From the NCBI RefSeq assembly GCF_036365525.1, contig NC_090372.1, positions 168,083,771 through 168,147,770 of the forward strand: a DNA stretch of 64,000 nt. Direction: 5' to 3'. The stretch's first letter is position 1. The number at the start of each line of letters is the position of its first letter. The position numbers and the translations under genes are program-made. The stretch comes from Heterodontus francisci. Lineage: Eukaryota. Below, piece by piece: positions 1-64,000 of the stretch. The notes beneath the pieces are model-generated. The model saw nothing but the letters and a program-made list of their open reading frames with translations. It ran no database searches and was not told where the DNA came from.

Positions 1-800
1 GGAAATAGTATATTTTAAAATATTTTGAAAATACCCTCTTATCATAACTGCTCACATCATGGCCAATTCTTTCTGATTTCTTTTTTATTCCCATAAGCAA
101 ACTGTTTTTCTGCAGCTATTTAATCCATAGGTAGATGATGCTGAAAATGGACCATTTAACATATATCTACCATGGATTTAGAGCATTGGTATTTGACTTA
201 CAAGGGTTATAACATCCTCCAATTAATCTATGCAAATCCAGTGTCACAATTGCTATCAGTGAGCTCTGGAAAACATGGGATTGAGGTCTAGCATACTGGT
301 ATTTCTCAGAAGAATCCTACATCTATCCAAAAACATATTCAACACATATAAACTCAATTTTCCAAAACTGAGGATAATGAGAAAGGCATTTTCTATATTT
401 TCGAATGTGGACATGTTCAATTTCCATGCTGGAAATATAAGTCTTTTCAATAATGAAAATAAAGTGTACAATCATCTGTATGTCCCTGGTGACTGTTAGG
501 TATTTCAAGATTCGCAGCTCCAGGCACTGCAACCTGAGCCTTAGAATCTTGTAACAAAATGTCTCTGACCCCTTTTTAAGAGAAAGAAATTGCAACACAC
601 CAAAGTCCATGTTTTTTTCCCATGTGCCTTTATCTTCCTCTTCTATCTCTACTATATACTTAAGGAATATATTCCATTCTGTCTTTCTTACGTTTTTATT
701 CAATTATTCAATATAACTTTCATCAGTAAGGAATCCTGTACTATATTCAGCATCCAGCAGACTTTTATCTCCACATTTCTTCCATAGTCCTTTTATTTCT
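1..800 (-). mobile_element. Possible highly degenerate L1/Tx1-like LINE ORF2 C-terminal remnant
   Basis: Minus-strand peptides 'KGTWEKNM' and 'MFSRAH' loosely resemble the WEKDL / K.FHRAY motifs of fish L1 ORF2; no intact frame. Confidence 0.25.
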
Positions 801-1849
801 TTTAGAACTAATGGCTCAGGTCAGTAAAACAGTCTGTTGCTGAGCCATAATGACCAGATGATTCCAAACAGGGGTGGTCAACAGATATTTTGGAGTCAAA
901 TTTAGCTCTTCATTGGATGAAGTATAGCTCCTTGCTTGGCTGCAGCTGCCCACATACTCATAGTATCAAAAAAGAAAGCTGGAAGTACTTCTGCCACTAT
1001 CTTCACACATACATTGTGCTAATCTGCAGCAGAAACTATTACAAGTTTGCCATGTAATTATTCCTGATGTCATGGATTTCAAAGTCATTATAAAGTTTTT
1101 CAGTGGAATGCAGAGCTATCCAACAGATCCTGAGAATCCTTGCAAACTGGACTACAAAGTACAGAAGATGGTCGAGAAGGGATGGAACTGAAAAGGAACA
1201 GAAAGCAGACAGGCGCTGAACTTCTCAAGAAGCTAGTTGGTGTGTTGCACAAGGAGCCAGGGAATAGGAAAAATGATTACGAACAATAAAACATGGAAGT
1301 ATCATTAGAAATGCCAAATACTTCTAGATTTCTTCAAGTTACTCATTCTGCCCAGAATGTTTCTTGCAAAATTTTATCTGCATTTCTAACGTTCAGAAAA
1401 ACATGCAAACTTCAAATTAATAAGCATTAAGGAGCAGCTCTTCACTCCTAGGCAATAACCAAACTTCAGTAAATGAGTAACACTCATTGTATGCATTATG
1501 CAAAATATTTTTTAAATGAGGGAGTAAATTAAGTGAAGCAATTCCATCTTCAGGTTCCAATGACATTCATAACCTATATGCCCTTATATTTTAATCCTCT
1601 TTCTTATGCCCATGTGTGAAACTGCCAAAGCACAGAACAAAAGCACAAGGTGAAAAGAAAAAAAAATTGATTTATTCTCCTTTTGTCTTCTCTTTTGTAT
1701 GCCTCTATTAAAATTTGGTTATCACTGAATCTAGTTCATGTGAAGATGAACTGTAGATAATTACTTCTATCAGTGGCCATCTGCAATGTTCATGTGGCCT
1801 AACTCATGACCACATCACACACTGTTTAATTATATCGACATCCTCCATG

Positions 1850-2270
1850 GTGTATTATCCATCATCCTCCTCAATCTCTTCATTGGCTTCCAATCGGTGA
1901 ACCTTTCCATCTTCTTTCACAAAAGTTGCAGTCACAGAAAATGTCAATATGCTCACACAGGATATATATGATATGACCCCACCATCTCTCCTCCTTTGTC
2001 CACCTCTGTCATCATTCTCTCCAGACCCATTTTTCTTAGAGAGGAAAGGGAGATTGGAAATGGGGCTGCAATTAATGAGGACTGAAAAGTCAAGGATCTT
2101 TTTTGAGTGAGGATGATAACAGCAGTTTTGATGGCGAGAGGACAGTTGTTGAGGAGAAGAAACCATTGACAGTTTCAGCTAGGAAAGGGCAAGGAAGAGA
2201 ATTTGTGTGATCAGGATTTCATTCAGAAGGGGGTTGAATGATCATTAGGTGAGTCTTGTGAGTAAGATAA
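1850..2270. mobile_element. Degenerate L2-clade LINE RT fragments (plus-strand piece ~1850-1925, minus-strand piece ~2030-2270)
   Basis: Plus strand 1861: IILLNLFIGFQSVNLSIFF (cf. LILLDLSAAFDTVDHSILL). Minus strand: NCSPISNLPFLSK (cf. NYRPISNLPFLSK). Confidence 0.65.
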
Positions 2271-2634
2271 ATTAGTAGATTGAACAGGTTGGGCCTATAC
2301 TCATTGGAGTTTAGAAGAATGAGAGGTGATCTTATTGAAACATATAAGATTCTGAGAGTGCTTGACAGCATAAATGCTGAGAAGATGTTTCCTCTTGTGG
2401 TGGAGTCTAGAACTAGGGGGAACAGTTTCAACATAAGAGGATTCCCATTTAAGATGGAAATGAGGAGCAATTTCTTTTCCCAGAGGGTCACTAATCTTTG
2501 GAATTCTCTACCCCAGAGAGCAGTGGCGGCTGAGTCATTGAATATATTCAAGGCAGAGCTAGACAGATTTTTGATCTACAAGGTTGTAAAGATTTATGGG
2601 GGCAGGCAGGAAAGTGGACAATCAGATCAGCCAT
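2271..2634 (+). mobile_element. CR1-clade LINE 3' fragment, interrupted by the Gypsy element; tail resumes at ~9079-9152
   Basis: ORF RLGLYSLEFRRMRGDLIETYKIL...FFSQRVTNLWNSLP; tail gatca-GCCAT-gatc is split by the LTR element and matches the intact tail at ~10496-10560. Confidence 0.9.
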
Positions 2635-2837
2635 TGCAGTGTTGTAGTGTTTTGAAATTGCAATTGCATTGTGCATTCTGTACTCTAGAGGTTGCTGTAG
2701 AACACACATGCTAGCGAAGGGAAAGTCAAATTAAAACAGAATAAACTCTTTGTGTTCAACAGCTTACTGCAGTCTCTGTCTCACATATCTTATACTAAAT
2801 TAAGTCAGACTTCACTAAATTGCAGAGGGACATCACA
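2635..2837 (+). repeat. 5' LTR of Gypsy element
   Basis: TGCAGTGTTGTAGTG...GACATCACA, contains AATAAA, aligns end to end with 8868-9073. Confidence 0.93.
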
Positions 2838-3496
2838 ATGACAACAAAGTAAATAACAAAGGATGGTGAAAAAATGGAAACATAGCTTTCAGGTATGAAA
2901 ATTTTGGAAGGGTTTTGTCTATATTTACAGATAGCATTTTAAATTGGAGACTGTGTTAGATACACACAGGAAGCTTGTAAGCTTGTACAGTGTATACACA
3001 CACACTGGTCTCTCCAAAATAACCATCCAATCAAAAAAAGTATATATTCTGAATCCTGTATCACTGTGTTGCTGATCAATACGGCATTATCTATGCTCAA
3101 CCTATCACCTATTGATGTGCATTCTGAGCAATCATCTGTATCGCAAGTTGGCAAAAGTGGCTGCGACGTTTTGAAGGCACAATGGCAGGTTTCGCAATCT
3201 CAGACGACATAAGGAAAAAGACGTGACTTCTACACTGTGGAGTTGAAGAATTAGAAGATATCTTTGAGACACTTACACCTGAGCAAAATGACTACAACTC
3301 TGTAAAAAGTGCAATGACGACATACTTTACAGGCAAGAAAAACACCATATATGAAACCATTGTCTTCCAAGGCACAAAGCAAGAAGCAAACGAGACAATT
3401 GACCAATATTGCATGCAACTGAGGCAACAAGCAACTAGATGTAACTTTGGTTATATTGAACATGTCAAACAGGAAGTTAAAACACAAATAATCGAA

Positions 3497-4241
3497 GGCC
3501 AGAATTTTACACCCCCCCCCCCCCCCAAAAGAGCAGGCTGGTGGCGCGGGGGACCGGTGGGGGGCGTAAAATGCAGTGGGAGGATCAGGGGGCCCTCCCG
3601 ACCCGCTCCCGCCTTTGCCGCCATTTTACTCAGGGCAGCGGTGGCGAGAAATGGCTTGCCCACCCCAGGCCAATCAAGGCCCTTAATTGGCCAGTTAACA
3701 GCCACTTAAGGGCCTCCGCCCGCCACCACAGGGATTTTACCATTGGCAGGTGAGCAGCCCAGGATTGAGAAAAGCCGCCTGTAAAATGTAGGAGGCCTTC
3801 TGATGGCCGGGGGGTGGGGAGCCTCCTGATAGTGCATCCTGTGTCCAATGGCGGGCCACCCTCGATGCCCCAACCACCCCTAACTCCCAACAAGCACCCC
3901 CCCATCCCCCAATCAAACCCCCTTGCCTCGCCAGGCCTCAACCGATCACGCCTGGCCAGGGCCCCAAAAACTTACTTCTTTTCCATGCTCTCCGTCCTCT
4001 TGATCATGAAACTGGGTTGCATTCCCAGCAGTGGACACCGCACCCAGTGGCGCTGCTGGGACTAAGAGCTGCTGGCCTGCTGATTGGCCGGAAGCTCCAT
4101 TAGGTGGAACTTCCTTCCTCAATGAGGTGGAAGTCCTGCCCAAGACCAATTAAAGACCTGGGGACCATAAAATCCAGTCTGGATCCCCAGGCCTGGCAGA
4201 TCGGTGGATGGCTCCCATCGGACAACTGCAAAATTCCAGCT
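3497..4241. mobile_element. GC-rich non-autonomous DNA transposon (MITE, possibly PIF/Harbinger-type) inserted in gag
   Basis: Imperfect TIRs GCCAGAATTTTAC / GCAAAATTCCAGC; GAA duplicated on both sides (3494-3496, 4242-4244); removal restores gag QIIE-GCLSSQL. Confidence 0.75.
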
Positions 4242-4839
4242 GAAGGCTGTCTCTCCAGTCAACTATGCGAAAAGCACTTGAGAAAGACAGAGACTGTTAG
4301 AGCTGTTGGAGTTAGCAAGATCACTATTGCTTTCAAAGTCCAGAGCTACTGATGTTGAGGCTGCTAACAGTAACTACTACACTCCAATTTCAACTCCTGT
4401 GGATACTGTTCATCACTCACATGCCTGAAAATCACCTGCATAACAACAACAGCTCACAGAGTTGTGGCCTGTCCAAAGAATGTTTCCACTGTGGTGGTGC
4501 ATACCCACTCTGAAAAGAGTGTCCTTCTTCTCGTAAACAGTGTAAAGCTTGTGGAAAACCCAACCATTTTGCTCATGTTTGTTGCTCATCAGCACAACTA
4601 ACTACTAAGACTCATACCAACTGAAGAGTGTCACATATGCGTACCACAGCAAATAGGTGAGAGAATGTAACCAACGTGGAGGCAAATTACCCTGAACATA
4701 ATTTTTGAGCTCTCTCTCAGACACAGCAAACAGCCATGTGTGACAGTGACTGTCAACTGCTCGGACACAGATGCTCTCATAGACACAGGGCGTCTGTCAA
4801 TGTCATGGGAGACAAAACATTCAACCATTTGAGGGAAGA

Positions 4840-4972
4840 ATTGAGGGAAGGTGGGGATGCAGTAGGGAATATGGGATTAATGTAGCATTATTATAAATGG
4901 GTGGTTGATGGTCAGCACAGACTCAGTGGGCCAAAGGGCCTGTTTCAGTGCTGTATCTCTCTATGACTCTAT
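4840..4972 (+). mobile_element. 3' fragment of HE1-like SINE inside the Gypsy protease region
   Basis: Closely matches 48440-48556 (gggaaggtggggatg...gggcctgtttcagtgctgtatctct). Confidence 0.8.
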
Positions 4973-5102
4973 AACATTTAGAATTTCCCTATTCTCTGCA
5001 AACCAGGGAATACAAAAATTTTCCCTTACAACAGTGACAAACCACTGAAAATCCTCAAAACAAATGCTGAATTCCATGTCATATCTGGAGAATGTGACAC
5101 AC

Positions 5103-5994
5103 TGTTATGACCAGGTAAGAAAGGTGTTTAGGGGTCTCTTTCAGCCTTCACCTGATCTTATTGTAACAGGGTTTTGTTTTTAAACACACTGTGTTTTGAG
5201 CTCCCCCTTTGGTGAATTCTTATTCACCACTTTCCACTATAAGGCAAAGAAATGAATGTAAACAGGCTTTCTTAGGTTTGAAGAAGAAAAGTGAAATTTA
5301 TTAAACCTTAAACTTAAACTCTAATACGGTTAACATCCACGCTAGCATGCACATGTGATACACACATGCAAATAAAAACAGAAAAGAGCAGAAGAAAAAT
5401 AAAATGGAGAGATTTTAGACAATATCAGAAGAGTTTTTTGTTTACTGTGCTTCGAGCTCACTGTAGTCCTTTTGTAAGTAGTCTTGCTTTTCGTTGGGGC
5501 CCAGTATTCTTCTTAAATCTTGTTCACTGTAGGAGACTTTTCTCTCTTGGGGTTCATGTGTCTTCAATGGTTTCCAAAGCTGATGAGAGCGAGATGAGAG
5601 CAGACAGGAGAGAGGTGTTCTCAGTCCAGGAGAAAACAGCGTTCTGTGTTCAAAATCCCTTTTGGAAGTTCAAATTCAAAAAACTCCAACAGTCAGCCAG
5701 TTATGTGACCAATCTGGTCTGACCACATCTGTTTGTGTATTCGGCCATCTTAGCAGTCACCAGTCCACCTTTAACATCTGGCAATCAAAAGTCCATTGTG
5801 GGTTAAATTAGAGCAGGGAGTAGCTCTTTTGTCCTTTGAAGTTATGTCTGTTGATATGCTAATTTCTCTCTCCAGCCAAAGACTCCAATTGTTTTTAAAG
5901 CAAGTTCTTTCTTCACCAACAATAGTCCAAAATCAATGTTCATGTGACAAAATTAATTTTCCTCATTCTTGGCAGGTGGGGGGCTTGCCTGACA
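5103..5994 (-). mobile_element. Solo LTR of an unrelated LTR element, antisense within Gypsy pol
   Basis: Minus strand reads TGTCAGG...CATAACA; AATAAA on minus at ~5297-5302; CAC/ACAC repeated at both flanks; host protease peptide (EFHVISGECD / IISFHTATDL) resumes after it. Confidence 0.7.
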
Positions 5995-8867
5995 CACCAT
6001 TATCAGTTTCCACACAGCAACAGATCTGCTCATGATTGCAGTCACATATCCTATTCCCTCATATAACAAAAACATTCTCGAACTGTATGCTGATCCCTTC
6101 ACTCGTATCGGTAAGGCGAAAGGTGTTACATGCAAGATGCATGTCGACCCTAATGTGACCCTGTTGCGCATCAACAGTGACGAATACCATTTCATGTCAG
6201 GAAACAAACAGAGAAGGAACTTCAACAACTACTTGATCTTGACATTATTGAGAAAGTTGGAGATGAATCTACCCCTTGGGTCTCACTCATACAAATCATC
6301 AAAAAACCCAAGAGCAAGAACCAGATTAGATTCTACGATGATATGCAATCGCCAAACCAAACCATACAACGAGAAAGACACTTGACACCAACAATCAGTG
6401 ATATCACAGAGAAAGTGCTAAATGCTTTGCTTAACTCAACCTCAGTGCAGGCTACCATCAAATCGAGCTTACAGTAGAATCAAGATATCTGACTGTATTC
6501 TCTACTCACATCCGACTTTTCCAATACAAGAGGCTCAACTTTGGAGTCAGCTCAGCAGCTGAGGTATTTCAGCATTTGATTCAATCTGCACTTCAAAGAC
6601 ATGAAGGCATGCTAAACATCGGTGTTGACATTCTCATCTATGACCGCACCGAAAAGGAACTCGAGACACGACTACATGCACACCTACAACGTCTCAGAGA
6701 ACGTAACCTCACCTTGAACAAAGACAGTGCCTGTTTAATGAAAGCAAAACTGAATTCTTTGGTCATGTGTTCAGTGATGAACGAATATCACCAGATCCAC
6801 AGAAAGTTAAAGCCATTGCAAACGCTGCAGATCTTACAAATGTGCAGGAAGTCTGCAAGGACTTATCACATACTGTAGTCATTTCATTCCTGACCTCGCT
6901 ACACTATCTGCCCCCAGCAGGATCCGACAAAAGAAACGAATTGGAAATGGACTAAATCGCACAAACAGGTGGTACACCAGATCAAATGACGTTTGTTTGC
7001 AAGTTGCACAAATGCCTATTTCGACCCTGAGAAAACCACCCAGCTATTTGTGGATGAAAGCCCAGTTGGCTTAGGTACAGTTCTCGTACAGAAAGACAAG
7101 ACAGGTAACCCATCAGTTGTTATGATGGCAAGCAGATCGTTAACACCTGTAGAGCAATGTTATCCACAAACAGAGAGAAGCGCTGTCACTCACATGGGGT
7201 ATCTTACACTTTCATCTTTACCTATATGGAAGCGAGTTTAAAGTAATAATCGATCATAGACCACTAGTGAGCTTGTTCAACAATCCACATAGCAGACCAT
7301 CCACTCGAATAGAACATTGGATACTCAAACTATAAGAGTACGAGTTCCAAGTTAAATATCAAACAGGCAAGCTCAACCCAGCGGACTACCTTTCGCAACA
7401 TCCATTGCCGACAGTTGGTCCTACTAGTTGTGAGGAAAAGGTTGCCGAGCAGCATCTTAAGCCTAAATGTGGTGCCAAAGTCACTAAAATTAGCTGACAT
7501 TAAAGCAGCAACAAAACAAGATGAGGCTTTGCAATTATGTATGAAGGCTATAGAATCAACAAAACTGGAAAGACTTAATCGAGAAAGTGTCTACAAACAA
7601 AATCACTCACACACTACAAGGTCTTCACAATGTCCGGAATGAGCTCACCGTTGCAACCACATCTGATCTCATATTACAGACCAACTCATTCCACACTCAT
7701 TGAAGGAATGTGTTGTCAACATAGCACATGAAGGACACCAGGAAATAGTCAAGACCAAACAACTCTTTAGGGAAAAGGTACGGTTCCCAGGAATTGACTG
7801 TATGATAGAGCACAAAATCAATCAGTGTTTGCTATGTCAAGCAACAAAATGTCAAATCTTCATGATCCTCTCAAGATGTCCGAGCTACCTCCAGGACCAT
7901 AGATTGAAGTTAGCATTGACTTTGCAGATTTACCCACAGGTGAACACCTGCTTGTTGTTACTGACGACTACAGCAGATTCCCAATCGTGGAATTAGTTAT
8001 GTCAACTTCAACGAAAGCAGTCATGCCAAACCTTGACCGATCTTCGTCTTGTTTGGAATCCCTGAAATGGTAAGAAGTGACAATGGACCACCATTCAACA
8101 GCCAAGAGTTCAGTAAATTTGCAAAATACCGAGGGTTCACTCGTTGAAAAATCACACCCAATTGGCCAAGAGCTAATGGAGAAGTTGAGAGATTTATGTG
8201 AACCTTGAAAGAAGTGATATGTACAGCTACAGCTGAGAGCAAGTTATGGAAGCAAAAGCTATATCACTTTCTTCGTAATTACAGAGTGACACCTCACTAG
8301 ACTACTGGAAAACCTCCAGCTACACTCATCTTTACACTCCTATGCACAAACGTCTACCTGAGCTATCTCATGGAGCTAATGATCAACGTGTACATGAACG
8401 CAATTGAGAACAGAAGGATTGAATGAAAGTAAATTCGGAGAGAAACATGAAATTTAGTGCTACACGACTAAAGCCATGAGATAAAGTACTTGTGAAACGT
8501 GATGGTCATGTTGGAAAGCAAACAACCCCTTATGACATACAACCATTTGTTGTGACCAACACAAAGGGATCAATGATCACTGCTAAGCGCGATGCACAAA
8601 TCATCAAAAGAAACGTGTCATTCTTAAAGCACTTAAAACACCACTCGCAAGCATTAAAACCGATTTTGATAACAACACCTTAGGTGAAGAACATGAGTTA
8701 AATGAGACTACATCTGATGTCAGACGATATCCTACTCATGAGAGAAAACACTCGCCATACTTAAGTGATTATGTTACGCGATGAACTATTTACATTTAGG
8801 TTTATTGTTCACATTTTGGAAACAAACCATTGAAACATGCTATGTCACTTACTAAGAAGGGGAGGGA

Positions 8868-9073
8868 TGTAGTGGTGTAGTGTTTTGAAATTGTAATTGC
8901 ATTGTGTATTGTGTACACTAGAGTCTGCTGTAGAACACACATGCTAGCAAAAGGAAAGTGAAACTAAAACAGAATAAAGAAGAGGTCTTTGTGTTCAACA
9001 GCCTGCTGTAGTCTCTGCCTCACATATCTTATACTAAACTCAACTAAACCTCACTAGTCCCGAGAACATCACA
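8868..9073 (+). repeat. 3' LTR of Gypsy element
   Basis: TGTAGTGGTGTAGTG...AACATCACA directly after the PPT and followed by TSD GCCAT. Confidence 0.93.
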
Positions 9074-9669
9074 GCCATGATCATATTGAATGACGGAACA
9101 GCCTCAAGGGTCAAATGGCCTATTCCTGCTCCTATTTTTTATGTTTCTTATGTGAAGGAGGAGATGGGGAGAAACTGCAAAGAGACAAAGGTTGAGAGCT
9201 AGCGTTTATGCAGATGGGGAGCAGGAGGAAAAAAATGACAGATGAGGAAGGAGCAGTGCAAGTGTCAAATGCAGGTTAGCTCTCATATTCATTTGGGGTA
9301 TTTTTCACATCGGGTAATAGTGTATAATGGGTGGTATCAGATCATTATACATCTCTCCCGATTTTCATTTCCATTAACTTCGAGGAAAATGTTTTTACTG
9401 GGTTATTAGGAGAGGGGATTTGGCGCAATGACTTGTCAACTGATTTTTCTTTACCATTCGACTGATATCTACACAAAAATGGTTGAAAAGTTGAGGAAAA
9501 TCTATGTCCATTTGTCACTTTGTTTTTCCTTTTTTTGATTCAAAAAAATGCATAATTTTTAATGTGAAAATTTAGAATTTTCTGGAAGAATATGCCCAGA
9601 CTTCCCAGCACCACCCCCGCACCACCCCACTTGATAGAAATACATTGCCAATTTTGTGTCTACAGCAAT

Positions 9670-11290
9670 TGTCACAACATTGTGATATAATTATGGATGA
9701 GGAAGGCCATTCAGCACATCTTAACTCATCCATCCAGAGAGATCCTAATGTCCTGCCTTGTAGAATCCAATTGATTCCAAGCTCTGCCTCCACTATTCTC
9801 CCTGGAAATCTATTCCACACCTTAATCACTCTTCTGATATCAGTCCTAAAGTTACCCTTTACTAGATGGAACCTGTGTCCCTAGTTCTGCTCCCAGATTT
9901 TAACTTAAATAGTATTCAAGATTCCCTTTTTTCTATATCCTTAACAATTTTAAATATCTCTTTATGATCACCGATTACGAGAGGAATTGAAAATAAAAGT
10001 AAGGATGTTATGCTTCTGTTATACAGGGCATTGGTGAGACCACATCTCGAATAGCGTTTGCAGTTTTGGTCTCCTTATTTAGGGAAGGATGTAAATGCAT
10101 TGGAGGCAATTCAGAGGAGGTTTGCTAGATTGATACCTGGAATGAGCAGGTTGTCTTATGAGGAAAGGTTGGATAGACTGGGCTTGTTTAGAAGAGTGAG
10201 GGGAGACTTTATTGAAGTTTAGAAGATCCTGAACAGTCTAGACAAGTTGGATGTGGAGAGGATGTTTCCTCTTGTGGGTAAGTCCAGAACTTGGGGCACT
10301 GTTTTAAAATTAGGGTTGCCCTTTTAGGACAAAGATGAAGAGACATTTTTTTTCTCAGAGTGTTGTGCGACTTTGAAACTCTCTGCCTCAGAAGGGTGGT
10401 GGAGGCCGGGTCATTCAATATTTTTAAGGAAGAGTTAGATAGATTCTTGTTAGGCAAGAGAATCAAAGGTTATTGGGGGTTTCAAAACACAAACAGATCA
10501 GCCATGATCTTATTGAATGTCGGAGCAGGCTAGAGGGGTCAAATGGCCTACTTCTACTCCTAATTCGTATATTTGTATGTACCTCTGAAATGCCTCCTTT
10601 CCATTCTGTAAAGCCCAAGTCTCTGGAAGTCTTTCCTCACAACTCAGGCCCTTGGCACTGAGGATGAGTGCAGGGCTTTTCTCTGTACTGCCTCCAACAA
10701 CTGAATATCTCTCATTTTTAGGTGACCAAAATTGCTATCGAGTTTGATCAGTATCTCCTCTGATTTAAGTGCTATTGTTTTGGCTATAAAGTTCAACATC
10801 CTAGTGACTTTGCTGATTGCTGCTCTGCATTGGTTGGACATATTGAGCATCGAGTCTACCAAGACTCTTATGTCCTTTCGAACTGCATCCTTAGTTATTT
10901 CAACACCCTTCACAGAGTACAAGTGTCATCTATTTTTCCTTCCTATGTGTAAATCTTTACACTTGTATCATGTTAACTTCATCTCCCATTGTTCTGCTCT
11001 CATACATATTTTATCCAACTAATTCCATAATTCTGTACTCCCTCTTCTGATTCCACTACCCCTCCTAATTTGGCATCATAAGCAAATTTGACTACTTTGC
11101 ATTGAACTTCTGAATCCAAGTCATTTATGTAAATTAGAAACTGCAGTAGTCCCAACACCAAGCCATGAAGAAGCCCATTATGTACTGCCCCCCTACTCCA
11201 CATAACTTATCCAATGAGTGTACCTATTGTTTCCTACCTTTCAACCTGTCTGTTATCTATTCCTGAAACCTCAGAGTTGAACTTAACAAA
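9670..11290. mobile_element. Cluster of CR1 LINE 3' fragments (minus ~9670-9970; plus ~9975-10580; minus ~10590-11290)
   Basis: Peptides IKVWNRFPGRIVEA, LEAVQRKA, FLIYINDLDSEVQCKVVKFAYDAKLGG; CR1 tail at ~10496-10580. Confidence 0.85.
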
Positions 11291-11299
11291 TAGTTTCAT

Positions 11300-11450
11300 A
11301 AAAACAGAAAATGCTGTAAATACTCAGCGGACCAGGTAGCATCTGTGGAAAGAGAAACAGAATTTAAGTTTCAGGTCGATTACCTTTCATCTGATAGGTC
11401 ATCAACCTGAAACATTAACTCTGTGTCTCTCTTTCCACAGATGCTGCCCA
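11300..11450. mobile_element. Degenerate inverted-repeat copy of the Penelope-like hammerhead repeat family
   Basis: cagcatctgtgg..gtttcaggtcgat..ctttcatc / gataggtcatcaacctgaaacattaactctg..ccacagatgctgcc; same family as 42838-43071. Confidence 0.75.
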
Positions 11451-11786
11451 AATCCAGATCTCTGCCTCAAAAATGGAAACATTTTCATCTGTCCCTGTTA
11501 GTCTTCTTCACAACTGCATCCATACCTTGTCAAATACTAGCAATGGCAATAAGGCAGATTTTGCTGCAAGGTTCCATTTCCCTAAAGCTTAGGAACTACC
11601 AGCAGGAAATCACACCTGTACAAATCAGGCAGCCCAGATCCATTCCACTGCCAAAGGTCACAGTGAACTTAGAGAGACCTGCAAGATTCAGATACTGGGG
11701 AAATTTTTTTTTCCAGGAACTAGGAGGGAGATTAAGAAGAGGCCCTCAGGTAATTTCAGGATTGCTTGAGTGCAATCCATGACCCT

Positions 11787-11870
11787 TATTCTTTCATGGG
11801 ACGTGAGCGTCGCTGGCAAGGCCAGCATTTGTTGCCCATCCCTAATTGCCCTTGAGGTGGTGGTGAGCCT
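11787..11870 (-). mobile_element. LINE 3' tail fragment (same tail as 61495-62215 and as the SINE at 56564-56962); another copy at ~14657-14742
   Basis: ttcatgggacgtgagcgtcgctggcaaggccagcatttgttgcccatccctaattgccc. Confidence 0.75.
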
Positions 11871-12559
11871 GCTTATTAGACGGCATTTAGTTGCTGCAGA
11901 GCATAGTAGGGGAGGCAGGGTTTATATTTCCTGTTCAGCTGGGGGCTTTCGGTCAGAGGGGGAGATGTGGATATCCAGTGGATGGTTTTGAGTTTTCCTT
12001 CATTTCTCTTTTTAACTAAATGCTGGCAATTCCACTCTTTATTCAGGGTTTCAGGGTAACATAATTGCTGCTTGCTTGGACCAACTGTCCTCCGGCCCTT
12101 ATCTACCATGAAATGGGAATCAAAACTTGCTCAGTGGAGGGGAACAGAGGCCACACATTTGCTTGGTGAGTACAAAAACTTGCTTAGCTGTGGAGAGTTG
12201 GGATGGCAGCAGAACATTTACTAAGTAAGGAGAGCAAAATCCTTGCTCAATACAGGATACAATGGAGGTTGTAACTTGCTCGACAAATGAGGTGGACAAT
12301 TTTTTGTTCTGTCTACAGCTTTCCATAATAGGGATTTGTTTGCTTTTTTTGTTCAATAAAACTGGTTTCTCTGGATATTTTCGATCCTGTTACTTTGTCT
12401 GTTTATTTTGAGGATTTAATCAAGGTATCATTTCAACTTTAATGTACTGTTAGGTGGTGCACTATTGTTTACAATTTGCCTTGTAAATACCACTCACCAG
12501 GTGACCACTTTTAGAATTTTAAAATCACTCAGCATTTTCATCCTATTGAACATATAGGA

Positions 12560-14105
12560 AAGCTATAAAAAGGGAGATTCAAAATGCTAGGGAGTATCAT
12601 AGAAAATTAGCAAAAATTACAAAAGACAATTAATAAAACACTTTCTATAGGCACAACGATAAAGTAGAGCCAAGGTAGGCTGGAGCCACTGACAGATGCA
12701 GGAATCAGGCTTATAATGTAGAGTGGGAATGGCAGATATCTAAATAAATACTTTTCCGCAGTTTTCACAGAGAAGGTGGATATTCAGATTGTAGAACCAC
12801 AAAAGGTAGGTATTAAACTGTTACTGGAAGTCATTATTCAAAGGGAAATGATACCAGAAATTTTTGCACTCAAAGATCCTGAGGGAAGCTAGTAAAAAAA
12901 TTCCAGAGACTCCAACAATAACTTTCCAACATTCTATCGAAAGTAAAATGTTTTTAGAGGACTCTTCTTCTTTGGCCTCCTTGTCTCGAGAGACAATGGG
13001 TAAGCGGCTGGAGGTGGTCAGTGGTTTGTGAAGCAGCGCCTGGAGTGACGAAAAAGGCCAATTCTAGAGTGACAGACTCTTCCACAAGTGCTGCCGATAA
13101 AATTGTTGTCGGGGTTGTTACACAGTTGGCTCTCCCCTTGCGAGGACTGGAGTGTGGCAAATATGGCATTCTTCTTCAAGAAAGCAGACATAGACAAGTC
13201 ATGAAATTATAGGCCAATTAGTTTCATTTGAGGTGTTAGACAGTGGATAAAATTGATAAGCACTTGGAAACCATGACTTAATCAGGGCCAGCTAGCATGG
13301 ATTCCTAAAGGGCAGTTCATGCTTGACCAGCCTTTTGGAAGTCTTCAAAAAAACCCAGAAAAAATAGATAAAGGAATTGAGGTGCATGTGATTTATATGG
13401 ACTTTCAAAAAGTATTTGGTAAAATACAAACAGAGGCTAATTAAGGGCATGTGGCCATATGGAGAGATTGTTGATGGGTAGGAAGAAAGGTGTAGGAGTA
13501 AAGAGGCATATCATGGACTGGAAAGATGTGGTAAGTGGTGTTTTACAGATGTTTCTGAGAGGCCCATTGTTATTTGCAACATACATAAATGATCTAGATT
13601 TACAAATTGTGGGGAAAATATTGAAATTTATTGTTGACTTCAAATTGGGGGTATGGTAAATGACAGAAAGACAGAAGTAGACTAGCTAATAGGTAGAAGA
13701 TGTACTTCTAAGTAAAAAGAATGATGTAATGTTTTGGAAGTAATAATGGGGACAGAAGTTACAAATCTTCAAGATTATAAAGGGTTATGATAAGATAAAT
13801 AGTGATAAATTGTTTCTACTGGTTGGTGAATAGTAACAAGAGGGCACAAACAAAATCATCATCATAAACAAGAAAATTAAAGGTTAGGAAATCTCATTTG
13901 ACAGAGAGTGATTAGAGTGTGAAATTCTCTGCCAGAACTTTGCTGAAGCAGAATCCACAAATTATTTCAGAAAGGAGATAGTTGTTTCTAAAGGAGGACT
14001 ATTAAACGATACAAGGAGTGAGCAGGAGAGAAAACACTGGTACAGACTTGGTGAGTTGAATGCTGGTTTCTGTTTGCATGCTCGATTATTCTATGATTCT
14101 ATGAT
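12560..14105 (+). mobile_element. Old degenerate CR1 LINE ORF2 plus tail
   Basis: Remnants of EDW.VAN, NYRPISF, IYMDFQKVF, WKDVVSGV...GPLLFATYINDLD; (tatgattc) tail ~14090-14105. Confidence 0.8.
12964..13141 (-). mobile_element. Short retroposon 3' fragment (RTE-like) inserted in the CR1
   Basis: 7-bp TSD GAGGACT (12957-12963 and 13142-13148); (GAA)n-type tail on the minus strand; family assignment is from memory. Confidence 0.65.
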
Positions 14106-14424
14106 TGTACTTGAGTTCCCCTGTAAGGTGCAAGGTACCATGTAAGCGGCTGAACTGTTATAAGTCTTCCATGTAATGTATTCAACTCACTGAAAATCTT
14201 TGCACACTTCTTTACTGTAATTAGAAAACATAGAGGGGAGAAAGCACTAACAAACTATTCAGCTGTGTTTCTTGCTGCTCTAAGGATTCCTAACCCATTA
14301 TATATTAATTGACAAGCATTAGCAAAAGTAGGGGGAAAGGCAGATTTTTGCTTAAGTCTTGGGTCATTAAATAGGAACTGATACTATATTCAGCAGCTGT
14401 AATCGAAGCGGGCAAAGTTAGTAT

Positions 14425-14590
14425 GAGAAACATAGGAACAGGAGCAGGCCATTTAACTCCTCGAGTCTGTTCCACCCTCCAATGAGATCATGGCTGATCT
14501 GCAACCTAACACCTTTGTCATGCATCTTCTTATATCATTGGCTAACAAAAATCTATCAATCTTAGCTTTAAAATTAACAATTTATCTTAC
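14425..14590 (-). mobile_element. CR1 3' tail fragment
   Basis: ggagcaggccatttaactcctcgagtctgttcc...atcatggctgatc is the reverse complement of the CR1 tail. Confidence 0.75.
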
Positions 14591-14804
14591 AATTATTATA
14601 TTTATAATGTTATAGTTATTATAAATAAATCTATACATTTAGTTATAAGTAACTTTTATTATTTGTTTCATGGGATGTGGGCGAGGCTGCCTCGGCCAGC
14701 ATTTGTTGCCCATCCCTAATTGCCCTTGAAAAGGTGGTGATGATTAGCTCATTGAGAAGGATTAAACGATTCTTGATAGTGATTGGCTGCTAGTTTTTCA
14801 TGAC

Positions 14805-14970
14805 TGGTAATAAAAATAAAATGGTGGACGTGCACAGCAGGTCAGTCAGCGCCAGTAAAGGCAAAGAGCAGGTTATATCATTTCAGACTGATCAAGGGTA
14901 TGCTCAAAACGTCAGAACTTTCCTCTCTGGTTACAGATGTTGACCGATCCTGCACTTTTGGTTTTTTTTC
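14805..14970. mobile_element. Very degenerate inverted copy of the Penelope-like repeat
   Basis: cacagcaggtcagtcagc.. / ctgatcaagggtatgctcaaaacgtc..cagatgttgaccgatcctgc. Confidence 0.5.
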
Positions 14971-15280
14971 AACCCTTGTGTTTACTGATCAGAAAAAAAC
15001 ATATTTTGATTTTGTGTATATATATGAAAGGAATTTTGGCCACTTACGGGAAATTTTTCTCTGATCACTTTGTGTTAGTGAAATCATAAACATGGCGGGA
15101 AGGTGCCCTATGATTGTTATTTCTAAATTTTGTTAGAATCACCAAAGACAAAAAATGTTTCCCATTTTGTTTATGATGTTAACACAAAGCAACCACGAGA
15201 AATTTTACCCCAGTTGTTTTGTGAATACAATCTTTATTAAAGGTATTTTTAAAATTTTAAAATGATGTTTAAAATTCTTG

Positions 15281-15414
15281 AACTGATGAAAGGTCACTGA
15301 CCTGAAACGTTAACTCTGCTTCTCTTTCCACAGATGCTGCCAGACCTGCTGAGTATTTCCAGCAATTTTTGTTTTTATTTCAGATTTCCAGCATCTGCAG
15401 TATTTTGCTTTTAT
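15281..15414 (+). mobile_element. Penelope-like short repeat with hammerhead core, 5'-truncated, 13-bp TSD
   Basis: CTGATGA-A-AGGTC-ACT-GACCT-GAAAC-GTT-AACT at 15283-15315; TSD TTTAAAATTCTTG at 15268-15280 and 15415-15427. Confidence 0.85.
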
Positions 15415-17631
15415 TTTAAAATTCTTGTACCTTCTTTGATACTTATCACCGCGTTAGCATATCTCTTATTCCATTTTTGGTCTTACAGAGTTCATCATCC
15501 TGGCAAATTTACAAACCAGCAACTCCACTGCGATATATTTTGTGTAACTTCACACAAAATGAAGAAACACAAACATTGCACTTCCCTTTACTACCTAGTA
15601 AGGATATTTTGAAGTTATAGAAATAACATGTGGTTTTTGCATTAAATTATAAATTAAATAAAACCAGCCCGTGATAGCCACGCTAAATACGCTTAAATGC
15701 ATTTAACAGGCCCGCGGGAAATTCATCTGAATTGCAGATTTAACAGTATTTTCTTCATTTTCTGCCTGCTTGTGTAAAGTTGAGAAGTTTGTTACTTGTT
15801 TGAATGCAGTGTTCATACTTATGTGAAAAGTATTGTTGACTACAAGTAATACACGTTTTAATTAATAAATATTGCTCTAGTGAAGGGCCGACGCAGACAG
15901 GGTGGCCTCCCTTTGTGTGGGAAACCTCTATGGTTCCATATACTTTTTAAACTACACGTGAGTCCTTGTTTCAGATTCGTTGGCATTTAAGAGAAAGGAT
16001 GACGAATTTCAACATGTTGAATGGCAGCGATTGCCTTTGCTGCGCCAAATTAATCCATCAGCTGCGTCGTATACTAAACCTTCCCATTTTGTTTTGAAGA
16101 TTACTTTTAAATTCTTTATTTTCATCGGAGAATATGTATTTGGCAGTTTTAAATTCGGTTCTGCAGTTGAAAACGGCAACAAAATTGTATTGCTTTAATA
16201 CGCAAACTTAGAATGTAAAACGTTCTCATTTTAACCCCATCGGGCTCATAATTCTGTTAATAATTGCATTATAAACTTGTAAAAGTATGAACAGTGCTTT
16301 CACGAGGGTCAAATGCTCGGAATGTGCAGAGGGCTGCTGCCATGTAGAGCAGTATTGTGCGGTGTTAACTCCAACCCTTAAAGGTTACCATGCCCACTGA
16401 TCCTATCACGAAAGGACGCTGCTAATTTCCACTGCAGCTGAAACAGCTGTACCGGTGTTCAATTTCTTTATTTTTATATAAAACACGAATAAATACTTAC
16501 TGGAGAGAAATTATAATTATATATCTGAGTTGCACTTCACGGCAACTCTACAGTTCGTGCAGATTCTAAGTTGTTTAAAATTATCAAAGTATTGATTTTC
16601 ATAGAAGACATTTATCTGTTATATTAAAGATTCTTAGTAAGGTTCCGCAAGCCTGTAAAATATGAGGCTTCTTTCCTAAAAAGGAATAGGGCTGTAAATC
16701 GCAAGCTGTTTTCCGTAATTACCGATCAGACACATTTCGGTTATTTTCTTTCGACTTTATTCGCGGCTCGACGTTTATTGTAATCTTAGATTAATGTTTT
16801 TTTCATTCTAAAAATGACACTGCTCATAAGAATTTTGGAATAGGAGCTTTACAAATGCCGTTGTGAGCTGTAAATCTGTTTTAAGGCTGTCAACAGAATT
16901 GTAGTTAATAAATAATCTATTAAATTAGGATATTTAAAGCTTTTGATACTGTGTTTTCATTGATAGACCAGATTATAACAAGCAGAATTTGTGTAAATTT
17001 GATATTGTGATTTTAAAATTAGACCTATGTTGGTCAGCAGAAGACGCAGAGAAACTGATAGCTCGGCAAATATGCCAGCTTGGAAAGGGTTAAATTGTCG
17101 CCAGTGTATTGCAGCCATCTCTCTACAGTTCCTCTTCTCTCCGGAGCGGGGTGCTGCAGGTTTGCTCTCCCAAAAAAACATGCAATTAGACTTCTCACGA
17201 GTGTGTTTATTTAAACGGTTCTGCGATTTGGAGCGATATAACACAGCAAACAAAAAGGGCCGAGGGTGGGTGGTAAGTGGGGAGAGGATCCACTAATGAT
17301 GATTGGCGAGAACCACGGTACAAAACCACTTTTATTTTTGAAACCGTTTCGAAAAACCAAATTAGTTGTGTCGAAACGTGTTTACAAGTCAACCAGATGC
17401 AGGTCATGCGGAGATTTCTCATCTCAAGCGGTTTGACTCTAAAACAAAACATATACAACTAGTACAAGTATCCCAGTAAACCTTCCAAATAAAATGGAAA
17501 TGTTCTGCGTCGCAGGGATTTTCCTTCTCTTCTCTTCATGCTGCCGGTCTCCGAATTTGTGAAACTATTACAGTGAGCTTCGTTTATTTCCAGCTCACAG
17601 ACGCAAGCGAAATCACAGCGATATTTACGAA

Positions 17632-17797
17632 AGCAAAACACTGCGGATGCTGGAAATCTGAAATTTGAAATAAAAGCAGAAAATGCTGGAAATACTCAGC
17701 AAGTCAGGCAGCATCTGTGGAGAGAGAAAAACAGAGTTAATGTTTCAAACAGAAGCTGCCAGACCTCCTGAGTGTTTCCAGTATTTTCTGCTTTTAT
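17632..17797. mobile_element. Inverted-arrangement copy of the Penelope-like repeat (hammerhead core deleted)
   Basis: gatgctggaaatctgaa..aatgctggaaatactcagc..gagttaatgtttc / gctgccagacctcctgagtgtttccagtattttctgcttttat. Confidence 0.8.
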
Positions 17798-20700
17798 CAC
17801 AGGGATACCTGTTAATATTCGGAGATTTCTGCATCGACTCCTGTTGTTGTTCTGCCCTGACATACCCACTACTTAGGAGGAAGAATTTGGAAGTAAAAAA
17901 AAATGGCGCTTTGGTGAATTGTGTCTTATTTTTAAATTTTCCAATGACACACTTAGTGACTTTGTGATTTCTTGTTCAGCAGCGAATCTCAATGATCTCT
18001 GACTCCCACTGATCCAGGTGACAGAATTTACTGTGACTCTTGGAAACCTATATTCCAAAAATTTCTGTCTAAAAATAAATTTTTAAAAATCCATCTTTCA
18101 ACAGTAAATCAGGAGAAAGTTAAACGTTCGCCTGTTTTATTAAGTCATAGAAAATATGGGTTACTTACACCCTTTTTAACTCCATTCACGCTGTGATTTT
18201 AAGATGGAATTAGTATAGCACAAATAACAATTATATATATATATAAAAATAACGTCTCACTTTACCATTGGAACACACTTAACTGAATGTATTTGGCAGG
18301 AACGCGTGTCCAAATCTGTCTATTTAATCTTGTTTTTCTTACTGCCCAACCCGTCAGTCTTTTAGTTTTTCGATATGTGTAATTTTGAAATAAAATTAGG
18401 GGCTGTAAAGCTGGCCTGAAATAATAATCCTACCTAATGTTCGCGTGCTTCTCCGTAATGAAACCTATTCCCCGAGGTCGGGCAGCCTAAACGTCAATCA
18501 AAGGAGCTGATTCAGAATGCCATTGTTTGTGTCCAACGTCATTGCTTTTCCTCTTATATTAACTTACAATGAAATGGCCGTCTGATCACTCATTCGTAAT
18601 GTAGGTCATTATTTTGTTAAATCCGAGAAAAAAAAGTCCCAATCTTTCAGCCAGAGATGTTGCCTGACGCTTTACAAACAGTGTTTACTCAGCACGTTTT
18701 TAGACTACTCTGGGTTTATTTAAATCCAGCCACTGGAAAGGACAATGAATGCAGACGGAAAACCCAATCGGAGCAGTATGGCACATCTCATTAAAGCAAT
18801 GCGAACCTCTGCCTTATATCAGATATTTAATTCTGTTTTCTTTAAAGGTTACAAATATGAAGAAGGTGGTGTTTTGTAAGTTCTGGTATGCTAGGAAAGA
18901 TGTGTGATTTCATTATATATCGGCTATATGGAATCATAAGGACTGGCATTTTCGGGCTACATCGGTAATGAGGGTTTTACAAACTGAATGAATATATAAG
19001 AGTTTCTCCAAATAAAAGCATGCGTTGATTCTGTTATTCAATCTATAGGACTAATACATGACTTTTTAGAGGTCGTCTTCTATTTGTGTGCAGCAAAACG
19101 GTTTGAACATCTAAATCGAGTTTTCTTCCAGTGTATCAGTTGTTACGTGTACTCTTTGTGTATTCTTATCATTCTTATCTTTGATTATCTGAGGTAGAAT
19201 CCTTGTCATGTGTTTTCGTTGCTGCTGCCTTCTCAGGAGGTTTATTAGTTTTCCAAAATAATTCATTCAAAGAAGATAAAGCCACAAGTCCAAACATACT
19301 CGCCATCTTTGGTTGTTGTCCTTTAAATAAGTTGTTAAAGGTGCCTGATCATCATGGTATTTAGAGAATTCTGAAGTTTGCTATACGCCTTTATGAAATA
19401 GCTTGTCAGGACCAGTCAAATAGTCTTCTTCTTCTGCCCTTTTCTGAATTTCGTACAGATTGCTGAAAAATAATAGTAAATAATTGAGTTAAGCTGACTG
19501 GGAATTATTTTAGAAAGGGTTGTGTATTGAAATAAGCGGGGGGACAGAGTTTTCCAAGTATCACCACTTAACTGAGGTGGAAAGTTGCTTTCTGTTACAG
19601 CTTCCTGCAGAATATCTACTACATTAATTAACTATGTATGCAGCCCACTTAAAGACAGGGTGCATGTCTTTAGGGATATGCATGTATATTGATCTATAAT
19701 ACGATAGTACGTTCATCTTTTTATTTGAAAGTAAAATCCGACAGTCAGAACAAGCAGTTGCCAGAAGTGTTTATCTTTCCTGTAGACAGATCAATATACA
19801 CAGCCACATAAAGGGGTCGTCCACGTTTAATCACAATGTGAGTATTAATACTGAAGTTGAAGGAATGTTGGCTCCTGGTCAACACGACGGCACATTTAGG
19901 CGTACCTCACAGTTCAGGTTTATTTCGAGTTTACAAAAGTTCATCGCACAACCCACTGAACCTTAAGTGCCCTTTTTCTTTCATTCATTGTGGAGTTCTG
20001 TCATTCACTCTAGATTGTGACTATGATGACAGGTATTGCTGCCCCCCACCCCACTCCACCCCACTCCACCCCCACTCCAATGTTTGCACTTCCCATTGCT
20101 AAAAATAGGTATTTACATTACTGGTTGGGAACATTTATACGGTGATAGGACTACATTAATGGAACTGGAATTATGAATATATAGAAGAAATTTTAAAATA
20201 GGCAAAAAGTTCCATGTCTTGCTCTGCAATTATATTAATTGACATTGACTACAGCGGGTTACAGGGAAAGGTCACTCCAATTTAATTTTCGGCTTTAACC
20301 TTCAATTTGAATACGCTTCTTTGCCACAAATCTCTATGCATGCAAAACAGGAAATTTTATTGCTATTTTCCTAATCCCATTTGTTGGGGTTGCCTCAGAA
20401 AACAAACGTTAACCTTTCCTTTTCTCCAAACTCCGGAGGGAATCTGTAAAGATGACTTGAGAGGCCTTGCATTTGATAAATGAAAGTGGATTCTCGTCAA
20501 ATGATTTTGCTCCTCAAATTGGCAACAGTGTTACAAAATAGTTCAGGAAACATATTCTCTTCGCCAAAATATTTTTTTCCAAAAAATGTATTTAAAATAG
20601 GAGACAGCCCAACGCAATGATTTACAACACAACTTATCATGAGTACCTATAGTAAATTAAGTTGAATAAATTCCAGTGCATTTATGTGCTTTAAAGTATT

Positions 20701-23700
20701 TTGAGTTTGGGCTCATGTCGTTCCTTACTGCAAGATATCACAATTACAACTAGCGGCTAGGGGTGGGTGGTCAGGGATAAATGTCATCTCTCTCTCTCAA
20801 AGGTTTTACCTGTGATTATTTATCCTATTCAGGATATTAATATTTCTGGCAGAGTCCACGACAGTACAAATTGTACATTATATTTGGAAAGGAGTGGACA
20901 CGGTGGGCTGAATGTCTTTTGCTCGTGCCAGTCTTTCTTTATGTTACATTTTAACAGTGCACGGGACAAACATGCACCGAGCGTACTCGAAACCAAACTG
21001 CTTGCTTTCTAATTACCCAAAAGAGAGGGAAATGCAGTTTATCTTTTGCACTGATTGAGACTATTAAAAACACATTATACCTTTTGTCTAGTTCTGTACA
21101 ATAAAAAAATTGGATCTATGGTTAGTAGTTTAACGCCAGACATGAAGTAGAAATGCAGAGTTCGTCAAAGCAGCTGTTCGGTGTAGACTCAGAACAAAGA
21201 GAAAACCAATGATGTAGATCCAGCTTGTTTATTGTAAATGCTAAGTTTCGGGGAGAGCTGATGGTGTCTCTTAAATCTATAATTGTGGATGATATTTAGA
21301 TCCCCTATTTTTTGCAATACAAAAGAGTATTTTAACATATAGGCGAACACGCAGTTCTAACCTTTGGACCGTTCACAAACTGTGAGCATCAGTCGTAAAT
21401 GAGATTATTCCTGCCACATCTAGCACAAATGATAGGTGCATAAAATCGTTTTTCGTCCTCAGCGTAGAACAATTTAATCCCCTCATTTTTCCTTGGATAC
21501 GATAGTCGTGTTATTGGTTAGAAACTGGTAACTAGCGACTACAAAACCCATAAGATTGATGGCAACATATTTTAAAGTGAAAATTAATTTGAACTTCTGT
21601 ATTTCTATCTAGGTCTTTATTTCAATATGTACCTGTGCTATATTGTTTGTAAAAGGTAAATTGCGCATAGAATAATGCTACCATGCAATACAAAAATAAT
21701 TGCTAGGTTTTGACAAATTACTGAAAATATACAGCGTAGTTGTAAACTCACAAATCTGCATATTGTAAAACAAAATGTCAAATCTAAAAGTTTAAAGCAT
21801 AAAGGCGAATGATGATACAATTTTACATACACATAACATTGGTACAACGCAATTAATGTTCAATGGGGGAAGCTCCATGTAGTAATATAAAATAATCACA
21901 AACTGTGTAATTTACTTGTTTTTAACCGGAATCTCCTCGGATTCTGCCGATAACTTTCCAATTCATTGGAAGGTCTTTCTTGTGTTCTCTTTGCTGTGAT
22001 TAAAACCCCTCCCCCCCTCACCCCGTCCCCCTTGATACCCCTTTCTTGTTTTCATGGCTTTAAAAGCAGCTGATGTTTTATTACTATAGTTTAATTAGTT
22101 TTTGAGAATCCTTAAAAAGTAATATAACCTTTATTTTAGAGATGTATAACCTGCATTTTGTTTTGATAGAATTTTAAATATGCATGGCAATTGATTTCTT
22201 TGCTGCTGTGTGGTTTTTACTTTACGTTTAGCGGGTAGCTCGAAAGCAAATTACCTATATGACCGATATAATTTTTAATGACTTCATATTTGCAGATAGC
22301 TTTTCGGTTTAAACTCAGAAATTAGATTTTATGTCGTTGGTCTTATTTCTCGAAAGACATAACCAAGAGCCAATGTACTACTTCTAACTGAGATGTAATA
22401 GAACTAACACACAATGCAGAGTTTATAGTAGATAAAGCTAATGTAGATTATTGCGGAAAAATCTGACAATTACAGAGAAAGACTGAACGTCTTTTGATTG
22501 CTTTCACCGGACTAAATCACATGATTTTATGTTTTTTTAAACTCACATTTCATTAAAGAAAGAAAAAAGTTGTAATTCTACAATTAATTCAACCTTGGAC
22601 ATTTCCAGTAGACCTGTTTTCCTCTCCGAGTAGGATGCCAATCATTCAAACTTTCTATCGACTGTTACCGAAAATTGGCACCGATAAGATCGAACAGATC
22701 GTTAAAGGGTTTGTTTAGAGATCCGGTCCTAGCAGATTTCTGAACGGTTTCGTTTATCTTTTATTGAAAATTGGTCTACCTGTTCAATTGCACCAAGCAA
22801 GTCAGCAGTCATCCCTTTACAGTAAAACAGAAGTTTCCGTGAGTAAAGACAACAAACTGGTACAGAAGCAAGGGGTGCTGAGTGATTAAACACGACAAAC
22901 TGCAATATTTTTCTCACGCCTAAAACGGATGTTTCATGATGACCTGCACCATTTTACAGAAACAATTGCCTTCCTTCAACTAAAGAATGTAATGGTTTTG
23001 CCAAAGTCGGGAACTGCATATTATACGTTAATTGTGAGCCGTCTAATCAACTGATGGTTCCAATAAACACGTTTTCAGGTTCCGCAGAGGACATTTTAAG
23101 ATAGGAAGGAGCATTCCAACTTTTCCTGACAGATTCACCTTGTCCCTGTGTCCTCTTGTAGCAGAGTCACAAGCAAGTAGTTAAAATATAAATCTTGTTT
23201 GAATGCGTGTATTATAAAACATAGTAATACGACCAAATTATTGATTTTATTGAAATCTCATTGTTTAATCATCAGCACAATTTGTATGTTTTATAGTACG
23301 TATATCTATATTACATTACCTTAAAAAACATTCAAAGGCAAAACATGACTACAGCATAAGTAGTGCGGGTAAAGGCCGCTGAACGTAAAGAATTAACACG
23401 CCTCCACTTTTGGAAAATATCCCGACCCCACGTGTCACTAGCGTCTGTTCCCCTGCTGGGTCCTTTGCTGTCTCTGGGAATACCGATCGCAAATTAATGA
23501 AACTGGCCTGTTTGTTCTCAAAATTGGAGTTTTAAAAACACTATAAATTTAATCTGCGAATACTTGAGGCTCCAAGCTGCCTCTCAAAACTAAGACAGTA
23601 AAGGAGTGGTGTTAAAGATTAAACCGTGAGATTCTAATAAAATCGATAATTTGATAGTACAACGATTTTCCTGATTGATTGTGAAATGCTTCACAAACAT

Positions 23701-26700
23701 TCATTGATGGATTGTTTCTGAATCCGTAAACAATATGTTTAGTAGGTCCTCTGTATAACATGAATTTTCCATATTCCATGAGTAAACAGAAACTTCACAA
23801 AATACCAAAATCCAATCAAGAAATGTTCTACTAAGATAAGCAGTAATCTGTATTCAATCATTTGATTCTGTCGATTTTTTCTGGGCAAGATGTGTGAGCA
23901 TGCAGGGTTATCTCTGCCTTCTGACTTGAAATCCAAGACGGGCTCATTCTACTCTGAAGAAAGGACGTGATGACACAAATAGTCATTTAAAATAAAATTC
24001 AGTTTACAGATTGTTGTGTGTAAATTTGATAATTTATAAGATTATACCACCAGTAGTGTAATTTTAACAGGTTCTGGCAACAGTGTATTTTTTTGTTGTT
24101 TTCATTGCAAATATAACGTTTTGGCAATGTTTGTTAAGGATAACACCCAGCGAATCTGTGCACCTAATTTTTTTTTTGTGAACAGGTCGCCCAGTTTGCA
24201 TTTTGGATTCCTGTGTCTTTAAGGCACGCTACCACAAGCATTTACTGTCTCTTGATTGCAGCAATGACCAGGTTAGCCCATAAACCTTTTCACAACTAAC
24301 AATAGGGATTCTCAACAATTAACAAGAAACAACATAATAAAGTCGTTTACAAAGAGCTGACTATTTACGATAAATTATCCAGTCTTTAGGAGAGCAGTGC
24401 GTAATTTCACACGCTTTGTAAGTAAACTGGGTTTCAGCGGGCGCACACGCCGTCACCCCATCTCTTATTTTTAACCAAACTCCATCCACAACATTCTGAT
24501 GCTATACTTTTAAAAATCAAAAAGTATCATTGTTTCAAAAATGTTTCAGCAGATCGAAATGTATTTTATGATATAGTTCATCTCATTTAGACTTCTAATC
24601 AAGCTTTTATTTTAATTATAATGCCTATAATTATGACGATGGAAACCTATTTGAAGATTAAAAATGTGGATTTGAAACGTAAAGATGTAAAGTTTTTTAA
24701 TCGGCGTTATTAACTGTCGAATTTAATTAACTCCGATCAGAAGGAATGTTGATACTTAGATTTTGTTTAATTTGATCTATTTTGGGGTGCTCTTGGAACA
24801 GCAAGCTAACAACACAAAAGAAAACTGGACAACCCTGTTTAACAGCGAAATTAACATGTGAACTGCAGGAAAGAGAGGGCAATTTGCTAACCACACACAG
24901 ATTCGCCATCTTTAATGGAGTTTAATTCCAGTTTATTCCTTAGCATGCTGCTGCTTAATATTGTGGAGGAAAATGTCAGAGGAGCGTATGTTATAAATCA
25001 CACTAAAAGGAAGATCTGTTCCGCCTAAACTAATGAGGTAGTCACAATTTCAGTAAACACTAGTTCTAACTGAATAACAACAAAGACCTTGGGATCAGTG
25101 GAGCAATATGGCGGAAATTTTAAGCATTTCCTACAGGATATAAGATATCCACTACTGTTGTTTTGTTTATTTCAACAGCTTGTTTAAGATAATTATCATT
25201 ATTTGAACCCAGATATATATATATATATACATATAATTATGTGTGTGTGTGTATATATATATATCATTATATGAAAGACAAACCTTTACGTTAACGTGTA
25301 AGCCCTTCAACTAACCAGCTAAACAATGTAGCCCATTCAGTATATTTGCCGTGGAACGTAGGCATTTGCAGTTTCGCAGATCATACCAGTTTAGTAACTA
25401 TAAAATAAGTGGCACTGACTCTGAAAATGGCCTTTGTTTGCAAACACAGCTGTTGCAATCTTTACATTGCAAACTAAGGTATGCGCAGCAGAGAATTAAA
25501 TACGAAGGATGGTGTGAGGAGAAACCCAAGCATCTGGAGAGGCAAGCGGCCTTGTTTTGAAACTGTCAGTCCACTAAACCCCTATTGTGAGAGCCTCATG
25601 CAAAAATTTACCAGCCTTTACTGCATCAATTTCAGGCTGCCTCAAAGTTAAAACAGAGCTAAAACAAAGATGAAACATGTTAAAACAGACCAAAAATGCA
25701 TTATCAGAACAACATGAAAAACATTTTATAACGTAGAAGAGGAAAACAATAATGATTTTAACATTTTTGAAAAAGATCGAGATCATTCATTACAACCGTG
25801 TGAATTCAATGTTCATACAAGATTGTTGCTGTTTTAACATTAAAATGCATTCAACTACATCACCTACATGAATATACTTAAAGTATTGTTTGACCTTCTG
25901 AACAACTCTTTACAAACGTAGGGATACCTGCTTTCCATTAAATTATAGCTGCCTAATAAATAATTACTAAGTGTGTATGGAAAATAATGGAAAATGAAGC
26001 AGTTTTGCTGAAAGTAACATTTGCAGTATGGTTTTTCCATAGCTAATTTTACAGTATTTCAAATGGGTTTTAATCAGTTCTTGACCAATGAGAACACCCT
26101 TTTTAAAACCAAGACTCTTAGGATAAATCATTGCAATATAGACTGCTAATAAGTCACATATGTCAACAATGGCAAAGTGCTCTACAGTTAGCAGCACATT
26201 AACTTAAATAAGCAATGTGTCATGCGTTTTTGTTGGTTGAAAATTTCACTCTATTTATGTACATGGATTAGGAATAAGATGGCTGTGGATTACAATAACA
26301 TATAGTAAAAGTTCCGGCTTTACGCATCATAGTAAAACGTTTCTAAAAACATGTACATTAATGGAGTATGAGAAGCATAAAGGATAGTATTGAAAGCTGA
26401 AATTACCCACTGTCTGGTTCGAATATCGAGTGACCTTGGGAGATATAACAAGGGAATGGTCTGTGGTGATAGGGGGATTCGAAGTGATATCCACTGACAC
26501 TGCTAACAGCATATGTACTTTTATTCTGTACGTTCTGATTCATCATTTATGTAACAATTCTATAAATATTTGAATGTAAGCCACGAGAGTACATAAAAAG
26601 ATGTAAAGAAGATAGTGACAATAAGAGAACTTTAATTTTATGTTTGTTATTCACGTAGTTGTTCCTTTTGTAATTCTCTCATTTGCCAAACCTGGTTATG

Positions 26701-26863
26701 CATCCTGAAAAATAAATTTAGAAACACCAGCGTTCTTTTCTCATTACACCTTTCCAGAGACCTAGACACTTATGTGTATGCAAAGCACGAATGTAACATA
26801 TTTTCTAAATCGTTAATTTCTTAGTATTTCCCTTTGATTCAGTTTTACAAAGTTTACAATTTC

Positions 26864-26869
26864 TTTATT
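26864..26869 (-). terminator. Candidate SKIDA1 polyadenylation signal (3' UTR ~1.4 kb)
   Basis: AATAAA on the minus strand at the end of a TE-free, U-rich tract; other AATAAA candidates near 28005 and 26520. Confidence 0.4.
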
Positions 26870-28280
26870 TTAAACAACCATACTTATCTTGCATATCTCA
26901 GAGAACTAAAACGCTCTCATTGTGTGCAAAATACCTAATTAACATACTGTTTGCCAATCCGTGTAATTGTAATTCTTAAATTAAAATGCCATGTGAATTT
27001 ACCCCTTGCACTTCAAGCATTGTGTAAATAATAACATATTAGATTCCATAAAAATGAAACAAATGTGATCAAGCTACATCTACATTATTTGTGATTTTCA
27101 ATGCAAGGCTAAATTATATAATATTAGCAGTGCAAACTCCCTAGATTTTCTGGAATAAGCCCCTGACTACAGTACATAAAAGATGACTCACCCAATTCTT
27201 TGCAATGCAGCTTGCATTTTCGAGCTTCTATTTTTGTGTAAATGTAAATATGGTTGACTGATTGTCATTTGCAGCATTCCTGGTATGTCGATGAACCTTT
27301 GCTATCTACATCACATGCAGATTTAGTTTAGTTTCTTGCTGTTTTGTAAAAGTAAGTTACATGGTGGGCCACGTGCCTGCATTATTTCTTCATTGTCCTC
27401 AAATTAAATGTTAAAATCCAATGCTCACCAAAATTAAAAGTTCCTGGCTGTTGATTGATTCTGCGATTATATTCACTCTTTCAATAGTGATTTTTTGTTT
27501 GTTTGTATCTTAGTTACTTGTGTGAAAGTCTGTATAAAGTTAGGTCAGATGAAAACACTTATGAAACATTAACACTATAACTAGGGTTAATTTTGTAGCT
27601 ATTCTCAGAGTTCCAATGGTAAGCAGTTAAAGCAATTATTTTACGTTTAAGAACTAAAGACAACAGAGCTTTGAAATCAGTAACCTGCTTGCGCTTATCT
27701 ATCTAAACACCAATGATAGGGACTCTTTCAAGATAAAAGCTTATTTTATATAGAATGATCGCCATATTGACTCAGATGAAAGTACATTTTTCCTTTTTTA
27801 AGTTCAACACACAACTCATACTTTGCCACGGATCCAATACAGCATAATCAATCACTCAGGCAAAACATCAAGACATTTGCGATTTAAAACTGTAGTGCAT
27901 AAATTTAATGGCTCATTTCTAACATTTCACTATGTCGACTTCTGACATACAGTGTGCAGTAACCTTGTGGAGGTACTGACTTATAATTTGAACATTGAAA
28001 TAATTTTATTTAAATTGTTCGAAAACAACCGTAAACAACCTCAAAGTGACATTAGTAGTTCAGAAAGTGTACTGTGGAATGCCTCGGTCAGTAGATAGTA
28101 GTGTTTGATAAATCAAAAGAATAATCCACACGAAAGGTCTTTAGAACATCATTCCAACATGAAAATTTGCTGTATGTCGAGACTTAATATCCGGTCATGG
28201 CTCATGACAAAGAAAACAGGAAAGTACTTTTTAAATATAAATTTTCACAATCAGAAGTTTCCTTATCCAAAATATCTCTT

Positions 28281-30731
28281 TCATAAGTTAAATCGTCTGA
28301 ATTTATGGCTAGGCGGGAGAGGTATTACAGCACCACCCATCTGCCATTTCCACACAGGATGGGCCTTCTGAGGTGCTTCGGGATCCTTAGTAGAGTTCAA
28401 TGAATACGCAGGGCACAAATCCCCATCGTTGCCAATAATTAGTGACGGTGGAGAGGGAAAATTTGCCATGAAATTAAATGGCCTTTTCACCGTGGATGCT
28501 ACACCATTGGCTACTCGTTTACGTTTATTTGTACCAGCAAATTCTTCTAGTGTTCCATCATGCACATCTGTTTTACCTGTAAGACGTGGATTCTCTGATT
28601 TCACAGTTGTTTTGACTGACGAGCTTTGCAAAGTGTGCTGTTTCCCCAACACCAAAGTCCTGTAATTCCTTCTTATTCTTGCACCATTTCGAAATTCGCA
28701 GTCCTCTAATACTGGAATGTTTAAAGTGCGTTGATGGTCTTCGCTTCGTCTGGATGCGTTGTGGGAAGTTGTGGCTTTTTCAGTGCACACATGGCTTTCC
28801 TTTGCTCTTGTCGAAAAACAGTCTTGTATTTTATTTTCCCTTAAAGTGGTCACTGCTTGCTTCGATACATTGCACGCATACTTCAGTTTCTTTCTCGGCT
28901 GTTGTGCCACATATCCGTACTCTTCCTCACAGCTATTTTCTTCTAATTTTACTGTAATATTGTGCATAATTGCTTTCCCCATGTCTGCATTGTCACTCTG
29001 GATCTGAACGGTGGGGGCCTGACTGCTGTCCGTGTTTAAACTCTGGAAAGCTGAGGACAGTGCGATGAAATTGCCGATTTTCGATTCTTTTTCTACCTTT
29101 ACTGCTAATGGAGAATCGTTGTCTGCAGGCTCGGAAACTATTGTCACATTGTTTTCTTCTGCACAGTGTGATATAGATGCTCCGAGGCATTTCTTTGACT
29201 CTGTTAATGTTCTTTGTTGTGGAAACTCGGTGTTTCCCTTTGGGCTAGGTGCAGGGCCCCCTTTAGCACAGTTAATTGTCGATTCAGTCCTCTTTAGATA
29301 ATGTGAAATTTCAGAGTGTGGGAATGCAAGCTCAGATATCCTATCATTATTTATCTCGGCAAAGCAACTTCCATAGCCAGTTGAGCAGCATATGTTATGT
29401 GACTTAATAGTCCAGTTCTGCTCGTTTCTCTTAACAATAGTCGCGGACTTTAAATTACAATGGGAAGTTCTCCCTTCTAGGAGATCGCTACTGGCTGTTT
29501 CATACACTACATTATTGCTTTTGGCTTGGAACTGGTAGTGGAAACTCGGCTGCGTTAAGACGAGAGGTTTACTGCAGATGCTAGAGAAACTGGTGCGCCT
29601 GAATCGTATGCTTTGAACCGAAACTTGGCTGGAAACGGAGCTAGAATCAGATTCCGACGAGCTGTCCTCGTCACTGGCTGAGGTTACTTCGGAGGATTCG
29701 GACACCGAGTCCTCCTCGTCTTCGTCCGAAGAAGCTGAGTTGCTGGAACTCGATAAACTTGACCCGAAGTCCGAGTCGTTGCCTGCGCGATCAGAGAAGG
29801 AGCTCGACTCAGAATCGCTGCTGCAGCTTTCCTGCAAGGGCCCCTGGTTACAATGCAGTCCGCTGGCAACATGAAATTTATTCAAGCACTGATACCCTCC
29901 TTTAGTTTTGCAAGATTTCGGAGTCGCTGCGGCCAGCAAGACTCGCTTGGCGGTGTTTGAACTCCCCAAATGTTTTTGAGTGATTTCACACGAACTTTTG
30001 CGCCTGAAGTAATACGTCAAACCGGTAGAGTTTGGAGACTTAGGGTAGTAGGCGATGGCGGATTGGTAAAACACGGGATGCCTGCAAATCATGCTCCGAA
30101 ATAAGGAGTGATTTGTGTGAAATGCTACACAGTTACTTGATATTTCAGCAGTTTCGTAGTTTTGGGGGATTTTGCAATGTGATCGGATCATTTCAGTGTA
30201 ACTATGGCTGGTAAATTTGCTGTAGAATTGAGATAGATTGGAGGCCGGTAGCGAGCTGCCGTCTCCTTGCAGAGCCTTGCTCATTCCAGTCAAAGGCTGG
30301 GGTTTTCCATTCAAACTCAACCAAACTTTCTTCTCTTTCAAAAAACTTGCGTAGCGATTACTGGGGGTTTTCTCCTGGTTGAGTTCGGTTGATAACAAGG
30401 TTCTGTTTATTTTTCTCCTCTTGGTCTTAAGAACTCGTTCAGTTTTGCACGAAGTGTACAAGGCTTCCACGTCTTCCCGAGAAATTAGAGTGCATTTAGC
30501 TGCATGAAAAGCAATAGAATGTATTGCCTTGAGTTTTCTTAATTCTTCCAAATCGCAGTGATGTTTCTTCACGTTTAGATGGTCCATCCTTTTGTGTACG
30601 GTTGTCCTGGGTATATTTTTCAACAGATTGGTGAATACTTGGGAAAGCGCAAACATTTGTTTCCCCTTAATTATAAGATAACCAAGTCTCACGCCATCCA
30701 CCTCTTCATAACCCGACTCCAAGTCTCCCAT
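28281..30731 (-). CDS. SKIDA1: SKI/DACH domain-containing protein 1 (816 aa from the conserved Met; ORF extends to an in-frame ATG at 30773)
   Basis: N-terminal SKI/DACH-type domain MGDLESGYEEVDGVRLGYLIIKGKQMFALSQVFTNLLKNIPRTTVHKRMDHL; Ser/acidic block ending SSQVSVQSIRFRRTSF; C-terminus KRPFNFMANFP.PPSLIIG.DGDL.PAYSLN...WKWQMGG.VIPLPPSHKFRRFN; strong Kozak GAAATGG; uninterrupted ORF; adjacent to MLLT10 as in mammals. Confidence 0.97.
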   Translation of the reverse strand: MGDLESGYEEVDGVRLGYLIIKGKQMFALSQVFTNLLKNIPRTTVHKRMDHLNVKKHHCDLEELRKLKAIHSIAFHAAKCTLISREDVEALYTSCKTERVLKTKRRKINRTLLSTELNQEKTPSNRYASFLKEKKVWLSLNGKPQPLTGMSKALQGDGSSLPASNLSQFYSKFTSHSYTEMIRSHCKIPQNYETAEISSNCVAFHTNHSLFRSMICRHPVFYQSAIAYYPKSPNSTGLTYYFRRKSSCEITQKHLGSSNTAKRVLLAAATPKSCKTKGGYQCLNKFHVASGLHCNQGPLQESCSSDSESSSFSDRAGNDSDFGSSLSSSSNSASSDEDEEDSVSESSEVTSASDEDSSSESDSSSVSSQVSVQSIRFRRTSFSSICSKPLVLTQPSFHYQFQAKSNNVVYETASSDLLEGRTSHCNLKSATIVKRNEQNWTIKSHNICCSTGYGSCFAEINNDRISELAFPHSEISHYLKRTESTINCAKGGPAPSPKGNTEFPQQRTLTESKKCLGASISHCAEENNVTIVSEPADNDSPLAVKVEKESKIGNFIALSSAFQSLNTDSSQAPTVQIQSDNADMGKAIMHNITVKLEENSCEEEYGYVAQQPRKKLKYACNVSKQAVTTLRENKIQDCFSTRAKESHVCTEKATTSHNASRRSEDHQRTLNIPVLEDCEFRNGARIRRNYRTLVLGKQHTLQSSSVKTTVKSENPRLTGKTDVHDGTLEEFAGTNKRKRVANGVASTVKRPFNFMANFPSPPSLIIGNDGDLCPAYSLNSTKDPEAPQKAHPVWKWQMGGAVIPLPPSHKFRRFNL

Positions 30732-31019
30732 TTCGCCACCTAAATTATGTCCCGCATTCGCTGGAAAAAACATCGACTGCGGAATTCGACATTCCTCATG
30801 GCATCCTGTTTAAAAACACACATAATTATTGTTTCTGATACAGCTGATTAAGTAAAACTTTGGGAGATATTTAGTACATAACATATGGAATAATATATAT
30901 TTTAAAAAGCAGCATCGCGTGTTATTTATATGACGCTTAATTTCCAAGTTATGCGTATTGTTATACCTGCAATCTTTAATTTTTCCAAATACGCATAGAT
31001 ATACTGTACTACATAAGAG

Positions 31020-31345
31020 AGAATGAAGAGAGAGAGAGAGAGAGAATGCAGCTGCTATTCCCGCCGCTGCTTCTCCCACAAATAAGATGACAGAGTGAAG
31101 TGAGTTCGTCGGGAGACACCTTCATCAATTAATTCCCCTAAAGCCAGCTCTGATTGGATGCCACTGACAGGTGATGCAATAAAAATTGATATTCCACCCC
31201 CTTCCAAAAAGCCCCCACTAATTAGCATACCCTTACGCTCCCACCCTCTTGCTGAAGTAAATACAGTTAGTATGCAAATCTTTAATATATACACCACCAC
31301 CCCTCCGCACCAACCCCCCCCCCCCCCCCAACTCTCCGCCAAGGC
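31020..31345 (-). promoter_or_regulatory. Candidate SKIDA1 proximal promoter / 5' exon region
   Basis: CCAAT (minus, 31153-31157), TGACAG at 31165-31170, G-run tract on minus ~31290-31340, (CT)n tract ~31027-31044; candidate intron 30966-30806 (CAG|GTATAA ... TTTTTAAACAG|G). Confidence 0.45.
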
Positions 31346-34300
31346 AAAACATCATCCAAAAAAGCGCTCCAGCAGTCTCAAGCTACCTGGGTTATTTTAT
31401 GCAATTATTTCTTATGCCTTTCGACGTTGTAGATATAAATGTACATAAAAGAAGCCTGCACTTAATAGTTTTATACTTGACTTTCCACGGTGTTTAGGTC
31501 AGCTATTGCAATAGATTCAAAATATTTGCTGCACATATATGCATGTTGTATTTATTTGCAGAAAGGCAGTCTTCCACAGGCTTCCGGCGGCATTTATTCC
31601 TTGAAGTCAAAAGTTCTCGTCATCTTCCATAAGAAAGATATTAATAACATTTTGTGGTTTTAATATAAAATATATTTCATCCTTGGGGGAAAATCACCTT
31701 TCCCTATTCAGCATAGAGTTTGCACCAAAGACAGCTCAAGATTGAGCGCTCTTAAACAAATTGAATTTTATTTCTTATATATTGTCTATTTGGTTTATCA
31801 ACACGTGTTTAACAATCTGAAGGGGATAAAGCCCACAATATATCAGTATATAACAGAGTTCTAAAAGTATGTAATCGTGCATATAACATTTCCCTGTTAA
31901 CTGTTATTTGCGGAATGAGTTAGCAACCTTGCTTGAGCACAGCGTACGACATTAATGTTGGGCCAGCGTCTACAACTAGCTAAATGCAACGCTTATTTTC
32001 CCATTCTTCAAAACGTATAAACTGCGCCCATAGAATGAAGCCATTAACAGAGAACCACGTATTATCTGGAGCTTTCTAATTGCAGTAACTGAGGGGCATT
32101 GCAGAATATATTCATATATTTTTTAAAAATACTAATTTTAAAATTGCCCTCCGTTTCCGAAAGTGGAAAATTGTTCTTTAAAAATGCAGTTTTAAATGCG
32201 AGCGTGCAATTCCCCCTCCCACACACATACAAAGATCTCCATGTGATAAATATGGTATTGCAACAGTCCCTTACTGAATAAGACTAGTGAACTTCCTCGC
32301 AGTTCATACAGCAGATTAGCATAACATCTACAGCAAGGATCATAAACATGAATATCATAACACTGCATTCCCCATGTAACTATATATATAGTAAATTAAA
32401 GTCAGATTAACAAGTTTCTCGCTGCTACTGGATGAAAGCAGGGTAGATGGATCACACGTATTTTGTGCTTTTCGTAGAAATCCGTTTTCACAATGGCCAC
32501 CTCGCTATTAGAGAAGCAGGTATCTGGAAACTGCCATGAAGGCGGCCGCAACAATGTTAAACTTTATGTTTTACTGCGGCGAAGAAAAAGCAAATCGGAA
32601 CAGAGATTGAATATCTTAATAATTCAAGCTTCGTGAAGCTCTTTTGACCGGGCAGTTAAACATAAAGTGAGTCGATTGCTGGCAGCATGTAAAAATCTTA
32701 CACGGCAGTTGAGCGCTTTGACTAGGTATATAAGAAGCCTTGTACACGACTGCCAAGCACTATTCTTAAGGTGCAAAACCGAACATGGTACACTATAGAT
32801 CGCCAGAAAAGGTTTATACACAAACTTATAAACAATCCACGAGAAAGTCTGAAAATTAGTGCGACCCAGTGGAGATTAGGCGGAGTAGTAGCGTTATTTG
32901 CGGCGCAACAGTACTAGACTGCAGAAAGGGGCGATGGGTTACTGAAGCGATGAAAGGAAGCTAGTTATTTCTACAATCAAACTTCATTTAATGGTCAATG
33001 CACGAGACAACGCATCATTGCAGTCGACAAGCAGATCTTTAATGCTTCTTTATTAGCCTTCCGCTTAAACGGTTCTTGGTTTGTATGAATTCTTAGGTTC
33101 ACAGTATCATAAAATGTGTCAAAACACAGACTCATTCACAATAGTTGCGCTTCGCCCAAGCATAGGTCATCTTTACAGCCCAGCCTTCATCCCCATAAAG
33201 ATATATTGATTTTTATTAGAGGAATTCTGGATTACGATTTGCAAAAGACTCAACTGAAAATATAGAGACAAATACTACCTACATATGGCTTTTGCCATTA
33301 TTTAATATTCTGCAGACAGTACAATGGAATAATCATCAAATCGCTTTAAATTTATGCTAGCTGATGTAATGTATAAAACTTAATTATGGGGATAATAGGG
33401 CAAAACATGTAATGGCCGTCCATTTGGGGCACGCAAAGCATTTGGGGAACTCCTGTATATGCTAAAATGAGAACAACGAAGGCATATTTAATAATTTCTG
33501 CGTATAATTCACGAAATTACCGAACAATTACTGTCATTACTTGCATTTTATACAACCATTTTTTGCTGTTTAATTCTGCCATCAGTTTTTTTTTCACCAT
33601 CAATATTTGACAGAAAATGACAGGTCGCTCTTGCACATCACTAAACGTCGTATATTCAAGGCTGTTTAGGAACAAGGGGTTGAATCTGAAGAGAAGCTTT
33701 TCGAGGCCCCTCTATAAATACACGAAAGGCAGGTTGCCTCCGGATGGATTTACATGGCGAGCTGTTTCTTGTCACTAGCTACCAACATACATCATTGAAG
33801 AAGAGGAGTAAAAATCCTTGATTAAAATATAAGGAAAAATACACCAATGTATTTATACACCACACACAGTGGTTTTATATGTATTTTTATCCAACGTCTA
33901 GATGGCTGAATTGATAACAGCGAGACAGCACAGTAAGGTGGCTGCCTGTCATTTTAATCAAATATAAGACCATTGTAAATGATTTGATCCCAGCGACAGC
34001 AACATCCTTCATAGAACAACAATGATTGTTCTAATTACAATAGCAGGTGATCCCCGCAGATACATATGATTCTCTGTTTGATACATTGCACTTATAGTGC
34101 GGATAAATATAATTTGGAGTAGTGACAAAATAATTTTGAGGCATTAATATACTATATTCGGACATAAAAGAATTCACTTTTACAACAGTATATTTTCTGT
34201 ACGTCGGGACAAATGGGAAACAAAAAATAGTTGCAGATATAAAACCGTCAAACGAGATAGATACTCTCACAGTAGGGTAAATAATCAAACGTGATTTTCA

Positions 34301-37300
34301 CACACACAAAATATAATTTTGTAGTATTTTATATATTCAGATAAATACTGTTGCTTTATTTAAATTAAATTACGAACATATTTTAACTCACAAAGAACAG
34401 TAGAACTTAATGTGCTTGTTTTAAAACCCAACTGCCATCTGTGTTTGGATGAAATTGTACATCAACAGCTTCGATCTCACTTGTCAACAGATCTTATTTT
34501 TCAATTTTACCCCTAAATAAATAAAACAATCTAGCGGCCTGTTTAACTTCATATTGTGGAATGGTTCATGATTTTATTTTTGGTCAGAGGCCCCAGTCTA
34601 TTTTAATTCACCGCTATCAGAAAGAGACATGACTCACACATATGCATAATGATTTCTTGCTTTCCTCCTTGGTCAAAAAGCGTTTTATTCATCGAAATAA
34701 GCTTTTACAACCATGCAATCAGTTGTACCGTTGAAACTTGTACTTTAGAAAGTATGCTGTTTAGCATTGAAACAGTTTACAAGATTATGCAGTCACAATA
34801 TATAACGTATATTGATAAGATGGAAAAGCAGACGTTTTAATGACACACTTTATCGAATTAATGAGACTTTTATATCTCTAGTCAAAAAGTCCCGACATGT
34901 AGCAAACCAATAATCACATCAGAACGATCTGTTAATCCACAATTAATAGCAGGGTACATTTTAATATAGGATGGAATACCAAGAACAGTTAAGGGTTAGT
35001 ACAGGAAAACTATTTGAACTATATGGCACTAGGATGCGGCTGATATTGTACATCTGTTCAAGAAACATATAAGTTTTCACCAATCCTGTTCACTTATAAA
35101 CTATGGTAATTGTGTTTGCCTGTATGGCACACTGTTACAAAAACAACGAGCCTTACTGTGTGTGGTGCAGTATCACCTCTGTGATAAAATTTAAACACCG
35201 CGAAAAGTGACACTTTATAAATGCTTCAGTTGATGCTGAATATTTACATATTGTATCGTTTTACTGCAAATTCGTCACGAATTTTATAGTTTTTTTTAAG
35301 CAGAAAACATTTCAAAAAGAAAATTTTAGTTGGTTGTAAAATAAATGTTAACTGTGACTTGAACCGTCCAGGATGGCTTTCCATCAGGAATTTGTTCTAT
35401 TTTACTTGCATATAGACTGTATGCCAATTGTCTACTGACCCATAATCAAAATGTGTTGACCTTTCTACCCCTCTCCTGCCCCCTGACCTATCCCGAACTC
35501 AATGCAGCCTTTCTAAATTTGCAAAGCATTGAACATGCAAAGGGGGGCTGGGAGGCTTTGTTCTCGACAGACCGTAAGAGTGTGCATTCTGCTAAAAAGA
35601 AAGGACGCCCTTTCTTACTGATAATGGTTAAGCAAGAAAAAGCAGCTAAAGAGGGACCGTATTCCTCTCTCACAAGTATCAATGTTCAAGTAATAGGTAC
35701 CAAGAGAAATAAACTAAGAATTTAGAGTTTTCTACTGAACCAAGTGATCATGATAAAAAAAAATCAAACCAAGCAAGTTCGAGGTTTCAGCTTGCATCAA
35801 AGTCTGAATGTAGTATAAATCGGTTAAATGACGTAAGAAATGGTTAACTCGCAGTCAGTTGGCAAGAAGAAGTAATGTCAAAAATAGTATTATAATTTGG
35901 TGAGCTTGCCCTATATTGTCTGTTTTTAAAAACGGAAATACTTATTCAGAAACCTACATTAACCAATCAACTTAGGGGACACAGCAAGTACTTCAAGAAG
36001 ACTCAGATAGCTATAAACTAACAATTTGATATGAACATTAATGTACCAGCTGAAAAAAATGCACTTTCAAGACACTGAGTTATGCAATTTTGCTATGCTA
36101 ACCGACAAGAATAAAGATTGAAATTATATTACTATTAGTTGTATTGTAAACACTTAGCTTGTGCTGATAAGTATCATTTAAAATCCTAATCACATTATAA
36201 AATTCACGTGTAATTGGATTTTTAGAACGCGCAATTTGGAGTACAATTACTCTGTGAATGTGCAATAACCAACGATTAACAACATATAAAAACACAGACA
36301 GTTGCTTATGATCCAAACAAATTTCAACCTTCTTTCCAAACCTGCCATGTGTTTATAGATACATAATTGTTATGAAAATATGAACCTATCTCCAGTTTTA
36401 GTACATTATGATAAAGCAGAGCGAACCATTTCCATAGTTACACGGAATATTTACTTGGAAGTACAATTTACTTTTTCCTGGTTGAATTCACAATTCCATA
36501 CAGAATTAAAACTCTGCCGAGGTTTTTGAAAGCAGTCTGTTGATTGTGTCTCATAAGAAACAGAAACAAGATGATTTATTTCAAAACTAGAAAAATTGTT
36601 GCAACAATATTAATGGGACTTGGGGGCTGAGTCTTTACGATTTCTTTTTTCATTACAACTTAAGCTTAGAAGGCGTCGACTTAAATCAAAATTTAAACAA
36701 TTGCAGTGATCAAAGGTGAATAAAGATAAAAGTAAATTTTGAGGAAAAATATGTATTTTTCTGGGCTGTTAATGGAGCTGTAGACCACTTCCTTTGAAAG
36801 TTCGGCATTCAATTCGACTGGCAGCAGCAGAATTAGGATGGACTAGAGGGTCGTAACGTAACCGATTCAGAAGGCGGGGGTCTACATACTGCAACAACGT
36901 GCTCGGCAAGGCAGCCCTTAAAGAAACAACAAGATTAGGAAAATATGTAGTGCATTAAACACCGATTTCTATATTTATAGATACCGCTGAAGAGTTTCTT
37001 GAGATCTAATATGCATGGAAATACTTTTGTCGATTTTAAAGCGCAGAAGGTAAGCCATTTCCAAACATGCCGTTGTTGGGTTCGTGGGTAGCAAGGCAGA
37101 AACAAAGGGAATTCATTCTCGATCTCGAAAAGCAGTTGTACATTTCTAATTCATAATGGCGTAAGATACTTTAAGTAGCAAATACCTAGATTAAATATAA
37201 ATTTCATTTTGGAAGTTTTCAATCAGAATAAAGTTAGAAGCAAAAAATGTCCAAGAGCGGACAAAGCACATCTCAGAGGTTTCCCGCAGAAATAGGCTGG

Positions 37301-38019
37301 TTTTCGTGAATTCAACGCCTTAAAGTGACGCGGTATTCCCTTTTAATCTTTAAGTGTGCATATCAGAAGTAATGTTTTCAGCAATTTAGAGATTTTATTG
37401 CGATAAATTGAACATATATAGAGGATTACCAGGTTTGCAAATTCTGGCGTGGATGTATTCTGCTGACTTTATACACATTACTTAAAAAAAGAAATTCGCA
37501 ACATTACGTCCAATGTAAATCTTAACGTTATAACTGGTGGCATGGAAGTAGGATTAATGTAAAACACTTGAATTTTTAAATGCAAAGATCTCCGGAATTA
37601 GAATTAAAAGGTAGAATTTTCAGTGAAGCTTTTTTAAAAACATGTTTGCAATCAGCAATGTCTAAGGCAATGCATTGAGAAATTCCAGCGTCACCGTTTC
37701 TTTCCATTTTAGTATTATCGTTCCTTTTTTAAACGGTTTGACTCGAAAGTAAATTAACTTTAAAAAAATCTAATTAGTTTGATAGTTCCGTATTTTGGTT
37801 CTCCTTATAAACTTGCTAAATAAGATTATATTTTAACTTTAACTTGCAGCGCGATTTAACGAACCTACCGTGAACAGGGTGATAGCCTCAAAATGAATGT
37901 TTTTTTTTAATATATTCTTTGTGCTGTATCCCCCGGGATATTTAAAATTTAAAAGTTGTAGCAGATCCTTTATATATAAAAAAAACAAGAAAAAATTAAA
38001 CTATTTGTAACTTTCCACA

Positions 38020-38560
38020 TCCCCCCTCTGCGGCGATCTGCAACTACTTAGTCTGATTCACGTGGGTACCGATAGGTTGAGTAAGTCACCTTTAACCTTC
38101 GCTCGTTCCGGCTTTGGCTCATTTATATACCCACAATGCCCATTTAGTCCATCAATGCGCGCACGAGGAGGAGGAAAGATTTCTGTTTGAAAAAAAACAG
38201 CAGCACCGGAAGCTGAAATCCCCATTTCGAAAAAAAGCCCCGTCGTGTTCTGGAATGGCTGATTGAACGCCTAAACGGGAGCAGCGTATTGGTTCGCAAG
38301 CTGTCAATCATGAGAAATCTACTCCCTCCCCCCGCGTCAAACAAACAAACAAACACACACATACACAACCAGAGAGTTGCAGGCTCGCGCAGTTTCCGTT
38401 ATCAGTTTCGGTTGCGCGTGAACATTCTCGCGCATTGCCCCCCCAGTTTGAATTTCGTTATATCCGCGTGGGTCGTCAGTGCGCCTGCTCGAGCTGTCGG
38501 CCAGCCTGAGCTTCAGCGGTGTGTGTCACCCTCCACCCCACCCCCCCCCCCCCCACACCA
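38020..38560 (+). promoter_or_regulatory. MLLT10 CpG-rich promoter and probable non-coding exon 1
   Basis: High CpG/CGCG density; E-box CACGTG 38059-38064; ETS-type CCGGAA at 38206 and TTCCGG at 38106; ATTGG 38288-38292; TGATTGACAG (minus) 38301-38310; candidate donor CG|GTGTGT at 38519. Confidence 0.7.
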
Positions 38561-38649
38561 CACGTCAACATGGGTCAACAGCAATGTGGGACGTGAATTT
38601 AAAAATACGAATCTTCTCCCCTCTACTCTCTTTCCTCTTCTACTCGTAG

Positions 38650-38794
38650 ATGGTTTCAAGTGGACTTCCGGCTGACTTTTCAAATATGAAGGAGATGATT
38701 GGCGGCTGTTGCGTTTGCTCAGACGAGAGAGGCTGGGCTGAGAACCCCCTCGTTTACTGTGACGGACACGGTTGTAATGTTGCTGTTCATCAAG
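38650..38794 (+). CDS. MLLT10: MLLT10 (AF10) first coding exon, start of PHD1
   Basis: Polypyrimidine tract + TAG|ATG; encodes MVSSGLPADFSNMKEMIGGCCVCSDERGWAENPLVYCDGHGCNVAVHQ; 145 nt; donor G|GTAAAA. MVSS/MKEMIGG start and SKIDA1 synteny favour MLLT10 over MLLT6. Confidence 0.96.
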
Positions 38795-39402
38795 GTAAAA
38801 CAAATTAAGCAGAAAACAGCAGTACAAGGAAATACCCCAGGCTGGTGTTGAGGCTTCGGCCTCGGCACCGTCCTGACTTTCATCTTCAATTCCATATCAG
38901 TTTTAGGTCTGGGAAGGTCTGAGATTTACTTGTTCCCAGAGAAAAACCTTCAGATGGTTTATACGATGTCTTCCGTGTTTTAATAAGAATTGTTTTAAGT
39001 GGAGGCTCAGTGACTGTCCAGTGTTTTCTCTTGTGTTAATATTAAGTGTCTCATTTTATAACCTATAAGGCTTCCTGGATTCCATGTTGTGACTTCTTAA
39101 TGAAACAGTTTCGTACAATTAATCGGAATCGTGCAATAGGATTAGTAATTGGTGTGTATGTGCCTATGAATGTGTGTCTGCATATGCCTATACTCATGAA
39201 GGTTTGCACTGGGAGTGCAAACGATTTCATTGGCGGAACAGACTTGAGGGGCTAAATGGCCAACTCCTGTTTTTCTGTTCCAAATTTTTGTGTATATGTA
39301 TATATGTCTTTGCGTGTAGACATAATGCGTTTGCATGTTTCTCTAAATATGTGCGTGTGTCTACATGTGTATGTGTGCTTGTGACTGCGCAGATATGTGG
39401 AA

Positions 39403-39580
39403 AAGGACTTGCATTTATATAGCACCTTTTACACCGACGGGACGTCTCAAAGTGCTTTAGAGCCAATTAAGTACTTTTTAAAGCCACTGTTGTAATGCAG
39501 GAAACACCGGACCAGTCTGTGCACAGCAAACACGCACAAACAACAATCTGTGAATAACCAGGTAATCTGTTTTTGTGACT
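39403..39580 (-). mobile_element. 3' part of a Deu-domain-type SINE (AmnSINE/SacSINE-like) with L2-type tail
   Basis: acttgcatttatatagcacctttt..gacgtctcaaagtgcttt..gccaat.aagtactttt..cactgttgtaatg.aggaaac..gcacagcaa; family recognised from memory. Confidence 0.6.
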
Positions 39581-39584
39581 GGGA

Positions 39585-42120
39585 ATATATGTGTTGCGTG
39601 CGGTGTGAATGTTGTGCCTGTGTGTCTGTGTGTTGTGTGTGTGTCTGCCTTTGTGTGCTGTGTCTGGGTATGTGAGTGCGAATGTTCATGCGCATATGTG
39701 TGTATGGTCTGCATGTCTATATATATATATATATATATATGCTGAATTATGCATCTTGTGCCTATATGCAAGCATATTTATTTCTATGTATATGTAGATT
39801 TATGTACATACACATGTATCTATGTATAACGTGTATACCTATGTGTGTGTGTATATATGCACAAATGTGCGTGTTTATTTGTAGTATCTGGATGCATGTC
39901 TGCATTTATGTATACGTCTGTGCACATATGTGTCTGCGTATATGTCTGAGTGCATGTGTATAGATGTTATGTACATATGCTGTTATGTATATGTAATTGT
40001 GCACATATGTACATGTTAACAGATGCAAATATAGTATACACATCCATACCTATAAATGTGTATATATGGTGTGTGCACATGTCTGTGTATGTATATAAAA
40101 TGTTTGTGCATGTATGCATATGTACAGATATATGTATACATGTATTCACATGTATATGTACATGTGCATGCACAGAGTGTTGGTAACGTGTATATCTGCA
40201 TATTTGTTCTGGTGTATGTATATAGATGCATATATGAATATCTGTATATGCATGCCCACACAGGCAAAATATTGACACTAAATGCATGCATATGTATATA
40301 CACTTACATTTATATTAGATAAATGTGTATACGTGTAGACGTAATGGGTATATGTAGTAGTGTATATATAATGTCTATGCAGCTATATACATACATATAT
40401 ATGCCCTGTTGTCCTGTAGTTTGTGTGTGCATGTACATGCTTGGGTATATGTTTATATTCTTGTGTGAGCATTTGTTTGTGCGCATGTATATATTTGTGA
40501 GTAACTGCGCTTGGCCTAAGTGAGCATGTGTATATATGGGTATGTCTATGCTTGTGTGTGTATATATTTGTGCACACATGTCTACATATATTTGTACACA
40601 CGTGCATATATGTCTAGTGTCATGTGAGTGTGTGTATCTGGATGATGTGCATGTATATATAGTGTGCATATGTATGTACTGATATGCGGATGTGCACATT
40701 TATGTATATATCTATATCTGCACGAGTATATGTCTGTGTGCATGTGTATGTATATTTGCACATGTGCATACTTGTGTATGCATGTAGATGTTTGTGTGCA
40801 TGTCATTGTATATATTTGCATGCATGTGTGTGTGTATTTGTATACGTATATGTGCTGTATATGTGTCATGTATATATTTTTGACTGCTTCTATATGTGCG
40901 TGCATTCATGTGGTTATGTGCGTGCAATTCAGTGTATATGTACATATGGAGTGCCAGTGAGCATGTTTGTGTGTATATATGTTTGTGTATATTTGTGTAC
41001 ATGTTTGCATATGCACATATATATATAGCTGTGTATATATAATTGTGTGCCTGTATGCCTACCTATATGTGTGCCTATATATATGTGTGTGCACAGGCAT
41101 GAGTATGTGTGTCTTGTGTATCTGTGCATGTGCATATTTGGGTGTATTTGTCCATATGTAAGTAAAAGATTTTCCTTTGTGAATATATATATAAATAACA
41201 TCTGTAGAGTGTATATGGGGTTATATATAATGCATATGCATGTGTGCATATTTATATGTGTATATATCGTGTGTATATTTGCATGCATCATGCCGTTTGT
41301 ATGTGCGCAGAGGTGTATGTATATATGTGCAAGCATATAGTGCGCACATGTATATATTTGTGTCTCTCGACTGCTAAATGGAGGTGTGCATATTTATATA
41401 TGCATATGTATGTGCACAAGTGTGTGTGCCTGTATTCACATCTGCATAGGAGCATAGGAAATGGGAGCAAGAGTAGGCCATTTGGCCCGTTGAGCCTACT
41501 CTGCCATTCAAACAGATCATGGCTGGTCATCTACCTCTACGCCATTTCCCCCCACTTATCCTCATAGCCCTTGATGTCATTAGTATCCAGAAATCTGTTG
41601 ATTTCTGTCTTGAACATGCTCAATGATTGAGTTTCCACAGCCCTCTGGGGTAGAGAACTCTACAGAGTCAGCACCCTCTGAGTGCAGAAATTCCTCCTCA
41701 TCTCAGTCTTAAGTGGCCTGCCCTTTATTCTGTGTATGGATTTGCATATATATATTAGTGTTTGTTATAATTGCATGTGTATGCATAAATATGTGCACAT
41801 ATATATGTATGTGCGTGAGTACTGTGTGTGTATGTGTACACATCTGGAGAAGTATGTGTATAAACAAGTGGTTGCTATCTTCACATAGATGTGTGTGTGT
41901 ATATTATATATGTCTGTGTATACATATATGTTTATACATGTGTGTATGTAAATATAGCCTGGATGTATACAGGTGCATATATGTTTGTGTATATAAATGC
42001 ACATGATCATCTACCTCTACGCCATTTTATATATGTATATAAATATGAATATGTATTTTTGTATATCTTTTTGTGTGTGCAGAGGTGTGTGTGTGTATAT
42101 ATGTGTGAGAGTGCATCTGC
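39585..42120. repeat. ~2.5-kb degenerate (TG/TA/CA)n low-complexity block
   Basis: Near-continuous alternating purine-pyrimidine sequence; pure (TA)n at ~39718-39740; source of many spurious ORFs. Confidence 0.95.
41447..41730 (-). mobile_element. CR1 3' tail fragment within the low-complexity block
   Basis: ggagcaagagtaggccatttggccc...gatcatggctg...ccacagccctctggggtagagaa. Confidence 0.85.
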
Positions 42121-42837
42121 TCAATTCTGTCACTTATCCATGGGAGGAGGATGTGTGCCTGATGGGACTGAGGGTGTTCCAAATCTTGCAGCACTGGTCT
42201 ATAACTCAGACCTCTGTAAATGTAACATCTTTGTCTTCTGTCATTTGGTTCTCAGAAGTGTTACGATCTGTCTTTTTCACAAATGGGTCTCAGTAATTAG
42301 AACATTTTATACTTCCTAACTATCAGCAAACGCACGTAAGCTGGTCATAATTTAATGCATTAAAAAACTTAATTTAAGCTAAGGAAAAACAGTGTTGTTT
42401 CTCTCTTGCAAGTGTTGGTAATTAGACTGTTCATATTTTCTAATGATCAACAAAAGTTATAATAAACAGGCTATTCAGTTGCCAAATTCAAGTGATTTGA
42501 CTTTTGTAAAATCAAGATGAATTGAAATGCATGTCTCGCTTTTAGTACATTTTGTGAAGTTTATAGAGTATATAATTTTAACACCAATTAAATCTACAAC
42601 AGGTGTGTAATCAATAAATCTGCCATTTCCCCCCTTGTACTCATACAGTTTTAAATTAACACCCAATATAGATTTTTCGTGCATAAAATGTTTGAAATTG
42701 TTCTTTTATCTTTCCTTCAAATGATTTAAAAAAACAACCAAATAGATTTTGTTGGAGGCTGGGAAGTAAACATTGGCTCATAAATGCTCCTGATGCAGTC
42801 TGTGAAATAGTGCGCAAAACACATGGCAAATCTATTA

Positions 42838-43071
42838 TAATAAAAGCAAAATATTGCAGATGCTGGAAATCTGAAATAAAAACAAGAAATGCTGGAAATA
42901 CTCAGCAGGTCTGGCAGCATCTGCAGAGAGAGAAGCTGAGTTAACGTTTCAGGTCAGTGACCCTTCATCAGAACTGGATGAAGGGTCACTGACCCTGAAA
43001 CGTTAATGCTGCTTCTCTCTCCACAGGCGCTGCCAGACTGCTGAGTATTTCCAGCATTTCTTGTTTTTATT
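42838..43071. mobile_element. Penelope-like short element with inverted duplication (~95-bp-arm hairpin) in an MLLT10 intron
   Basis: Arms 42875-42969 and 42977-43071 are near-perfect reverse complements; near-perfect TSD ATGG(C)AAATCTATTA at 42823-42837 and 43072-43085. Confidence 0.88.
42939..42975 (-). ncRNA. Minimal type-I hammerhead ribozyme motif
   Basis: Minus strand AGTT-CTGATGA-A-GGGTC-ACT-GACCT-GAAAC-GTT-AACT: stem I AGUU/AACU, CUGAUGA and GAAA core boxes, stem II, palindromic ACGU stem III, GUU triplet. Confidence 0.7.
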
Positions 43072-43733
43072 ATGGAAATCTATTAGTCTGAATTTAAACT
43101 AAGACAGTCTATGTTGTGGGCAAAAAGATAAAGTCCAAGCCCAAGCTTTTGGGAGAAGCTGAGGCCTTCAGGTAAATTTTTTAATGCAGGTATTAATGGA
43201 CAAAAGAGAAATAATTGTTATGTTATTTTGGAATAGGTATTTTAAAAAAAATTGTTTGAAATCTTATTCTGGAAAGTTGAAATTTTACTTGGAAAGCATT
43301 TTCATAAACCAGTTTTTGAGTATTTTGTGTAATTTGAGTGATTCATTAAAAGACTGACCGAAATGGACAACTAGGGATTTTGGTTGAAACAGATTGATGC
43401 ACGGTATTTCTGGACTGAAAGAATTACACAGGAAGTAAGGCTAATATGTACAGGATTGTATGACAAATGGAAGTTTTTAATATAGACAGTTTTGTATGTG
43501 CAAAAATACAATGTGTACTCTATATTTACACAGTGTGCACTGCGTAAGAACATGTATGTATTTGCGTATATATTTTCCTGTAGATTTTTTCAAACAGACT
43601 ACAAAAGGTACACGAATACTTTACAGTAAAAAGAAACCTGTGTATTTTTAATCTGGTTACTATTTCCTTTAGTTATGGCTAGGTATTGGGGATGTTGGAG
43701 ATCGATTGTTTTTTTTTGCCTTTACTATTGCAG

Positions 43734-43813
43734 CATGTTATGGCATTGTGCAAGTACCCACTGGACCGTGGTTTTGTAGAAAATGTGAATCGCAGGAGAG
43801 AGCCGCCCGAGTG
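43734..43813 (+). CDS. MLLT10: MLLT10 coding exon 2
   Basis: ttgcag|CA TGT..; (A)CYGIVQVPTGPWFCRKCESQERAARV; 80 nt; donor GTG|GTGAGT; phase-compatible. Confidence 0.97.
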
Positions 43814-45180
43814 GTGAGTCCACGACTTTCAAATATGCCTCTGGCCCTATAAGAGTTATATCTCCGGTTTAATCCGCAGCTCCAAACTACTGCTGACGCA
43901 TACCAGCGATGATAAAATAACCTAATCTGATGTAGTGATCTTTGTAGTTTCAAAATGTATATTGGCAATAAATTCCTTCATAACTTCAGTTTGTGCAAAT
44001 TGGGCTGCATGGAAATTGTTCAATCCATTTTTATTGCTTCTTGTTGGCTTTTTTATATTTTAAAATGGATTGTCTAATGTTGGGAAGATATATACTGTCG
44101 ACTGAACAGCTCGGCAGTCATGGGTTCAAAACTTGTGCCACAGATTGTGAAACACTAAGATAAAATGTCGATCACTGGCATAACAAAGCTGTTGAGATGG
44201 CTGGATGTGATTTCTTCTCCCCCGCCCGCCCCAACCTTTATTATGGCTCACGTGCCGGTTTTGCAGAGAATGTAGATTTAAAAAAAAAATTCCCTAGTTG
44301 CCTGGTGTCGATTGGTGGAGCAATCACGTTGGGAACACAGCCGTCATCATTGTGTGCGTTCAGTACATGATCAGCGGCCTCCCAAAGTGACGAAAATAAA
44401 ATATGCGGAAGACTATGTGAAGGTCGTCTATTTGCAGTATGTAGGGCAGCGCCTCAAAGACGTTCACTTAGAGCTACAACAGGGAGTTGTTTTCCAAAAC
44501 CAAAGGATCGCATTCTCAGTACGTTTTGGGAGGGGAGGAAAGGGGGGGCGGAGGAGGTTCACTTGCGCCGGTTCTATTTCAGTGTTTAATGAGTAAAAGA
44601 AGTACTTCATATTTTTAGTCGTGGGCTTTAAACATAGAAGCGATTTTATTTTTTGTAATTTCAGCTGGTAGAGTTTCGATCGTTCCTAAATTGTAGCGCT
44701 GTGAATGCTTGTTTTCGTCTTCACGCAAACGGCTCCGTTCGTGTGTTGTTTATGTGGGGGATGGAGAATGCATATAATTCTGGCACTGGTACAATAGCAG
44801 GTTTTCTTTGATAGCAACATAATGAACATTTTAGTTAAGATGTGCTGCTTTCTTAGAGGTATTTGCGTGTGCTCCACCAGATCAATGCTCAACATTGTTA
44901 TTTCAGACTAGAAGGCGAGAGCAAGTGACATTTTCAGCGCAGCTGGGGGTAAAATAAATGGACCATGCTAATTTATGATGCTGTGCAGACAGAGTGGGGT
45001 GTTATTGAAGTATACGAGGTTGGGCGTTTGAATCGAAACCGATTTCAATAAATGAGATACTAGGCGACTTAATTGATTGTGATTAATTCTAGCGACAGTA
45101 TAGCTTGGCAGCCAACGCCAGTGGTTTACATGTGGTATGAGTACAATACTTGTTTATTTTTATACCTTTCTTTTTCCAAG

Positions 45181-45235
45181 AAATGTGAACTTTGCCCTCA
45201 TAAGGATGGCGCTCTCAAGAGGACTGATAACGGAG
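45181..45235 (+). CDS. MLLT10: MLLT10 coding exon 3 (zinc knuckle)
   Basis: ttttccaag|AAA..; KCELCPHKDGALKRTDNG(G); 55 nt; donor G|GTAAGT. Confidence 0.97.
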
Positions 45236-45881
45236 GTAAGTTGCTTTACATTTTAACAAACTAAACTGTGTTTACAATTTTATATATTTGTGCATATTAC
45301 AGATGACGTATTTGGTGACAGTGTAGCCATTCTGTTGTTAAACGGGAAAAACGCTGCTTTGTCAGTAGGCATAACTGTTATAGTTGGGATCAAATAATAC
45401 TTTAGCAAGAAAGTATATATAAGGCGTTTAGTCTGTTATTTCATTGGCGAATTACCTTCGTGTTTTTAGATCAGAATTTTTTTTATTAACCGATTGCAAA
45501 ATCGTTTCATAAGTGAAGGTTGTTAGCGTGAATGTTTGTATTTAGTAATCGTTTTTTTGTAAAAGTACATTTCAAAATTTGAATATTTGTTGGAAACAGC
45601 TACAGAAGGAATTTGTGTGTTTGATATGATCGTGATAGCGTATTCACTTTGAAGAGATTGATGGCTGAATATATGCGAGGACAGATTTGGTAGTTGGGTA
45701 GCATTTGCTGGTTTTGTGTTTTGCACTCACACAATATGTTTTCTATAAATGAGGACATTGGGTCTAATAACTCAAAAGTGACACATTAAAGTGAATTATA
45801 GGTCTGTTGTCAGAAGTGGGGTATTGGTCCACTCAGCAACAATCGTTTTGTTTTTCATATAGTGTATAGTTTGAAAAGTGG

Positions 45882-45897
45882 ACTCCATCTAGTGGCT
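45882..45897 (-). promoter_or_regulatory. Candidate CTCF site
   Basis: Minus strand AGCCACTAGATGGAGT matches the CTCF core CCACYAGRKGG; similar motif GCACTAGATGGC at 50499-50510. Confidence 0.55.
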
Positions 45898-46679
45898 GGT
45901 TGTATGTGAAATTATTTCTATTTGTGATTTCATGTATGCTGATTGCATAATACTTAATATATGTGGTTTGCATGGATATATGCTTGAGGGGTAGCAACGT
46001 ATAATATGATCAGTACTCTGCACATGAAATTGAACAGTGAAATTACTTACCTGTACAATTTTTTAAATAGTCTGCCTTATTTGAAATGGAAAATAATAGA
46101 TCTAAATTTAAGCCCCAATGTTTTCTGGTTGAGTATTTTGTTTTTGGTAAGGTGCTTGACTTTCAATTCGTATCTGAAGAGTAGTTGTAACCTACAGGAG
46201 AGTTTAATCAGGACAGTTTTAATATAAATATCTGATATTGTAAATTGCATATTTTGATATGTTCAGTTACAAAAAAGGCATCCTAGAAGCTAGATCCATT
46301 TTTAATAAGAACATTGAACTGCTTTTTTAACAGCAAGTCATAAATACCACTGTACATTTAGTTTCATCAAATAGAATATATTGGACTGGGGATCGAGTTG
46401 AAAGAAATAGTTTGTTTCCTTAGGTTAGTAGGTAAATGCTGTTTGATACCTGAGTTAACTGATGTGAATTGCTGCAGAAGCTTTCCTCTGCAAGGAAAAA
46501 ACGAACTAAGCTGTTTTATTGTATTGTTAACCCAGTGAATTTTCCTGTTGTAAATTCTGTATATTTGAACATAAGTGAAAACTGTATCAGTGCTGCAGTG
46601 TCGTCCATGGTCAAATAGTTTGATGGCACTGTATAGAGTCGTACATGAAGAATAAGCACATAAGTGAGTTAGAGTTGTT

Positions 46680-48165
46680 TACAAAATAGAAGGAGGCCAT
46701 TCGGCCCATCGAGTCCATTCTGGCTCTCCGCATAACAGTCCAGCCAGTCCTACTCTCCCGCTTGATCCCAGTAGCCCTGCAAGTTTATTTACTTAAAGTG
46801 CCCATACAATTTACTTTTGAAATTAATGATTGTCTCCACTTTCACCACCCTCATGGGCAGCGAGTTCCAGGTCATTAGCAACGCTGCGTAAATAAGTTCT
46901 TCCTTACATTCCCATTGTATCTCTTGCCCAAAACCTACAATCTGTGTCCCCTAGTCCTTGTACCATCAGTTAATGGGAGCAGTTTTTCCTTGTCTAACTT
47001 ATCTAAGCCTGTTATTATCTTGTACATCTCTATCAAATCTCCCCTCAGTCTCCTTTGCTCCAGGGAGAACAACCCCAGCTTTTCCAACCTAACCTTGTAA
47101 CTAAAATTGCCCATCTCTGGAACCATTCTGGTAAATCTTCTCTGCACCCTCTCAAGGGCCCTCACACCCTTCCTAAAGTGTGGTGACCAGAAATAGATGC
47201 AGTACTCCAGTTGGGCCTAACCAGAGCTTTATAAAGGTTCAGCATAGCTTCCCTGCTTTTGTACTCAATGCTTCTATTTAGGAAGCCCAAGATCCCATAT
47301 GCTTTGCTAACCGCACTCTCAATATGTTCTGCCACCTTCAAAAATAGATGCACATTCACTGGAACGACGGAGGTGGAGGGGTGACATGATAGAGGTTTAC
47401 AAAGTTATGAGCGGCATGGACAGAGTGGATAGTCAGAAGCTTTTTCCCAGGGTGGAAGAGTCAGTTACTAGGGGACATAGGTTTAAGGTGAGAGGGGCAA
47501 AGTTTAGAGGGGATGTGCGAGGCAAGTTCTTTACACAGAGGGTGGTGAGTGCCTGGAACTTGTTGCCGGGGGAGGTGGTGGAAGCAGGTACGATAATGAC
47601 GTTTAAGAGGCATCTTGACAAATACATGAATAGGATGGGAATAGAGGGATATGGTCCCCGGAAGTGCAGAAGGTTTTAGTTCAGGCAGGCATCAAGATCG
47701 GTGCAGGCTTGGAGGGCCGAATGGCCTGTTCCTGTGCTGTACTTTTCTTTGTTCACCTCCATGTCCCACTGTTCCTGCATACTCTTTTTAGAATTGTGCC
47801 ATTAAATCTATGTTGCCTCATCCTATCCCTTCTACCAAAATGTATCACCTCACGCTTGTCTGTGTTAAATTCCATCTGCCACTTGTCTGCCCATTCTGCT
47901 TATCTATGGCCTGTTGCAGGCAGTTCGTATCAACTTCATTGTTTGCCAGTCCACCCACTTTGGTATCATTAGCAAATGTTGAAACTCTACTCTGTATTCC
48001 AAGATCCAAGTCATTTATATATAGCAAAAAAAGGCACTGCCCCTTGAGGAACACCACTGACTACAATCCTTCAGTCTGTAAAACAACCGTTTACCGCGAC
48101 TCACTTTTCTGTCCTTGCGCCAATTTTTTTTATCCAGTTCGTCACTTAATTTCCTATTCCATGAG
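46680..48165 (-). mobile_element. CR1 LINE 3' region, split by a second CR1
   Basis: ALERVQRRFTRMVPEM..LGLFSLEQRRLRGDLIEMYKI; LYINDLDLGIQSRVSTFANDTKVGG. Confidence 0.9.
47360..47751 (+). mobile_element. Younger CR1 3' fragment inserted antisense into the previous CR1
   Basis: MIEVYKVMSGMDRVDSQKLFP..FFTQRVVSAWNLLP plus tail; TTCAC duplicated at 47355-47359 and 47752-47756. Confidence 0.9.
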
Positions 48166-48202
48166 TTAGTGGAGAGTTGCTGATGTCTGTTGCACTGTTC
48201 CT

Positions 48203-48580
48203 GAGCACAGTGGCGCAGTGGTTAGCACCGCAGCCTCACAGCTCCAGCGACCCGGGTTCGATTCTGGGTACTGCCTGTGCGGAGTTTGCAAGTTCTCCCT
48301 GTGACCGCGTGGGTTTTCGCCGGTGCTCCGGTTTCCTCCCACATCCAAAGACTTCCTCCCACATCCAAAGACTTGCAGGTTGATAGGTAAATTGGCCATT
48401 ATAAATTACCCGTAGTATAGGTAGGTGGTAGGGGAATGGAGGGAAGGTGGGGATGTGGTAGGAATATGGGATTAATGTAGGATTAGTAGAAATGGGTGGT
48501 TGATGGTCGGCACAGATTCAGTGGGCCGAAGGGCCTGTTTCAGTGCTGTATCTCTAAATAAATAAATAATAAATAAATAA
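48203..48580 (+). mobile_element. Full-length tRNA-derived V-SINE (HE1-like)
   Basis: A box TGGCGCAGTGG 48211-48221; B box GGTTCGATTC 48255-48264; V-domain core (gtgggttt..ccgg.tgctccggtttcctcccaca); CR1-type tail; (TAAA)n end. Confidence 0.9.
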
Positions 48581-48599
48581 ACATCATTCCTTGTTGGGA

Positions 48600-49225
48600 G
48601 AATCAAACAAGCACAGAAGGAGGCTATTTGGTCCGTCATTTCAATGCTAGCTCTTGATAAGAGCAACTCCGCTAGTCCCACTTACCTGCCTTTTCCCTGT
48701 AGCCTTGCAGTTTTTTTTCTTTCTGGATAATTATCCAATTCCAGTTGGAAAGCCACGATTGAATCTGCCTCCACCACAGTCTCTGCAGCGCATTCCAGAT
48801 CCTAACCACTCACTGTGTTTAAAAAAAAATGTTTCTGTTCATGTTGCCTTCGGTTCCTTTGCCAGCCGCCTTGAACCACTGTCCTCTGGTTCTTGACCCT
48901 TCCGCCAATGGGCATAGTTTCTCCCTATCTACTCCGTCCAGATGTCTCCTGATTTTGAACGAATCTATGAAATCTCAACCTTCTTTAAGGAGAATAGCCC
49001 CAGCTTTTCCAAGCTATCCAAGTAACTGAAGTCCCTCATCCTTGGAACCATTCTTGTAAACTTTTCTGCACCCTCTCTAATACCGTTACATCATTCTTAA
49101 AGGTGGTGCCCAGAATTGGACACAATACTTGTGTTGAGGCTGAACCAGTATTTTATGAAGGTTTGCCATAACCTCCTTGCTTTTGTGTACTCTTCCTCTA
49201 TTTATAAAGCCCAGGATCGCATATG
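48600..49225 (-). mobile_element. Degenerate CR1 3' fragment
   Basis: Reverse complement of the CR1 ORF2 end (tgtcctctggttcttgacc, gcaccctctc, gtgcccagaattggacacaatac). Confidence 0.8.
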
Positions 49226-52200
49226 TGAAGGGGGTAGGTAATCATTTCTTTTTCTTCCCTTGTTCTTTTCTGGCAGGCATTGACTCTTTCAGCTTATTTG
49301 TTAGGTAAACTTAGAGTCAGGAGAGCAAACAGGCCAATTCTAAGGCAACTGTCTTTGTCTTAGAATTAAAGTACCATATTAATTAAAGTACCAAGTGGCA
49401 ATGTGATGTGGTCATGGATAGGATGTGTAAAATTAGATTTAAAAAAAAATTGTGTTGGCTTGGATTTGATCGTACATTTCTGTTGCATTAAATGGGAACA
49501 AAATGCAAATGGAGGTCTGCCAAAGTGGTATATGTGCTGAGGTCTTTAACAATTTTCTCAGTGTTCAAAGTATATTGGTTTGTATGTGCGTTGCCTACTT
49601 TATATTATGTAGCTCATTAAACAAGACACGTTATTTATGTTCTAGGATTGTCCTTGTTCTTATTGGGTGTAACAGGATAAGTATATGTACAATGGTATGG
49701 TCGTTCTTTTCTTACTCAATCCTTGTTTGACACCGTGTGATTTATATCTCCTGAAACTGGAGCTCTTACAGACATCTGCAAGATTTCTGATGTTTGCAAC
49801 TTAACTGCCTCCATTTAAAAGTACTAGTAGTATGGTGATTTCAAATAAGTCGTGGTGTGCTACCAGACACGAATCCTGTTGATAAACCTGATTCTTGTGG
49901 TACTATTGATTTGTAGCCAATTTTTTTTTTGTAAACACCTTTTCCAAAGAAGTTAATGAAGTAATGTTCCTGATTGCTGTAGGCTAGTGTAGGGAGCTAA
50001 CTGAATTCAAGTGCAAGGAATGTTCATTACTACGTGGTATGGCCATGGTGACTTCAGGAATGTTTGCTTTTAGCGCACAATGTATATTGTCTTGGCCATT
50101 TAATCCACTTAAATCAGTATACTAATGAAGGTTAGTGAAGTAGAAATTTTACCAGATCTTCTATTTTTGGTCAATATATGAATTATTTGTAAGATACGTG
50201 ATTCCTTTGTAAGAATTTGTACTGCATGAGATCTGCGCTAGTGTTATGTTTGTAAAGCATCGATTGTGTGCAGTCAGCTATAAGCCAAATATAAAACTGC
50301 TTGGACTCCAAGGACCTGTTGTTGGGAAGACCCGTCTGCGGCAGGTCCTTTGGTCTGAGTGAGCCCCTACAGATTTACATTGGCTTGTGGTCAGCTGTGC
50401 AAGATTTGTCTTATGGGAGTCTGGCAATACTAGAATAATATAAAAAGCATTTTTAATATTACCGGGGACTTATTCTGCCTTACAAACAAATTTCCCTAGC
50501 CATCTAGTGCAACTCCACGTGCACTGGGTGTTCTACAATTGCATGAAGTCATGTCCAACACGTCACTGTTTGCCTTACCAAAGGTTCATATAGTCTATAT
50601 AGTCTTCAGCTGTTTTGTGCCAAGTGTGTGTCTCCCCAACTACAACAGCTTCTCTGAACTCTTTGACGCTTTGTTGTTTTGGTTTTCAAAACCTTTGTCT
50701 TTGGAATTCCCTTTACCCTGAATGGTTCAGATAATGTGGTGAATAGCTGACACAAACATCTCTGGATGGCTCTAAAGTTTGATCTCTGGTCTGTACTTGT
50801 TTGTTCCCAGTTGGCCTCAGGAAGTTAGAAAGGGAAATAAATCATCTTGGTTTTCTGTTCCTGATCACCATCCAGTGATCCTTGCTGCATAAAGATATTT
50901 AATAAAGACAATATTAGGCTCAGTTATGATACTTGGTATGGTCATATAGCTTCTTGACATTGCTTTCTAGATTCATACATGTGAAATGGCTGTGCAAGGG
51001 ATTGTCAGGGTGTGGAACCTTTCGGCAAGGTTGTGTTGATTTCAGAAGAAGTGGGGATAAAATTTGTGATCAAACTTACAGGACAGAGAAGAAAGAAATT
51101 AGAATGGAAAAATAAAGAACCTTTTATAGAATTTACTTTTTGTCTCTAATTTTAAGCTTTTATCAAATGATAGAAATGTCTCATCACCATCTCCTAAGTG
51201 CTGCACATAACAAATTATTTTAAAGTGATTGCTATGTAGAAGTAGAGAGGAGTGTTTGCTTACAAGAATAAACTACATTTGTGTTAGGTCTAACATATCA
51301 CGATGTTCCTGAGCTGGTTGGTTCCTTGAGTCCTCAGTAGCTTTTTGTTAGGTGAATTACCATTTGTCATGGACCTTGCATGTGATGTTTTAAATCTGGA
51401 GCTGCATGCTGCAGTTTGTTAATATTGCCGCTCTACAATTAAAATTCTATTCTTTTTAAAAATCTTCCATGCCCTAAATTGTAGTTTTCTGAGGTGCCAG
51501 CTGGCCTGTTGAGCAGACTGTTTTAGAAGTCTAGACCACTTCATTGAAGTGAATTAAAATCACAACTGCTCACATTTAGTTCTTTAGTATTCATTCGTTG
51601 AGTTGCACATCTGAGCTTTTCTGGGACTTGGTCTGTATTGAAAACTTCAATAAAAGTTCATTGTCCTTTATGAAACTTTAAAATAAGCGTCTTCCCTATG
51701 TCTTCCTACTTTCAAATATGAGATTACAATTTATAAGGAATAGAATTTTCGTTCCTAAATTTAACATATCACATTAGTATCCTGTATCTGTCCAAGTATT
51801 GTAAATGAAATTGTGTATACTACATTATGATAAGCAACCTTATTTTAAAGCTTAACAGTTGTTAAACAGCCTTTACTTCAGATCGTGGAGAGCGACGTCT
51901 ATGCGCAGACTTTCTGAATTTACGTTGTTAAAATCAGCATCCTTAACTGGCAACAGAATTGTAAATCCATACTTGCTACAGAGATAACTGAACTAGTTTT
52001 AGTAATGCAACCATGTTGAGCTACTCTCCTGTGATTTTGAGCTTAAGCAACTCTGTGTCAAAGCACCTTTTAGACTGTTGGAACTTTCAGGAAAATCTTC
52101 CTAAGCTTGACCAGTTTTCTTTTACACACATATTGCACAAACATTATAAGCAATCTTACAAAGCTTTAATCCAAAGCCACTAAATTCAATACGAAAACAC

Positions 52201-52389
52201 AATTTTATATATCGAAAAAAAGTAAATATTCTTTGTCCTGTCATCCTGTACTGTTCTTATTTTCTGTTTGTAGTTTAACTTTTACTTTTAACCTTTCCTA
52301 ATCTTCTCTCTTTTTAAAGTTTGCCTTACTACTTGTGCCTTCCAGCTCCAACCACACATTTTACAGGATGAAGGAACTTATTTTTTTGA

Positions 52390-55375
52390 AATGGGTGCAG
52401 GAGTAGGCCATTTAGCTCCTCGAATCTGTTTGACTGTTCAAAAATGAGATCATGGCTGATCTGTGATTTAATTCCATATATCTGCATTTGCCCCCTATCC
52501 CTTAATTTCTTTGGTTAACAAAAATTGATGTATCTCAGATTTAAAATTAACAATTGGTCAAGGATCAGTTGCTGTTTGCTGGAAGAGAGTTCCAAACTTC
52601 CATCTCCCTTTGTCTGTAGAAATGTTTCCTAATTTCACTCCCGAAAGGTTTGGCTGTAATTTTTAGACTGTGCCCCCTAGCCCTAGACTCCCCAACCAGT
52701 GGAAATAGTTTGTCTCTATGCTATCGATTCCCCATAATATCCTGAAACCTTTGATAAAATCACCCTTAACTTTCTAAATTCCAGGGAATACATTCCTAGT
52801 TTTGTGTAATCCATTCCTCATAATTTAACTTTTCAATCTCCGGTATCATTCTGGTAAACCTACGCTGCACTTTCTCCAAGGCCAATCTATCCTTCCTGTG
52901 GTGAACAGAACTGCTCACGGTACTTTAACCTTTGTATAGTTGAAGCATTACTTCAATCCCCTTGTATTCTAGTCCTGCTAGGTATGAAAACCAGCATTCC
53001 CCTTAGCCTTTTTGATTATATTCTCTACCTGTTTATGACATTTTAATGGTCTGTATACCTGGACGCCCAAGATTCTCTGGACTTCCACTGTTTCTAACTT
53101 TTCACCATTTAGAAAATACCCTGTTTAAATCCAAAGGGGATGACCTACATTAAAATCCACTTGCCACGGCTTTGTCCATTCACTTAATCTATAAATGTCT
53201 CTTTGTAGACGGAAGCATAAAGATACACTGCTTACAATGCCCCCTATCTTTGCATTATTAGCAAATTTGGATAGGTGGTTTTCTATTACATCATCTGTTA
53301 ATAAATATGGTGACTTGTTGAGGCCCCAACACAGATCCTTGCAGGACACCATGTGTCACATCCTGCCAATTGGTGTACCTGCCCATAATACTTAGTCTCT
53401 GTCTCCTGACCCTTAGCCAATTTCTTAAGGTCAATAATTTGCCATCAATTCCATGAACTTCAACAATAGCTAACAATCTGTTATGCGGGACTTTGTCAAA
53501 TGCCTTCTGGAAGTCCATATAAATAACATCCATAGACATTCCCCTGTTCATTACTTAAGTTACCTCTTCAACATATTCAGTCAGGTTCACCAGGCATGAC
53601 TTACCTATTACGAATGCATGCTGGCTCTCTCTGATCAGCTGAAAATTTTCAAGGTGCTCAGTCATCTATCTTTAATTATAGACTCCAGCAATTTCCCGGC
53701 AACATGGTCTATAATTTCCTGGTTTTCGACTGTCACCTTTTTTAAATAGCAGAGTGACATGCGTAATTTCCCAATCTAAAGGAATGAGCCCCGAATTAAG
53801 AGAACTTTGGGCATCTTCAGTGTTCCTGCCCACTTCCTTTAAAATTCTGAGATGGAAACCTGGGGATTTGTCACTGTTTAGTGCCATTATTTTCTTCATT
53901 GCTAGTATTCTAATTTTGGAGAGTCTCTGTCCCTGATTCAATATTAGTTTCTTTGGAATGTCTGGAATACTGACTTCTACTGTAAATACTGACACAATTC
54001 AGCATGTCAGTCATTTCTTTATTTTCATTGACAATATCACCATTATCAGTTTTCAAGGCATCCACAATGTTGATATCACTCTCTTTTTCCTAATATAATT
54101 GTAAAAACACTTTGTGTTGATTTTGATATTCCTTACAAGTATCTTTTCATACTCCCTTTTTGTAGCGGTTGCTAACTGTTTTGTCACTCTTTGCTGTTCT
54201 TTGTATCTTTCCTAGTCATCAGGATCTGTGAATTTGTTTGTATTTTTGTATGCTTTTTCTTTTAGTTTTGTGTCTCTTAGCTCTTTAGTTATTAATGGCT
54301 GTCTTTTTGGCAAGTCGAGTTCTTGCCCCTTAAGGGTGTAAACTTAAAGTCATTATTTTTATCTACCCTGCTAGTTACATTCTCAGAAAAACTCTTAATA
54401 AAGTTGTCACACACGATTTCCCTTTCATAAAACTATGTTGACTCTGCCTAATCATATTATGATTTTCTAAGTGCCCTGTTACCAGTACCTTAATAATGGT
54501 TTCCAGCATTTTCCCAAATTTCCAGGGAATTTTGGAAGATTACAACCATTGCATCCACTAACCCTGCTGCTGCTTCTTGTGGAACCCTAGAATGTAGGCT
54601 GTCAGGTCCAGAGGATTAATCGACTTATAGTCCCATTAATTTCTCCAGCACTTTTTCTTTATTTTAAGTTCCTCATTCTCATTAGACCCTTGGTTCCCCA
54701 CAATTTCTGGTATGTTTTTTGTGTCTTCTACTGTGAAGACAGCCATACAATAATGGTTTAACATCTCTGCCATTTCCTTATTCCTCATTATAATTTCTTT
54801 TGTCTCTGGTTCTAAGGGGCCCACCTTTACCTTTGCAGCTACTCTTTGTTTTTACACACTACTGGAAGCTCTGGCAATGTGTTCTTAGAATCTGAGTAAA
54901 CTAGCAAGAATTATGTTTCCTTCCTATTTATCATTATTTTTGGCCATCCTTTGCTGACCCAGCTCTCCCAATCCTCAAGTTTACGACTTCCTTGGCAAAA
55001 TTCAAGCCTCTTTTAATCTAATACTATTCTTAACTTCTTCAGTCAGCTGCTGAAGGATCATTTTTCCCATGGAGTTTTTATTTCTGAATGGAATATATGT
55101 TTGTTGAGAATTATGAAATATTTCTTTAATGTTTGCCATATTGGCTTTTAATCTAATTTTGCAATTTATCTTGGCCAGCTCATCCCTCTCGCCTTTGTAA
55201 TTGGCTTTATTTAAGTTTTCTACTCTAGTGTCGGATTGAAAGACGTCACTCTTGAACGTATCATGAAGTTCAATCTCGATCACTCATCCCCTTGCTATGA
55301 GATTACTAATTTACCCTGTGATTACACAAGACGATCTAAAATAGTATTTTCCCTGGTTGGTCTACAATGTATTGG
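52390..55375 (-). mobile_element. Stacked old CR1 LINE ORF2 fragments (RT and endonuclease/tether regions); endonuclease piece resumes ~56965-57200
   Basis: DVIYMDFQKAFDKVPHNRLL, GVLQGSVLGP, LLFKKGDSRKPGNYRP, KEMAEMLNHY, ESVWVEIRKNKGKKARVGVFYKP. Confidence 0.88.
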
Positions 55376-56535
55376 AACATAAGAACAAGGAGCTGGAGTA
55401 GGCAATTCAGCCCCTTGAGCCTGCTCCGCCATTCAATATGATCATGGCTGATCTCATCTCTGCCTCAACTCCACTTTCCTGCCCGTTCTCCGTAACCCTT
55501 CAACCCTTTACTAATTAAAAATCTGTCTATCTCCTCAAATTTATTCAATGTGCCGGCATCCACTGCACTCTGGGGTAGTGAATTCCACAGACTCACGACC
55601 CTTTGAGAGAAGTAATTTCTCCTCATCTCTGTTTTAAATCTGCTGCCCCTTATCCTAAAACTATGACCTCTCGTTCTAGATTGCCCCACCAGAGGAAACA
55701 TCCTCTCTACGTCTACTTTGTCAATCCCCTTAATCATCTTATATACCTCAATTAGATCTCCTCTCATTCTTCTAAACTCTAGGGAGTAAAGGCCTAAACT
55801 GCTCAATCTCTCTCCATATGACAAACCCCTCATCTCTGGAATCAATCTAGTGAACCTCCTCTGAACTGCCTCCAATGCAACTACATCCCTCCTCAAGTGA
55901 GGGACCAAAACTGTACGCAGTACTCCAGGTGCGGTCTTGTATAGTTGTACCAATACTTCCCTACTTTTATACTCTATTCCTTTAGCAATAAATGCCAGAA
56001 TTCCATTTGCCTTCCTTATTACCTGCTGCACCTGCATACTAGTTTTCAGCGATTCATGCACGAGGACACCCAGATCCCTCTGCACTGAAGCACTCTGAAG
56101 TTTCTCTCCATTTAGATAATTTGCCTTTCTGTTCTTCTGACCAAAATGGATAACCTCGCACTTATCCACGTTAAATTCCATCTTTCAACTTTTGGCCCAT
56201 TCACCTAACCTTCCATTTCCATTTGTAAATTTCTTTATTGCAACTTACTATCCCACCTATTTTAGTGTCATCTGCAAATTTGGCTATAGTACCTTCTATC
56301 CCTGCATCCAAGTCATTAATATAGATTGTAAATAGCTGGGGCTCGAGGACCGAACCCTGTGGCACCCCACTAGTTACATCTTGCCAACCAGAAAAGGACC
56401 CATTTATCCCGACTTTCTGTTTTCTGTTGGTTAGCCAATCCTCTATCCAAGCTAATAAATTGCCCCTCACCCCATGTGATGTTATCTTGTGTATTAACCT
56501 TATTGTTCTAGGAACCGTCTCAAATGCCTTCCATA
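55376..56535 (-). mobile_element. Younger CR1 LINE 3' fragment (RT C-terminal half plus tail)
   Basis: [34 protein letters not shown]; 238-aa ORF MEFNVDKCEVIHFG..FSQRVVSLWNSLPQ; intact tail. Confidence 0.93.
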
Positions 56536-56563
56536 AAGTCATTCTTCAAACTACTTTTGCCAT

Positions 56564-56962
56564 GGGGAGGTGGTGGTGTAGTGATAACGTCACTGGACTA
56601 GGCCCAGGCTAAAGCCTTAGGGACATGGGTTCAAATCCCACCGCAGCAGATGGTAAAATTTGAATTCAATTAATTAAAAGGAAAATCTGGAATTAAAAAA
56701 GCTAGTCTAATGGTGACCATGAAACCATTGTTGATTGTTGTAAAAACCCATCTGGTTCATTACTTCCCTTTAGGGAAGGAAATCTGCCGTCCTTACCTGG
56801 TCTGGCCTACTTGTGACTCCAGTCCCACAACAATGTGGTTGACTTTTAAATGCTCTCGGAAATGGCCTAGCAAGCCACTCCGTTTCTCAAGAGCAATTAG
56901 GGATGAGCAGTAAATGCTGGCCTTGCCAGCAATGCCCACATCTCTTGAACGAATACAAAAAA
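56564..56962 (+). mobile_element. tRNA-derived SINE, LF-SINE-like
   Basis: A-box-like TGGTGTAGTG, B box GGTTCAAATCC; core cctttagggaaggaaatctgccgtccttacctggtctggcc..gtgactccag; tail gcaattagggatg..aaatgctggccttgccagc..gcccacatc; A-rich end. Confidence 0.75.
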
Positions 56963-59931
56963 ATTTGAATGGTCCAGTCTATATGAAGATTAAAGTCCCT
57001 CACCATCCTTGCATTACCTTTGTTACAGGCTCTTCTTATTTCTTGATTAATACTCTGTCCAACCGTAGAGCTGCTGGTAGCAGGCTTGTAAAATACTCCC
57101 ACCCGTGCTTTCTTCCCCTTGTTCTTTCTTATCTCCACCCATACTGACTCTATTTCCTGCACTTCAGAGCTAAGATCCTTTCCCACTGCTGTCCCATGGG
57201 TTCCACTAATGGACAGTCTTTGTTGTCAAGGCAAGCTCATAAATGGCAATCTGCAGCACCTAGGTGAGTAATTCTTAATCCTTAAATGGGTAATACCCTT
57301 TTTTAAAATATCTTAATACAAGTTGCTAATACTATTTTAAATAATACAAATAAACTAATTATGCCTGAGATGAATCAGTGACAACATTGATTTCTAAAAA
57401 TGCCAAATAAAATTGTCTTTTTCTTTTAAAAACGAAAGCTATCAGTTAACAATGGTCATCTCACCTTGAGGTTCAGTAAATTGCTCTAGCTTTGCTTTCT
57501 TCTGTCATCCATTACTTATTACTACTGTATGTGCATAATCCATAGTTTTTAGCCTACCTAGTACTAATTGGCTTGAAATTGATAGTTTATTTGAAAATAA
57601 GCATGGATAATTTTGTCTGTTTCCCTTTTTTTTCCCCCCTTTGGTCCTGTCCCCTCAAAACCATAACATAATTGAATTATCTTTGTGTGAAATCTAAATA
57701 TCTTTTCCTCCTTTTTTCTCCACTTCAGAAGGCACATATTCAAGCAAGGCTGTGGTTTCACAGGACCTGATTAACCTTCCATTTCTCTCACCTGCTTATT
57801 GTTCTTGGGCAAATCTAGACACTAAAAATCGCTAATGAACTACAGGGACATCATAGTGAACATAATCCTATTTTCATCTTCCATCTCTTCATGTATTTGC
57901 CAGCTGGAGGAATCACATTAGTGTTAGGGAATGGGGTTGGTGACTAATTTCCACCTTGGTCTTGCCCCCCCACCTTTTCACCGAACTTCTTAAGCCAGAA
58001 ACTTGAGGTCAATTGTAGTGCCAACACTGCTATTCCAGTAGAAATGTGCTATCTCAGCATTGTCCAGAGACCACACATGGGATCTTCCTGGTATTTATAG
58101 CTCAGTGCTATAGGTAAGCAGTGTATTTTGTTACTGATTCTTCAATAGGGCACTGAAATGAAGACTTTTTCTCTCCCTGTTCCACCACGCTGGGGTGTAA
58201 TTCCATTGGCATCAATTGTGTTCTTAGTCCAAGTAGTTAGTCATTCTGTACAATGACTGTTGCCAGTCTATTAGACTATTGGGGCATCACAGTTAATACT
58301 GATTTTGCCCTCCCTGGCATCCACATTCACAGATTTATAGAATGTTTCATTTGTTAGTAATCCTGATTGACACATTTTCCTTTTCCATCCCAGGGGATTG
58401 AGGTCAATTTAACGTGTCGCCTAGTAGACATTGGTGAATATGACAAATCTGGATTGACCTCTGGACCTTCCTGGTTCATATGGCTCAGTTCCACATTAGG
58501 CAGTACATTTAACAACTGAGCTAATTTGGGGAAGTTGAGGAGGTTGCTTTTTATTGAACTTTTACCTTAGTTTGAGAGTTGACGTCTCAGTGATGTCTGC
58601 TGAGAGATAATTTGTATTTTTGCTTTGGAGGTTTTGAGGGTTGTTTGTAGCAGCTTTACATTGAAAAGTTAGAGGCGGAGTTTAGATTTAGATGTACAGT
58701 GATTGTCAGTATTTAATTCCAGGCAGTAAAGTTCTTGGCTTCTAAGATGAGTTAATATGACATGTAAAGGGTCATATTTTGCTATCTATTTTGTTTGTGT
58801 ACAGTAATGTAAAAATGAATTAAAAGATGTAATATATGTGGAAGTTGTAAGATGAATATATGTGCACATAAAATCTGGCTGCTGTGAATGGTGCTGTAAA
58901 TGTAAACCATGTGATGAGAGTTTTTGAAATTGAGCTACTCCTCATTTGCAGTATAGTTTGTTTCAATATATTGGGCCTCTGTGTACTTTGTCAACCCTAA
59001 AGATATATTTGCATTGCGATACTAAACCATTTTACCTGAACCAAAAGTAGTCTAAGCATTTTTGTACCATTTTTGTCTCAACTGAAGTAATATATTTAAT
59101 ACTTTTGTTTGTTTTTTGTTGGGGAGGAAATGATTTTGAATTTAACTTGAATTACTACCCAATTGATTGGATGTGATTTACAGCTTGTGTGTGTGTGCAT
59201 TTTAACATTTTATTATGGCATATTTATAGTACAAGAAGTGTGAAAGTTCAACTGAAAATAAAGCCCACTATTTTGAAAACAAGATATAGGCTATGAGAAA
59301 ACATATGCATTCTATGCTGCTGACAAGAGTTATTGTAATTACTGGAGGGGAGATTGTAATATTTAGATTTTCATTGTTATAAAAACATTGGTTACAGTTC
59401 TTTAAGAATTTCAAGAGTTCGTTATCAAAGTGATTATTATATCGTGGGTCACTCCAGATTTGTTTATGCGTAGTAGTTAACATTGCAGGAGGGGGATGGT
59501 GTTAGAAATTTGAACCATCTGGATGATTGTCAGGAATGCTGAGCTACAAGGTTCTTTGGTCTTTCACCAATGTTTCCCACGTGTGTCTGGCATAGTGCCA
59601 GTTAACAGCACAGTGCGTTTTAATGTGTCATACTTTTAAACTATTGGTTTGGAAACCCCACAAGCTAAGGAATGACACATGCCAAGCTTTTCAGTCAACA
59701 CGCTCAGCACATTATTAGGATTTTCAAGCTTAGTGCCTGGATACCTTTGGTCAATTTAATATGAATGTAATACTGTTTTCTTTAATTGCTCACGCACTAA
59801 TTTAAGGAATTTTTTTCTTGCAGATTTAATTAAAAAGATTTTTATTCTTGTACTTAACAAGCAAAATCTGAACTTTGTGAGACTTTCTTTAGTTATAATG
59901 TTTTTTTTGTCTTGTTTTGATTTATGTACAG

Positions 59932-60041
59932 GTTGGGCCCATGTGGTTTGTGCACTTTATATTCCAGAGGTGCAGTTTGCAAATGTTACTACAATGGAAC
60001 CCATTGTACTACAGTACGTTCCCCATGAACGCTTCAACAAG
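59932..60041 (+). CDS. MLLT10: MLLT10 coding exon 4; gene continues beyond the window
   Basis: tgtacag|GT TGG..; (G)WAHVVCALYIPEVQFANVTTMEPIVLQYVPHERFNK; 110 nt; donor AAG|GTAATT. Confidence 0.97.
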
Positions 60042-61494
60042 GTAATTAAATTATTAAACCAAAACCAAAATTATGCTAATTTTTAGGTAGTTTGTAGTGT
60101 AAGTATTCAAACACACACTTCCAACTAAATTTTTTGAGGCTTGTGTCTCTGGCTGCCTATAATCATCTTGCTCACTACTAGTTGGAATAGTTTTTTGGCC
60201 ACACTGCTAGGTCAGCACTTTGAAGAAGCAGTGTTGCACTTCATTGTATAAATCTGTAGGAACGTCTCATTTTCATATAATTTGGTGCTTTTCTAGGATA
60301 TGGCAATTACTTGTTCTATCTCCATTACAAGTGGGCTTGCTGTCAGTTGATTCCAACAGAAATGTTGGTTCTAGTGACCCGGTGGGTATCCTGAACATTT
60401 GAAATTTCAATTTGAAATTGGGCCTTTTAAGTTACTAAGTGGCCTTCTGCATGAGTAGAGAAAATCTTAAGGCACTTATTCTAGATATTCTCAAATGTCT
60501 CTTCCCATATTGTGCAGTGTGAGAAACAGAAGTTAGCAGACTCAAATTACCAGTCAAACTGCATTTCACTCCATGTGTTTTACCTGGAGAAAACCCAGAT
60601 GTGAGCTTATTTTACAATGTATGTGTTTGTGAGCAAGTTTTTTTTCGCTAAAATAGAAATGAGATGTGGGGAGATTTTTTTTCCTTTTGGATTAGTTTGC
60701 TCTTGAAAGTGGTTAGAATATTTTTTTTTGTCCATCACCGAGGATTGATGGCTGATTTCTTTTAAAAATTGGCCACTTCCAACAAATATTCAACATTGAA
60801 ATCAAAATCAATTATTTGTAGAGAGCATGACTATATCACTAACTTATAAAAATTACTGAAGTACATACTGTTACAGAGCAGTACATGTTTGCAGCTCAAT
60901 TTCAGTTGTAGAGTGACAGATGGATTTCAAATTAGATTGAGAAACCTCTGAAGTTTGTTTCTTTTCAAATTTCTCCTTTTTGCTGAAACCAGTGACTCTT
61001 GCAGGGGTATATTCCACAATTGTCAGCAGCTCTCAGGTGTCTCAACCAAAGTTCCCTCTAGTTTTTCTTTGTGTACAGCCTGTTTGTTGCACTGCATGGT
61101 ATATTCTGGATTGCTGTGTGGGCATGCATGCACACAACTTAGAGGGAACACTGGTCTCGCCCAAGTGACCATGCTTATATATGAGCATAGACTTTGATCA
61201 CTAACAAATTATCCATATATGGAGGTCATCAAAATCAAACATAGTCCTGATTTCACTTAACAGGTATTACTGTTTAAAGCACTCTGGCCTGCTACAGATC
61301 AATAAATCCAACACATACGATTAAATGTTGGATTTTCCATTCGGTGTAGATCACTATCACATCAGGCAGTGCATTATCTTGCTAAGCCATTGAGTGAGTC
61401 CCATCAAACTTCAAAGTATAAATTTTTCTTCAATATTAATGAACAGCTATGTAAAGACAACTCTTTATTTGTTTTTCTCTCTCATGTTTTTTTT

Positions 61495-62215
61495 TATTTG
61501 TTTCATGGGATGTGGGCGTCGCATCCAGGCCAGCATTTATTGCCCATCCCTAATTGCCCATGAGAAGGTGGTGGTGAGCTGCCTTCTTGAACCACTGCAG
61601 TCCATATGGGGTAGGTACACCCACAGTGCTATTAGGAAGGGAGTTCCAGGATTTTGACCCAGCGACTGTGAAGGAACTGCGATATAGTTCCAAGTCAGGA
61701 TGGTGTGTGACTTGGAGGGGAGCTTGCAGGTGGTGGTGTTCCCATGCATCTGATACCCTTATCCTTCCAGGTTGTAGAAATTGTGGGGTTGGAAGGTTCT
61801 GCCTAAGTAACCTTGATGCATTGCATCTTGCAAATGGTACACATTGTTACCACTGTGCATCGGTGGTGGAGGGAGTGAATATTTGTGCCTGGGGTGCCAA
61901 TCAAGCGGGTTGCTTTGTTCTGGATGGTTTCAAGCTTCTTGAGTGTTGTTGGAGCTGCACCCATCCAGGCAAGTAGAGAGTATTCCATCACACTCCTCAC
62001 TTGTGCCTTGTAGATGGGGGACAGCTTTTGGGAAGTCAGGAGGTGAGTTACTTGCTGCAGGATTCCTAGCCTCTTACCTGCTCTTGTAGCCATGGTATTT
62101 ATATGGCTACTGCAGTTCAATTTCTGGTCAATGGTAACCCGCAGAACGTTGATAGTGGGGGATTCAGCGATCGTAATGCCGTTGAATGTCAAGGGGAGAT
62201 GGTTAGATTCTCTCT
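61495..62215 (-). mobile_element. LINE 3' fragment (CR1-group) sharing its tail with the LF-SINE-like element
   Basis: ORF LTFNGITIAESPTINVLRVTIDQKL..IYKAQVRSVMEY..AWMGAAPTTLKKLETIQNKA; tail gggcaattagggatgggcaataaatgctggcc. Confidence 0.88.
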
Positions 62216-62569
62216 CAGTTTGTTCCAAGTCTGCTGCCAATGTTATTCAGCTCCTTAGAAATCATACTGCACTTACTTCAGAGTGAAGTATGCACCTTCA
62301 ATGGCTATTAGGAAAGGCAGGTTGCTATAAATCAAGATCTGTGAATCACGGCTTAAAAATTACATGATTTTTTTTGTTCTGGGGTGCTGTAAAATCTGTC
62401 CTGAAGTACAGATAGAACATAATTTACAGATGTGGAATGTCAAATTGCACTTTGCAAGATACAGCACCTTAAAACGTGCCGCAACTAACTCAACTTTACG
62501 TGGCTTTGAGAGGGAGAAGAAAGAATGCAGCTCTCCTAGGACCAAATTGAGGCTCAGAACAGACGTCTG

Positions 62570-63394
62570 CCCATTTGGCTCCAGATAATCCTGCAAACGT
62601 GCCGCAGTGGGTAGTCCTAATTAAACCAGAGCAGGAAGTTTACTGGTGCTCAATACTGTAAACACCAGCAGCACCTCTCTGAACAATTGGATGTTCCTAG
62701 GCCTTAGCTCTGTCAGCTTGAGCCTAAATTTTCTGGATTTGGGTGAGCGGTACATGCTTCTATAGGGGAACTGTGTGTACTCCATATTGGAAAAACTGAA
62801 ACCCTACAGGTGGATGTAGATTTCTCAGTAGCTTGACTTGGAGACTGTTGAACATGACAACAAATGCTTCAGAGCAGGGAAAGGGCGAGAAAGGTCAGCT
62901 CTAGCATTGTCTGAATCCAAGTTGGATTCAAGATGACATGGCTGACAATAGAATCCTGGAACTAAGTCAACTAATCTGGTACCTGAAGCAAACAAATCCT
63001 GAGTACTCCAAAGTACTGTTGATTGACCAGCTTGTTTGGCACATTAATGGCACTTGGAGCAGTGTGTGTGTCATTGGGGCCTGGGTTTCTTCCCATTTGG
63101 CTCCAGATAATCCTGCAAACATGTGCCGCAGTGGGTAGCATAGTCCTAATTAAACCAGAGCAGGAAGTTTACTGGTGCTCAATACTGTAAACACCAGCAG
63201 CACCTCTCTGAACAATTGGATGTTCCTAGGCCTTAGCTCTGTCAGCTTGAGCCTAAATTTTCTGGATTTGGGTGAGAGGTACATGCTTCTATAGGGGAAC
63301 TGTGTGTACTCCATATTGGAAAAACTGAAACCTAACAGGTGGATGTAGATTTCTCAGTAGCTTGATTTGAAGACTGTTGAACATGACAACAAAT
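62570..63394 (+). repeat. Near-identical ~300-bp direct repeats (62570-62865 and 63092-63394) separated by 226 bp
   Basis: cccatttggctccagataatcctgcaaac...gaacatgacaacaaat present twice, with two small insertions and a few substitutions. Confidence 0.95.
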
Positions 63395-63499
63395 TTCTGC
63401 ATGCCAGACATCCAGATGACAAAGAAAAATTCCAAATGTAATCTTTGTTTTAAAAACAAGGGACTCAAGATCTAGTTTGTTCTGTGACAGGATTCTACA

Positions 63500-63900
63500 A
63501 CACCAACAAAAACTTGAATTTATACAGCACCTTCAATGTAGGAAAATGTCCTATGGTGCTTCTAAGGGATGTAATCAGACAAAAGTAGGTGCTGAGCCAA
63601 AGAAGTAGATATTAGGATGGTGACTAAAAGGTTGGTTAAAGAGAGAGATTTTAAGGGTGACCTTAAAGGAAGAGCGAGGTGGAGAGGTTTTGGGAGAGAA
63701 TTCCAGAGCTAGGGCCTTTGTGGCTGAAGGTATTGCTGGCAATGGTGAGGAGGAGACAGTTCAGGAATAAAGAAAAAGTCAGAGTTGCGAGAACACAGTG
63801 TTCTTGGAATGTTGGAGCTTACAGAAATGGGGAGGGATGAGATCTTGGGATTTGCTGATGAGGCTGAAAATTTTTAAATCAAAGTCTTGGTGGATGGAGT
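63500..63900 (-). mobile_element. Degenerate L2 LINE 3' end
   Basis: caacaaaaacttgaatttatacagcaccttcaatgtag.. tail followed by ggagagaattccagagctagggcc (reverse complement of L2 ORF2 end). Confidence 0.7.
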
Positions 63901-64000
63901 GTTAGGCATCATATTTGACTGAGTTCAACTTTTAACTCCAAATCCTCTCGCATCACAAAGATTGCATACTTCAAACTTCGTAACATTTCCCGTCTCTGCC

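What the first reader, a model, noticed from the sequence alone, without database searches (positions are those of the whole stretch)
42838..43071. Hammerhead-ribozyme-bearing mini-retroelement folded into a long hairpin inside an MLLT10 intron
Seen: a 234-bp non-coding insert with a 14-15-bp TSD and two ~95-bp inverted arms. Its minus strand reads AGUU-CUGAUGA-A-GGGUC-ACU-GACCU-GAAAC-GUU^AACU, i.e. a complete minimal type-I hammerhead with an extra A after CUGAUGA and stem III reduced to palindromic ACGU. The plus-strand arm carries a second core broken at its 5' end (CUG-GAUGA...GAAACGUU). Established: Penelope-like elements carry such minimal hammerheads in their pseudo-LTRs, often need dimerisation to cleave, and give inverted terminal duplications. 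Inference: this is a non-autonomous, ribozyme-processed retroposon. The intact ribozyme is antisense to MLLT10 and the sense copy is disabled, consistent with selection against cleavage of the pre-mRNA. The hairpin would be a dsRNA substrate for ADAR or Dicer.
Basis: partly seen in the sequence, partly recalled or inferred. Interest (0 to 1): 0.8.

Follow-up and report, generated by a model that had tools for sequence, protein, structure and literature searches.

The report
Fold-back Penelope retrotransposon end, cartilaginous fish
This hairpin in an MLLT10 intron is two short, head-to-head copies of the ribozyme-bearing end of a very common Penelope-like retrotransposon, an insertion pattern already described for this class, and it shows no sign of doing anything for or against the host gene.

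Summary
The Penelope link holds: the unit is the terminus (pLTR plus 36-nt tail) of a Neptune-type element with RT and GIY-YIG domains found in this genome. The rest fails. It is not a self-propagating mini-element: 14 of 42 insertions in 664 kb are such head-to-head pairs with varied junctions, 13 of 14 with one tailed arm, the published PLE pattern. The 'disabled' sense core is simply the junction, which recurs elsewhere in both polarities. Copies keep the 33 nt upstream of the cut (29 of 56 arms begin at the ribozyme's 5' edge, 4 near the cut), so templates were uncleaved. No strand bias was seen in two genes (intact cores 4 sense, 6 antisense; low power), and MLLT10 carries a perfect sense core. 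The hairpin buries the intact core (+35.7 kcal/mol). Worth keeping: the two 3' ends sit on a duplicated motif, and the 5' hot spot has TATA/Inr-like context. The scan noted the same pattern in two other genomes.

The parts
42823..42837 (+). left copy of target-site duplication (15 nt)
42838..42874 (-). PLE 'tail' (unit positions 102-138), present on this arm only; a diverged repeat of positions 76-101
   Evidence: tail at one end per PMC8557442 passage
42838..42976 (-). long (tailed) arm: element terminus from just 5' of the ribozyme to the outer RT start site
   Evidence: 95-97% to 29 other genomic copies
42939..42975 (-). minimal type-I hammerhead: stem I 42975-72/42942-39, CUGAUGA 42971-65, extra A 42964, stem II 42963-59/42955-51, GAAA 42950-47, CG, U16.1 42944, U17 42943; predicted cut 42943/42942
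   Evidence: architecture as in PMC4209133; activity untested
42970..42976 (.). head-to-head junction and hairpin loop; source of the apparent 'broken core'
42977..43071 (+). short (tail-less) arm, unit positions 7-101; starts inside the core, one extra base after stem II
43001..43026 (+). splice-acceptor-like stretch (branch-like TAAT, pyrimidine tract, CAG) in MLLT10 sense, inside the hairpin stem
   Evidence: sequence only; use not tested
43072..43085 (+). right copy of target-site duplication (14 nt)
38650..38796 (+). MLLT10 coding exon upstream of the host intron
43733..43813 (+). MLLT10 coding exon downstream of the host intron
15283..15415 (+). solo tailed copy of the same family with TSD, outside MLLT10
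17630..17797 (.). older head-to-head pair of the same family (one tailed arm), both cores lost
11298..11448 (.). older, decayed head-to-head pair of the same family

Best explanation
A dead-end insertion of an abundant Neptune-type Penelope-like retrotransposon (PLE). SHOWN: the 138-nt unit is the element's terminus; it follows the RT-GIY-YIG frame at 3' ends and precedes the ORF in near-full copies; insertions end at one of two fixed sites (about 101 or 137), mostly begin at the ribozyme's 5' edge, carry 10-19-bp TSDs, and a third of them are head-to-head pairs with one tailed and one tail-less arm of the same subfamily. INFERRED: the element's protein cut both strands of an AT-rich target about 14-15 bp apart; each 3' end primed reverse transcription internally on uncleaved element RNA, one at the outer site (tail) and one at the inner site; both cDNAs ran to, or stalled a few bases short of, the RNA's 5' end and were joined there with 0-1 base of overlap, giving the palindrome (I put about 0.55 on two primings from one RNA or RNP, 0.3 on fold-back copying of the first cDNA). 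The RNA 5' end is most likely a Pol II start at the ribozyme's first base (about 0.55). The hammerhead is a genuine inherited PLE motif, but in this insertion it is paired into the hairpin and in all likelihood silent; the insertion is neutral cargo in the MLLT10 intron.
For: 17 of 29 other top copies continue upstream into pLTR and endonuclease sequence; ORF remains show DKG, RT motifs, a C-x4-C-x2-C linker and YIGET; RVT_1 E 3.7e-6; endonuclease look-alikes are GIY-YIG clusters, 0.97; L085, L088 and L004 have the unit directly before the ORF. In 664 kb: 56 arms, 42 events, 14 pairs, 13 of 14 with exactly one tailed arm; 3' ends 25 of 56 at 95-110 and 21 at 130-140; 5' ends 29 of 56 at -10..+10, 4 at 29-39. 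TSD of 9 or more in 19 of 37 events vs 13 of 300 controls. Paired arms disagree at 29 of 377 subfamily-diagnostic sites (7.7%) vs 27% for shuffled pairs and 6.1% background. Hammerhead fold costs +35.7 kcal/mol in the palindrome, +1.3 in a solo unit. Published pattern: inverted 5'-truncated copy, 30-40-bp tail at one end (PMC8557442 passages; PMC3846280); two internal RT start sites flanking the tail, both strands primed, unprocessed RNA as template (PMC11167929).
Against: RVT_1 hits are below Pfam's gathering score and Pfam gave no GIY-YIG hit; no tree against reference PLEs was built; no intact full-length ORF was found among the loci read. The sample is one region plus search hits biased to my queries. 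Rare variants shared by both arms are only marginally enriched (3 in 45 pairs vs 0.81, 96 of 2000 shuffles), and a few pairs differ at two diagnostic sites (L127, L134, region 494 kb), so 'one RNA' is not proven; one active subfamily at a time would also give concordant arms. The exact junction recurs (3 exact loci; 5 of 27 loci have the same string and 3 more its subfamily equivalent), which a master-palindrome model also predicts. The 5' hot spot also coincides with an acceptor-like AG. No RNA data for this locus.
Confidence: 0.86

Rival explanations
1. One reading: a non-autonomous mini-retroposon in which the whole palindrome is transcribed, cut by the ribozyme and re-inserted by the PLE protein.
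For: TSD flanks the whole unit; the exact 30-nt junction occurs at 3 loci with their own TSDs and the same polarity; short units outnumber ORF-bearing ones (6 of 56 arms extend upstream); PLE-derived non-autonomous retrozymes exist in vertebrates (bioRxiv 2026.07.22.740005).
Against: 14 pairs, 14 different arm-start combinations; 14 junction strings in 27 loci, the focal type in two subfamilies and both polarities, no arm-specific inheritance; copies retain sequence upstream of the cut; no tandem array, which retrozymes need; core buried in the hairpin.
Confidence: 0.06
2. Same PLE origin, but the second arm arises by fold-back self-priming of the first cDNA (or self-priming on an antisense template, as proposed for rotifer Penelopes), not by a second target-primed event.
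For: Arms concordant at diagnostic sites; 3 pairs share rare variants; junctions are small loops or near-perfect palindromes; self-priming proposed in PMC3846280.
Against: The short arm ends at the same site (about 101) that solo copies use (13 of 28 solo ends at 98-105), as expected for a true RT start site; some pairs differ at two diagnostic sites; PAc protein extends both target strands in vitro.
Confidence: 0.27
3. The insertion has been kept or shaped by selection at MLLT10 (sense core disabled to protect the pre-mRNA, or hairpin used for editing or splicing control).
For: At this locus the intact core is antisense; arms inside the two genes lean antisense (21 sense, 27 antisense; solos 9 vs 15; strict cores 1 vs 3); retrozymes are reported depleted in Xenopus introns.
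Against: No lean tested is significant (p 0.47-0.75); a perfect sense core with canonical G-C closing pair sits in another MLLT10 intron (region 231579); four U4C-variant cores, left out of the 'intact' count, are all sense; the arms have drifted about 10% apart; the junction type is generic.
Confidence: 0.05
4. A MITE-like DNA transposon with terminal inverted repeats.
For: Short, non-coding, palindromic, TSD-flanked.
Against: Asymmetric ends (tail on one side), variable TSD length 10-19, variable centres, many single-arm copies, and direct continuity with an RT + GIY-YIG ORF.
Confidence: 0.01

Closest known systems
EN+ Penelope-like elements, Neptune clade: insertions with inverted 5'-truncated copy and 30-40-bp tail (PMC8557442, passages; PMC3846280, parts 1-4 of 5)
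   Same: RT then Cys linker then GIY-YIG; partial tandems; head-to-head inverted copy; tail on one end; variable TSD; TATA/Inr-like motifs in the pLTR.
   Different: Here both arms are cut down to about 100-140 nt with no coding sequence, and such stumps dominate the family (about 63 events per Mb in the one region sampled).
Minimal hammerheads of metazoan PLEs (PMC4209133, parts 1-2 of 4)
   Same: 4-bp helix I, extra nucleotide between 9 and 10.1, no real helix III, palindromic 15.2-16.2, mostly single dispersed motifs, opposite-strand pairs close together.
   Different: Helix II is 5 bp; 10.1-11.1 is G-C, G.U or A-U by subfamily; position 17 is U; a U4C subfamily exists. No cartilaginous fish named in the text I read.
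PAc / Poseidon of Anolis (PMC11167929, parts 1-2 of 4)
   Same: Two internal RT start sites bounding the tail; both DNA strands primed; uncleaved RNA is the template; AT-rich targets.
   Different: PAc is Poseidon clade with the ORF start inside the ribozyme; here the ribozyme is followed by a short upstream frame, a stop, and the main ATG about 170 nt in.
Non-LTR retrozymes (bioRxiv 10.64898/2026.07.22.740005, part 1 of 5 plus passages)
   Same: Non-coding, type-I hammerhead, related to PLE pLTRs, present in a chondrichthyan.
   Different: Retrozymes are head-to-tail tandem arrays with two or more ribozymes; this is head-to-head, single, and keeps the sequence upstream of the cut.

Membership tests
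EN+ Penelope-like element | Single frame with RT and C-terminal GIY-YIG endonuclease linked to this terminus | tested here: met
   ORF remains in copies contiguous with the unit; RVT_1 E 3.7e-6 though under gathering, no Pfam GIY-YIG hit; Atlas GIY-YIG look-alikes 0.96-0.97. All copies read are broken.
EN+ Penelope-like element | pLTR: same terminal sequence before and after the ORF | tested here: met
   Unit 5' of ORF in L085, L088, L004; 3' of endonuclease in L033 and others; L089 shows it downstream.
EN+ Penelope-like element | Inverted 5'-truncated copy with 30-40-bp tail on one end | tested here: met
   13 of 14 pairs; 20 of 27 junction-selected loci; tail 36 nt.
Neptune clade | CX2-5CxxC linker between RT and EN | tested here: met
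   C-x4-C-x2-C upstream of the GIY-YIG motif; definition from PMC8557442 passage; shared with Nematis.
Neptune clade | RT phylogeny groups with Neptune references | not tested
   No reference PLE sequences were fetched.
Minimal type-I hammerhead of PLEs | Conserved CUGANGA / GAAA / UH core with extra base and palindromic 15.2-16.2 | tested here: met
   Column counts over 56 arms: core 5.1% mismatch; N7 varies; CG decays to TG/CA as expected of dead copies.
Minimal type-I hammerhead of PLEs | Stem covariation | tested here: inconclusive
   One pair varies (A-U 18, G.U 8, G-C 5 of 34), loop II varies, the other eight pairs are nearly invariant; consistent but thin, and no shuffle control was run.
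Minimal type-I hammerhead of PLEs | Self-cleavage as dimer or with protein | not testable with these tools
   Folding only.
Rfam hammerhead families | Covariance-model match | tested here: not met
   No hammerhead family among 22 matches at E up to 10.
Non-LTR retrozyme | Head-to-tail tandem units each with a ribozyme | tested here: not met
   No short tandem of units among 56 arms in 664 kb.
Self-propagating palindromic mini-element | Fixed junction and arm-specific variants inherited across loci | tested here: not met
MITE / TIR DNA transposon | Symmetric fixed termini and fixed TSD length | tested here: not met

The most novel reading that the evidence does not exclude
The family is a large natural record of PLE replication that adds two testable rules. 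(1) The element RNA starts at the first base of the hammerhead (TTAAAA at -30, Inr-like CCAGTTC), so self-cleavage would only clip the capped first 33 nt: an off-switch or turnover device, not the step that makes the template. (2) The two RT start sites lie at equivalent points of a duplicated motif (TTTCCAGCA at 78 and 107; TTTTATT ending at 101 and 137), each able to pair with the same upstream AUGCUG, so a dimeric protein primes one target strand from each repeat, which explains 'one tail per insertion'.
Probability: 0.3. Interest if true: 0.55.

Novelty: new member of a known kind. Interest (0 to 1): 0.25.

Why it matters
As a single locus it matters little: it is one of a very large number of PLE stumps, and its structure and ribozyme type are published. 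It is a caution that an 'intact versus broken' ribozyme pair in a palindrome can be a junction product, not selection. The family has some value for the open question of how PLEs make inverted copies and tails and what their hammerheads do, because short copies here mark both RNA 5' end and RT start sites in great numbers. In eight literature searches I found no paper describing this family in cartilaginous fishes, but repeat libraries such as Repbase or Dfam could not be searched and probably hold it; no supplements were read, and those of PMC4209133 and the 2026 preprint may list chondrichthyan motifs.

Tried and rejected
Rfam scan: no hammerhead match; miRNA-hairpin matches all below gathering and explained by the palindrome. 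Expression, editing, small RNA: no RNA holder listed for the locus (seven contig sets, share 0.05, RNA only guessed), so nothing can be said. Laying 4 of those 7 runs on a pLTR-ORF copy (L085) showed the family in two other organisms, depth about 1e6 on the short unit against about 1e3 on the ORF, and 7 opposite-strand joints at varied places among the 15 joints shown (55 not shown); none of the 5 skips shown had splice-type ends; contigs cannot show starts or editing. Splice-acceptor origin of the 5' hot spot: considered because an acceptor-like AG ends at position 2 and the D. virilis intron ends at helix I; disfavoured because solo copies share no upstream exon and several keep bases -2/-1, but not excluded. 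Core-versus-flank conservation (5.1% vs 10.8%) was not used as evidence of selection on dead copies because the flank includes subfamily sites and alignments are trimmed. Lunse et al. (PMC5785218) was not held; its dimer result is known to me only through a review passage. Sequence look-up in earlier findings gave nothing. The orientation test covers 664 kb and two genes only. PMC12602865, PMC4350176, PMC6155905, PMC8969392 and PMC2377424 were seen as passages and added only background.

Full report
Observation. The coordinates are exact. The insert 42838-43071 lies between a 15-nt and a 14-nt copy of a target duplication, has arms 42875-42969 and 42977-43071 around a 7-nt loop, and an extra 36-37 nt at the left end. 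Either strand folds as one hairpin of about -156 kcal/mol, with 0 of 200 shuffles as stable. The minus strand 42975-42939 holds a minimal type-I hammerhead with the cut predicted at 42943/42942. Rfam's hammerhead models do not match it. The host gene is MLLT10 on the plus strand: the upstream exon matches chondrichthyan AF-10 at 98% and tblastn maps 17 coding blocks from 38650 to 398653 of the extended region. I number the 138-nt minus-strand unit from 42975 (= 1); the cut is at 33/34.

What it belongs to. Four more family copies lie in the window. A genome search gave 1114 candidates, 40 scored, 30 fetched. Of the 29 others, 17 continue upstream into a shared region that leads into a frame with a GIY-YIG-type YIGET motif, a C-x4-C-x2-C linker and RT motifs. 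Walking further, L085 and L088 carry the unit directly before the ORF, and L004 starts at position 1 and runs into it. Pfam gives RVT_1 at E 3.7e-6, below gathering, and nothing for the endonuclease; the Atlas gives GIY-YIG clusters at 0.96-0.97. The Cys linker marks Neptune and Nematis clades (PMC8557442, passages). So the unit is the pLTR end of a Neptune-type Penelope-like element. All ORFs I read are broken, and no tree was built.

Unbiased sample. I scanned the window plus the next 600 kb. It holds 56 arms in 42 insertions, about 63 per Mb, which would be about 380,000 genome-wide if this one region were typical. Fourteen insertions are head-to-head pairs; 13 of 14 have exactly one tailed arm. 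3' ends cluster at 95-110 (25 of 56) and 130-140 (21 of 56). TSDs of 9 or more were found in 19 of 37 events examined against 13 of 300 random controls (five long copies were not examined). This is the published PLE pattern: an inverted 5'-truncated copy and a 30-40-bp tail on one end (PMC3846280 parts 1-4; PMC8969392 passage). In Anolis PAc the tail is the stretch between two internal RT start sites and both target strands are extended (PMC11167929 parts 1-2).

Is the palindrome a mobile unit? All 14 pairs differ in where their arms start. The exact 30-nt junction occurs at three loci, each with its own TSD, which at first looks like a master copy. But among 27 loci chosen for similarity to the junction there are 14 junction strings; the focal type appears in two subfamilies and with the tail on either side; and loci with the same junction share 3.5 same-arm against 3.4 cross-arm variants. 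The junction is therefore a recurrent product. The two arms of a pair come from the same subfamily: 29 of 377 diagnostic sites disagree (7.7%) against 27% in shuffled pairs and 6.1% background (0 of 10,000 shuffles). Rare shared variants are only marginally enriched (3 vs 0.81; 96 of 2000). This fits two primings from one RNA or RNP, fold-back copying, or one subfamily active at a time; I cannot separate them.

Was the RNA ribozyme-processed? Of 56 arms, 29 begin within -10..+10 of position 1, 6 extend further upstream, and 4 begin within 29-39. [quoted passage not shown] In 29 copies with upstream sequence, TTAAAA lies at -30 to -25 and position 1 sits in CCAGTTC, which fits TATA and initiator consensus (recalled) and the TATA/Inr-like motifs noted in rotifer pLTRs. 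I infer a transcription start at the ribozyme's edge, with cDNA running off it. An acceptor-like AG also ends at position 2, and the D. virilis intron ends at helix I, so splicing remains a rival.

Is the ribozyme real? Over 56 arms the core is conserved, N7 and loop II vary, and pair 10.1-11.1 is A-U 18, G.U 8, G-C 5 of 34; the other pairs hardly vary, and the stem-III CG decays to TG or CA. That is consistent with a structured motif in source elements but is thin covariation. Such motifs cleave weakly, as dimers (review passage). In this insertion the hammerhead fold costs 35.7 kcal/mol against the hairpin, also for the nascent transcript, compared with 1.3 in a solo unit.

Selection at MLLT10? 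The plus-strand 'CUG-GAUGA' is the join of the arms, not a point lesion. In MLLT10 (+) and a DnaJ/Myb-domain gene on the minus strand (Pfam; the name DNAJC1 is recalled), 48 arms split 21 sense to 27 antisense (p 0.47), intact cores 4 to 6 (p 0.75), strict cores 1 to 3 (p 0.63), solos 9 to 15. Four U4C cores left out of those counts are all sense. A perfect sense core with a G-C closing pair sits in a later MLLT10 intron. The slight antisense lean and small numbers leave a modest family-wide bias open, but this locus is no evidence for it. ADAR or Dicer use is plausible for any 95-bp intronic stem and was not testable.

Verdict. A real, correctly described feature, and a new member of a known kind: a stump-sized inverted-plus-tail insertion of a Neptune-type PLE. 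Two earlier notes of this scan reached the same reading on other genomes; I had stated mine before seeing them and do not count them as evidence. The residual interest is mechanistic: both RT start sites end the same motif in a duplicated segment, and the RNA appears to begin at the ribozyme. Interest 0.25.

Noticed in passing
window 42838-42900 (unit 76-137): The tail is a diverged repeat of the preceding segment: TTTCCAGCA at 78 and 107, TTTTATT ending at 101 and 137, the two 3' end sites; either repeat can pair with AUGCUG at 56.
   Followed up: partly
L088, unit positions 2, 55, 105, 141, 170: A string of acceptor-like sites (pyrimidine tract + YAG, several with branch-like TAAY) runs through the element's 5' end, the last just before the main ATG. 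One lies in MLLT10 sense at 43026.
   Followed up: partly
L088, unit 56 onward: A 30-codon upstream frame starting at position 56 is in frame with the main ORF and separated from it by one TAA.
   Followed up: no
L123, L125, L135-L148; region 361448, 430377, 460291, 478328: A subfamily has CCGAUGA/CCGAAGA (U4C) together with the canonical G10.1-C11.1 pair; many of its palindromes share the junction TCATCGGATGA or its reverse complement (10 of 27 loci).
   Followed up: partly
loci and solo copies: A second cluster of 5' ends at positions 5-9 suggests a recurrent RT stop about 6-8 nt from the presumed RNA 5' end; the sample is biased towards it by the query.
   Followed up: no
window 28281-30809 (-): Single-exon 842-aa frame with Ski/Sno/Dac and EPOP Pfam domains, upstream of MLLT10; the name SKIDA1 is recalled.
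   Followed up: partly
window 39100-42050: About 3 kb of low-complexity CA/TG-rich sequence in the same intron, giving many spurious frames.
   Followed up: no
window 62566-62865 and 63088-63394: A 300-bp direct repeat at 96% identity.
   Followed up: no
window 2271-2714, 46935-47679, 53125-56545, 61803-62246; 5993-8263: Several decayed LINE-like RT fragments and one decayed LTR-type pol-like stretch by eye from the frame list; labels recalled, not tested.
   Followed up: no
L035:995-2270: An older related PLE copy, about 70-72% identical, with the same ribozyme start and a shortened stem II loop region.
   Followed up: no
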